Below, piece after piece: positions 1 to 60,356 of a stretch of 60,356 nt of DNA. Location: positions 186,001-246,356 of the forward strand of contig JALDZX010000033.1 in assembly GCA_022813865.1 (NCBI GenBank), in the 5' to 3' direction. How positions within the stretch are numbered: position 1 is the first letter of the stretch; each line of letters opens with the position of its first letter. This stretch comes from Xylographa opegraphella. Taxonomy: Eukaryota. Both the position numbers and the translations under genes were made by a program. The notes under the pieces were generated by a model, which worked only from the letters and a program-made list of their open reading frames with translations, had not been told where the DNA came from and did no database searches.

Positions 1-1045
1 GATCTATTTTGTTGAGGGCGAGGACGGTTGGGAAGCGGGTGGTAACGAAGGCGGAGACGAGGTTGGAGATGGTTGGGGCATCCCATGTCTCAAGTGGGGT
101 ACGAAGAGGGATGGAATCGAGTGTAGCGGCTATCGTCTTGGGGGTGGAGCCATAACCTGATAGCTGTCCTTGCATTGTTTCGACCGCTGTGGCTTCTGGA
201 AGGAAAGTAAGCGGGTTATCCGGTAGAAGGAAAGAAAAGTGAGCGTACTGACGGCTATGTGGCGGCGTTTGAGGGAGCCCCTTTTTGCAACATCAGCGAG
301 AGCATAGACAGCAACAGTGGAACACTCTACCATTTCTCCATCAAATTACCCAGGATCCAGTTCTCGATCTCTGACCGCAGCCAGACGATATCTTGTGATG
401 GATCATAACCTCGGGTAGCCTTTCCTGAGATCAACAGACGTCAGCTGAGCCTCTACAGAAACCCTTTCCGCCTAGAGCTCCTCAAGAGTTTTCTACTCTC
501 TTGGTGGCTCTTCTCACCTTCTGCATCTGTAGTGCCGCTAACGTCCACCACGTGTATCAGAGCGTCCGCATGCCGCAAGTCATCAAGGAACTTGTTTCCC
601 AGTCCTTTACCCTCATGTGCCCCAGGAACCAAGCCAGCAACATCCAGAAGCTCTATAGGCACAGACCGTCTACCATCAACGCATGACCCGTAATTTGGCT
701 TACACCGATCGGATACATTGAAGCGGGCGCAGGCGCATGCGATTTGGAGGTAGCCGATGGCTCGCTGCGGATCGATTGTGGTGAACCTGCGCTTGTTTAA
801 GCAAGAGCATCCGGCTATGAGAATATGGCCTTACGGGAAGTTTCCTATTTCCAAACGTCAGCTCTAGCTACGTATGCTAAGTTTTGGGTTTGTTCGACAT
901 GCCGACTTTCGAGGTCGCATCGGTCAAGCTACCAACGTTCAGAGACCATATCTTGTTTCGTGACGACCGGAGCTTACCTGTTCAGAGTTGTAGATTTGCC
1001 AGATGAAGGCTTCCCAACAAGACCTATTAGCGGGTCGCGAGGCAT
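1..1045 (-). CDS. Obg/YchF-family GTPase (YGR210C-like), 5' part; runs off the left edge of the window
   Basis: Spliced translation [41 protein letters not shown]...[39 protein letters not shown] shows the G1, G2 and G3 motifs. Exons 978-1045, 903-928, 835-844, then 786 leftwards. Confidence 0.9.
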
Positions 1046-1243
1046 AGTATCGCAACGTAGTTCATCAAATGGATGTCCCGAGAAGTGACGAACTGAGTTG
1101 TGGTGGACTTTATCGATAAGCCCTACAAGGCTTGATCAAAGTCAACATCACTTCGATTGTTCAGTTGGCCAATGTCATGCTGCGACTCATGGCATCTTTT
1201 CAAAATAGGGTATTGCCGCTCCGTCGATCTTCAATGATAAGCG

Positions 1244-2023
1244 ATGGAATTATTATCGCTCATCCTGCTACTTTCTCTCGCCTCCACTATAATTGATACA
1301 TTACCACTCAATGTAACCATACAAACAAACCCCTCTCCTCCGCCACGCTGACAGCCCCTCTCCCAGTCCCCCCGGACCTCCAACACCACTCTCCTGACCG
1401 TACCTCTAAACCCTCTCCCCTCCCACCACCCGCGGCTCTAACCCCGACAGTTCGACTCCCTCCCCACCACCAACGGTCTCGCCCCCCTCCCCTCCCCTTA
1501 CCACCACCTCCTCTTCCGCTCCCTCTCCCTGTTCGCGCCCCGCTCCCCCTCCCTCCGCCACCTCATCAGCCCCCACGACCTCAACTGCGCCACGTCGGCC
1601 CCCAACGCCCTGATCGGCTCACGGGTCTACGACGAGGGCTTCGCGCCCTCCTCGATCGTCATTGCCAACGCGACCTCCATGCGCGCCGGCGGCCTGCTCC
1701 CGTATTTCTCACTCGAGTCCTTCAGCATCAAGCCGCTGGACGCGCCGGACGTGGGGACGACGGTCTATGTGAAGGGATACACGGTGGATGGAGACGAGCC
1801 GCTGCAGTGGGAGGTGGAATTTCCGGCCGGGTATCATCTGCCGTTTCGGGTGGAGATGGCGAAGCATAGCCTGGAGCTGTGGGAGCGGTTGGGCCGCGTG
1901 GAGATGTGGGCGGCGTACGGGGAGAGTGCGCTGGATTGGGAGTTCTGTGTCGATGATTTGGAGGTGCGGTTCTGGGAAGCGGGGGAGGGCCGAGAGACGT
2001 TGGTGGAACAATCGCGGATTTGA
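1244..2023 (+). CDS. Putative secreted hypothetical protein (about 3 exons)
   Basis: Hydrophobic N-terminus MELLSLILLLSLAS; two plausible GT-AG introns join it to LTFDSLP...PSPYHHLLF...ALDWEFCVDDLEVRFW (ORF 1679-2023). Confidence 0.6.
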
Positions 2024-2500
2024 TACTGCTGCATCCGAATTGGGCCCTCCGGTGCAGGAACTTAGGTATATATTACCGCGAATCTGAGCTCTGGTTTCAC
2101 GGTTTACTTAACAAGTCGGGTGTGAATCGATACTGTCAAGCGTTGTTCTATAAGAACATGAGCCGCCATCTGGTGTCATAATGTGATGGGAATAGTCATA
2201 AATCATTCGATACTGATGGGAGACATCATTGAGATACGTAAAGAGCCTCTCTTATTATGTCGATAGATTGATATAGTTCGGCAAAAGCCTCCAAGTAGTT
2301 CATGTCGCATGGTAAGTCACGTCAAAAGTTCTTGGCCAGTCACCAAAGATACACGCGACATTGGAAGACCGTCGTTCGTTAATTCCAACAGAAAATAAAT
2401 TCCCCCTCCCAGTCGCCGAGTCATACATTCAGACGAGAAATAAGTCCTTCCCTAGATATGGACAAGAAATTGCAGAAGAACAACTCGGCATGCACTTCAC

Positions 2501-5419
2501 TCAAAATGTGAATGTAGCTGCGTCCAACCCGTACTGCTCTGCGAGACTCGGCATCATGATGCCCCTGTATTCTGTCGTGTTTCCATGATCCACACTACTT
2601 AGCTCTTCTGCGCTCGTCAGACTCTCGTCGGACAAGCTGAACACGCTTTGTGCGGGAGGCGGGATGTGGGAAAAGCCGACGTTCACGTCCCACACATCTG
2701 GTGACCAATCATTGGCTGTTACAGCAGCTGGCGAAATTTCGATTGTGGGAGATGGGACGTTCAAGCTCGGAGATACATAATCGCTGTTGATAGTCTCATA
2801 GCTACTCCTGGGTCTAGGATTGAGACCAGGTTTTCTATTGTAGTTTTCAAACCTTGAGTTATTATCCAGATAGCTAGAACTATCAATATACCCGAGCAAC
2901 TGCTCCCAATCAGAAGTATGGCCAGTGGATCTGCTAGTGTCGGAACCGGCAGGAGTAGGAGGCGTATCGAACTCGAACGGCAAATAGTCAAGATTCGGTA
3001 GATTGGTGACGGCTGGAAGGGGTGGTGGTTTGCGAGGTCTTATCTCCGAGTTTGCACGTTTGAGAACTGGCTCGGACTGCGCAGTAGGAAGGCTCAGACT
3101 GCTATGCCGGGCGTACAGGGCAAGGTTTCCAAGATCACGCGAAGGTACTACAGGTCGGCGGGTGTTCATTGATTGCTCTCGTTTTATGGTATCGTTCGTA
3201 GTAAACGAAAATCGCGACGCGATCGCCTGGAGTTGTTTCCTTGCTGACTTTATATTTGATTGTGGAGCTGGCATCGCGGTATCACAATTCTTCCGAGAAG
3301 TTGCCTCAGCATCAATAAGATCGACCGAAGAGGTCGAGGTCGACGCTGCAAAACGGCCGACCGCAATGATTGAACACGCTACCTTTTTGAACGGAATCGC
3401 AGATGGTGCGAGATCGCGCTCTAAGGTTTGGATGACGGAGCAGACCAATCTTTGGTTGTCTCGAATGAGCCTTCCTTCTTGATTAAGATCAAGATTTTGA
3501 AAAAGCAAGCCAAAGCCCGCAAGGAGAAGAAGCTCGTCCTTATTGAGGCAAAAAGAGAAGTTCATCTTTCGCTCCGCAAGAAGTTGTACAATCTGTATGA
3601 TATGCTTGCTGGAATCCGCTAGGGCAATCACTGATGACGAGGTTTTGGACCCTAAGGATGAGGTAACAACAGGGCGATGAATCAAAGTTCGAGTGTAGTA
3701 ATATGCGAGAGACTTCGAAGTAGTCAGCAACGGGCCTTGAAAGTAGAAAATCAAGGCGACTCACCAGTAGTGGGGATCTACTGCTGATCACATTTGTGCT
3801 GGGCTTATCCTGTATGAATGTGAGACGGAGATGCGGTGCAAGATCGTTATTCCACTCATCAAGCTCATCACTGAGAGCGTCTATCTTCTGAAGAGAGGTT
3901 TCCCGGGACGTGTCGCCTGGGTAGACTTCTTGAAGCACCTTTGAAATTATTCTTGCTAAACGAAACAGGGCTAAAGCACTCGAGAGTTTCGTAGACTCGC
4001 CAGGTAATGCAGGTTGAAAGCCACGTTCAGTTACATTTTCATCGTCGACATCGGCGGGCAATTCTGTTTGAATATCGTTGTCTGTAAGAAGCTTGGGAAC
4101 ACCCATAACGGCGGCCGAGAAACTGCATGAGTCAGTACCTTGTTTGCCTACACACATCGCTTGTGGCGGATCCAGGACTTGGAGAACATACCAGTCAATT
4201 GTATACAAAGACCAAAATACTTTCTTCCTGGTCTCTCTGGTCAACGCGCCAAGTGAGAAGCGTTTCTGGCTCTGGTGCAGTCCGAATCGATGTGACAAAG
4301 TAACGGCAACACCTTTGTAGTGCAAAAGTCTGCTGTGGTTCCCTTGGACGATACAATAAATTTGAGCTAGAATGAGACATTGCAGGGTGGGCAGTGTTGC
4401 ATAAGTCATAACTGATTTTAATGCTGGCAACCACTGAAGCTCGAATCTACCGACCTCCATTGCTTCCGTCTAAAAGTATCGTTAGAAGACGTGACAAGTG
4501 TATTCCTCCATCCTATCTTACCTCGCTTGATAAAGCTGCGATGCCGAAGACAAGATGCAGTTGTGCAATAGAATGCGGATCCTTTATGGATGCAGGATTT
4601 GCAACATATTCACCGTACAATTTGAGGAAGGTCGGTCGATGTAGCACTGGGAACAGTGGTGCCCATTCTTGAAAGAATACATTGATCATTTGGTCGGATA
4701 AGAGCCGAGGAGGCACCTTCGAGCCTTCACTACCGACATGCTTGACAGAACCAGAATCAGATTGCGTTGCCGTGAGAGGGGTGGTCAACATCAGACGGCT
4801 ATTTGGTTTGAAGAAGGCCTTCGAGTCAAACGTAGAATTCGCTTTGCCGCTCTCCTGAAGTTTTGATTTGAATGCATCTAAAGCGTCAGCACAGCCAACC
4901 ATATCGAATCTATAGCCGAAACTTACCAACAAAGACTCTACCACTTGAAGCACCCATGAAATAAGGCTCCGATCGCTTATGGCCTTCAAGTAACAACGGA
5001 GATTGCTGAACCTTGAAGACGTCTTCCTTAGGCTGCGACGCCGAAGAGCTGCACTCCTCTTTCGAAGAGGACGAAGTCGAGATAGCTGATGGCCTCCTTG
5101 GCGACGAGAAAGAATGCATGCGCGATAACATGTCGATCTTTTCATCCTTCTCATCCAACAGGTCTTTCAACTCCCTGACCTCGCTTTCCAACGCCCTTAC
5201 GCGCTGTTCCAGCGACTCGGTGTACCCACGCGGAAAGGCTCTCCGGCTGAGTTTATCGCTTGTTTTGCATTCGAAACCCACGTTCGCACATTGCGAGCAA
5301 CACGGGGTAACTCCATCACACCTGATCTTCTTGCTTCGACACCTGTCACATGCCTGCGCAATCCGGCTTTGGGCGCTGGTGCCGACCTTGATCACTTTCA
5401 TAGGCAGAATTCCTGGCAT
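2501..5419 (-). CDS. facB: Zn2Cys6 transcription factor FacB/Acu-15 (Cat8/Sip4-like), acetate utilisation regulator
   Basis: [13 protein letters not shown]...[18 protein letters not shown]...[31 protein letters not shown], followed by a fungal TF middle homology region across several spliced ORFs. Confidence 0.9.
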
Positions 5420-5602
5420 CGCAGCGATTTTCCGTTGCAGACGAAGCTGCTCTTCAAGCCTCCGCGGACTCAATCAGGTCGTGCGTGCGTGTCTTTCGCC
5501 ACGATCTTCAGACTGTCCGTGGTTACAAAGAACAGAAAGTACAGAGTGGTAGTGACATAAAGAGGGATATCGGCACAAGAAACATGCTCTCGTCCCCTCG
5601 TG

Positions 5603-5828
5603 GTGGGGTGACAAAGGTCTTTAAAGCAGAAATGATCCCGTGGATCCTGATTTTGTAAGCTGGGGATCCTGAGTGGGGTGGTTGCCGATGTGGACGATTG
5701 GTCCATTTGATTTGTGGACGCATCGCTAGTACACTTCGACCATCAAAAGGCTTAAAGCCTAGCAACGGTAGTGGGCGACCACGCTGCCGCTACCCCAGAT
5801 CTCTTTCTTCGGGGATTTGAATGCGGGG
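5603..5828. promoter_or_regulatory. Cluster of CreA/Cre1-type SYGGRG sites upstream of facB
   Basis: GTGGGG 5603-5608, CTGGGG 5660-5665, GTGGGG 5673-5678, CCCCAG 5793-5798, GCGGGG 5823-5828. Confidence 0.5.
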
Positions 5829-6829
5829 ACTGCTCCGAGTCAACAGTTCATGAAGAGTCCCCTGGGATCACGAGGGAAAATAATACGAGAGCATTATGTA
5901 GCACCGCATCGACAGGATGAGCACTGCGCACACCTCGCTATGTGCTGTGATACGAATCAGGGGGGGCTTCGTCGCATCCCAATCTTGGCAACGAGTCACA
6001 AAAGCCTTACCTTGTGGTTGTTTGGGTCTTCAAGGACATGCTGTGCTAGAGAAGCGGCGAAGTCGATAAAGAGGATGGTCAAACACCTGCTTGGGAAGGA
6101 GGAAAGCTGGGGGAAGGAACTTAAGCTAGCTCGGTAGTGAGAAAATGTAGGACTAGCTCCGAGGTGCTAAGGTCCGTGCTTCAAGTGCCAAGCGCCCTTC
6201 GATTCAAGAAGTTAGCCTCAGGGGGTTACCGAACATACGGTACCCCCGTAGCCACCACGACCTGCTTTCGCCCGGCAGATATGGATGTGTCTAGCTGTCC
6301 TACGCTCTCGCTACACGTTTCAGTAGTGCTCAAAGCTGGAGAAAGTACTCTCGATGCGACGCTTTGCAATCGGCGACCAAAGGCACCACATGAGCCGGAG
6401 CATAAACGCCAAATCCCAGATTCGGTCAACTCATGGGAAGCAGAACCAGTGACACTCAACTGAAGGCTAGGGAGTTGCAGGAGGATGTTCAATAGGAGCT
6501 CGTAAGGTAGTCCCTTAGGGGGGTAGACTGCAGCCAAGAAGCTTTGTGGCTGTTGATTTTCGTGATCACGATAGAATGGAAGTAATGCGTACGATCCCGA
6601 CCACAGGAAAGTTCAGAATCGCACAATGTAGGAGAACGGTAGTTCATGACTCTCAAGACTCCGATGGTCGAGATTAGCCTGCCCCTCAGTGACACAATGA
6701 TAGCGGTGAATTTCTACCGGACTGCCGGCTATGTTGGCAACAGTGAATGTTTGATGAGCTTATACAGTCTTAAATGCAAACCTATTCTTTGGTATCAACA
6801 TAGGAGAGCAGCTCCTCGCTTCTGCTCCC

Positions 6830-7475
6830 TTAGACCAAACCGGCATCCTTGTTCTGCTTCTTGCTCTTCTGACTCCACTCCGGGGCCTCATCTTTTCCAG
6901 CCTCCTCGAGCTCATCGCCTTCCTCTTTCGTCTTGTGCACAGTCGTCGGGTTGTGTTCGGCTGGCGAGTAAATAGTGTAGAGGATCTGTCCGGACGGGCG
7001 CGTATTAGTATTCGGAGAAACCCATGAAGGCAGCACAACAACGCCATTGAAACTGTTCACTTACCAAAGGTGTTGGCCCCGTATTGACAAATTGATGCTG
7101 AGTGCCCGCCGGGACGATCACCAGATCACCAGCCCCAACGTCCTTCTCCTCGCCTGCAACAGTTGCCTTTGCCTTGCCGGAGGTGAAGGTCAACGCCTGA
7201 TCGACGGTGTGGACCTGGAGTAGTTTAACGTCCGTAAACTCGCCAGTGAGGAGAAAGGTGGTATCAAACCTCTTCGCCAATGTCTCCCCCGACGGGTATA
7301 GTCATCAGCACCACCTGCGAGTACAGTCCTGTCCAAAGGACCCTTCGGAACTCGCCAGACCCGGAGGGCAAGGCGTTGACCATGTTAGGAAAATGAACCT
7401 AGGACAGATCAGTAACCCTGTGTGGGAGTTGAAGGCATTCCATACCATCTTGTGCTTGGGTGGTTCGGTATTCAT
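6830..7475 (-). CDS. Cupin (RmlC-like) domain protein
   Basis: Spliced FRRVLWTGLYSQVVLMTIPVGGDIGEE-VHTVDQALTFTSG...GDLVIVPAGTQHQFVNTG carries both cupin motifs. Confidence 0.85.
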
Positions 7476-7972
7476 CTTGTTGGAGGCAGGTCTTTTGCTG
7501 GTGTATGCTAGTACGGGTGAGACAAGTCTTGGTTGCAACTGGGAGCCGCAAAGTCGTAGGTTTTTCGAAGAAAGTTGAATGAATCGAGAATAGCCGGTAT
7601 TCATCGTCGAATTGCGTGGGGAAATGTGATGGATTATCTAACTAGATAAAAGGAACATTGCATGGCGTTCAGAAGACGTCATCCTGAGAATCGATGACAT
7701 GTCCTCGCACCACTCTTTGGTACCACTTTGTCGCTCATAGAAGCATTACCGGAATTATTCAGCGGCATCCAAAAATTGGCATTAGAATATTTAAGGATGT
7801 TAATGTACGCATGGGATTAGATAGGATATCCTAATCAACACTAAAATACTAACATACACGGTACGAGACGGGAACGTCTGCAGCAGGTCTGCTCTATCGG
7901 ATCAGAGGGCTTCAGTACTAAGTGGAGCTACATGAGTGAAGCGCCAATTCATCAGATTGCCAGTCAATTCTA

Positions 7973-9859
7973 TCACGTGATACTGATTTCTGCCCTCGGG
8001 TCGACTCCGTAGAGACTTATCCCAGCCATCACAAATGTTTCTTCGTAAAATGTTTCGGGTGGAAAATCAGACGAGTTCGGGTCTTCATACCTGAATACCC
8101 CAGCAGATAGTGACTCATCCAGGACCAGCGAAACGCCCAACGATGATCCTATGATCATCCTTTTCGGCAGCATGTCTGCACCTTCGTATTCGATATGAGG
8201 AGCCCAGTGGTCGTCGAAACACGTCATAATGGAGTATGCCCGGATGCCCCCATAATCCTTTCGCCAGATGGAAGCCAAGTCTGGAGGGAGTGGACTTTGG
8301 CTGGCAGGTCTTAAGCTTTCCAGACGGGAATTCGTCCAGGGAGAAGGAATCACGACACCGTACATAACAGCAGGAATCGCCTGCAAATCTATGCACAGTT
8401 TCGGAGCTATCAGTAACATCGGAACAGAATTAAATGGGGATCAATCAGACGGGAGCGTCGATGAGGGAGCGTATGCATAATGAGGTAGTGTGATGGGAGA
8501 GCTAATAAAAAGCACAAACCAGTCGAAATGACATCTTTAGCACCTATATCGAGAAACGAAGCTGACGGCCAAGCTTCAATCACGCGAACTAGAGATCGAA
8601 AATCATTGCCTTTGAATATAAGGTGCATGGGATGTCCATGGAGGTGATACTGCGCGATGGATGTAGGCGCTGCAGTCACATTGTTTATAGTCTGCCACTC
8701 GTCGCCACTGGTTAGAGAATTGGGGTCAACGTCATTTGCCTGCCTTGAGAGAGATTGGCCCTGGCGAACTAGACCAAAAATGCAGAAGTCGTCGTTTCGC
8801 AACTGGAAACCATGGCCGCTGTATGATGTTTTAAGCGGAGAAGCAGATCTTTCAGAACGAAAAATCTGGTCTTCACGAGTAAATGCAGAAGAAGAAGATT
8901 CAGGTTTAAAGCTACGAGAGCCAGCGCTAATCTGTGGCGAATCGCAACCGAGTCCACTTGCATTGGACTGAATACCATTTTTGAGTATCAGTGGAGGACC
9001 GCCATGACCTTGGACTTGCGTGGAAGAAGTACATAATCCAAAGCAAAGCGTAGGAGGAACCATAGAAGAAGTGCTTTCGCCTTTTGAAGCTTGTAGGTCC
9101 TGTTCAGAATGGAAAAATTCAGATGGGGAAACAGAAGTCCTGGATTCGAAGTTATTGTCGAGATCCGGTGGAACACTACCACAGCTTTCGAGCTCTTTAT
9201 AAGCAGCACACAAGTTGGATGTTGAGCTTCTGCATGTGCGCGGATCACTATGACTATGTTGCAGATCACTAGGACTATGTGAAAAGCTCGACGAATCCAG
9301 GAACGCCAGATTGCTGCCATTCTCAGGCATTGCAGGTGAGGTCACGCTGCCATCGTGTGGGAGGCCATTATTGAAAGTCTGGAACGTGTTTTCGTCATAA
9401 TAGAAATCACCAGTGGAAAGATCCAGCTCGGATGCTACTGTATGGGATGCGCTAGACATGTAGCTTTCGTCTTCTGAAGCCAAGCGATCATTATCACTGT
9501 GCACAGAATCCAGTGTTGGCGCAAATAATTTGTGCGGATCGTCGATATTGGAGTCTTGGACGATACTGGCGATGAGCTGGAGTTCTTCGGGGGTGTACTA
9601 TGGCAGAGGTAAGAGGATGTGAAGAGCCATAAGTTTGAGGGTTCCCGCCTACTGAAATCTGAGCATTTTTGCTGCTATGTACGAAGTTTCGAGGAGGCGT
9701 GAACTCGTTAATAAGAGTATTCTCGTCCATCGCCTGAAAACTGTTGGACATGTCTTGAATTTCAGGAGGAAAAAAATCATTTTCGGGGCACACGCCCTGA
9801 TTCAAGACGGGTTGTCTATCATTGGACCTCTCGTCAGCCAAGTCTTGGGTGCGGCTCAT
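7973..9859 (-). CDS. Hypothetical protein, three exons, Ser-rich N-terminal half
   Basis: ORFs 9494-9859, 8410-9504 and 7973-8419 can be joined in frame by introns GTAGGC..CATAG (about 9652-9598) and GTTTGT..GATAG (about 8519-8408). No family recognised. Confidence 0.55.
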
Positions 9860-10742
9860 GTGGCGAATTGTAAATCTGCTGTTGTATACAGGAGGTTTTA
9901 TGAGCTTAAAGTAATAAACAAGCTACTATCTCACAAGTCCTTCGGATCAAAGACAAAGATAGGAAGGTGCTGACAAACAGCGTTTTCAGGAAGTCGCGTT
10001 GATGATATTGTCATGCATACACCAACTTGTATATCTCGGTTTCCTCCAACTTGACAACTACACTCTTAAGCCACCAAAGATATAGGATGGGATACAGCGT
10101 ACGTGTCAAAGTACGACTGTGTATGACATGGTGTTATGCTGTTGTATATGGACTGATCAATCCCTACCGGCAGCTATGCTTTCAACAGGTACATTATCGA
10201 AAGAATCACCAAGATTGAATATCGCAGATGATATACATGCTAGGTGACGAACGTATAGAAGATTTTCTGAGACCACCCACACCTTAATTCCAAGGGCATG
10301 AGTTGAAAGATCCGTGGATTGACCGAGAAGTGTATCGTAAAGTCCGAATCCCATGTTATGAGCTAGATTTGAGGAAGATACTAGTAATCAATCAGATGGT
10401 TGTGATTGTCAAAAAATTCCAAAGAGGACACCGATGTGGCTGTGCGCCTTAAGGTTGGGATGTGCATTCGATTGGCTGTTGTTGAGTTCGACGATAGTTT
10501 GGTGCAAGATTGAGCACCCGTACTCCGTCATGCTGACATGAAATCATGCGGTGTGACGAGAGCCGGAATCTTGGTTGAGGTAAATTTGTAGTCTAGCATT
10601 TCGAATACCAGTTATAGTTTAAGAGAGTAACGTTGGCATGTGCGCCAAATTCCTGGCATATGAGACAATCTTGGCTGTGGTCACCATGGCTCGTGAGCAA
10701 GGCTTTGTGATATATCTAGGTAGTTATTGATCATCCTTATGT

Positions 10743-12293
10743 CTAGCTAAAGTCGTCCTCATTAGCATTACCAACGGCCTGGACAGGTTCATTCATGATT
10801 TCTTCCGCATTTAGATATCTCTTAACCTCTGCTGTGCTGAGGAGATGTACAATCTAAAACTCCTATTAGCGTAGAAGATCGCAATACAATACATACATGC
10901 AGACTTACCGTGTCTTCAAACTCCGTAACGGCTTGGCGCAACAACTTTGCTTCCAAGCGCGACAATGCTAACGCAATCTTTTCGAACTCTGGTCTAACGA
11001 TTTGTTCTGCTGTAGTTAGCTTTGTTCGCTCCTCGTTAACTGCTTCATGTGCTTCAAGTTGGATTTTGATACGCTCGACGATGGCGACATATGCTCGCAA
11101 GCGGAAGACGTCCCACATGTTACTTCTCTCCAGACATTTCTCCAGAGCTAAGACACCATCTATAATTGCGCCTTCCCACAAAACTTGCAGTTCTCTTTCG
11201 CCGTTATTGCATTGAAGAACGCGGAATTCCAGACCATCTTCTTCGTTGACGCATTGAAGCCATACAAAGGGACCATACCATGACAGTTCGCCATAGGACT
11301 TATAAACACGGAAGCCCGGGGCAGCATCGAAGGCTTCTATTTTGGCAAGTTTCAGCGGGTCGTCATCAGGAATTTCGATGCCGAGAAAAAGTGATCGGGC
11401 GTCTTCGAGATTAGGGTCGATGAATCCGTATGAGAAAACCATTTCACATGCGCCTTTATCATCACCATACGTAATGAGCAGCTCTTCTCCGGCCTTGGGG
11501 GCCTTCCCGGTTGCAAGAACAAGTATCGCGTTTCCATGGGCATTCGTCTCGTATAAGGCGTTTGTCGCATCGCCAGAACCATGGTTTGCCATATCAATAC
11601 AGGGTACCAATGCCAAACCAGTGCCTGGCAAGTCCATCGCACGAGATCTGTACAAAGCATCAACTCGTAAGTAATCCTGGATGGTCAAGTATCCAAAATC
11701 TGCGTCCCACCAAGCCTTACAGCATTCCAAAGATTCTGTTGCAGTTCGCAGATGAGCAAATTCTCGATCTATAGCCTTTAATTTATTTCGGAGAGCCGGC
11801 GCTAGGGATGTTCCTCGCAGAAGCTTGCGCTCTTCATCGGTCCAGAATGTTGGCATGGAGAAGTTGGTCGGAAGAAATCGAATATAATCGTACCAAGGAT
11901 GTGCGTTCCCAATTCTTCGCGCAACATCCGATGAACTAGCAGTGACTTGAATAAGTAGAAAAACCAAAATGGCACCTCTAGCGTTCTGAAATAGTCAGTA
12001 CGATTCATATACATTTGGGATATTCTAACCTGGCCGAAGTCTCCTACGGCATGAAGAATACGGTTGAGATCCTGGTCCGACTTTGCAAATTCCCAAATTG
12101 TTTCTAGTGAAAGAACCAGTTCCCGTGGTACCGTCATCAGGACAGGGTCCTTGGCATCTGTGTCCTTCAATGTCACGATTCCAGAACCACGATCTGCTTC
12201 CATGACCGATATGGCAACTCCATTCAATTCCACATTATTCAGAGCAGACCAGGAAGGGAGTGCATTTATAGGCCATGAGCCCCAATGCAACAT
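10743..12293 (-). CDS. SET-domain lysine methyltransferase (Rkm/Efm, SETD3/6-like class)
   Basis: ALYRSRAMDLPGTGLALVPCIDMANH...GEELLITYGDDKGACEMVFSYGFI SET motifs; two introns; ends EDDFS*. Confidence 0.85.
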
Positions 12294-12986
12294 TATGAAA
12301 CTCCCTTGGATATGACGTGGAACGCAAGAAATGTTTACAACTCAGTGAGTTCAGTATTCGACCTGTAAACAACGTTCAATCAGGGATCATGGAGACCGGA
12401 CACGGAACCAAGATAATGAGAGGTGGTTGGATGATAAACCAGCGCTGCTTAACTGGCTCGATGCCCCGTGCAAAGGTAGATTTCGATTTGAGCAGGAAAT
12501 CAGGCCCATCCCGAAATAATCACTTTGAAGCAATGTGGAGTCGTAATGCTAATGAAATGTTCTGTGCTGACAAAGTTCAAGTCCCTTAGAGAGTGCTTGT
12601 AAGCATATCTCGTGATTTTTACAAAAGTTCAGGCTATCGATTCGCGAGGAAGGTATTTTGTAACGTGGAAATAGATATTCAAGACCATGGAAAGTCCTGC
12701 CAGGAGCTGGATGACGGAGGTTGGGACAAGCCTGCTCGAGGGCTGGCATTTGGGGGTATTTGACCCCGGATTTCGCTTGGGATATGATATCCTAGTCCCG
12801 CAATACTATCTAGTCCAACTCTAGTAAAATCGAAGTGAATTAGTCCTCATGTGTATTGATGTCATCCCATTGGTTTGAGACACAAGACATTTGTTGAAGC
12901 AGCTCCATCATCTTCGGTCAACTCTCCATCAGTGTAATTCCCAATTAAGTTCTCTAAGAACACATATTGGAATCCATCCAACTTCA

Positions 12987-13345
12987 ATGCCTTTCGTACG
13001 CCTCTCTACCATCCGCTCCTTTCACCCAATCCGCTCGTTCGCGACAGCACAACCTCGACTCGGAACAGAACCGGGCAGTACGAAGCCGTCCGATCATACC
13101 ACAAACAGCAAAGATGAGCTGGATGTACAGTCAGCCGCATCGAAGTCAGGAAAAAGAGAGCGCGTTGAAGACTCGCATGCTTCTGCCACCAGTGAGAGGG
13201 ATACTAGGAATGATAATGAGCGGGCGCAGAAGGAAAATCCAGAGTCTCCGATCGTGATTGGAATGAATGATGAGAGAGGCGGAGTATGCCTGCTACTGTG
13301 ATGAAACTTGACGTGGCGCTGACAAACTATCAGAAGGGACATTGA
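12987..13345 (+). CDS. Small conserved hypothetical protein, likely mitochondrial
   Basis: Arg/Ser-rich presequence-like start MPFVRLSTIRSFHPIRSFAT; C-terminal VIGMNDERGG spliced to KGH*. Confidence 0.65.
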
Positions 13346-15138
13346 TACCTCCCAAGTGGTGCCGTAGCTGGCGACTCTTAGAGAGTACTTCCGAAAGAAC
13401 TGCATGTGTCGGCATTTTATCGGGCGCAAACCTGGCCAGATCGGCTTTGAGAACTATACGAGGCTTTTCCCACTGAAACGGGGTTCAGGCTATGCATGTT
13501 CTCCTCGTGACGACCAGCTGCGTAATATTCCCATATGTGTTACCTGCTTTTCACGATAACCTATAGCCCAGCCCGTCTATTTCCTTTGCAATTTTGGAGA
13601 ATTTTAGTGTTAAGCCTGAGCACAGCTCTCAGCAGGGCTTGAGCGTGTTTTAGAACGCGCGATAACAAGAATGATCCCTAATAAGCTTATGCCTCAAGCT
13701 TCACCGAAACAAATTTTGTAAAGACTATTAATCTAAGGCTTCTGACCAGCAAAGTTGTCCTAGCCGGCGGACGCTATAGCAATACTCAATTATAGGAACG
13801 TGTAAAGCACAAATTCTGGTAATGACTATGGCTTGCTCAAAGCCCTCTATTTCACTCCTACAATCATACTCAGCTCACAGTACTACATTATCTTGCAACT
13901 ACAGTCTGACGAACTCGGAGCAATTCGGTGGAGAAAGAGCGACAGCTCTCGCCAATCTTGATACGCACTTTTCGTTCTCGGAATTCTAGACTCATTCGAA
14001 ATGCGGGCGTTTGGTAGGTAGGTATACAATACCAGTTGTCCTAGGACTCTTAGCGAAGTGGATATTCCAAATGCCGATCCCTCACTCTGCCATTCTGCAC
14101 ACCAAGTCTTTGTTGTTTCACATCCATGCTGCAAGCTACCGCTTACATTTGGAGGGTCTGCCACGGGTTATGGGGTTAAGGTCCGATCCGTCCGGCCGAC
14201 GGCCTTCATTTCCCCTATTCCAGATGTCGCCTACAGTCTACTCGCACACCATTCCATCCCACCTTTCACAAAGACTTGCTTAGCAACATACAATGTGTGC
14301 TGAACTACAGGGTTCTTCTCCTGAGCCAACAGAAGGGGGTGTGTAGCTAAATGCTTGAACTAGAGAAAACTCTGACTATACCCGGGATATTACGCCTATA
14401 TGCCTGGCTCTGTTTCATGCTAAGAGCGGCATGATCAGAGAATGTCATACAGTAGTGCAGGTGACCTGCCCTCACGGGGGTGGCTTGTGCCCCCAATCTT
14501 CCAATCGTCTCTTGACGCAGTCCAACCTATTGACGGTGTGGAGACCGACCTTCAATGACAGTGTGGGGAATCACGCTCATTTTATTAGATGGTGATTCTA
14601 GCGCGTGCAACCCCGGGAGTCGTCATTAGCCCAGGTGCCACCAGGTTAAGCTTACTCCGCATTCAGAAGCTGCGAATCCGGTAAAACTTCAACGTTGAGT
14701 ATAGGAGGTACCTTACGTTATTCCAGACCGTGCTTGGTCCCACATTGCTTCTTGTCATACTACTGGCTAAGAGCGACAAGCAACTCCTGACATTATCGAT
14801 CATGAGGGCCAAACAAGATTTCTCCCACGGGACCAAAATAGTTAACGCTCCCACCCACAGGTGAACGGACAAGTCTAGAGGCGAGACTACCTCCCTTACA
14901 TGGCCGCCATCATGCTTGCCTGTCCTGGCACGAAGTTCGAAAACGTCCACTTGTGGATGCTGTCAATCACAAATGTGCATTCAATTTAGACTGGGTCGTC
15001 GAGGCATAGTGCCACGGTGTCTTGCGACCCATCCACCATTTATATGTCGTCTAGCTACCCCCTCCTACAATGTAAAGGGACTTCATTTCTTCTTCCCTCG
15101 GTCTCTAATTGCTTCATCAGCTCGTGCTTTTCGCAAAA

Positions 15139-17945
15139 ATGCGTTTTCTAGGTGCACTACCTTTCTTGCTTGGAGCTACTGTCGCCGATTTTCACGTGAA
15201 CATACCGGAAATTATAGAAGCCGTTGACCACGCACTGAACGAATTCGAGCATTGGCAGCACTATCATGGTCCTACTGGCACAGCGACCGCTGTGCTCCAC
15301 AGTACAGCCACAGCAAAGCCGACCGCCACCGCCTCGCCGAGCTGCGACCCATATTGGTTAGAGAACATTAATCACCAGGGTATTTCGGCCTTCAATCCGG
15401 ATAAAACTTACCAAGTCTTTCGCAATGTGAAAGACTTCGGTGCGAAGGGGTTCGTATCAACGACGCGCTCCTCGAACTCTATTCCATATTAACCCCGATT
15501 TGAAGTGATGGCATTACGGACGATACTGCGGCCATTCAACTGGCGATGACGACTGGGAATAGGTAAGATATGCTGAGTGGTCCTGAGGGCCAGTATGCGC
15601 CAGTGCTAATATATGTAGATGTGCTCCCGGCGTATGCGAGTCGTCTACTCTGACGCCCGCCATTGGTTGGAGAATTACCATGCAGAATTTGGAAGACCGT
15701 ACTTACTGACATTCCGGTGTAGTGTACTTCCCTGCAGGAACCTACGTGATATCCTCTTCGATCATCGATTATTATTTCACACAGATCATTGGTAATCCTA
15801 ATTGTCCTCCGACTTTGAAAGCGACACCTGGTTTTACGGGTTTTGGGCTCATCGACGGCGACCAGTACCAGGCCGGTGGCGTTCTTGGATTTGGAGCCAC
15901 AAATATCTTCTATAGGCAGGTCCGAAACCTTGTTTTTGACATGACAGCTATTCCTTCAACTTCTGCCGCTACGGGCATCCATTGGCCCACTGCTCAGAGC
16001 ACGAGTCTTCAGAATTGCGAATTCTTGATGTCAGATGCTCCGGGCACCCAACATCAGGGATTGTTCATTGAAAGCGGTTCCGCTGGATTTATGACTGATC
16101 TTGTGTTCTATGGTGGTCTTGTCGCAGCCAATATTGGCAATCAGCAGTACACCATGCGGAATTTCACCATCTACAATGCCGTCACCGGTGTCAATATGCT
16201 CTTCGACTGGGGTTGGACCTTCAAATCTTTCAATATTCAAAACTGCAGTATTGGACTTGATATGACTTCGGGAGGCCCAACTGCTCAAAGCGTTGGATCT
16301 ATCACTTTCTTTGATAGCTCTATCACCAACACTCCTGTTGCTTTCAACATCGCTCATAACAATGCGTCGCTTCCCCCAACTGCAGGTAGTGTTATTCTGG
16401 AAAATGTGGCTCTGAACAACGTACCTGTTGCTGTACAAGGTCCGGGTGGTATGGTAGCTCTGGCAGGAACGACCGGATCAACTATTATCGCTGCATGGGG
16501 CGATGGTCATGAATATATCCCAAAAGGGCCTACCAACTTCGAAAGTCCCATTCAGCCTGCTCAGCGACCCGGTTCTTTGCTTTTTGGGGGGGCATATTAC
16601 CAGCGTTCTAAGCCGCAATACAGCTCAAGTCCCGTCTCTCAATTCATCAGTGCACGGTCAAATGGCGCTACTGGTAATGGTATTTCTGATGATACACTTG
16701 CGCTGCAGGCACTCTTCCTCAGGTCATCTTTAACAGGACAGATTGCATTTCTTGATGCAGGTACCTATAGAGTTACTAGAACGGTATTGATCCCTCCCGG
16801 TGCAAAAGTTGTTGGAGAAACCTACCCCATCATCGTGGCCAGCGGTGCGTTCTTCAGTAATATGAAGAACCCTCAAGCGGTGCTGCAGGTAGGACTGGGT
16901 GGACAATTTGGCTATGTTGAGCTGTCTGAGTATGTATGCAATGGGCTTACGATCTTCATTGTCTGATGCATCTAGTTTCGTCGTTGGTACTCAAGGCCCA
17001 ACTGCCGGAGCTATATTGATAGAATACAATCTGCGTGGCGCAGGTACTCCTTCTGGGATCTGGGACGTCCACACCAGAATTGGAGGTTTTGCAGGATCCA
17101 ACTTACAACTTGCCCAGTGTCCGACCACGCCTACTACACCTACACCACCAGCACCAGTTAATGCTAACTGCATTGCCGCTTTCATGTCGATGCACATCAC
17201 GCAATCAGCATCCAACCTCTACATGGAAAATAACTGGTTTTGGACTGCTGATCATGATATTGAGGATCCTAACGATACTCAGATTACCATATACACCGGT
17301 AGAGGTTTATATGTAGAGAGTGCGGCGGGAACGATCTGGCTGTAAGTCCTGGGAACTGCTTGTCCGGGGCTACATGGTAGACTAATTATCCACTGATAGC
17401 TGGGGCACCGCCGTGGAGCATCATTCCCTTTACCAGTACCAGTTCGCCAACACTCAGAACATCTTCATGGGTCAGATTCAAACTGAGACCGCGTTAGTCA
17501 CACTCTCGTTTTTCTGCATTCAATTCCACTAATTCTTTGCAGATATTACCAGCCGAATCCCAATGCCACTGTACCCTTTCCTCCTGTTGCTGCTCTGAAT
17601 GACCCGAACTTCGTAACCTCCTGTGTCGGTGTCCCCGGCAACTGTGCTGATGGTTGGGGCCTCAGGATCCTCAACTCGCAGTCCTTGATGGTCTATGGTG
17701 CAGGTCTCTATTCGTTCTTCGATAATTACAGCACCACGTGCTCAGATGCTGGTAACGGGGAAGCATGTCAATCGCGTATATTTGACATAGAGGGGAACTT
17801 AAAGAATATCAACGTGTATAATCTCAACACAATCGGCGCAACCAGCATGATAACCCAAAACGGTGTGAGTTTGGCAAGCTACGCAGACAATATCAACGTA
17901 TTTCCAGATACGATCGCATTATTCAGAACAACTGGGACGACTTAG
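15139..17945 (+). CDS. Secreted GH55 exo-beta-1,3-glucanase
   Basis: Signal peptide, YWLENINHQG, VFRNVKDFGAKGDGITDDTAAI, VYFPAGTYVIS, second pectate-lyase-3-like repeat GNGISDDT, WDVHTRIGG, ENNWFWTADHDIED; multi-exon. Confidence 0.93.
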
Positions 17946-18394
17946 TGGACAGGAAATGAGGCCAATAGCACGTTCATGGTGACGGGTGGGGTTGCGGAGG
18001 TTGTTCAGCATGGGGCAAGATTGAAAGGTTGAGTTATATACATATATTGTAGGACTATTATGGAGCGTATACAAAAGGTCATGGTTTCTTCTGCTACATG
18101 CTATCACGAGACGTCCAGTATGGAGCTCTTCGTCTTGACGTTGAAATGTAAAGTATTCAATTCATCGACAACGCCTACATAAGGTAGGTACGAAGGCTCG
18201 GAGTTACCGTACATGGTAGTGAATTTTGCCAAGACGCTAGAAGCCTGCCTATTCCCCATGGGAGCTCGACTTTCTTTCTCGTCAACTCCATTACGATTCT
18301 GGAGCACTTACTAAATATTTTGCGTTCTCCCTTCCTCGAATCCACACATCTTAAGAAACCCAGTCCTCCATCTGTTTCATAGACGTCCCTTAGC

Positions 18395-19338
18395 ATGGCC
18401 AACGCTCTTGGTGCGGTCTCTCGCTATTCCATCCCCATCGCCGCCGCAATCTTCCTCGGTCAAGCCTCCATTTACGATGTCAAGGGCGGTAGCCGCGCTG
18501 TAATCTTTGATCGGTTGAACGGAGTCAAAGATACTGTTGTCAACGAAGGCACTCACTTTCTCATCCCCTGGTTACAAAGACCCATCATCTACGATGTGCG
18601 TACCAAACCGCGGAACATCAGCACCACCACCGGTAGCAAAGACTTGCAGATGGTCACCTTGACACTCAGAGTGCTGCACCGTCCAGAAGTCAAGATGCTC
18701 CCAAAGATCTACCAGGTACGACCTAAAATTCCGATGTGCCTCAACGGAGAACAGGCCCCTCTACTTCGCACTTTCATTTTCAGACCACGCTAATCCTCTT
18801 CATAATCCAGTCCCTCGGCCTTGATTACGACGAGCGAGTACTCCCCTCGATCGGCAACGAAGTTCTTAAAGCCATCGTCGCGCAGTTCGACGCCGCCGAA
18901 CTGATCACGCAGCGTGAAGCCGTCTCAGGCCGCATCCGCGCGGACCTACTCAAGCGGGCCTCGGAGTTCAACATCGCGCTCGAAGACGTATCGATCACGC
19001 ACATGACATTCGGCAAGGAGTTTACCAAGGCCGTCGAGCAGAAGCAGATCGCCCAGCAGGACGCAGAGCGAGCGCGCTTCATCGTCGAGAAGGCCGAGCA
19101 GGAGCGCCAGGCAAACGTCATTCGCGCAGAAGGGGAGGCGGAGAGTGCGGACATCATTAGCAAGGCGGTGGCAAAGGCGGGAGATGGGTTGATCATGATA
19201 CGGAGGATTGAGGCCAGTAGGGAGATTGCGCAGACATTGGCAGGAAATCCGAATGTGACGTATCTGCCCGGTGGAGGCGAGGGAGGCGGGAAGGATGGGA
19301 AGGGCGGGACGAGCTTGTTGCTGGGATTGAGGTCGTAG
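18395..19338 (+). CDS. PHB1: Prohibitin 1
   Basis: [15 protein letters not shown]...TGSKDLQMV...[19 protein letters not shown]...[15 protein letters not shown]; one intron. Confidence 0.96.
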
Positions 19339-19849
19339 GGAAGCCGTCATGAGTGGTAGCTGGAGGATGTGCAAACAGAGAGGATCGGAGACAGTTCCCA
19401 TCGAATGTGACTAATTATTGAGGGAAAAGCGTTACTGTAGCATAGGAAATTCATCTTCTCCCATTCTCAACGAGGAATATTTCGTTCTGCAACAATGTGG
19501 TGATGGCGGCAATTTATAGCCTTTTCTCTGGGTCATGTGTGAGTAGTACGCTGCTTAGGAGGCCATCATCAAGCACGGCGGTAGTACTATATATGATACA
19601 TACACTTACATCTAGGATTCGTTGGCCCATCGTCAAATCAAAAGGGGTTCATTGTAGTGATTACGAAGGAACACGAATTCAACGAATCCTCGATATTACC
19701 GAGTGATTGCACGGTTTGAATTCTCAGGGAAAACACCGGTTCCTTTTGTTCGCCGATCCATATATATATCTAATATCTATACATTGAAACTGCTGCTCCT
19801 GGAAACACTAACCTCGTTCACCCACTCCACCCTTTCGCCAGCCTTCAGC

Positions 19850-20319
19850 TCAAGCGACGTCACAAATCACCGAAACCTTTGCTTGTGGTGGGTTGATGTC
19901 AATGGTGCCCGCATCCGGGAGGAAGCCACCGCCGCCGTCACTGCCGAAAAAATTGCAGTTGCCACCCCCGTTCGAGTAGATGGACGAAACGCTCATGGGG
20001 TTCGCTGCGTGATATTGTTAGGGACTGGATGAGACCCCTTCGCACCGAGCGTGACTATCCCATGAAATGAACAGTAGGCGGGTTGGGTGGGTTTTCACAT
20101 CGGGATGACCGTTCTGGGGGTCTGGAAATGGGGAGACTTACTGATGGGGTGTGGAGAATCATCCGTCGGGACGTTCATATCGTAGGAGTCCCCTGCGGCG
20201 CCGTAGAACGTGAGGCTGACTTTGAACTCTTCGCGGGGCGAGGCTTGGACAGCTGTTGGTGCGGCTTGAGTCACAGCGGCGAGGATGGTGGCCATGATAG
20301 AGAGGGTGGAAGACTTCAT
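19850..20319 (-). CDS. Small secreted protein (~110 aa, 2 Cys)
   Basis: Signal peptide MKSSTLSIMATILAAVTQA; intron 20141-20005; exon 2 TNPMSVSSIYSNGGGNCNFFGSDG...VSVICDVA*. Confidence 0.75.
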
Positions 20320-21681
20320 TTTGGGATACCGCTGATTGGGCAAAGATGGCTATGGTATAGGCGTTGTTAGGATGAGAACACTTGAGAGTAGAATAATGAA
20401 GAGGGATATCGGCCCTTCTTTATATACATGTCGAGCGTCGCATAAAGGTCACGTTTAGAGGGAAGTCTGCATTGTATTAGAGTCCTGGCAGGTGTTAATG
20501 TCGACTCTTGCCCTAGCTTGCTAGGTAGTGTACGGGCTGCTCGTGTTCTTTGTTCAGGTGACGAGTCGCAGCTAGGGTTAAAGATGATGCAGGATCCCAG
20601 CTCGCAACGCATGAGGAAAGGCGCCCCCAAGGCTGAACAAGAACGCACCCTGTCTGACGTGAGATGCCTCGTGTATGAGTGGTAGTGGTGTCGATCGATG
20701 GTGTACGCAATGGCACATCACGCCATGGATATTCCATGACTGTTCCCACTACCGTGCCTTTGACAGGAATCATAAGAACGAAAGAGCATAAGAGAAAGAG
20801 CGGAGAATCAACGAATTAGGTGGAGCGTAACAACATGAATGTCAACGGTACTTGCGAATGGTGAACAATCTTAGAAGACAACACCACAGACAGAATCTCA
20901 TAACAGCGATATGATTATGACTTTCAGGGAGTAGTGAAATAAACGGTACTATAGCATATGAGCGGGCAAACATCCGAATCTGTATATGGTATCAATGAGG
21001 CTGACTTTTCGTGTTAGTGTCGGCCATTAGGACCGGAGAGCAGGCTTTATGGCCTCGTCTAAATAAATACTCTTTCTTATACGGTTCGTTGATTTCAAAG
21101 ATATCCAAGTCGTCTCGATAAACAGGATTGGAGCTGGTGCATGACCGTAGGGTGGCATAGCAACAAGCCGCTAAAGTAATCGAGCTGTCGCATGGGACTA
21201 GGAAGAACGTGTATTGTACCTACTTAGTACGATAGGACAATTGATTGGGAATGACATAGGATGTCGAGCATAATGGTCAGCCATTTCGGCATTGAGCTCC
21301 ACTGCAAAGTAATGAAATTATTTGTCTAGTAATAACGCTTCTTGAATTCAGCTATTTCATCGAGATATATAAGTGTGGACAGAACGGCAGTGGTATAGGA
21401 TAGTCCTAGATAACCTAATCGGGGTTAAGTCAATCCCTATCTTCGACATCTTACACAACAAGCGATGATGGATAAACATCTTCATTGAAGACTGGGCGAG
21501 GAATGTACAATTTTGGTTGTCCACAGGTGTTTCTGGGCTTGGGATGACATCGGCGCTTACTGCAGACTATGATTTGGTTCCGTTTTTGCTGACAGGTCCA
21601 GCATGTACACCAAATATGAGTCATTCCCTTGAATTGTTTAGTTCTGTTTGATATCGATTGAAGCCAGCAACTTCAGTAGCC

Positions 21682-23779
21682 ATGGATTTCTTCGATTGGG
21701 AAAATGCGGTTACATCAGATGCCGGGGATTTATCAGAGTTGCTGGCATCAATTACTCCGCTTGATCTACCTGCAAGCCCACCGCCTCATTCACATCAGAG
21801 CATCTCTGACGCTGATCTACTTGGACTATCCTTACCCCAACATTGCCATTCTCAAGACAGCGTAGTTGGCTTGGATCGAAATGTGGATGAAAGGTTTCTT
21901 GATTGGCCCTCTACGCAGGTATGACGACCACAGGAATGTCGATTCTTGCATGCTGAATTGGTAAAGCAAGTCGAGCTGGAAGAAAACGCAGGCTACAATG
22001 TCTCCCATGTCGATTCGCATCACATCAGTTTAGTCCCTAGCGAACTGAGACCGACACCAGAATCACTGCAGTTCACGCAGCCAAACGCCAATCTTTTGGG
22101 CTTAAAAACTACTCGGCCCAGGAAGAATAGTGGTACGGGAGCTAAACTATCGCTATCTGCTATAAAGGTACTCAAGGAATGGGTCCAGGACCATGCCCGA
22201 CATCCATATCCCACTGAACTTGAGAGGGAGGAATTGAGGGTCATGACCGGTTTGCGGAAAGAGCAGATCAGCAACTGGCTAGCGAATGCGCGTCGACGAG
22301 GCAAAGTTCCGCCTGCTGCAGGCTCTTTGTCCTCAAACTCCGTACGGAGCAAGGACCCTGGGCCCCATACGACTTCGAACCCAGTAAACATACCTTTATG
22401 GGGGGATGATCAACAAGAGTCGACTCTTCACCCATTGGATCGGTGAGCAGGATTGATCTTTGCAATTTTGCTCAGAGCTCTTGTGCTAATATTTAATGCT
22501 CCTCTCGAGTTGGCGGAATTCACCTCCTGAAGACGAACCTGCATCTGTGTCCGCGATCACAAATGCTATGGCTTCAACAGATTCTGTGGACAACCTTGCC
22601 CTGCCGGGCTTTACCGGGTCCAGGACTTGTCTCAATGAGAGTGACAGCAATGTCTATGCTGGATATAGAGCCCTTTCCGTGTCTTCATTGGATACAGGCG
22701 GATCGAGTGGCTCCGATTGGTCTCACAGTCAATCATCAAACCAATCCCATGATTCCACACTTTCGCGATCTTCCCAGCACCGGCAGTCACGCAGGAGGCG
22801 CAAAACCGGTGTGAAGCAAAATAAAGTACGACACGCTGATCGCGATCGTCCATACGAATGTACGTTTTGTACGGATAATTTTAAGACCAAGTATGACTGG
22901 CAACGACATGAGAAAACTTATCATTTGAGTTTAGAGCGTTGGCAGTAAGACAAGATCTTGCTATTGTAAACCTAGTGTTTTTCTACGCTAAGCTCTTGCA
23001 GATGTGCTCCCTTTGGACCAACCCAGGATGGAGGAGGTTCCTGTGCTTTTTGTGGCCAGCTCTACACCACTTCTGACCATTTCGAGACACATAACTATCG
23101 CGCTTGTGCCGAACAGCCAGAGCACGTACATACCTTTTTTCGCAAAGATCACTTCCGCCAGCATTTACGCTTATTTCACAATAAGTGTGATTATCACGCT
23201 CCTGCTATGGACAGCTGGGTAAGCTACGACTACGACGTACGCTCTCGATGCGGCTTTTGCAATACTGAGATTCATAGCTGGCCAGAAAGAGTCGAACATC
23301 TTTCAGTACACTTCAAAAAAGGGACTACCATGAAAGACTGGAAAGGAGATCATGGATTTGAACCAAGAATTGAAGACATTGTAGAGAACGCTGTCCCTCC
23401 GTACATGATACAATTCGAAAAAACAACTCCTGATCCCTTTTCCGCCGAGAGCGATTCTCATCGGCGCACAGCGATACTCAACTCAGACTCTACAATACAT
23501 TGGACATCGGCGTCGCAATGTGGGTACTTAGACCTGCAAAAGCAGCTAGACTCGTACATCAAAGAGCAGATTGCGAGGGACCACGTTCCTACTGACCACG
23601 AGATCCGAGATCATGCTCGTGTACTTGTCTTTGGCGGGGACGATACTTGGAACCAGACTCGAGCGGATATCCCGGAGTGGCTTGAGCACTTCAAATTGCG
23701 TGCCGGTTTGATCTCTCTTCCTGCTATACCTGGGCGGAACGCCTACGTTGGCCGCGATAAGGCATCCTCGGGCTCCTGA
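21682..23779 (+). CDS. TALE/KN-type homeobox plus C2H2 zinc-finger transcription factor
   Basis: HPYPTELERE...QISNWLANARRR homeodomain; YECTFCTDNFKTKYDWQRHEKTYH; further C2H2-like motifs (CGFC...HLSVHF); three introns. Confidence 0.88.
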
Positions 23780-25447
23780 GGCTTAGTGGACACTGTTCCT
23801 TAACACTGCGCACTTGCTCGCTGATTTATAGACCATATTGAACAGTTTGCTGCCTGGCTCGGATAGCGTTAATTCGGTAAAATTCCTAGAGCGGATGTTC
23901 GATCTACTCTCTAATTTGTCTGACACGTTCGAACGCTTTTGGGATCCCACCTTCCTAGAATTTGATGCCATCTCTGGACGACGTGTTGCTATATCTTTCG
24001 CCACTAGTACGATTAAACCTACACAGCGACCTTTGAAGCCTGTCAGATTACATATTCTTGTTACCTTAGGACACTCTGCCGAGGTGAGAATGCAGGTCCG
24101 ATGTGCAGTCTATGGCTAGACACATAGCATCAGCCGTCATTAGAGAACAGAGAAGAGGAAACTCATTTCTCAACCAATATACGAATGATATGCAGACCTC
24201 GGGAAAAATTCAAGGAAAATCGCCAAGGATGTGGAATATAAGACGCTTGGGGTCAGGGTTAATTCGCTTTCGTCTTTCGCTTGTTTTTCACACTGCTAGA
24301 TCAGGATGCTGGTACTGAACTTTAGAAGATGCGTCTGTACTCTCCGTGTCTTTTCTCTGAAAACACATGGCTCATCGGGCGGAAATGGCGAGAGCGGCCG
24401 ATATCATGAACGGCAATGATTCCCATGACGCTCACATGGAAAGTAAGGCATTGTCGCTGAACAGTAACCTGGGTCGTTCTGCGGCGGACCGGGGGCTGGA
24501 ACGACAGTCCGATCGCTGGGGTTTAAGGTGGTATTGCTACGGCTTAGGCGTCGTTCCCTGTTCAAGTCAAGGTGTCATGGACTTCACCGCTTATCAGATA
24601 AGGCCGTAGAGTAAATTTAGCAATTACTGTCCGATTCCTGAATCTGCAGTTATGGAAACTTACCAAAAGTAGAATTGTTGTAGTCTACTGCTAGTGCTAG
24701 GGCTAGACCCATGTTTAAATGGTTAGCGCGTTTCCACCGACATCACACAAGGGTGCTATGCTTGAAACCACAGAGATAAAGAACAAAGACGAATCAATCA
24801 CGACCGAGATCCAGATATAATCCCCAACTCTCGTGGCACGTGTGACAGAATCACCAGAAGTACAGACACATGCAGCTTGAGGAAATGGCAGAATTCAGAT
24901 GAGTTGAGGGTATAGCCCTGAAGCTATTGCGGCCTTGGTCGCAGCGATTATGGCTGCCTCTCATGATATCTTTTGCTCTTCTTTGACTTATGTGGCACCC
25001 CAAAAATGAACTCTGCATCGAGCTTGTCTATGCCGAGAGTTGAACACACCTCGCAACGGCCCGCACACGGTGACTGGGTCATCAGATATCAAAGTCTAGA
25101 ACCATCTCTGGACGGCTCGCCTATGGTACTGAGTATTGAAGCTAAAGCGCCAGTATTTCCTGAACTTGGGCTATTCGCTAGCCCGCGCGAGACCATCGGG
25201 TAGTTTAGCTCACGCTATTGGAGCTGGTTGAAAAGCCTTTCAAAAGGTGGCTGGCGATCAACTCAGTTTCGACTGAATGGAGCGAGCTGAATGCCAGCAC
25301 AGTATTATTGGATAATGTTCGAGGCCCCTTTCGAAGCAATTCTGCTTCGAGAACGGATCTATGAAACTGACTCGGTGTTCTACTTTTCACGTCCAGCTCA
25401 ATTCAAAATATCTTCTTTAATACCATCTCTCATCTATATTGCACAGT

Positions 25448-25871
25448 ATGGGTTTCTGGGATGGCGTTTTCAATGTGGTGTCGGCAATTCCTGTGGTAGG
25501 ACACGTGACGGCCGGCATTCAATTTCTTGCAGGCGATAACGAAGGCGCTCAAAAGTCCCTGGTTTCCAGCATCGGCACCCTCGTTGGTACTCTCGGCGCT
25601 GTCCGGGGGCTTCATGATTGGCGGACCTTCTGGTGCTGTCACTGGAGGTGCTGCGGGCGCAGCCGTTGGAGGACTGATCGAGAGGAAGATAAACGGACAG
25701 GATCTTGACTTGAGTGTCTCGAAACTTGAAGGTGATGCTGTTTTTGGTGGTATCACTTCGATGCTAGGTGGAGGTACCACCACCGGTCTCATCAAGGGTG
25801 CGGGACAAGCCACGGTGAGTAGCGCGGCGAAAATCACTATATTTGAATCCGGCGGTCAAATCATGAAGTAA
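25448..25871 (+). pseudogene. Glycine-zipper membrane protein gene with a +1 frameshift (pseudogene or sequence error)
   Basis: MGFWDGVFNVVSAIPVVGHVTAGIQFLAGD...GTLGAV continues as GGFMIGGPSGAVTGGAAGAAVGGLIE only if one C at 25603-25604 is removed. Confidence 0.65.
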
Positions 25872-26419
25872 GTCCTGGGGTCCGGACTAGCTCACCAAAA
25901 AAGATCAGCAAGTGCTTACTGGCGTGTATGAACAGAAGTGCAACGGAGCAGATATATGCAAAACTGGGCCCTACGGATTTTAGCGCATATAATAATGATC
26001 AACTGAAGCAAACTTTCAATTTCTTCAGAATCGCATATCGTTGCAGTAGTCCGTATGCCAGCAGCGCAATCGGTGACGGAGCAGAGCAATTCAAATCTAA
26101 AATTTTGTCGACCAACTGATATTCGGCCTGTATAGTCAGCAGCAGGCCGGAGCATTCGGCTCCCTGGTGTACGGAACTCTATAGAGACCAAGTCAAATGC
26201 TAGCGTCAATGGCTGAAGTCTTATAAACCCGAAACATTTTCCTTATGAGAAATCTCCTACAGCAATTCAGTCGCGTCCCTATTTGCCCTTATTTTTGGGA
26301 GATAATGTGGAGAATGCGCTTGATTGACTCGATGGCGCAGCTTCTCTCACTCTGCTCCTACCATCCACATTTTATCAACGACCAAAGAGCTTTCCTACCC
26401 GTATCTACCGGGCTATCTA

Positions 26420-27923
26420 TTATAGCTTCATCTCCAAATCACCCCCATTATGTCGCTCATGGTTGTCCACGTTTTGCCCCTTCATTTGCGGCGGATAATA
26501 AGGTATTCCACCACTGTTAAGCTTTCTCCTCTGCTCGGCGTCACACTCCTCGATAATCTCCGCCCCTGACAGCAGCCCGTTCATTGACCCCCATGCCATC
26601 TCCGCAGCGCCCCTACTGGCCGTAAATGTCATTGTCTTCGGTCCCGCCGTATGCATTACCGGCTCCCTTTCCTGCAGTTCCATCACCGCATCCCGCACCG
26701 TCTGGCTCAGTATATCAGCCCTTGCCTTCTCCCCCAGCAGCAGCACATCGGTGATACCCGCATTATGTTCATAGTCTAACAACTCCCTGTACACGGCCTC
26801 TTGCACCATGGCCGCAACCCGTTTCTTCCAAGGTCCAACCCGCCATGCGTTATCGAGCCCAAGCTCGGTGGAGAAGTAGCTGTGGTGCTGGGCCCAAGCG
26901 AGAGAGCACGTGCGGTTGGTCCACTTGCTAGCTACCTCGACCGAGAAAGCGCCGTGGCTGAGGTATACGGCGAGGACGTTCCGGGTGCTGGTTGCCTTCA
27001 ACTCCTTTTGCGGAACCGAAGGCAGAGTGTGGTTGTTCAGGCCGTAAGCGACAAAGGCCGCGTAAACCTGTTTGGGCTGGCGCTCATAGTAGGAGTCCGA
27101 GAGCAGATTCAGGCCGATGTGGGCGGCGGCATCGGCGATGTCTTCATCGTACAGCGCTACGAGATCCGGTGTTGCGATCATCGCGTGCGTGATCTTCCGC
27201 TGCTGAGCTTCCTCGGCTGCGGTGCGCAGCGACGAGAGAAACTTTGCAATAATACCAACGTCGGCAGAGGCAGGAAGGCCGAAGAATTTGCGGAGGCGGC
27301 GACGCTCTTGGCGAAAAGCGCCTTCCCAATTGACGGCTCCGCCATCGTGATACCATTCGTATGGGGGGCTGCCGATAATCTGGGTTAGTATAGAATTGCT
27401 TGTTTAGTGCGTTTATGGAGATGGAAAGGTGTGACGGACCTTCTATGACGGGAAGATGCCAAAGAGAGACGCTGCATTGTAGATTTGTAAATTTCATCGG
27501 CATCTTTCCTTGTTACGTAGCGGATCAAGCCTGAGCTGTCGCGGGTTGAGACCGTGCTGTACCGATGGAGACACTATTAGCTCTTCTGCACTCTTAGCAA
27601 CGTTTTGGTTTGTACCATCGAATGGCTCAGAGACAGAAACGATTCCGCAATGATTGGGGAGGCGTAAAAGCCCACTGAACAACGATGCAAGCTAAGAAAA
27701 GTATTGTCACAAACCCGTAAGACTCGGTTAGATCGAAGCCCACAGCAGGTGCGCTGTCAAGCGGTAGTGGAGGGGAAGAGGACCCGCACAAGTGAGAGTA
27801 AAGCAGGAGAGTAATGGCCGAGAATAGAAAAATGATGGCAGATACTTTGACATGGCGTTGAAGTCGAGAGTACGTATGCCTCTGTTTTGTCACAACTTCA
27901 GCGGCAGGCAAGTCATCAGCCAT
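26420..27923 (-). CDS. Membrane-anchored fungal hypothetical protein, possibly actin/Hsp70-like fold
   Basis: N-terminal TM helix, AVGFDLTESYG spliced to TVSTRD..., then GLPASADVG, VALYDEDIADA, VLLLGE and ASRGAAE; two introns. Confidence 0.6.
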
Positions 27924-28566
27924 GGGATCGGCTACGCTATAATAAACAGTGTAGAATGCAGATATTAGCAATATGATATAAGCTGAGGCATTGCGATCAC
28001 AAAGATTAAATATATGTTGTTGTATGCACAGCCTGGCTCGCCTGGACACGAAGGATTGCCATTCTGACTTGAGGAAGGCTGAGTGATAGCCAGCGCCACA
28101 TCGCTACAACGAAAGCCATCTCATTGGCAAGCAGTGTACGGAGTAGATATTTAGAGAGATACATGCAAATTGAAGTAGCGCGATCCGAATAGCATTAAGG
28201 GTTTAGAGCTACTGCCGTTTGTGAACGCGTACATAATGTAATTTATGAAGAAAAGACGTAATACTAATATCTGTGTGTGCGTACAATGAAGATTAGATAA
28301 GGTGAGTCAATAGCGACTCGACTATTTATCTATGTCTTGCATTCTGAGCTTTTTGGGATCCGGAGCTGCGAGGTATATTGTTTCAGCAAACATCGCATAG
28401 ATGAGGTAATTTATCTCTGTACTTCGCTTACAGAACCTATCCTACTTGTCACCGCCCCGATCGGGAGTGTGTTCTCTTGGCATTTGCTGCAAACATCATC
28501 ACCAGAAGAAAAGTGAACCGTCACTAAAGCGCAGGCAATCATTCCAGTCATTGAACAGTAAACACA

Positions 28567-29306
28567 ATGCGACCATCACCTAGACTGTTATCGGGAGGAA
28601 GCGAGCCTCTGGACACGAAGCATGGCCAGTAAGTAGTCGCACGATAAGCTCTCCACGCCAACCAAGCTGCTGTAGCAGTTATCAATAGAAGAACTTCGAA
28701 GCTCTTTGTCCCACGCATTGTCGTTGCAAATACTAACTGGCCTATCCACAGATTCTTAGGAGGCTGGGGCAACCTTGGTATATCGCCCACAGTTCCGCCA
28801 GCGGACTTCTCCCTTCACGGCAATTAGCTATCCATAGCCATGCCAATACCATTGACTCCGGTGCCATATCTCCAACTGCTGACATCCTCCTCCCCCAGGC
28901 TCGCAAACACAAAAAGGCATAACCACGTACTCCATATCCGCAAACCGTCAAGCTCCACTCGCCGGTACTCTCCACGCTGCCATCTTCAACACGTGGCGGC
29001 GTTTCAAGGCCCAGGCACTCTACGTCATCCCTCCGTTCGCAATCGCATACGCTACAATGAACTGGGCGATCGAGAAGTGAGTGTGCTCCTCAATCTAAGC
29101 GTCGATGAAGGGACAACGTTGCGATGTGGAGGCAGGAATGGGATGCTCTTGTAAAACGGGCGGAGACGATGGAATGGCAAAAGAAGAATGGTTTGGCTAA
29201 CTATTATGGGGTCGATAGGAACGAGTACTACAACTCGAAGGAGGCGCGGATGCACGATGCCGAAATGGCGGCCGAGGCGACTCCTGGGGGACCTGTCAGA
29301 GGTTAG
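28567..29306 (+). CDS. QCR8: Cytochrome b-c1 complex subunit 8
   Basis: Spliced FLGGWGNLGSQTQKGITTYSISANRQAPLAGTLHAAIFNTWRRF...YVIPPF...NEYYNSKEAR; four exons. Confidence 0.9.
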
Positions 29307-29733
29307 CGAAAGGAGTTGCGGGCAGCGCAACATGGGTATTTGGAGTGGTTGACAAAAAGGGCAAGCCGAGCGAGACAATTGTAGTATAGGCTGGTGAAGC
29401 GATGAACCAAATAGATGATTAGAGAGGTGTATCTGCAAACAAAGATCCTGTGTACAATGCTTGCTGTGACTTGAGGTACAACCATGGGTAGTCATGCGTA
29501 TAGATAAGAGAGATATGTATAGGTTGTCATCAAAGGTGCACTACTTCCAATCGGATTCAATACAGATATCTTCCAAAAAAAAACCCTATCTAAGTGTTCA
29601 CATTGTTGAGAGCTTCGATCTCTTCAACCATCAAAGCTGTAAGCATGAGAGACTATCTCCGTTTCTATAACGAGCTCCTTGAATCTCCAAAAGTGGCACT
29701 GCGATCTCTCCGTGCCTTCACTACGCCCAGCTC

Positions 29734-31198
29734 CTATCTCTCTGTGCCACTGTCAGCTGGACTATCGAGATCTTCACCCGGACGGGTTTGCCAGTTCTGA
29801 GCTCGCCATTTTGTGGATGACGTATCATCTGAACTGAGCGCTCTCGTACGACTAGGACTTTCAGCTCCACTTGTGGCATCGCTTCTGCCACTCATCACTT
29901 TTGACAGTGCGGCACCATCACCAAGGTCAATACTTGACTTCCACCTCACGTCCCCTTCTTCTGACCGAGAAGTAGGTAGCCCGATAGCTCTAGCAACAGC
30001 TCTTGCTTCATCCTCACGCGCCTGGTGGTCCTCTTGACCAGACAGATTCGGGCTATCAACATAATTCAATATACCACTTCCGTCCGTCCCACCCTTCTCG
30101 AGAATACCCAAGTAGGACTTTCTGTTGGGATCTGCACGACGTTTCCGCTTTTTCTTCTCTCGTTTCGCAGATGGACGAACAACAATGACAGGGACAGGGG
30201 AGTTTTGAAGGCAGTACTTTGATATAGATCCCGGTAGCAGACCTTGTATGCCCCCTAGAGACTTGCCGCGAGTGCCAACAATGAGGCAAGCGGGGGAGTA
30301 CCGAGCAATCTACTAGGCATTAGCGGTGGAGAAAATCTCGAGGAAAATCCATAGAGCAGCATATTGATGGTGAGGACAAGCATACCAAGTTCTGTATACT
30401 CTCCTGAACCTTACCGACAGCGAATTCAAGGACCAAATTTATGCTCTTCTCGTGGTCTTTGTTTTTTGACTTAATATGCTCCATCAGCTTATGAGCCTCC
30501 TCTTTGTATCTTCTTTGCTCGAGGCTTATATCACTATTGATTTTGCTGTCCTTGTCAACTACTCTGAAACAAACGACTTCGTCCCCATCATCTACCAATT
30601 CGTCGAGAAGCCACTCCAGAGCGAAATCAGAGTAGTCATTCTGATCAGTACCACACAGAAACAGTCGAGAACGTTTAGACGATGCAAAGTCTTTGTGTTT
30701 ATGTGTCAAGACGTAGGATAGCTCTGGCGCGTCTCGATTATCGAAAGTGTCGAAAGAGACTCGACTGCTATAGGTACTACGAGTTTGAGTGCTCGTTAGT
30801 GTCCGGCGTATGATACGAATAGACTTCACATAAGATATCAACTTTGTTACTAACATGATAGATACGCAGGTCTAAGGAAGCATAGCCTGCCAGTGAAGAT
30901 GGTGATAAGTCACGAAATTTACAGCATAAAGAGTTTAAGAGGCAAGCGCAACTTACGATGGCGGTGGAGGTGAAGAGTTCCTTCCTTGCAATTTAGGACG
31001 CCTTGGCTTGGAAGTATTTGTGCGTGCTGTTGCTTCAGCGTTGTGTAGTTGAAATTGGACAGATGGGCGGCGTGGATCTCCATCTTTGCTTTGGAAATTG
31101 ACCTTGCTTCGTAGCTGCTCGTCCGGAGCAGAGAACTGTAGGATGGGGGGAGAAGGAAGAGGAGAAGGAGAATTGGTTGAGGAGGGAGAGGTGGGCAT
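29734..31198 (-). CDS. Universal stress protein (USP) domain protein
   Basis: RVSFDTFDN...FLCGTDQNDYSDFALEWLLDELVDDGDEVVC...LIVGTRGKSLGGIQGLLPGSISKYCLQNSPVPVIVVR. Confidence 0.88.
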
Positions 31199-31650
31199 TG
31201 AACGGCCCAAGCCTTCTGCCTTTCCCAGATGCTTGTAGATGAAAGCACGAAATTAGCTGTGGGGTCTCCACAAATAGGCGCCGGGATGTGGTGGACCGGA
31301 CCGTAGGACGGAAACTGAATCTCAGCCCACAAAGGTAATGTATTTGTTCATCCAGCGAGGAGGAGCGCTCTGGACGACAGATGCACCCGGTCTTCGGAAT
31401 TTGTTTGGAAGATATATGCTATGGATGACACGAGATAGGTGATGACCGATGATGCGCATGTGGATGGAGGCTGTGCGGCCAGAATGCATTCTTGGCGTAC
31501 AGGATTACATCTGCCGACCGCCATGTATGACTCAAAGCGATAGTCATCTGCTCTGTCGGGGCATTTACTTGCTCGCAATAAAGCTCATGCCTTTGCTGCA
31601 GAGAATCCAGTGCTTCTCATCGCTGCACCAATGAGAAAGCGTGTCTCACT

Positions 31651-31688
31651 TCACGTGATCGACGTGCTTCCCTCTTTCTTATCGATAA
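31651..31688. promoter_or_regulatory. TCACGTGA E-box and TTATCGATAA palindrome in the divergent USP/GPR89 promoter
   Basis: TCACGTGA at 31651-31658; TTATCGATAA at 31679-31688. Confidence 0.4.
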
Positions 31689-31840
31689 CCAGGACCGACA
31701 GGGCTGACGATCCTTGGCACCTCGGGAGTTTGAGCCATTGATGCCACGCTCATCGAACAGCTTGAATATCTTTCAATGATACTCTCCATGTATCGTGGTC
31801 CGCCTCATCGCTCCCAATCACACCACTACCGTATGTACTC

Positions 31841-33454
31841 ATGGTGTTGCCCGAGAGCGATTGCGACGACTGCGTACCTGTGTATCTCCGGAGAAGGGGG
31901 CAGGCCTCAACAGCAATAATATTCTCGTCTTTGCCATTTCTTGTCACCTTTCTCTTCGTCGCTACACTCGTCTCCCAAAAGCTCTTTCCATTACTTTCAG
32001 CAGAGCTAGACTTGAAGAATGGTCAACATAACCCCAAGGCGCTACAGCCACAACTCAATATCCCAGCTGGATCATCCTCAAAATCCGTCCAGTCATTCTC
32101 AAAACCCGCCCTCAACCGAATCTCTGCCTTTACCTTCTCGACGACAATAGCATTGGCAGCCGTCTTAGCAGAGCTTGTTCTCTGCGAAATTTCTGATACT
32201 ATTAATCCAGCAGCTAGAGGGGTCGCCTTACGGATCACTGTTTTCCTGCTACTCATTCTCCTGATCATAATAATTCCCTCGTTGGAGATACACTCTATTA
32301 TATCAGCTGCCGGGTGGAAATATACTGGCAGGGACTCGGGAAGGCTTAAGCTGGCTTGGATCCTCCATTTGGCCGGGCTCGCGTTATGGCTCTTGGGTTT
32401 CTGGTGGAGTGGGCAGATACTATTGGCTAGGCACCATCATGAAAATAGTGCAAATAGTCATGGGTATGGAATTGATACCATTGTTGAGCATGTTGGCGTC
32501 ATTGGGATCTCTTTGATGGCACTTCTCTCCGGTTTCGCATCGGTCAGCTCACCCTGGCAAAACTTTGGGGCGCGGCCAAAGCCCGTCAGCGAGTCAACTA
32601 TAGCCGGTAAGCAAGCTGGCTTAGACGCTACAAACGATATGCTGGCGACCAAGCGGTCTCGTTTCCGAGCTTTGCAACGAAAGATGTCAGACGCCCCAGC
32701 TGAAGGTTTTCTTCAGAAAGCTATGGGATCCTTCCGCGGTAATGCTGACATCGCAGAACGAAAGAGCCTTGAGTTCGAGATATCTGGTCTTGACAACATG
32801 GCGCTGTCACTCTCTACCCACCTTTCTCTTCTCCAAGCTCGTCTACATCAGCAACGTCGATCAAAAAGTCCTCTTGGTCGTCTACTTCTTACCGCCTCAT
32901 TTATCTTCTCCGTCTACTGTATCTATCGTATCTTCACGACTTCCCTTACCGCCGTCCGCCGCAGTCTTGCGCCGACTGGTCATCAATTTATAGGTTCCGA
33001 TCCTATCAACAATATCCTCGCCCTCCTAGTGAAACACTACGACTCTCACCTGGATCGTGAAGCCTGGACACGCCAGATCTCGTTTTTCCTGTCTGGTATC
33101 ATGCTTTTCGCCTCCTTCTCCTCCGTCCTGCAAACATTTCACTTTTTTGCTCGATTTACTCCTAGTCTTCTCAAAGCTCTGCAAGCGAACTTGCCGCTGA
33201 TTGTTGCTCAAGTGTGTGCAACTTACGTCATTAGCGTTGCGCTGTTACTGCGAGGGATCATGCCTGGAGAACTAATCAGCAAACGGCTGAAAGAGCTTGG
33301 AGGTAGCGATATGCAGTGGGTTGACGGCTGGTTCGAGGCATGGTTCCTAGGTGGTGCAGTCATTACCGCAGCTGGGATATGGGTAGGGAGAAAGATAGGT
33401 AGCGGAGATGACTGGGATGATGAAGAGGATGTTGAAATGGGTAAGATGTCCTAG
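31841..33454 (+). CDS. GPR89/Golgi pH regulator (ABA-GPCR-like) membrane protein
   Basis: 537-aa intronless ORF with multiple TM segments; VGVIGISLMALLSGFASVSSPW, DPINNILAL and WTRQISFFLSG motifs. Confidence 0.87.
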   Translation: MVLPESDCDDCVPVYLRRRGQASTAIIFSSLPFLVTFLFVATLVSQKLFPLLSAELDLKNGQHNPKALQPQLNIPAGSSSKSVQSFSKPALNRISAFTFSTTIALAAVLAELVLCEISDTINPAARGVALRITVFLLLILLIIIIPSLEIHSIISAAGWKYTGRDSGRLKLAWILHLAGLALWLLGFWWSGQILLARHHHENSANSHGYGIDTIVEHVGVIGISLMALLSGFASVSSPWQNFGARPKPVSESTIAGKQAGLDATNDMLATKRSRFRALQRKMSDAPAEGFLQKAMGSFRGNADIAERKSLEFEISGLDNMALSLSTHLSLLQARLHQQRRSKSPLGRLLLTASFIFSVYCIYRIFTTSLTAVRRSLAPTGHQFIGSDPINNILALLVKHYDSHLDREAWTRQISFFLSGIMLFASFSSVLQTFHFFARFTPSLLKALQANLPLIVAQVCATYVISVALLLRGIMPGELISKRLKELGGSDMQWVDGWFEAWFLGGAVITAAGIWVGRKIGSGDDWDDEEDVEMGKMS

Positions 33455-34760
33455 AATTGGATGTCCGCGGAATTGCTATTTGTAGCATATCAGCAGCACC
33501 TCCAAAGCACTGAAGTGATTTTTTTTGAACTGGTGTACGGCTTTCCAATATCATACAATCTGGGAATCTATCTCACCAACGGCGCCGAGTGAAATGTATA
33601 AGAGAATGGTGCATTTGGTGTGCTGAGAGGTATTGCTCTACTCAAATTCATCCTCCTACATTTAAAAACTACATGCATAATTCGCCCCCACAACCAAAGT
33701 TCAGCTATGTCGCTCGGCACGACTTGATTTTAGCTACACTCTAGACATCTTCAGGTGGTCGTCGATGTTCTGCATTTGACTCACAAGCACGGAACTGACC
33801 CACAAGCAATACATTCTCTTAGTTCTCACTGGTTTTCTTTGGCCTCCATTTCTGTGGATTATGAGGACTTTCGAAACCACCTCATCATATTTCACACGAC
33901 CTCGCCATCAATATCGCAGTAGGACTCTGGCATTGAACAAATTTAGTGGCTGTGATGTAATAGCATACCTGCTCGGAGAAGGCGAAGACGGGAAGGACGA
34001 GGCACGCGGCCACTTGTACTTGCAGAGGCATGTCGGACAGTGATCGTATTTAGGATGCAATGGAGAAGATAATGCAGATACCTGCTTCTTGGCACGTTGA
34101 TCTCGTTGCGCGGCATTCAGGGTATCCTGTGAAAGGCTAGATGACAACAAAGATTTGATTCATAAAGTTGCGAGACAAAGATTTAAATTCGCTGCCGGGC
34201 CATTATCATGCCCACGAATGGCCTGACATCAGGATCCATTTTGAAATCAAACAAGTCATTTGTGTTTTGGGTTCGCCATCATGGTAAAAGTGACCCTGAT
34301 ACTGGACACTGATCAAGGCTCTTGTGGACTCCGCTTGTTGAAAATTCACACACTTGCAGAATTTTCCTCGATAATTCAGGGTCAAAGTCAGAATACGATT
34401 CGCTGTGGACTTTCACTACAATACTAAATTCTTTCGTAATCAGAGCTAGCACTTCTAGCAACATGCCCCAAGCTCTATCTGTAGCTCTTTATGCAGTATG
34501 TGGGAAGGAATACATATCTGAAAAGTGTCGGTCGAAAAAGGTTAGGAATCGCCTTATCCTAAGTTAGGATAAGGCGGTACGTCAATGCCACTCACGGCTT
34601 AGCGGCGGAAGCACAGCTCCATGGCTGTAGCCGAGGCGGATTGTCGTCGACGGCCAATGACCAGGCCGCCGAGTAGGCATCGGTAACTCGTGTGTCTGGT
34701 CGTGGAATCTTCCTGCGGTTCAACAGAAGTCCTTAGTACGGAGATAAACTATGATGTACA

Positions 34761-37700
34761 ATGTCGTTTGGCTTTGGGTAAGTTGCTCGAAAGAGTAATC
34801 TCTTGTCTTATGTGGTCGAGACCGACTGACCGTTCTCTATATTAGAGTTGGAGACTTGCTCGCGATAGCCAACACCATTGAACGAATAGTCAGCGAAATA
34901 AAGTCTTACCGCTCGGCCCCTTCCAGTTTCCAACGTCTGGCAATCGAGCTTGAGCTTTTGACAAAAACATGCACACAGATACTTCAAATCCAGCCCATAG
35001 AGGCAGACGACGCGACTCGAATGGACAACATCAGGAAGAGCATGTGTCTATGTCTCGGACCACTGAAAGCTTTTGCGGAAAAGATGAGAAGCTCGGAGGA
35101 CAGTCTCGGCGTCTCGAAGTGGTTAGCGGAGAATCATGGAGCTTTGAACGACGACGACGACCCTGACGGCAATGGCGGCCAAGCGCATCAGAACACGCTC
35201 CGAAGACGACTTCGGTCAGTTAAGGACAGGATACACTGGTCGATGATCGAAAGTAAAGAGATCGATGAGCTCAGAGCAGTCGTGGCCGGTCAATTGGTGG
35301 CTGTGGACACATTACTTAATGTCCGAACATGGTGCGTTGGATATCCTAGATGCCCTGGATCCTCCTAAATTTCAGACCAGGGCATGTCTTACAGAAGCCA
35401 ATGTTCGATCCGATGAACTTTCGGAGCGCCTGCAGAGCCTGATAAACGACACCCGAGCAGCATCGGATGAGAGTAGACAGTTCTATCTCAGCGCCAAGGC
35501 CGTGGCAAAGAGTCAATGGGATGAGATTGAACGATGGCAGACACTAAACGAGGAAGAAAGGATAGAGCTGAAGAAGGTAATTTTATCGGTTAGTGAGAGC
35601 AGTTATGAGACAAGGTCATGGACAAAGATCCTCGCGAACACTGTTGGCCTCTGGGGTGATAAACTTCAAGGCCAAGTTGGTACTTTGGCAAGCCTAAACA
35701 ATACTCTCTCCGCATATATGAGAAGGTAAGAGTGCTACACCACCCCATTTCTTCCTTGCTGAATTGTTACAGGTTGGTAGTGTCATGTGCCTCGATCACT
35801 GAGATGATAGAGCGGAATTTGTAAGTACTTTAAGGTTATTATCCTGTAATTATCTCGAGGAATAACAGAATGGCTGGATAGTCACACTCTCATCAATGTC
35901 TACGAAGTTCTTGTTCGTATTGAAAGAATGATATTAGCTAAAGCGATTGAGATGCCACATCTCCGGTTCGACGACCCATTTGGAGAGACGCTTGCGCTCC
36001 CTTATCAGATGTGTAATACATGGCAAGTAGGTTACGAAAGTATGTCATTTTAGGCCTAAGCTGTAGCTGAGTAACAAAATAGCACTTTACCAGGCTCTTA
36101 GGAGCCATGTTCGAGGACAAGCCTGGGAAGCGGCTTGTGCAACGTGGTAGCTTTATGATCATGACCGCCAAAGTCAATAGGATAATCGACTCAAAGCAGT
36201 GGGAACATGCCGTTCGTTCAGGTGATCATCTTTCGATGTCGATGGTCTTGAGACGTCGCACAATGGATGTCCAACAATGTCCACGATGCTTAACATGGGA
36301 AGAAAATTCCCAGACTCAACAAAAGGGCCGAACTTGGTACTGTAACCTTTCACAACATGCTAAGTGTGTCTTTTGAATAAGCTAATGTGTCTCCTTGGCC
36401 TAGCAATGCATGCGAACTTTGGTTCTCTACCTTGGACGAAGAACCCAATACTGCAGGGAGAATTGTCACCATGGGAGGAGAGCGAATAGAGCTCTATGAG
36501 GTTCCGGATGCTCCCAGAAATGATCACTCCTCTTCGGGACCTCTGGTTCTGCCCATGAGACATGTGACGAGTCCGGAACCAGGTCCTATATCCATCGGTA
36601 ACGACGAAGATACTGACGAAGATACGAAGCTGTTTCGACGCATACACTTTATAATTCAACAGTTCAGGTAGGCGGTTTTATGTTTTTGGGCACCGAGTAT
36701 CCAGCTCTGACAAAGCCTTGTAGAACCGATACAGCATCTGTCCTGGACGTTTCTGAGTTGGACGGCGTGGAGAATATTGATCTTAACTTCTCGCCGTCTG
36801 GTGTGCATGACGAGTCTGACGGTGGTACGGACGATTACTTTGATCGAGGAGAACAACCAACTGTATCCATCACCCCACCGCCGATATCTGAAGGATTGAA
36901 ATCAAAGAAACCGAAAAAAGCGAAGCGTCCATCAATTCAAGCTAACCGAGATCGTTCTGTTCCCCCAGCTTACCGATCTCCGATACCTTCACCCTATTAC
37001 TATGAGTCTGCAACCAGTGTTCATTCCAGACCTAGAACTTGTTACTACGAAAAACCAGTTGATGGCTCCAGAGCATCTCGCTTTTCCTATTATACAGGGT
37101 ATGGTTCAGATTGTCGTATCCCTAGATCAACTGGCAAAGTCAGCCACGCGACTTACTTTCTGTCACGAGAGGAAGAGCCAATCCATCCAAGTGAGGTAGA
37201 TGCAATCAAATACCATAATCATTCTTTCTACGGTCGTTATGCACCGAGGTCTTATTACGGAAATAAGCAGGGCCCGGAAGCCATGGAGCACACCTTGTAT
37301 CATTTCGATCATAATTGCGCAACATGCCACGATTACCAACCAAGATCTTGGTACGATACCGCGAATAAACAAAGCGTATCTTCCAGGCATTCTGATGCAG
37401 GACGAACAATAAGGAAGCCAGCAGGAAGACTCAATACCACGGTCAGACCACCACAATCTCGTACAGCTACAGAGACAGACAGGTACTTTGCACGGATTCC
37501 ATCAGGCTACTCTTTGAAAAACTGGGATCCAACTGAATTGCCCATCATGATTTTGGGTAGTGTTTTCGATGCCAATTCGCTCGGGAAATGGATATATGAC
37601 TGGACCGTCTATCACTATCATCCTGGCTCCGCAAGTAGGGAGCTAGCCGGCGAGCTCTGGCTACTCTTGATCAAATTTGCGGGCAAGATAAAGGTAGCAG

Positions 37701-38761
37701 ATAACCAGCTCGATCAAATTGATACGGCAGAGGAGAGGGAAATGATACAGGAATTTCTTGACAGCGGCGATAGAATCTGGAATCGTCTCAAGAACCTGCT
37801 GAAAGTAGGCGAAGATTATATGTGGAGGGCCTATAAGAGAGACAACAGCAAGCATGGTATCAACAATGACGGGGAACTCCAACACACTGAGAACCGAAAT
37901 GAGTCTGATAACAACGAGAATAATGTGACTTATTCCCACAAGGAAGAACGAGCGGGTGAGGGAGGGCCAAAAGTCAAGAGCGCAACAGATGTTCATATGC
38001 GACATCAGCCTACTGCGGATAGTGAAAGTGGACATGTTCAAGCAGAACAAGAATCAATATTGGTAGAAGCAGAAGCATGCAGCCGCTCGACACAAATTCC
38101 TACCGTGGACAATGAATTAAAAGATGAGAAGCGTGGAAAGCCGAAGTCTAGGGCTTCTAAGACCGCTGGTCCGGTTCAGCTGGGCAAAAGTTCCGGCATT
38201 GCGTTTGTCGAGGCTATTTTCGGAAAAGACAAAGAACTAGAAAGTACGGAAAAGCTTATGGCAATTATGAACTTCTGGATTTTGCGGTTCGACGTCAATT
38301 GCGGGGAGATTCTACGGCCAAGATCCGCAACGCAAACAGGACGACGTGGGCAGAATCCCTCCGTCGAGTTCGGAAGCTACCACGGGTATTGGTCTACCAT
38401 TCCGGGAGCACGGACTTCGGACGTCGATTCAACTGCATCTTGGAAGCAAACCAGAACTCGACACACCACTACAACAGGACGCTCTACACATACAAAATCG
38501 AGAGTGGCCACAAAAGACGACAACGTCGTCGAAGTTGCCGGTGCTCCCTCCGTCCTGGACGTAGAACAGAATTCTTCGCCCTTTGATGCTGAAACCCAGG
38601 GATCGGATTCCGCAAAAGGTCTGAATGAGTGGGACTCTTCGGCACTTACTATGAGGAAGACGAAGAAGAAGAAGAAGAAGTCCAAGGAATCTGTCGCCGA
38701 CGATTCCAATTTGCAGCCTGGGAGTATTAAAATTATCAATGACTCTGAAGACTTGGGATGA
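34761..38761 (+). CDS. Multidomain protein: HeLo-like/SesA-type N-terminus, fungal ubiquitin-like domain, Zn ribbon, conserved 'YSLKNWDP' domain
   Basis: Eight exons (34761-34777, 34846-35331, 35381-35725, 35773-35820, 35882-36026, 36083-36336, 36404-36667, 36724-38761) with GT-AG introns sum to 3597 nt in one frame (~1198 aa). Confidence 0.7.
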
Positions 38762-40417
38762 ATGCTTTCACTACAACGGCGGAAATATTGAGAAAATCGA
38801 ACCGCGACTCAGTAGTAACGATCGTTACAAATTCCAGCTGCAAGAGAACCAAACGTATGCTGGGAAGTTGTTCGCAAACCTCTCTAAAACTTGCAGCATA
38901 TCGATAACCTCCCGTGATCATTGTTGCATGTGCGAAACAGCATCGGTATACGCTCTACGTATTCCGTCAGACAGGAGCAAGGTCTCTTCACTTCCAAGTC
39001 GTCTTTCCCTACAAAAGTAAGGTCTCCCTACAGAACACGTCCGGTCGCTTCAAACCCCTGGCCTCATAACCCTTCATCTCTTCCACCCTTATATCTGATC
39101 TCCCGAATTCGGGTGTCGCAACCACGGGCGTCAAACCACATTCGTGCACGGGTAGCTGTCATTCTTAGGCCAAACATACAGCACATGCAGTGCCTGACGA
39201 TGAGCCCAGCGATGTCGGTATAGCTGATGTGTTCCGGGGGATCCCAGTCTTATCATAATGAAAAGCATCATCGACAGCTAGGGTCCAAGGTCATCGATAC
39301 ATATCCACCACACCGCCACGAAACCCCTCACTCGCCTATACACTTACAACAAATCACACCGATCCCTTCCCCTCTCCCATCATCCCCAAGCTCTCAATCA
39401 CGCAATCCAACCCGTTCGTCTCCTGCCCCCCAAACGGGCATCACCTTTACCCGCCGTACGCAGACCATGTGCCGATCTTCCTGGTACATGTACGCTGAGG
39501 CGTCGAGAGCGGTGTGGTGGGGAATATGTTCCGCTTCGGAGCTGTCGAATAGCAGGATACTGGTGAAGTGGTGTTTTTATCGGGAGGGCGTCGTCACTAC
39601 AGTAGCAGATGGGGTGTGGGTTGCGGTAGGCGGGAGCGGGGAGCGGGATAGGTGATGAGGTGGGGGGAAGGGGCGGGCGGGTGGGGAGTTATCAAGGGTG
39701 CGTTCTGGAGACGGGAGTCGGAGGCGGGATTCCCACACAGGAAACGGGAAGGGATTCGCCTGCCTTATGTTGTGCAATCACAGCACGGACAAGCGATTAG
39801 GGAAGATAGCAGAGGCAAGCGCAGCACCACGCCAACCACAGCGAGAAAAGAAAAGCACAGCACGACACCAACGCCAATGCACCACCTCGACAGAGAAAAG
39901 TTCTATAGGCTCATTTAGTCTAACGAAAGCGAGCCCATGACTACCGGAACAACAAGGTCATGAACCCCTTCCCGGTGAAAGGGCCTCGCGGGACCCCAAA
40001 TGCACGCGCGTCTAAAATGGCAGCCGTACCCCTTACGCAAACAAGCTGCGCCGAGGAGATGTGGAGATAAAATGAACAAACCCCATAAGCGGAAAAACTC
40101 CCCGTTTGCCATGCATCCCCAAATTGATAGATCTCTCAGTTCCCCCCAGCAAACACCTTCCCCGTGCCCAAGTCTTCGCGTCGGCGGCAGTAATGTTGTA
40201 AAATGGGCCTCGACAACCACGCAAAAATCATCCCCCTAAACCGGCCGAGAAGCGTTATGATGATGCTGCTGGACCTTCCCAGGCGAAATCCTCCGCCCCC
40301 CCTTAATCCGGACGACCGTACGCAAGAAAGCAGGCTCCGACGACGACCGCAAAGCTGACATATAGTCAGAGGACCGTACAGGAATTGTTCGACGACCTGT
40401 ACACCAGCGCACGCACA

Positions 40418-42356
40418 GATCAGTCTTCATTCTCATGCGGTGTTGGTGCAGCAGACGGGCTTCCGCTGCTCGAGCGCGGCCGGGGCTCCGGCTCCACGAG
40501 CTGCTGGTCGGCAGGGTCTTCTTCTGCTTCTGCGTCGGACCCGCCGTCTTCAGAGGATGAATCTGACGACAGTTTGATTTCCGCATCCCTTCATAGGCAA
40601 AACGGCATCGTCAGACTCTGTTACTTCCCAGGCCGAACGCGAGCGACAACAAGAATTGGGCAGAGGAGGTCGGAGGGGGTGGGAGGTTTCATTTGAATAG
40701 GTAAACATACCATCGCTGTGCTTCTATTCTCCGGATCCATTGTGCAGTGATTTTCAGTCTCTCTCGAACACTCGTCGTCGGTAGGAGTTTGTATTTCTCC
40801 TCGTCGCAGATGGGTAGGATCGCGGCAAGCCAATAGGGAAATAGTGCCGGATCTGCAGGAGGACTTCCGTATGCTGCTATCACGTTCGCTCGCAGCCACG
40901 GGGCCGAAGCGGCTCGCATTCTTGTGATAAATGAGATCCCAATCTCTAACAAGTCGCTGGTCGGCAAACCATTCATTTGGGCCAGAAGGTCATCCATTGG
41001 TGCAGTGGCACCGTCGCTGACTTCCCAAGACTCAATCCTTTCTTCTTCCGCCAGAGAGACGTCGTCTACCCGCTCGACATCCCCTACAACGTAGCCATCA
41101 AGCATACCCCAGCTTTTGACCCGGAATCTTGAGGCGCCAATACATTCGATGAGACTCCGTCCATCTGGCATTAGTTGCATATTCGCTATATGTAGGAGGG
41201 TTCCATATTGCATAAATTGTGTGGGTCCTAGGTCACCCTGAGGTTCACCGCGGCGATTGTACATCATCATGCCGAATTTCCGGTTTCCGCTTTCAATGGC
41301 GCGCCGTATCATCAGACGATAACGAGGCTCAAAGACGTGGAAGAAGTTGGGTATGGATGGGTATGCCAAGGTGACAATGAACAGCGGTGTGTTTTTGTCG
41401 CCAGTCAAGGCAGCCTCTTCTTGTGCAGCAGACTCGACTCTTGTAGCCACAAGATCGGGGCAGATTCCCAACAAAAGTTGTGACAACCGTTTGTTACTCG
41501 GCTCGTGCTGAACGCCTGGGGGCATGAGTAACTCACGACGACATATCGGGCACAGGTTCGAGTGATCGAGAACGCGAGCGACACACTTTCGGCAGAAGGT
41601 GTGTCCACATGTTGTTGTGACCGGATCAAGCATCAAGGCGTAACAAACTTGGCAATCCAGCTCAGTTTTTGTAGATTCCTTCAAATTCTCCAGCATGGCA
41701 GTATCCAGACGTTGATAAGTGTCCCCGGTCGGCGACATGGTTTGGTACGACACTTCGGAGTCATATCTCAACTCTCCAGTTTCTGCCATTGTGTACGTCG
41801 CTACCAGTCGACCTCCATGCAATACCCTAGATCTCGGAAGATCTAGGAGCTGCGAGCTATCGACGACGTTCCTCCAATGCAACCTTTCGTCCAGTAAAGT
41901 CGGAGTTTCACTCACCAGCGGTCGACACCGAGCGACCTCAATGCCGATTCTTTCCAGTACTTTGGTCAAAGTGACGTCAAGGCTGCAATCCCCCAACGAA
42001 TGATCCTGACCGCAATCTGGAAACGGGCAGGTGAAGCCTTCTTGCCGGCTCGGGGTCATTGGATACGAGATGTTCTGCCTCTTGTGTAGTTCTGGTAAAC
42101 ATGCCCGACATATCGAGTTCCCACACGGTAGCGTCAAAGGGGTTCGGAGGGGGAGAGAGCAGCGTATGCACTGAACGAGGCGGACAATGGCTCTGGCATC
42201 CACATGAGGATCCAGACCCGGGGAAGGCAAGAGGTTTGCTTGCGCATCGTTCTCGCCCATCAACACGGTGGTGTCTGGCGAGAGCCCTGTAGGCTGGTCC
42301 TCGGATGTGTCGACAGCGATGGGCAACGCGGACACTTGCCCTTGAACAGTACTCAT
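40418..42356 (-). CDS. RING-finger / LON N-terminal domain protein (CrgA/LONRF family)
   Basis: Two RING-type motifs (CIRC..TLPCGNSICRAC; CQVC..TTCGHTFCRKC..CPICR) and LON-N FFHVFEPRYRLMIRRA. Last exon position uncertain. Confidence 0.88.
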
Positions 42357-43673
42357 CCACGTTTATCTGGCGATTTGTCGCTCTTGCTCCTCCATTCGCT
42401 GTTGAATCGCTGATAGCCGTTGGCGGTGCAGCAGGGATCACGGGCGGTGAGAAGTTGGGCTGGGCGAGCCTTGTTGACGAGGTGTCAGCGCGAGGGTCGG
42501 GTGGTGGTCGGTGAGTTGTAAGAGACGATGTTGGTTCGTGATGTTGCAAGGTGCGGCAGAAGGGGGAGCAGCGCCAGGTGATTAAGGGATGCGAAGATTC
42601 GGGATATCAAGATCAAGCCTCTCTGTCATGAAGGAACTCTGTCATGAACAACTCCACGAGTACTGACAGGGGTGGGGGGGGGAAAGGGAGCCATTGATAA
42701 TAATAAACCAAGCGGTTTTGGCGAGAGCATGGAGAGCGAGATCAACGACGACAAGACTCGTGCGGGAGCGGAGTGCCAATGAGAGCGGGACCCGAGGTGT
42801 GGCGGTACAATGGAGAAGCCAAGCGGTGCTACCAGATCCCAGTCATGCGCTCGATCGGGCCCAGAGTCGACGTCGAAGTTCAATGTCGCCCGCGATCGCC
42901 GTTGTAGAGCGGTATCGTGGATGGCGCCCACGTCGACGTCATCCACTCGCTCGCTCGATCTGGCACCAGCCACAGCCTGACTCAGCGGCTTCCACGGCGC
43001 CGGCACAACGAACTCTAACGAGCCACTGCATCGGATCTCTGACGCTCGGCAAGCACGTCCGGGGCCGGGAAGTCTGAGAGAATATGCATTAATTGTCAAT
43101 GGTACCATAGGAATGTAAGATGGATACAGTAAGTCTGCCTCACTGGCACCATCCCACCAACAGTCGTGTCTTTGACGATATGGCCCCGCCATCGAAATGC
43201 CCCCCATCACGGCATCAGCGAACATAGTACGACGACACCATACCGCTGTCAGTGTCGAAAGACTTTCTCCGAACATCGGACGCGGATGTCGCAGCACAGC
43301 TAATCGGGCGTGACCTCCGCCCAACCACGACCCACCCCCATGGCACATTTTAATTTCCCATATGGCACCCATAATCGCATAATCCCATTCCAAGCACCAC
43401 GCTCGCCGAGCCCCCAACGTCCGTAAGAAGTTCCCACCCAACCCGTGGCATCAGCCCCCGCAGACGCCCCGTTAAACGCTCCCGTCAAATGCTCCATCCA
43501 TACATGCTCGCTCGTCTTCTATGCCCTGACTGCCTCAGCATCGACGCCGTCGCGATGCCGAAACCGTGAAATCCAAAGTGGCAACAAACACCACCGGGCA
43601 TATATTACATTGCATGGCCCCACTGAAATTTCCTATCATGTCAAATACGGGCGGCCCGGTGAGGTAAACGGTC

Positions 43674-46600
43674 TCAGGTCGACGTGACCGGCTTCGCCGT
43701 CGTCGACCGTGACTCGTCCTCGTCGTCCGATTCCTCCTCGAGCACAATCTGTCGCATCACGTTCTTGTCGAACATGTCGATGACAAACCGCATCACTGGG
43801 AGGCGGAAACGGTGGCATGCGAAGATGAACATCACCCGGCGGAACACGGCGACTGACTTGAAGAGCCCCGGCTTTTGGTTCCGAATGCTGCGGCAACGTC
43901 AGTGCAATCCCTCATGCGGCCCCTGCCACACTCACCTGTGCAATTCCCCGATCGCGCGTTTGGTGAGCACGGTATTGCCCAGGTCAATCACCAGGTTGAC
44001 CACCCGCGCTTCGGTGGGGTCATTCTCGTCGCCTGCGGGCGGCATGGATTTGAGCGTGACCTGCGCGAGGGTAGGTACAACAATCGCTGGCCGAATCTGG
44101 GTCATCGATTAGCAAAATTTACCGGTGCGAGAACCACAGCAACATATCTATCGTAGGGCCTACCGAGAACAAAATATCCAGAGAAGGAGGCAGGCAGTAG
44201 CCTAAGGATTGCCCATTCTGATCCGTCGCGGCATCCCAGCCATGCTCGACGAGGATTTCCATCCCGTGCAAGCTTCGCGATATGAGGCCGAGCACGAAGA
44301 ATGCCGTCCCTCTCATGCTCATGACCTCAGACCTCTCGGCAATCATGATGATGTATCTTACCACGTTGGATTCTTCCAAGAATGGGGCCCCAAGCTCCAT
44401 CGAGCCTACATTTCCCACCGCCCAGAGGCAACCCTTCAGTTTGAGCATGGTCTCTGTATCCTCGTGTTCGGACCAGAACCTTTGAATCGTAGATGCGAAT
44501 TCTTCAAAGTGGCCCGAGTCTTTCAACAATCTGCATCCTTCCATTGTTCGCGTGAGCTCACGATAGAAATGAGGAGGAACGGTCCCATGTTGCTCCCGTA
44601 GGAGTGGTTCTTCGACTATCGATCGGGGACGTTCCGATTCGTGTGACAATGCCCGGCTAAGCGAGGCTTCCACCATGGTCACGTACTTCTCATTCCTGCC
44701 CAAGAACCAGTCATCCATCTCCTGCGTGATGTAGTCCAAACCATCCAGATACTTGTAGCCTAGTGAGGTCGACAGGAAGCGAAGAAGTAACGGCGCGCCA
44801 ATTTCGCCGAGGTGATCAAGCGCGGGTCGGCACTTGACCACGTACTCAAGATATGGTTTTCGATTACAAGCCTCTTGTAAGATGTGTACAGCAACCTCAC
44901 TTACCTCCACCTCCGGATCGTACAACTGTGTAACCAAAAGGCGTATCGCCCAAAATGCCACGTCCGACGCTGTGCCTTGGTTGTTAGTGGGTATTTCTTT
45001 GGTAGCATATTTGCGCAAGATCCTGGTGGAAAATATTCGGATAGCTTTGGGGCTGGAAGTGAGAGCCTTTGATAGCATGACTCGTAAATGGCTGTCTATT
45101 GAGAAATCCATATTTCCGAGCAGGAGTTGAATGAGATCCGCCCGATCTTGCAGGTCAATGATACGGTAGAACATATTGAGTATTCGCCATCGTGCTAACA
45201 TCACAAGGCCTTGTGCATCACTGCTCAGAGTCCCCAGTAAAGTGAAGTAGCCGCGGGTCATGGTCTCCGACACTCGATCGGCGGCAAACAAAGGAGATGT
45301 GGAAGTTAGCCCGCTCATTTTATCAAGCTGCGCGAGACACTCAGCCAACTGCCGTAACAGTTTACTTTCCGTCAGATATTGTACACCTTCGTTGGTTTGT
45401 AAGAGACAACGGAACAATGCACAGCCAACCCGGACGTATCGATGATTGGGTTTGGTGTTCCTTGCATTCGAAAAGCGATATTTAAACGGCCGATAAAAGC
45501 CTACCAATCGTTTGAGAAATTTGGTTGCTTTTATTGCCTCGTCGAGTCTTTTCGGATTCAACAAGGGTCCTTCGATTATGTCGAGGATGAGGTCCCACTT
45601 CCATTTTAGATAGTTCACTGTACTTACTACCTGCGTTTCCACCAGAAGCGAACGAAAATGGATCTCATCCATATCGATGCTTAATCTGGGCTTACCTGAT
45701 TCAGCTGTCATTTGGCTATTATTGTTGTTCTCAGGCTTGGTTTTATTGTTCATAGCAAGAGTCATGGCAGCGCTTGTCCTGTACAAGGTTCGATTTACAC
45801 TATCAACTTGGTAGATAATGCTGGAGATAGGCGGCCCTGGACTACTGTCATCGATACCTTGAAAGGGATTTTTCATTAATGAAGGTAGTACTTGAAGATT
45901 TGAGCTCACAGCGTTAGGTAGAGAGTAATTTGCCAGTTTCAGAACCTCTCCAAGAAGAAGTGTGGTTTTGCGCCGCAACGAAGGATCGACAGCCTCTTCG
46001 ATAAGTTCTGAAAGTGCCTTCAAGGTGTTTGTTAGTGACATGGTAAGAAGATTTCCGGCATAGGAACACTACCTTAATGAGCTGGCAGTGGACAAGAATG
46101 GCAAGTATGAGAGCAGTATACTGGTCGATAAGATTGACCCTGTTGGCATCATCCTCGCTCTCCACCTGCCACTGTTGCTCCATCTGATCTGGCTTGATAT
46201 TGGTCACACGTCCGTACGTCGTCAACCTTCGCCCAGCAAGGAACGAGGACGTCCACGATGGTGGTTTGATATGTAGTACGTCGAACAGTAGATCCAGCAC
46301 TAAATCTCTTGCAAATGGTTCAGGATGGGAGAGCGATAGTATCAGAGAGCGCAACGTTGCAAATCCTCTCGCTGCCAGCGTAAACAGGCCAGGCCAGCTA
46401 TTCAAGATGCTTGCTATCGACCTAGCGTTCACTTTAAGCTTTTCTTCATGTCCATGTGCCACCAGAGGGTCCGTAAAAGCCGAAAAGGGAGCTTCAAGCT
46501 CACGCCCAGAAGACAAAATGTTACGTAGCTGAGGTGTATCAGTCAAGTATAGGAAAGCAGAAACAAGACTTTCGGAACCAGGATAGGTGCCGTCACTGAG

Positions 46601-47806
46601 CGCGTCTGTTAGGGGAGCCAAGCCGCCAGCATCTTTGACCAAAGCTCCATCTTTGATCAATATCTCTGTCAATGTCAGGATCGCCATATTTCGCAGTCGA
46701 TCTTCGGGGTGCTCCGCGACAGATACCACAGTTCTTACAACCGCATTTGACAGCTCTTTGACCCCGTCCTTAACATCCAAGAAAACACGAATGAATTTCA
46801 GTGCCTGTTCTCGTTCCATAGTGGCCTTGCTCTCCTTGACTAGAGATAGCATCACTAGAGAGTCTGTGTGTAGACGGCGAACAGTCTGCAGCGACTTACG
46901 GTCCGCAATGGCATGCCTCGTCACCCTATAACCGGCAGCAACCACTTCACGACTTTCACTTAAAAGCATTGTCTGTACTCGAAGCCCGAAGATAGACCAT
47001 GCAAGATCATACTTGAGGGTTGGATGCCGCTTAAACAGCTCAACCAAGCCATTTGCTCTCGAAACATAGTAGTCGGGCTGCATTCCTTCCACTTCTAAGG
47101 CTTGGAGCGTCTCTGCTAGGACAAAGGTGGGGGACTCTGTTTCAGGGTTCGTTTCGATATGCTCGACATCGGACAGATGACCCACACGGGAAGGGGAGCG
47201 TAGGGGACTTCCCCGAAATAAGGAAGACAATCGGTTCTGGTTCTGGCTAGGAGTAGAAGGGCGTTTGGAGTGTTCGATTTCTTCCTCGAGCTGTAATCTG
47301 AGCTCTGCGATCTTCCGGTTCGAAGAGCTCAGCTCGGATTCCACCCTGAATCTTTGATCTTTACTTTGCTTGGAAGGTTTCTGCAGCAGGGCATCTAGCA
47401 AGTTCTCGGAACCGGTCTTGATCTTTAGCTCTTTGTTGATCCTCTCCCTGAAATCGGCTTGCCTCCGTTCCGAGGCTCCTATTTCATCTGGAGTGACGTC
47501 TTCGCGACTGGTCACAGTGCTCAAGTCCGGTCTTGAGCCAGTATGTCGGGGGGCATTCATATTTTTGAGGTTAGAGCTAAAACTCCCCGGTCCAAGCCCA
47601 GTATTAGCAAGAGAAGCGCCTCTAGGACCGAACATGCTGGCGTTCGAAAGAGAACGTGCCTCTTTCGCGGTCCTTGACGGAGGGGCGAGCCCATCCTTGA
47701 GATGCTGTATATCGTCTGTGTCTCTCATGGAGCCCGTACGCTCTTGTCTGAACGGGTTACCAGGGGTTGGAGTTGCTGAGGCGCCTAAAGTCGATGAAGG
47801 AGCCAT
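43674..47806 (-). CDS. AVO3: TORC2 subunit Rictor/Avo3 (Ste20/Pianissimo) with N-terminal HR1-like segment
   Basis: ELKIKTGSENLL HR1-like start; EREQALKFIR, LVTQLYDP, PPHFYRELTRT, LKGCLWAVGNVGS, RGTAFFVLGLIS; two introns. Confidence 0.92.
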
Positions 47807-48526
47807 AACGATGCGCTGTACTTAGTCCAGCACTACTAGCCTCCGTCGAAGTGCTCCAATAATGTCCTCATAAGGTCTATCCATTGGGCACCATCAACAC
47901 TGTTTGGCAGGATCGTTCATACTCATGTGCCAGCTTGGGGATCGTAGTGACACCAAATATTGAGATAGCATGGATACGGGTTGGAAGAGGTTGCCTTTTG
48001 TGAAAGGCCCTAAGTGTCATGTGGTGTCGGTTTCAGGGTGTAAGTGCTACCATTTCACAGTTACCATCACAGCTCTCACTCGTTTCAATATGAATCATAT
48101 GAATCATAGATCTGCGGGACATATCCTATAGTTGTCTTTTCGTGCCCTCTGAGGACGTTGCCAATAAGGTAGTGCTGTATCCTAGGAGGTGCGGAACAAT
48201 CCCTGCACGCGACGAGGTCTCGGATAAATAATGATCCGTATATCCCAGGTCCTCGGTCCTAGAATCTAACTGTGAAGGGGTTAATGGATGAGGGGTTGAG
48301 TTCAAAGCTTGAATGTGAACGTGGGGCAGATACTCTAGGGTTGATCGGCGGGGGCCCTACCATTCCGTATTGTCATATATTATTGCCTGTCTTGTACCGT
48401 GGCTTTCGGAGATACGTTATCTGGCCTCATTGTCATCGCAAATCCGGCCCCGACTTTCATGCTGATCATGTTAAGTTGATCCAGATCGTTCCGTGTTCCG
48501 GCATCTGGCGGTCCCAAGCTATGCTG

Positions 48527-48556
48527 CTATCGGAGTTGCCCGATTGCGCCGATAAA
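48527..48556. promoter_or_regulatory. UaY binding site TCGG-N6-CCGA flanked by GATA sites in the uricase promoter
   Basis: TCGGagttgcCCGA at 48530-48543; CTATC at 48527-48531; GATAAA at 48551-48556. Confidence 0.7.
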
Positions 48557-48720
48557 GGCAGCACAGCATTTCCCCTATAACTACCTTGCTTCCGCTGCGG
48601 AGCTTGTCCTGTGACTCCAATATATGAGCGTGAAAGACTTGCTGATACGGCTTTGACGAATATTCCAATTCTATCCCTCACAGATATTATAAGCAGAGCT
48701 TTCCGTCCATCGCAGCAGCC

Positions 48721-49716
48721 ATGCCTCATCTTGCAGCAGCTTGCTATGGAAAGGACAACATCCGTGTGTACAAAGTAGAGAAGGATGCGAAGGCAGGAGT
48801 CCAGACCGTCACAGAGATGACGGTACGGGTGCTTCTGGAGGGTGACATTGCGACATCGTGAGCACTGCAAGCAAGGTAGTCTTACGACGGCTTTCCTCTG
48901 ACAATCGGGTAGCTATACCGAAGCCGACAATAGCGTGATAGTCCCCACCGATACGATGAAACAAACCACGTATATAATGGCCAAGCTGCACCCAGTCAAC
49001 CCTCCGGAACTGTTCGCCTCCATCCTCGCGTCCCACTTTACAGAGACTTATGCACACATCCACTGCGCCCACGTCAAGGTGATCCAGCACCGTTGGACTC
49101 GAATGCAGATTGACGGAGAAAACCATCCCCATTCCTTCCTGCGCGATGGTTCGGAGACACGAAATGCAGACGTTACATCCACAGAGGGTCACGGCATTTC
49201 GATTCGTTCCGCCATTGTTGGGCTTCTCGTTCTCAAGAGCACGGGATCCGCCTTCCACGGCTTCGTTCAAGACGAATTCACCAAGCTCGAGCCCGTTTCG
49301 GATCGAATCCTCAGCACCGAAGTCGACTGTGGCTGGTCGTGGAACGTGTATAGCAAGCTTGAGGATGTTCAGAGTGCTGCATCCAAATTTGATCGGGCAT
49401 GGAAGGCGGCACGGGAGATAACCATGAAGATATTCGCCAATGACTCCAGTGCCAGTGTGCAGAATACCATGTACAAGATGTGTGATGAAATACTGGCGGT
49501 AGAGCCAGCTCTTGAAGCCGTTGACTATTCGCTTCCTAACAAGCACTACTTCGAGATAGGTGGGTATTCGTCCAGTTCGAGTGATTGCTGCTAACAATGT
49601 TAGACATGAGCTGGCACAAAGGTTTGAAAAACACCGGCAAGGATGCTGAGGTCTACGAACCACAGTCAAACCCCAACGGCCTCATTAATTGTACTGTCAA
49701 ACGATCTGCCACGTGA
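48721..49716 (+). CDS. uaZ: Urate oxidase (uricase)
   Basis: YGKDNIRVYKV, SYTEADNSVIVPTDTMKQT, LLVLKSTGSAFHGF, DRILST, SASVQNTMY, LPNKHYFEID; two introns. Confidence 0.96.
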
Positions 49717-50007
49717 GTGTGATTTTAAGCTTGGATACTCCGGTTAAACGACGGATTTTTTGGGGTGTCGAGGATTTCGAATTAGCAACGTTAGTGGTGC
49801 CACTCCGGCTCAAAACTGCCACATAGAGATATTACCAATTTTGTTGTATATTCTAGAGAGAGCTTTCCCGCATCTCAAGAGAGTCCTTGGTAATCAATAT
49901 ATTCAAATCTGTACATTCTCACTCCGTCCAATGCAACAAAGCGTATGCATCTTCAGTGCACAATGCGCGCTCAGACCCCAAAGCCGTGCTCCGAACCCCC
50001 CCGATAT

Positions 50008-50170
50008 CTACAACGCCCTCGCTTTCTCCAGCTCCTCCCTCACCTCCGGCACATCCAAAATCCTCGTCCTCCCATCCACCTTCACCAAATTATCCTTGTA
50101 CGGATGCGCCGCCCCTTCAAAAACTGCGCACCGACGATCGATCAGCCTACACTATCCTTCCCTCCCTGAC

Positions 50171-50209
<39 letters not shown>

Positions 50210-50727
50210 GGGGAATACTCACCCTTCAACCGATCCAGCCTCTTATCGCGCAGCCGGTTCTTGGGCAACATGCCGCGCACCGCCTTCCGCAGCACCTCGC
50301 CGCCGCCCCACTTGCGCATCATGCCCTCCATGTTGAGCTCCTTCAGGCTGCCGGGCCGCGTGCTGTGGGTGTAGTACTTCTTCTGCTGCATCTTCTTGCC
50401 CGTCACGAGCAGGTCCGTGCACGAGGTCGCCACCACGTAGTCGCCGCAGTCGGTCGACGGGTCCCAGATCGGTTTGTGCTTGCCCATCAGGATGAGGGCG
50501 ATGCGCGACGCGAGACGGCCGAGGGGCGGCGTGGTGCTGGAGGAGAGGGAGATGTGGTGCCATGTGCGGGAGTAGGCGAGGCGGGTCTGGGGGAGCGTTA
50601 GGGATCTTCTTTCTTTTTTTTAATTTTGAGGTTGGGGAGTGAGGGTTAGATGCTGGGGAAGAGGGTGCAGGAGGAGGAGATGGATTCTGGGAGGTTGCGG
50701 ACGCACCCTGCCTACGGTCTGCGACAT
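50008..50727 (-). CDS. MRPL23: Mitochondrial large-subunit ribosomal protein uL13m
   Basis: LGRLASRIALILMGKHKPIWDPSTDCGDYVV...KKYYTHSTRPGSLK...AVRGMLPKNRLR; two introns. Confidence 0.93.
50172..50207. repeat. (AC)n microsatellite, about 18 units, in intron 2 of the uL13m gene
   Basis: Direct reading of the sequence. Confidence 0.95.
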
Positions 50728-50801
50728 CGTGTCTGTCACCGGGGCATCTGCGGACCGAGTACTCGTCGATGCAGATCGCAGACGATGATGTGCGGATGAG
50801 T

Positions 50802-50820
50802 GAGCGAGCGAGCGAGCGAG
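50802..50820. repeat. (GAGC)n short tandem repeat in the uL13m/CCS1 divergent intergenic region
   Basis: gagcgagcgagcgagcgag. Confidence 0.8.
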
Positions 50821-51029
50821 GCACAATGTGAATTAATTTTCAAAACCAACGTGTGGTGCTTTTGATCAACTCATCGACGCATCGAAAAGGATTAAGGTAG
50901 CCCAGAAGAATATCCTAAGCGCCACGGAAAGCAGCCGATTGGCCACCCCGGCCTCGCCGGCGCCGCTTTGAAATCGCACGCCTTGCCCTTCCCCCCCACA
51001 CAGCGAAACATAAAAAGCATGGCCGCACG

Positions 51030-52013
51030 ATGCGCAGCCTACTGGCCAAAAGCACCGTTCTCGCCTCCGCGGCTCTCATCCACCGCAAGTGCCACCCCAC
51101 AAGCCAGCTACACTGCGACACGCGGAGGATGATTCCCGCTTTCCAAACGACGTTTGCGGTGCCGATGCACTGCGCGTCGTGCGTGCGGGACGTGTCGGCC
51201 GCGCTGCGCACGCTTGACGGTACGTACGCCTACCTTGTCCGACAAGCACTCGCCCGCTGACGCGAGAGACACACACCCGCAGGCGTAGCGGGCATCGAGG
51301 CCTCGCTCGCGACGCAGACGCTCACCGTCACCGGCACCGCCGCGCCGTCCGCCATCGTCAGCGCCATCCAGTCCACGGGGCGCGATGCCATCCTGCGCGG
51401 CAGCGGCGCCTCCAACGGTACGTCACGCATCCCGCCCCCGTATCCCCATGCACACACAGTGAACCAACACCCCACCTTCCCCCCCCCAATAGGCGCCGCC
51501 GTCTCCATCCTCGAGAGCCACGACCCCGACACCCGCTCTCCGGTCCGCGGCCTCGCGCGCCTGGTGCAAGTCTCCCCGACCCACACGCTCGTCGACCTCA
51601 CGCTGCGGGGCCTCCCGCCGGGGCGATACGTGGCCAGCGTGCGCGAGCGGGGCGATATCAGCCGCGGGGCGGCGAGCACGGGCGGCGTATGGCGCGGTGA
51701 CGACGGCCCTGCCACCACTACCACTACCAGCGAGGAGACACAGGCGCCAACACCACCGAGGGGGATGCTGGGCGAGATAGTGATCGGCCCGGACGGCGCC
51801 GCGAGCGCGTTCTTGCAGCAGGAGGTGCGGGTGTGGGAGGTAGTTGGGCGGGGGATGGTGGTTGCGCCGACGAGCGAAGGGGAAGGGGCGGTGGTGGTGG
51901 GGGTCATTGCGCGGAGCGCGGGCGTGTGGGACAACGAGAAGACGGTGTGCTCGTGCAGCGGGAAGACGGTGTGGGAGGAGCGGGACGAGCAGGTCGCGCG
52001 GGGGATGCTGTGA
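51030..52013 (+). CDS. CCS1: Copper chaperone for superoxide dismutase
   Basis: HMA domain FAVPMHCASCV, SOD-like middle domain, C-terminal IARSAGVWDNEKTVCSCSGKTVWEER (CxC); two introns. Start is either 51030 or the downstream MIPAFQ ATG. Confidence 0.94.
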
Positions 52014-52533
52014 AGCGTCCGCCCCGCCGGGCCCGTCGAGAAGGAGCGCTGGAGCAGCTGGTGCACAGCAGACACGGAGCCAGGCAGGCACAAGGGCTCG
52101 GCTCCTCGCTCGTACACAAAGCAGCGTTTTTCTCAGTCAGCCTGAAAAGCCCTCATTGCCTATCGTTCACATCATCCCCCAGAGTCCTATGCTAGTATAG
52201 TGATACACACAACGCCCGAGCAGAGCTCTCAAGGCCGACGCTCGAAGCCCGCTCGCTCGCTCGCCGATCCATATGCGTCAAAGCCCATCCCCCGCCCTAC
52301 CCCAAAAATCCCTTCCACAAACCCTACCCAAACAACGGTCTCCAAACCTCCCACCACCGAAGAAATCGTACTCCAGATATCCAACCGCACGCATGTACGT
52401 GTGCCAAAAGGCTTCGCCTAGCCGAGGCTCGAAAATAGAGAAACTGGTATTTCCTTTTCCAAGACTGGAACACCGATTGTCGAGAAAAAAAGGTATAAAA
52501 AAAAAAAACTCCCATCCAAAAGCCACGGCGTCC

Positions 52534-54521
52534 TCACGTGGACGACAGCGGCAGATCCTGCACCCAGACCTACGCACGCACATGTCAGTCAACGCTCCTA
52601 TCAAAAACGAGGTGGGAAAAAAAAAGAACGAGAAAAAAAAAAGACAACACCAACCTCCAACTTCCCCATCTCCTCCTCCCTCCCCCTCGCCTCCCTCCTC
52701 GCGCCCGCAACCGCCATCTCCCAATCATCGCGATCACCCATCGTGATCAAATCACCCTCATCCCTTATCCGCACCTTAAACACACCCTTCAACCCCAACT
52801 TGTCGCGCACGCGCGCCAGGAACTCCTCGAAGATGACGCCCGTGCTGACCATGAGGTAGCGCGTATCCTCCTGCCAGTGGACTTTGACGCGCAGCGTGCG
52901 GACGTCCGCCTGCCGCGCGCGGGAGCGCGATGTCCCGCGGCTGCGGCTCATCTCGCGCGGCCGGCTCAGCGTGCCGCCGGCGTCGTTGAGGATCTCGAAA
53001 TCGTCGAGCGAGCTGTGCGTCGTGGTCGAGGGGCTGACGTCGCCCGTGTAGTCGTCCGGGTACTGGGAGCTCTTGCGGCGGGCGCCCTCGGGGCGGTGGC
53101 GGGACGAGGGCCGTCGAGATTGCTGCTGTTGCTGGTGCTGGTGGGATGTGGGTGGAGCGGTGTACGGGTTCGAGTATGCGGTGTTGCGGTAGAGGTCGTA
53201 CAGCTCGTCGGGGTACTCATCCGACTCGCCCTCGCCGTCGTGCGGGATCGTCTCCATGAACAAGCGCCCGCGGCCGGTGCTGCGGGGAGCGGCGTATTTG
53301 GAGGTCGGGCCGCGAGGCTCCGACGCCGTACGGGAGGTGCCGATGCGGGGCCTCTCGGGGCGAGGCGCGGAAGTGGATTTGGGAGAGAGGTCCTCGGAGA
53401 CGCGGCGCTCGGCAGCGACGGGCACGGGGCGGTTGGGGCTGTTGCGGACGGAGTCAGCACGGGCGGTGAGCATGGGAGGAGCAGCGGTTGGGACGGCGGG
53501 AGAGGTGCGGGAGGAGGACATTTGCGGACGGTTCGGGTGCTGCTCGCTCTCCGGGGGCGGTGTCGGCGGGAAGAGGTTGCGGTTGATGGGCGGCTCGGAC
53601 TGCTGGCGAGCGCGGGAGATGAGGTCCGAGCGGACGAGGTTGGAGGCGGCGAAGGAGACCTGGTCGAGCGGCCGGGCCTCACGGATGGACTGGTTGCGCT
53701 TGATCTCCGGGCCTGCGAAGCCGGTGGTCGAGTTGCTCGGGTTGACGGATGCGATGAGGCGCGCTTTGCCCAGGTAGTCTTTCGTTTTGAGGTTCTTGAC
53801 TTTGGCGCTGTTGGGACGGTAGACGACGCCGACGGGGATGGAGAAGACGGTATAGCCCTGCAGGAGGTTAGTGGGTGTCATGACCCGGCGAAGGGATGGA
53901 ATGTGGCTGACCTCGGCCTGCTCTTTGATGGCATCATCAATGACTTCGTGGTCGGGGGTTACTTTCTCTTTGGCGGCGTACGACAGGTCGCCCATACCCG
54001 CCTCCTTCTGTCGCAGGTAGATGTAGCATAGTCCTCGGTTGAAGAGGACTTCGCAGGAGAAGAGTTTGAATTTCAGGCCGAGCTGTTCGTAGTCGATGTA
54101 GGTGTTGCCACGCAGGTACAGTAACGTGTCGTTGAAGTTCGCGAGGGCCTCCTCGAAATCTCCGACCAGGAAATTCGACACTCCCTGTTGGAAATATGCG
54201 ACCGCGAGGTATTGATCCAGCCGCACCGCGCGTTGATAGCATTCCACCTAATGATCCGGTCAGCGCAAGTTCTGACATCTCATCGGCCTCCTCATATTCT
54301 CGTACCGCCTTGTCGTGTTCTCCCAGCGTCGCATGTATCACACCGCAATTGAAGAGAATCTTCGAAGTATCTGATATGCCGTCGAACGTTCTCAGCGACT
54401 CCTCGAACTCGTTATTGTCGTACTGCGCAAGCGCTTCCACCCAGGTCTCAATTTCCTGCGAAAAGTCAGAATTCGCCCTGCCTCGAATGCGATGCTGTTG
54501 TCTGACCTGCTTGAGTGACAT
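52534..54521 (-). CDS. noxR: NADPH oxidase regulator NoxR (p67phox-like; TPR repeats and PB1)
   Basis: MSLKQEIETWV...KILFNCGVIHATLGEH...LDQYLAVAYFQQGVSNF...LRGNTYIDYEQLGL...KDYLGKARL; C-terminal PB1 RVKVH...DEGDLITMGDRDDW. Confidence 0.95.
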
Positions 54522-56961
54522 CCTTTTCGGATCCCAACGGATCACCGGCTCTGGGTGTGCTTCCTCAGAGTCTGGATTCGTGCATACAACTCGCACCAGG
54601 CGGTCTTTCTCTTCGTTGACGGGTGTGTTCAAGTCCGGCAATGCGATAATCGTATCAAGTGTGATTGACGAGTGTGCGACGAGGCGCGGAAGGCCTTTTG
54701 TCTTGTTGGTCGCGTCGTGGGTTGGCAGTTGTTGGCTTGGGATGGATGATGTCCGTTGCTGAACCCGGTGGCTGTTGGGTACGATTGGCGGGGTAGAGCG
54801 GATGGCAGGATGCGCTTCAAGCGACAAAGCTGAGATATATGAACCAAACGAGTGTATACTGCTAACGAGCAGTGCTAAAGACGGGCGTGATGAGAATTCT
54901 GGGGGAATCACTGGGTTGTGATCTGGAGCGCCGACTTGAGTATATCGGCAGGAGAACGGGAATGGTAGCTTAAGAGGGTGCATGAGGGCTTGCGAAATGA
55001 TGGGCACTGAGTGGTTGAAGCAGCTGGCGTCGCGGATCATCCAACTTACCCCGGCCCCGTTCCTGTGCCGGGTATTGGCTACAGGCAGCTCGAAGCGCCC
55101 TGGGCTTCATGCACGGGGCTATTCTCGTCGTCACCAAAGCTTCGCTCCTGTTGTATCGGATCGAACCAAGTCTCGAGTCCGAGGTGCACCACAGACAGTG
55201 CAGGAGGAGAGTGAAGTCAGATATTGTCTTGTGATGTAGATGAATTTGTAGCTTTCATATATAGTCATAGATGTGAATGTGTGGTTTATTCGGGAGCGTG
55301 CGTGCGACGGTCACCCTTCTCAGCTCGGCTACTTCGTTCTGAGGCATGTACTGTATCAATGCTGGGTAGTACCCAACCATGCCCCCCATACCTTAAATAT
55401 AAGTACACGAATCCAGCTCATGGGGCAATTTTACCCTCTTGTCTCGATTGCTGTGAGGCGAGGTCCTCTAATCAGCAAAAGCCAGCCCTCCTGACATGCG
55501 AGCTGGCCGGAGAGGTGCAACTTGAGCCGGTCTTCCACCCGTTTTCACAGTCAAAAACCAGGTCTTTGCCTGGTCTTAAAACGAACTGCGCACATGAATG
55601 CCAGGTCTGTGCCACACAATCTGGCGTTGTACCTCTGTGACAGGACTGTACGAATCTGCTCGCATGACTGGGACACTGAACTCGAATGAAGGATCGTTGC
55701 AATCCAGAAAACCGAAGATTACAGTCTCCATCCATCGGTAGCGTGAGACTCGTGTTATCATTGAAGGTCTTGACAGATGCTCAGATTCTGCTTTGTGCTC
55801 ATTTCCGTTGAGCTTGGCATTGTAGTAGATAGCAAGGAGGGAGCTCATCGGAACCTACCCTTGAGCCCACATGGCGGTGAGATAGCACAGGATATGTCAG
55901 TGAAGGCTGGAGCACATCTGGTAATCGCATTAATCGAGTCATGCTGATTCGAATGTACTCGTGGTCCGACGGTGTTGTGCTGTAGCGACGGCACGGGCCA
56001 GGTTCTGTTTTGTGGAGGTGAGATTTCACGTGCCACCGTCTCAAGGCCCTGGGAATGATTCGGTTTTGACACTCCACCTCGCGGCCAGCCAGTGTCTCAA
56101 GATCTTCGCGTCTTGACATGACTGTTAGGGCAATTCTAAGCGGCCATACGAAGCAGCATTGCTATCTGAAGCGGCTTTGCTCGATGATATCGAAGGCGAG
56201 CGCGCCGTACAGCCACACTGACCATAAGATAGGAGCCAACAATCTCGGCCTGCATGCTTTGGAGGCCCGCAAAGCCAAGGCTCAAATTCAGCCGCACAGA
56301 AAATTGCATAAAAGAGGAAGATGAAGTGCAGGTGCAGGGTAGGACCGAGGAGAGATAACGGCGGGAACAGCCGGCCATCGTCAGCTCGGAACATCTGAAA
56401 CGAAAGCAGATACACAATCTCAGGTGAAGGCAGCCGAAAAGTAAACAATGTCCTGTGCTCGAAGTGAATTGCCAATGATATTCGGGCAAGTACCAATGAT
56501 ATGGTTACGACTTCCTTTCCGAGCCTGGCTGAGCAGCCTTCCCCACGGAACTCTTCCAGTACCAGGGTAAGTGGCTGATCGGCTCGACCTGTACGACGCC
56601 AGGAATTCCAAAACAGGTGTAGGGGAAGCCAATCATTACATGCCAATTCAGTGGCAGCTGAGGAATCTTCGAGGCCTTCCATCTGCCTTTCCATTAAGCT
56701 AATCGACCACTCACAGACCGCCGCTGGTGAGAATTGCAGGCTGACTGCGAATCATGCCACGAGGGAGACCTCCATTCCAGGGGTGCCAAGCATGCGACAT
56801 GGCCACGGCTCCAATCTCGTTCGCAAAGAGGCTTGCTGAAACCACAATTCGATCATGGAGGGGCCCATTTTGCGGTCAAAGTGGCAGCCTACCTGGGTGA
56901 TGTGGCAGTTGGCCGCCAACTCGCATCATGTCTATCGCAATTTGGACGCCTAGCAGATAGA

Positions 56962-57017
56962 GGGTACGGAAGGGCGGAAGGACGGAAGGGCGGAAGGGCA
57001 GTAAGGGCAGAACGGAA
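56962..57017. repeat. Degenerate 8-bp tandem repeat (CGGAAGGG)n
   Basis: cggaaggg cggaagga cggaaggg cggaaggg cagtaaggg cagaacggaa. Confidence 0.8.
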
Positions 57018-58851
57018 AATGGCCTTGAATGATTGCGGCCGTTAGATCGGGTCGCAGCCTCGATTGTGCCGAAGCCGGCTTGTTGGATGACGAAGAGATG
57101 CCCTCGGGAATTACCCTAACCCCGACCTTCTTCCCTATTGAGTTTCCTGATTAACTTTCACAGCACACACTTGCCCTATCCTAGCCTCGATCCAGCTAGC
57201 CGGAAAGCGCAGATATTACTCATCCGCGTGATGACAAAACAGCTCTGGTGCGGGGTGGTGAAGCGTGAGTGGACGAGTCATTCTTTGGCTTCAACTGCTC
57301 TCGCTGCAAAGGTCACATCATTTTCATGGACCCAGACTCGGCCCTTGATTGGTAACATACTGCGACTTGGATGCGGGAGACAAGACACCTCTTCCACAGA
57401 ACACTGCATACGGTGACTCTTCCGCAATAATGTCTTTGCTGCCGGAGATGCATCTCCAGAGTTCGAACAGACGGTCTATCGCGTCGAATGTGCCAATCGA
57501 GTCAAGGCTCATTCGCGGTGACTTACTGGCTGCATCTCATCGCAGGGGACGTGGATGACTGCCTGACGGGCCTCGTGGCTCAGGATTCGCGTGCTCTCTC
57601 GTAACGGTCGTATCGAGCACCCTTACAGGGCTAGGACGCTTTCCCCTTGGCCGTGCGACTTCTCGGTGTCTCCGCCGCATCGACCCCGGTCGGCGCAAGC
57701 CTCACACACGCAGCCTCCCCGCCAGGAACCAAGCCGCCTTGCTGTCGTACACACCGTCGGAAAGCAGTTTGGTCGTTCCCCTCGTTTCTGCGTCGAGATA
57801 AACGAATTCCACATCAAGCCGAGGAAACTAGGTTACGGCTGCGAGCGGTCGGCTTAGAACATGCAGACTGCTGATTTGTGATCGTGATGTTGGGCAAGGC
57901 ACAGATGAATCATCGAGATCTCTCTCGGTATTACTCACCCCGCTCCATGCATCCCGCTTTTCCAGCAGCGCGCTCGGGATGGAAGAAGGTTGGATGAGCA
58001 GGAGCAGAGTGATATGAAATGGGGGAGGGAGGAGTAATCGGATCGTGGGTGCGGTGTGGCTGCACTGCACGGAACAGAACAGATGAACAGATGCTGTGAT
58101 GGTCGAAAGCGGATGTTGTTGCGACAGCAGCAACTTGGGCGTCGAAACCACACGGGCGCTGCACAGCCATCTCCCTAATTCTCTTCTTCTTGTCCAAGGA
58201 CCAAAGGTGCTCGTCGTTTCGTGCGTTCGCACAGCAACGAAGCCGAGCGGTGAGTCTACCGCTCGGTGCCCGGACATAAACGCTGGCCGCTGATAGGGCC
58301 CGGCGCTCCACGTCATTCTTTAGCTCGCAGTCGGGGCTTTGTCATTCCGCTTGAGGTAACAGCATGATGAGTCGTAGCCTGTAGGCGTAACCAAGTACCT
58401 CGAGAGTGGGCGCGCGCAGGGGTGCTCGTACTCTAACTGCTAGCCTCGCGCTCACACGCTCGCGAAAAGATGGCCCGCGTCGGATTGCAAATCACCCGTC
58501 TCGAAAAATGCTAAGGAAATAGGAATTAAGAGCTTGGGCGTGAGCTGAAAAGTCCGAACACACGACAGCATCTGACCCAACACCACCCCACCCATAAAGG
58601 AAGCCTCACACCCACCTCGATCCGGATCATTCTCCTCATCAACTGACTCCAAGCACCAGACTTTCTCAGACAAGAACCAAAACTTCATCGTCAATACTTT
58701 TCGTCTTCTCGTCCAGCCAATCTCCAAACTTCGCAACGTCGCTTCCGCCAGTGCAGCCTAGTCCCCATCTCGCCTGCCAAGCCCTACGAACCGATATTTC
58801 TGCCTTGAGTCACCGAGTCATCGAAGGCCTCCACCACCACATAAGCCCACC

Positions 58852-59616
58852 ATGCCGTCCTTACTACGGCACTCGACCTTTCCTTCCGCCATCACCGAAT
58901 CCACCACCCAATCGTACTCGGTCCAATCGCCCCCGAAGCGGCAGAAGATGAGTCTCACGCAAACCTACTACCTCGCCCACACCGCCCGGGCCAAGCTCTC
59001 CAAGGAAGCTGCTCGGGCGGATCACGACCTCCGTCTTCTGGTCGGGCATGCCAATCTCCTCGACGGCCTCATGCTCGATCTTGCCGATGCCGAGCGGGAA
59101 CAAGAAAGCTGGTTCAACCAATCCGTCAAAGCCACCAAGGAGTCCGACGAGCCCAAGCACATCCAATGGGCCGACTCCATGCCAACCGTCATCGAGGACT
59201 ACGAGGAGGAGAGTTCTGACGATGAGTCGGAAGCGTCGGATGACGACGAGGAAATCTCTTACAGCCCTGCTCCTCTCCGCCGGGTACCATCACCACCGAC
59301 CATCATCACCACCACGGAAATGGACATTGACTCCGATGACGACGAGGAGGAGGATGACGAGGAAGACGAGGAGGACCTCGCTCTTCGACGCACACCGTCT
59401 CGCTCACCACCAGAGCTCCTCCACGAGTCCGACTCGGACTCTGAGGACGACGACTCCATGCCTCCATCCCCACCACACACTCTCGACTCCTACTCGGAAA
59501 AGCAACGGCAAGCCTCCTTCTTCGGCAAAGCGCAACCGGCCTCCCTCTCGCCCGAAGCCGAGTTCTACGAGGAGGGCTACTACCTCCCTCAACGGCAATC
59601 CGTCAGTGTCTACTAG
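58852..59616 (+). CDS. Ecm13-like protein with acidic low-complexity tail
   Basis: TYYLAHTARAKLSKEAARADHDLRLLVGHANLLD motif; D/E/S-rich C-terminus; intronless. Confidence 0.82.
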   Translation: MPSLLRHSTFPSAITESTTQSYSVQSPPKRQKMSLTQTYYLAHTARAKLSKEAARADHDLRLLVGHANLLDGLMLDLADAEREQESWFNQSVKATKESDEPKHIQWADSMPTVIEDYEEESSDDESEASDDDEEISYSPAPLRRVPSPPTIITTTEMDIDSDDDEEEDDEEDEEDLALRRTPSRSPPELLHESDSDSEDDDSMPPSPPHTLDSYSEKQRQASFFGKAQPASLSPEAEFYEEGYYLPQRQSVSVY

Positions 59617-60116
59617 CTTCCTTTTCCGGAGCTTGGGCATCACAGACTCTGGGAGCAACTTTAGCGAGCGAGCGAGCATTATGGTGCCTGACTTGGGGCA
59701 TTTTGATTTTGATACCAAAAGGCGCGACGGGGGGCGCATTTCCTTCCTATACATATTTCACGGGCAAGCAGCACACAGGGCAAGGGGGGGGGGGGACATC
59801 TCCACACAACATGAGGCACGGGACGGGGTCAGTGGGTGGGGAGGAAATAGTTTACCGCTTGTGGCCACGGGGGCCTTCTCGGCTTCGCTGGGATGGGTGG
59901 TTGGTAGCCATAGCACACGTTCTCGCTCCCCGCAGGAGGGTTGAGTTGGAGATCCAAAACTATTGCAGAATACCGCTGTTCATGAAACGTGCTATCGTGC
60001 ATCGTGCCCTCGCTCCCCAATTGTGGAATTGTGAATCATCGACTTTACAGTGTAAATCCGATAGCATGGCTTCGTTATCTCCGGAGTGCGGTAATTCCCG
60101 CTCTAGCAAAAAAGAT

Positions 60117-60141
60117 ATCATCATCGTCGTCGTCGTCGTCG
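60117..60141. repeat. Compound (ATC)n(GTC)n microsatellite
   Basis: atcatcatcgtcgtcgtcgtcgtcg. Confidence 0.75.
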
Positions 60142-60356
60142 CTGCATGCGTGCATGCATGCTGTGCTAATGCCGCGCCAGACCGCCCGTCGAGCCCGGAA
60201 CGAGCCCGCTAAAACATAAGAATTCGTCCTCGAAAGGGCGCACTCGGAATTTCGCACTCGCACACGCACGTCTACGTCTACGCCCTTCCTTCAACAATCC
60301 TCCACCAGCATCCGAGTCATCCCAATAATCCCATCCCAATCCTCACCCCCCCCCCC

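Follow-up and report, generated by a model that had tools for sequence, protein, structure and literature searches.

The question raised by this locus is whether a putative effector-type N-terminus and a copy of a conserved fungal protein are encoded as a single protein, and if so whether that protein could be an immune sensor carrying an integrated decoy, as the original prediction had it. The locus lies within 60,356 nucleotides of Xylographa opegraphella DNA, referred to here as the window.

A single gene of eight exons

The whole coding region (34761..38761, + strand, as are all the features described here) is one gene of eight exons encoding 1198 amino acids, running from the ATG at 34761 to the TGA at 38759-38761. 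Exon 1 (34761..34777) encodes MSFGF plus two nucleotides. It is followed in the gene model by exons 2 (34846..35331), 3 (35381..35725), 4 (35773..35820), 5 (35882..36026) and 6 (36083..36336), and then by exon 7 (36404..36667), whose 3′ end ..CAGTTCAG lies two nucleotides into a codon. Exon 8 (36724..38761, aa 521-1198) contains all the sequence homologous to the stand-alone protein known as gp1. The seven introns are 68, 49, 47, 61, 56, 67 and 56 nt long, and all (7/7) have GT..AG ends. The spliced translation of the eight exons matches NCBI protein MMC26_004989 of X. opegraphella (P0121, 1198 aa) at every residue, exon 2 being 100% identical to it.

Each element described in the original prediction was found where it had been placed, and the quoted peptides all lie within P0121. 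The proposed single gene and its domain order agree with the exon translation and with a Pfam scan. From the N-terminus the order is a helical domain putatively of the SesA or HeLo-like kind, a linker, the ubiquitin-like domain ULD_2, a zinc ribbon, an acidic and aromatic motif, a disordered stretch rich in P, S, R and Y, and a gp1-like helical domain. The neighbors of the gene encode GPHR, a LON/RING protein and RICTOR; these are housekeeping genes, and there is no immune cluster. We regard this gene structure, together with the evolutionary pattern described below, as very probably correct.

The junction at intron 7

Intron 7 (36668..36723; 56 nt, GTAGGC..CTCTGAC..TAG) forms the junction between the ULD and zinc ribbon module and the gp1-like module. 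Its removal creates the in-frame join ..IIQQF-R-TDTAS... If it is retained the frame ends at the TAG at 36669-36671, and there is an in-frame ATG at 36680. The locus might then give two products, with a 520-aa protein comprising the N-domain, ULD and zinc ribbon ending at that TAG, and 36680-38761 being a separate gene. In a variant of this, intron 7 would be mostly retained, and the fusion would be a minor isoform or an artefact of the gene model. Taking both forms together, we consider this very improbable. The stop immediately past the donor and the ATG beyond it would suit such a division, but the gap between them is merely 8 nt, and the 56-nt spacer is such that a terminator and a promoter would not fit. 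Short proteins of 370-575 aa comprising the N-domain and ULD are the usual form elsewhere, but distant fungi show the identical domain order, and residues that closely follow the junction (..A[ST]V.D.S[EK]L...EN.D), ahead of the first conserved methionine, are shared by three species. The ENA-derived models P0001, P0003 and P0004 are confined to the last-exon part. However, they begin within conserved sequence, the start of P0001 corresponding to ..TDVNFSLSG.. of P0002, which is the expected output of a gene caller that uses open reading frames only. Every gene model is a prediction, but intron 7 matches the other six introns in its length, its donor and acceptor and its branch-like CTGAC.

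The gene models of X. trunciseda (P0122, 1204 aa) and X. pallens (P0002, 795 aa, partial) cross the junction. The idea that what look like two genes are joined by a 56-nt intron is thus consistent with the gene model and with these two congeners, and splicing of intron 7 is predicted on the basis of such models and of conservation.

The gp1-like module

Exon 8 opens with a disordered stretch of low complexity, rich in S, P, R and Y (aa 521-765, 36724..37459), with PPAY at 36962-36973. Its composition is similar to that of the disordered region with which canonical gp1 proteins begin, and some of these align with the search query from its residue 21-78 onwards. [PL]PxY motifs are enriched in the canonical disordered regions, at least one being present in 148/252 proteins, with a mean of 0.99 compared with 0.38 in shuffled sequences.

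The folded core is divided into two parts. Part 1 (37460..37855) is assigned by homology and modeled as a small β meander and three long helices, with pLDDT values of 93-98; it includes IPSGYSLKNWDP..KWIYDWT (37496-37606). Part 2 (38177..38320) has two helices, ..SGIAFVEAIFGKDKELESTEKLM..RFDVNCGEILRP. A disordered insertion of about 107 aa (37856..38176, pLDDT 44-74) separates the two HMM halves, and is absent from canonical gp1 proteins. The C-terminal tail of 138 aa (38321..38758) has a Lys-rich run at 38657-38689 and is limited to the Xylographa-type fused copies, with six phmmer matches (P0121, P0003, P0002, P0001, P0004 and P0122).

The YSLKNWDP domain had been recognized as that of a stand-alone protein. 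It is indeed a Pezizomycotina family of ~400 aa, labeled 'Vegetative cell wall protein gp1' in UniRef. The core matches more than 100 stand-alone proteins with E around 1e-60 to 1e-64, and 1119 proteins were found at E ≤ 0.001 among the 8000 candidates scored. When the window was searched by tblastn with canonical P0015 and P0283, the sole match was at 37349-38329. There is no Pfam model for the family. Foldseek gave no match of the core to a solved structure at E ≤ 0.001, the best VIA matches were to generic helical proteins (Z up to 9.2), and literature searches found no functional data on gp1. The cell wall GP1 of the Chlamydomonas type is a secreted hydroxyproline-rich wall glycoprotein. 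The conserved gp1-like part is predicted to be a folded helical domain, and the name is one taken from UniRef. The label appears to have been transferred from a Pro-rich algal protein.

The N-terminal domain

The first 168 amino acids (34761..35381, spanning introns 1 and 2) are predicted to form six helices with a disordered acidic loop, which is long (aa ~100-118). The AlphaFold model has a mean pLDDT of 77 and was built from 8 sequences. There is a match to SesA (PF17107) on exon 2, beginning at profile position 3 and so at the extreme N-terminus of the protein, but it is sub-threshold (E 0.0016, 19 bits against a cut-off of 26.3). Pfam does not report SesA for the whole of P0121 at E ≤ 0.001, and among ten relatives searched at E ≤ 0.5 it was found in one (P0232, E 0.11). 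The HeLo-like family PigL_N (PF17111) had no match on exon 2 at E ≤ 1, nor in the ten relatives at E ≤ 0.5; in the three Atlas clusters that lie nearest, it is found on 12-16% of the members. Comparison by hhalign of a 12-sequence profile of the N-domain with the HeLo (PF14479) regions of two other gp1 fusions (P0248 and P0173) gave a probability of 0.2%, equal to the negative control, the profiles being shallow. Our N-domain was detected in 12 of the 373 proteins compared, its carriers including P0174, P0133, P0156, P0232, P0170, P0223, P0249 and P0224.

Part of one source describes HeLo, HeLo-like and SesA domains as MLKL-like four-helix bundles (PMC9815663), and sections of two others indicate that SesA annotation overlaps that of HeLo-like domains (PMC4986451, PMC12258605). 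A fold search with the predicted model returned MLKL (4btf) with Z 9.0 and an rmsd of 2.7 over 100 aligned residues, starting from residue 1-2, and other MLKL entries at 6.8-8.4. The coiled-coil domains of plant immune proteins scored similarly, with Rx-CC at 8.6-9.1, MLA13-CC at 8.2, NRC2 at 8.6 and NRG1.1 CC-R at 7.4-8.8. However, all Z values for the N-domain are ≤ 10.3, level with those of helical proteins that have no relation to it (Cbl, IncA and dynactin, for example), and below the caution line of the search tool for helical bundles, about 13. The proposed SesA-type N-terminus is not confirmed: the Pfam threshold is missed, and the MLKL and CC-domain fold similarity (Z 8-9) lies inside helical-bundle noise. 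The domain resembles the HeLo-like and SesA domains of fungal NLRs (PF17111, PF17107) in its extreme N-terminal position, its predicted all-helical bundle, its weak SesA match and the presence, at the level of noise, of MLKL and plant CC domains among its fold matches. It differs in having a long acidic loop and in being followed by ULD_2 and not by NACHT or NB-ARC.

The ubiquitin-like domain, zinc ribbon and acidic motif

A middle region (aa 169-320, 35382..35945) follows, in which conservation is limited to close homologues (four phmmer matches, P0121-P0124). The ubiquitin-like domain (aa 325-404, 35958..36253, spanning intron 5) matches Pfam ULD_2 (PF22893) with E 7.1e-22 and 77.9 bits, well above the gathering score of 24.5, over profile positions 5-84 of 85. 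This is the sole Pfam family at E ≤ 0.001 in the whole of P0121, which has neither NACHT nor NB-ARC, as had been anticipated. By this Pfam result the protein does not qualify as a fungal NLR or STAND protein, a class defined by a NACHT or NB-ARC nucleotide-binding domain with C-terminal repeats.

The CPRC...CNAC knuckle noted earlier is present as a zinc ribbon, CPRC-x15-CNAC (aa 413-435, 36278..36413, spanning intron 6), with CPRC at aa 413-416 and CNAC at aa 432-435. C416, C432 and C435 are unchanged in all of the aligned ULD+gp1 proteins (19/19). In the same alignment an acidic run followed by an F-R-R-I hydrophobic motif (aa 499-516, 36603..36656) lies behind the ribbon, [WFY]xx[LIV] being present in 12 of the 19 rows by manual count.

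NBR1, p62 and similar selective autophagy receptors combine a β-grasp domain, a zinc finger and an LIR. By analogy our protein would share the grammar alone, with its β-grasp domain, zinc finger and acidic stretch with an aromatic-x-x-aliphatic motif, but it differs in having no Pfam match to PB1, ZZ or UBA.

Recurrence of the fusion

The gp1-like family has 535 cluster representatives at E ≤ 0.001. We considered the best 150, and scanned in Pfam the 31 of these that have at least 556 aa. Among the best 150, ULD_2 is found in 17, two of which also carry ubiquitin, and the E2 domain UQ_con in three. Two of these E2-type fusions have a bona fide N-terminal HeLo domain (P0248, E 1.6e-22; P0173, E 1.3e-8). 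The same set includes one fusion with NPHP3_N, Ank and Zn_clus (NACHT-ankyrin), one with TPR and one with C2H2; these single NACHT-Ank, TPR and C2H2 fusions, and that with Fungal_trans, may be merged gene models. Eight of the 31 scanned have no Pfam partner, and a local ULD HMM found no further ULD carriers among 271 proteins. In the fusions a ubiquitin-type module nearly always separates gp1 from the N-domain. By itself, the combination of N-domain and ULD is common, as in P0123 (545 aa), where DUF7889 occupies the place of gp1, and the nearest Atlas clusters (370-575 aa) have ULD_2 in 92-99% of members. The fusion is a recurrent Pezizomycotina architecture that extends beyond Xylographa, and the locus is one real gene of this kind. 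As far as our searches reach, the architecture is undescribed.

These partners bring in a different reading of the protein, as a ubiquitin- or autophagy-type scaffold with no role in immunity or death. In this reading canonical gp1 would act together with ubiquitin-like machinery, and the fusion would unite the partners in one chain in the manner of a Rosetta stone; the function would lie in ULD_2, the zinc ribbon and the acidic-aromatic motif, and the N-domain would be a structural bundle of helices. The counts of ULD_2, ubiquitin and E2 fusions agree with this, as do the housekeeping genes around the locus and the sub-threshold score for SesA, but the genuine HeLo domains of P0248 and P0173 and the occurrence of PF17111 in the nearest ULD_2 clusters do not. 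The acidic run with its aromatic motif, the enrichment of [PL]PxY in canonical gp1 and the PPAY of the window would supply candidate binding sites, although such short motifs are weak evidence. Moreover, compared with canonical cores the fused ones evolve about four times faster and are apparently polyphyletic (see below), which would be unusual in a housekeeping scaffold. We consider the scaffold a serious rival, although a rather unlikely one. A recurrent ubiquitin-type module suits a functional link with a ubiquitin-like pathway as well as it suits bait.

A diverged paralogue of a conserved protein

The congener X. vitiligo has a canonical gp1 of 422 aa (P0283). The core of the window copy is 60% identical to it, compared with 78% between P0283 and the canonical protein of Lignoscripta atroalba (P0015). 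Against these two stand-alone proteins the identity is 60-61% over 181-182 columns, and the same P/S/R/Y-rich disordered region precedes the core. The window copy differs in being fused, in its insertion and Lys-rich tail, and in having Gly where the motif K.CE..MW has its conserved Cys. Where columns are at least 90% conserved it deviates at 17/91, keeping 74/91, and the canonical median is 1. The appended copies keep the most conserved block of gp1, and the window core retains nearly the whole N-terminal block. We infer that the canonical and fused forms co-occur in the X. opegraphella genome, the canonical protein being seen in the congener.

In trees built on 182 columns, most branches of which are weakly supported, the three fused Xylographa proteins form a clade with 99% SH-aLRT support, outside the canonical proteins of Lecanoromycetes and Eurotiomycetes, whose own clade has 96%. 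Terminal branches of the fused copies have a median of 0.43, about four times that of the named canonical proteins (0.10). The AU test rejects a single clade for all 26 fused cores (p 0.015) and also for the 20 that are fused to ULD (p 1.7e-6); it was run after the FastTree tree had been viewed, with groups set by domain content. By the tree test, a whole gp1 paralogue was joined to the N-domain and ULD_2 module more than once during fungal evolution. Recurrent attachment and the rejection of a single origin together make up the signature that an integrated domain leaves in evolution, and a canonical gp1 in the congener beside recurrent, fast-evolving fusions supports that pattern. The suggestion that a duplicated and diverged host domain had been captured holds to the extent that the core is a diverged paralogue and that the same module occurs in HeLo-, NACHT- and TPR-bearing proteins.

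Plant NLRs have integrated domains of this kind, such as HMA in RGA5 and WRKY in RRS1. In fungi, part of one source proposes putative decoys resembling the CHK-2 kinase integrated into Sordariales NLRs (PMC12258605). Our protein is like these in its C-terminal duplicate of a conserved host protein, its putative immune-type N-domain, its recurrent capture and its faster divergence. It differs in having no nucleotide-binding switch and in its constant ubiquitin-type partner. With P0283 in the congener and the fused clade separate, the gp1-like module qualifies as a duplicate of a host protein in the plant sense, and Pfam finds no NOD in P0121. In a strict integrated decoy, canonical gp1 would be the target of an antagonist's effector and the fused copy pure bait, its modification firing an N-terminal death domain. 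Duplication with divergence, apparently independent captures with long branches, the HeLo, NACHT-Ank and TPR partners and the Sordariales precedent are in keeping with this, but there is no NLR core, and the near-constant ubiquitin-type middle module is left unexplained. The 74/91 conserved positions that are kept fit retained function equally well. We think a strict decoy improbable. The original prediction of an integrated-decoy immune protein is supported in its pattern of domain integration. A decoy or immune function would be conjectural.

A possible sensor-effector

The explanation that we favor overall, at a little below even odds, is a real recurrent fusion gene whose product acts as sensor and effector. 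The mechanism, which we put forward somewhat more tentatively, would be as follows. The gp1-like module would be the C-terminal recognition part, tying the protein to the partners of canonical gp1, or to gp1 itself through like-with-like binding. By this tie it is proposed to serve a NOD-less effector as integrated sensor or bait. The part with the ULD and zinc ribbon might regulate the protein or bridge it to ubiquitin-type machinery. The N-terminal bundle would be the output, most likely by membrane targeting as in HeLo-like and MLKL domains. There is no NOD, repeat domain or amyloid motif and thus no known activation switch, which counts against the sensor reading, and the overwhelming coupling of gp1-like domains to ubiquitin-type modules points to pathway coupling over bait. 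The SesA score, the fold Z values, the hhalign result at control level and the nature of the neighboring genes also weigh on that side.

A bolder and distinctly unlikely version of the sensor would have the gp1-like domain as a repeatedly integrated sensor or bait in a new NOD-less class of fungal cell-death sensors with three parts. These would be a HeLo or HeLo-like executioner, a ubiquitin-type middle (ULD_2, ubiquitin or E2) and the gp1-like sensor. Such proteins would guard conserved gp1 or be triggered by it, with ubiquitin-like chemistry or binding replacing the nucleotide switch.

Most of what is known of immune-type proteins in fungi concerns NLRs, or HeLo proteins that amyloid motifs drive. 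The present family couples an N-domain of putative HeLo-like type and a ubiquitin-like domain to a rapidly evolving copy of a Pezizomycotina protein that is highly conserved and completely uncharacterized. The locus points to a widespread domain that has no Pfam entry or clear solved fold, and the fusion partners (ULD_2, ubiquitin, E2 and HeLo) provide the first functional lead for gp1. If the sensor reading is true, this is a family in which the evolution of integrated domains can be tested outside NLRs; if the protein is a scaffold, gp1 would still be assigned to a ubiquitin-type pathway.

Effectors of the HET-S and HELLP type have a HeLo or HeLo-like domain and a C-terminal motif that receives the signal. 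Background on them is given in two sources (PMC9815663, PMC12881547). Like them our protein is NOD-less, with a putative N-terminal executioner bundle and a C-terminal module that might be signaled by a protein with the same module. In contrast, its C-terminal module is not a short amyloid motif but a folded helical domain of ~180 residues with a stand-alone paralogue, and a ubiquitin-like domain and zinc ribbon lie between the two parts.

Gene structure and the fusion junction

The fusion gene of the lichen-forming ascomycete Xylographa opegraphella lies on the forward strand at 34761-38761 and encodes a 1198-amino acid protein (P0121, NCBI MMC26_004989; the exon 2 match in the protein search is 100% identical). 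On scripted splicing and translation its eight exons (34761-34777, 34846-35331, 35381-35725, 35773-35820, 35882-36026, 36083-36336, 36404-36667 and 36724-38761) give exactly P0121. All seven introns are GT..AG, with lengths of 47-68 nt. The two halves of the protein are joined at intron 7 (36668-36723, forward strand, 56 nt), which reads GTAGGC ... CTCTGAC ... TAG, and the in-frame fusion across this intron that had been proposed from the sequence is upheld. Removal of intron 7 is predicted splicing, based on gene models and conservation.

Retention of intron 7 would bring in a stop at 36669-36671, with an in-frame ATG following at 36680, both as originally noted; on sequence it is therefore possible that the upstream gene ends at the stop and a separate product begins at the ATG. 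However, just 8 nt separate the two, and the other six introns of the gene resemble intron 7. Moreover, the homologs P0122 (X. trunciseda, 1204 aa) and P0002 (X. pallens, partial) cross the junction and keep the residues that immediately follow it, and distant fungi have the same domain order. These observations argue for a single fused protein. Retention would give a 520-aa protein with the N-terminal domain, the ubiquitin-like domain (ULD) and the zinc ribbon, similar in size and make-up to common short proteins carrying the ubiquitin-like family ULD_2. It is conceivable that one gene gives short and long isoforms through intron 7.

The N-terminal domain

The N-terminus had been predicted to be a HeLo-like or SesA domain. 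The Pfam SesA match in exon 2 falls below threshold (E 0.0016, 19 bits against the required 26.3), and begins at profile position 3, at the extreme N-terminus. An AlphaFold model of amino acids 7-168, made from an 8-sequence alignment, has six helices and a disordered acidic loop (pLDDT 77). Foldseek found no match to it in the PDB at E ≤ 0.001, and profile comparison with HeLo by hhalign gave no match. An exhaustive structure aligner superimposes the domain on MLKL (Z 9.0, rmsd 2.7 over 100 residues) and on Rx-CC, MLA13-CC, NRC2 and the CC-R of NRG1.1, each from its own N-terminus, with these matches tied with the unrelated helical proteins Cbl, dynactin, IncA and designed bundles, and lying under the caution line of the tool for helical proteins. 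In published work HeLo, HeLo-like and SesA domains are described as MLKL-like four-helix bundles (PMC9815663), and SesA and HeLo-like annotations overlap (PMC4986451, PMC12258605). The neighbors of amino acids 1-520 in the ESM Atlas fall in three clusters of proteins of 370-575 aa; ULD_2 is found on 92-99% of the members, and PF17111 (PigL_N, a HeLo-like N-terminal domain) on 12-16%. On these observations the domain is probably of the HeLo-like/SesA kind, and we regard it as a candidate member.

The ubiquitin-like domain and zinc ribbon

ULD_2 (PF22893, amino acids 325-404, 77.9 bits) is the sole Pfam family above threshold in P0121. Neither NACHT nor NB-ARC was found by Pfam anywhere in the protein, in agreement with the prediction that it lacks an NTPase. 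Downstream of ULD_2 there is a CPRC-x15-CNAC zinc ribbon, three cysteines of which are invariant in all 19 related proteins. It is followed by an acidic, serine-rich run and then an F-R-R-I hydrophobic motif (36603-36656, amino acids 499-516). Our search of the openly accessible literature found no publications on ULD_2 or on combinations of HeLo or SesA with ubiquitin-type domains.

Exon 8 and the gp1 core

No Pfam family was found in exon 8 (amino acids 521-1198), but the exon has homology to a stand-alone protein that is very common; of 8000 scored candidates, 1119 reach E ≤ 0.001. Most are some 380-430 aa in length and belong to Aspergillus, Penicillium, Dothideomycetes or lichen fungi. 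UniRef labels many of them 'Vegetative cell wall protein gp1', and the stand-alone YSLKNWDP protein named in the original prediction is indeed found. Within the same literature scope we found no publications on this family, and the papers listed for 'cell wall protein gp1' in Aspergillus include none about it.

In canonical gp1 the C-terminal ~180 residues are conserved, and the N-terminal ~220 residues are rich in P, S, R and Y. Amino acids 521-765 of P0121 resemble the latter, and the alignment of some canonical proteins begins as early as query residue 21-78; for these reasons exon 8 appears to be an entire gp1 gene that was captured. In the model of the core a disordered insertion of ~107 aa (37856-38176) splits two conserved parts (pLDDT 93-98) that form a three-stranded meander and five helices. 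The protein ends in a 138-aa tail (38321-38758) with a lysine-rich run at 38657-38689. The insertion and tail are common only to the Xylographa-type copies P0001-P0004 and P0122, and partly to P0005.

The gp1 profile gave only chance matches to PDB sequences (E ≥ 1.2), and Foldseek found no PDB match to the core model at E ≤ 0.001. In an exhaustive fold search with VIA the best Z, 9.2, is to helical proteins that are generic or designed, and the hits to cullin and HHARI, at Z 7.3-8.2, fall within noise. We considered whether the core might be a cysteine enzyme. The cysteine of the motif K.CE..MW is present in no fewer than 90% of canonical gp1 proteins; the window copy (KVGEDYMW, 37802-37825) and P0141, another gp1-like protein, have glycine instead, while X. 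trunciseda retains the cysteine. Together with the failure to match any catalytic fold, this led us to reject the idea.

A diverged duplicate

The congener X. vitiligo has an annotated canonical gp1 (P0283, 422 aa), one of 11 sequences that cluster at 90% identity; there is just one gp1-like locus within the 60-kb window. Over 184 core columns the window copy shares 60% identity with P0283, against 78% between P0283 and the canonical protein of Lignoscripta atroalba (P0015). We defined 91 columns in which at least 90% of 260 canonical-length proteins agree. Deviations occur at 17 of these columns in the window copy, at 10 in P0122, at 17 in P0002 and at 5 in P0283, compared with a canonical median of 1 and 90th percentile of 10. 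The block IPxGYSLKNWDP..DANSLGKWIYDWT is nearly unchanged in the window copy. These comparisons are in accord with the diverged duplicate that had been proposed.

Recurrence of the fusion

An exhaustive search gave 535 gp1-like cluster representatives at E ≤ 0.001. Among the best 150 of these, 31 have at least 556 aa and were scanned with Pfam for other fusions. Upstream of the gp1 core, 17 of the 31 carry ULD_2 (two of them also a true ubiquitin domain) and three a UQ_con E2 domain, in two cases behind a HeLo domain. NPHP3_N/NACHT with ankyrin and Zn_clus, TPR, and C2H2 fingers are found once each, and eight have no Pfam family. A local ULD HMM found no more carriers among 271 proteins compared. 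Gp1-like cores occur with NACHT-ankyrin and Zn_clus, Zn_clus and Fungal_trans, C2H2 or TPR in P0141, P0249, P0253 and P0203; these single cases may be merged neighboring gene models or real fusions. By profile search the N-terminal domain of the window type is also present in P0174, P0133, P0156, P0232, P0170, P0223, P0249 and P0224. The module of N-terminal domain, ULD and zinc ribbon also exists without gp1, in P0123 (which has DUF7889 instead) and in the nearest Atlas clusters.

A tree of 58 proteins (32 named canonical, 20 ULD-fused, three E2-fused and three others) was calculated over 182 core columns (LG+G4, quick search). The Xylographa fused trio forms a 99% clade outside that of the canonical proteins of Lecanoromycetes and Eurotiomycetes (96%). 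The remaining fused cores are placed with canonical proteins of Dothideomycetes or Eurotiomycetes, or in a mixed group with weak support. The AU test, run after a FastTree had been inspected, rejects a single clade for all 26 fused cores (delta lnL 56.6, p 0.015) and for the 20 ULD-fused cores (p 1.7e-6). The median terminal branch is 0.43 for fused cores and 0.10 for canonical proteins. Integration of gp1 has apparently happened repeatedly, with the provisos that the tree rests on a short alignment, that most of its branches have weak support and that gene conversion could also contribute.

A possible decoy or ubiquitin-pathway role

The integrated decoy originally proposed holds as to structure and evolution: NTPase-less proteins, with N-terminal domains probably of HeLo-superfamily type, have gained at the C-terminus a duplicate of a conserved host protein, apparently more than once. 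The gp1-like domain is a family lacking a Pfam model, and the protein that carries it is probably akin to the known HeLo-like/SesA-type effectors. We infer every functional step of a sensor or decoy role. A simple decoy model fails to predict the near-constant ubiquitin-type module between the two ends. This module suggests either that ubiquitin-like binding or chemistry would regulate the fusion protein, or that gp1 itself belongs to a ubiquitin or autophagy pathway, in which case the fusion would simply link partners.

Two putative motifs would fit the pathway explanation. An acidic run with [WFY]xx[LIV], an arrangement like that of Atg8- or SUMO-interacting motifs, follows the zinc ribbon in 12 of 19 ULD+gp1 proteins (aligned positions, P0122-P0239). 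Furthermore, [PL]PxY is enriched in the disordered regions of canonical gp1, being present in 148 of 252 (mean 0.99, against 0.38 in shuffles), and PPAY occurs in exon 8 at 36962-36973; a link of gp1 to WW-domain ubiquitin ligases is possible. Co-folding of the gp1 core with amino acids 318-520 (ULD, zinc ribbon and motif), without controls or custom alignments, gave ipSAE values of 0.00 and 0.01, which carry no weight in either direction. The recurrent order of HeLo(-like), ubiquitin-type and gp1 domains is a concrete lead open to testing.

Genomic neighborhood

The fusion gene sits among housekeeping genes. Upstream is a Golgi-pH-regulator/ABA_GPCR protein (GPHR, 31766-33451, forward strand), and downstream on the reverse strand are a RING and LON-substrate-binding protein (40692-42362) and RICTOR (44122-47821). 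No immune-type gene adjoins the locus. The G+C content of the region 50001-54000 is 62-64%, compared with about 48% in the rest of the window, and this region contains long overlapping ORFs on both strands with no Pfam match. An ORF at 22976-23776 (forward strand) matches the Tc5-transposase HTH (E 8.9e-6), and is a possible transposon remnant.
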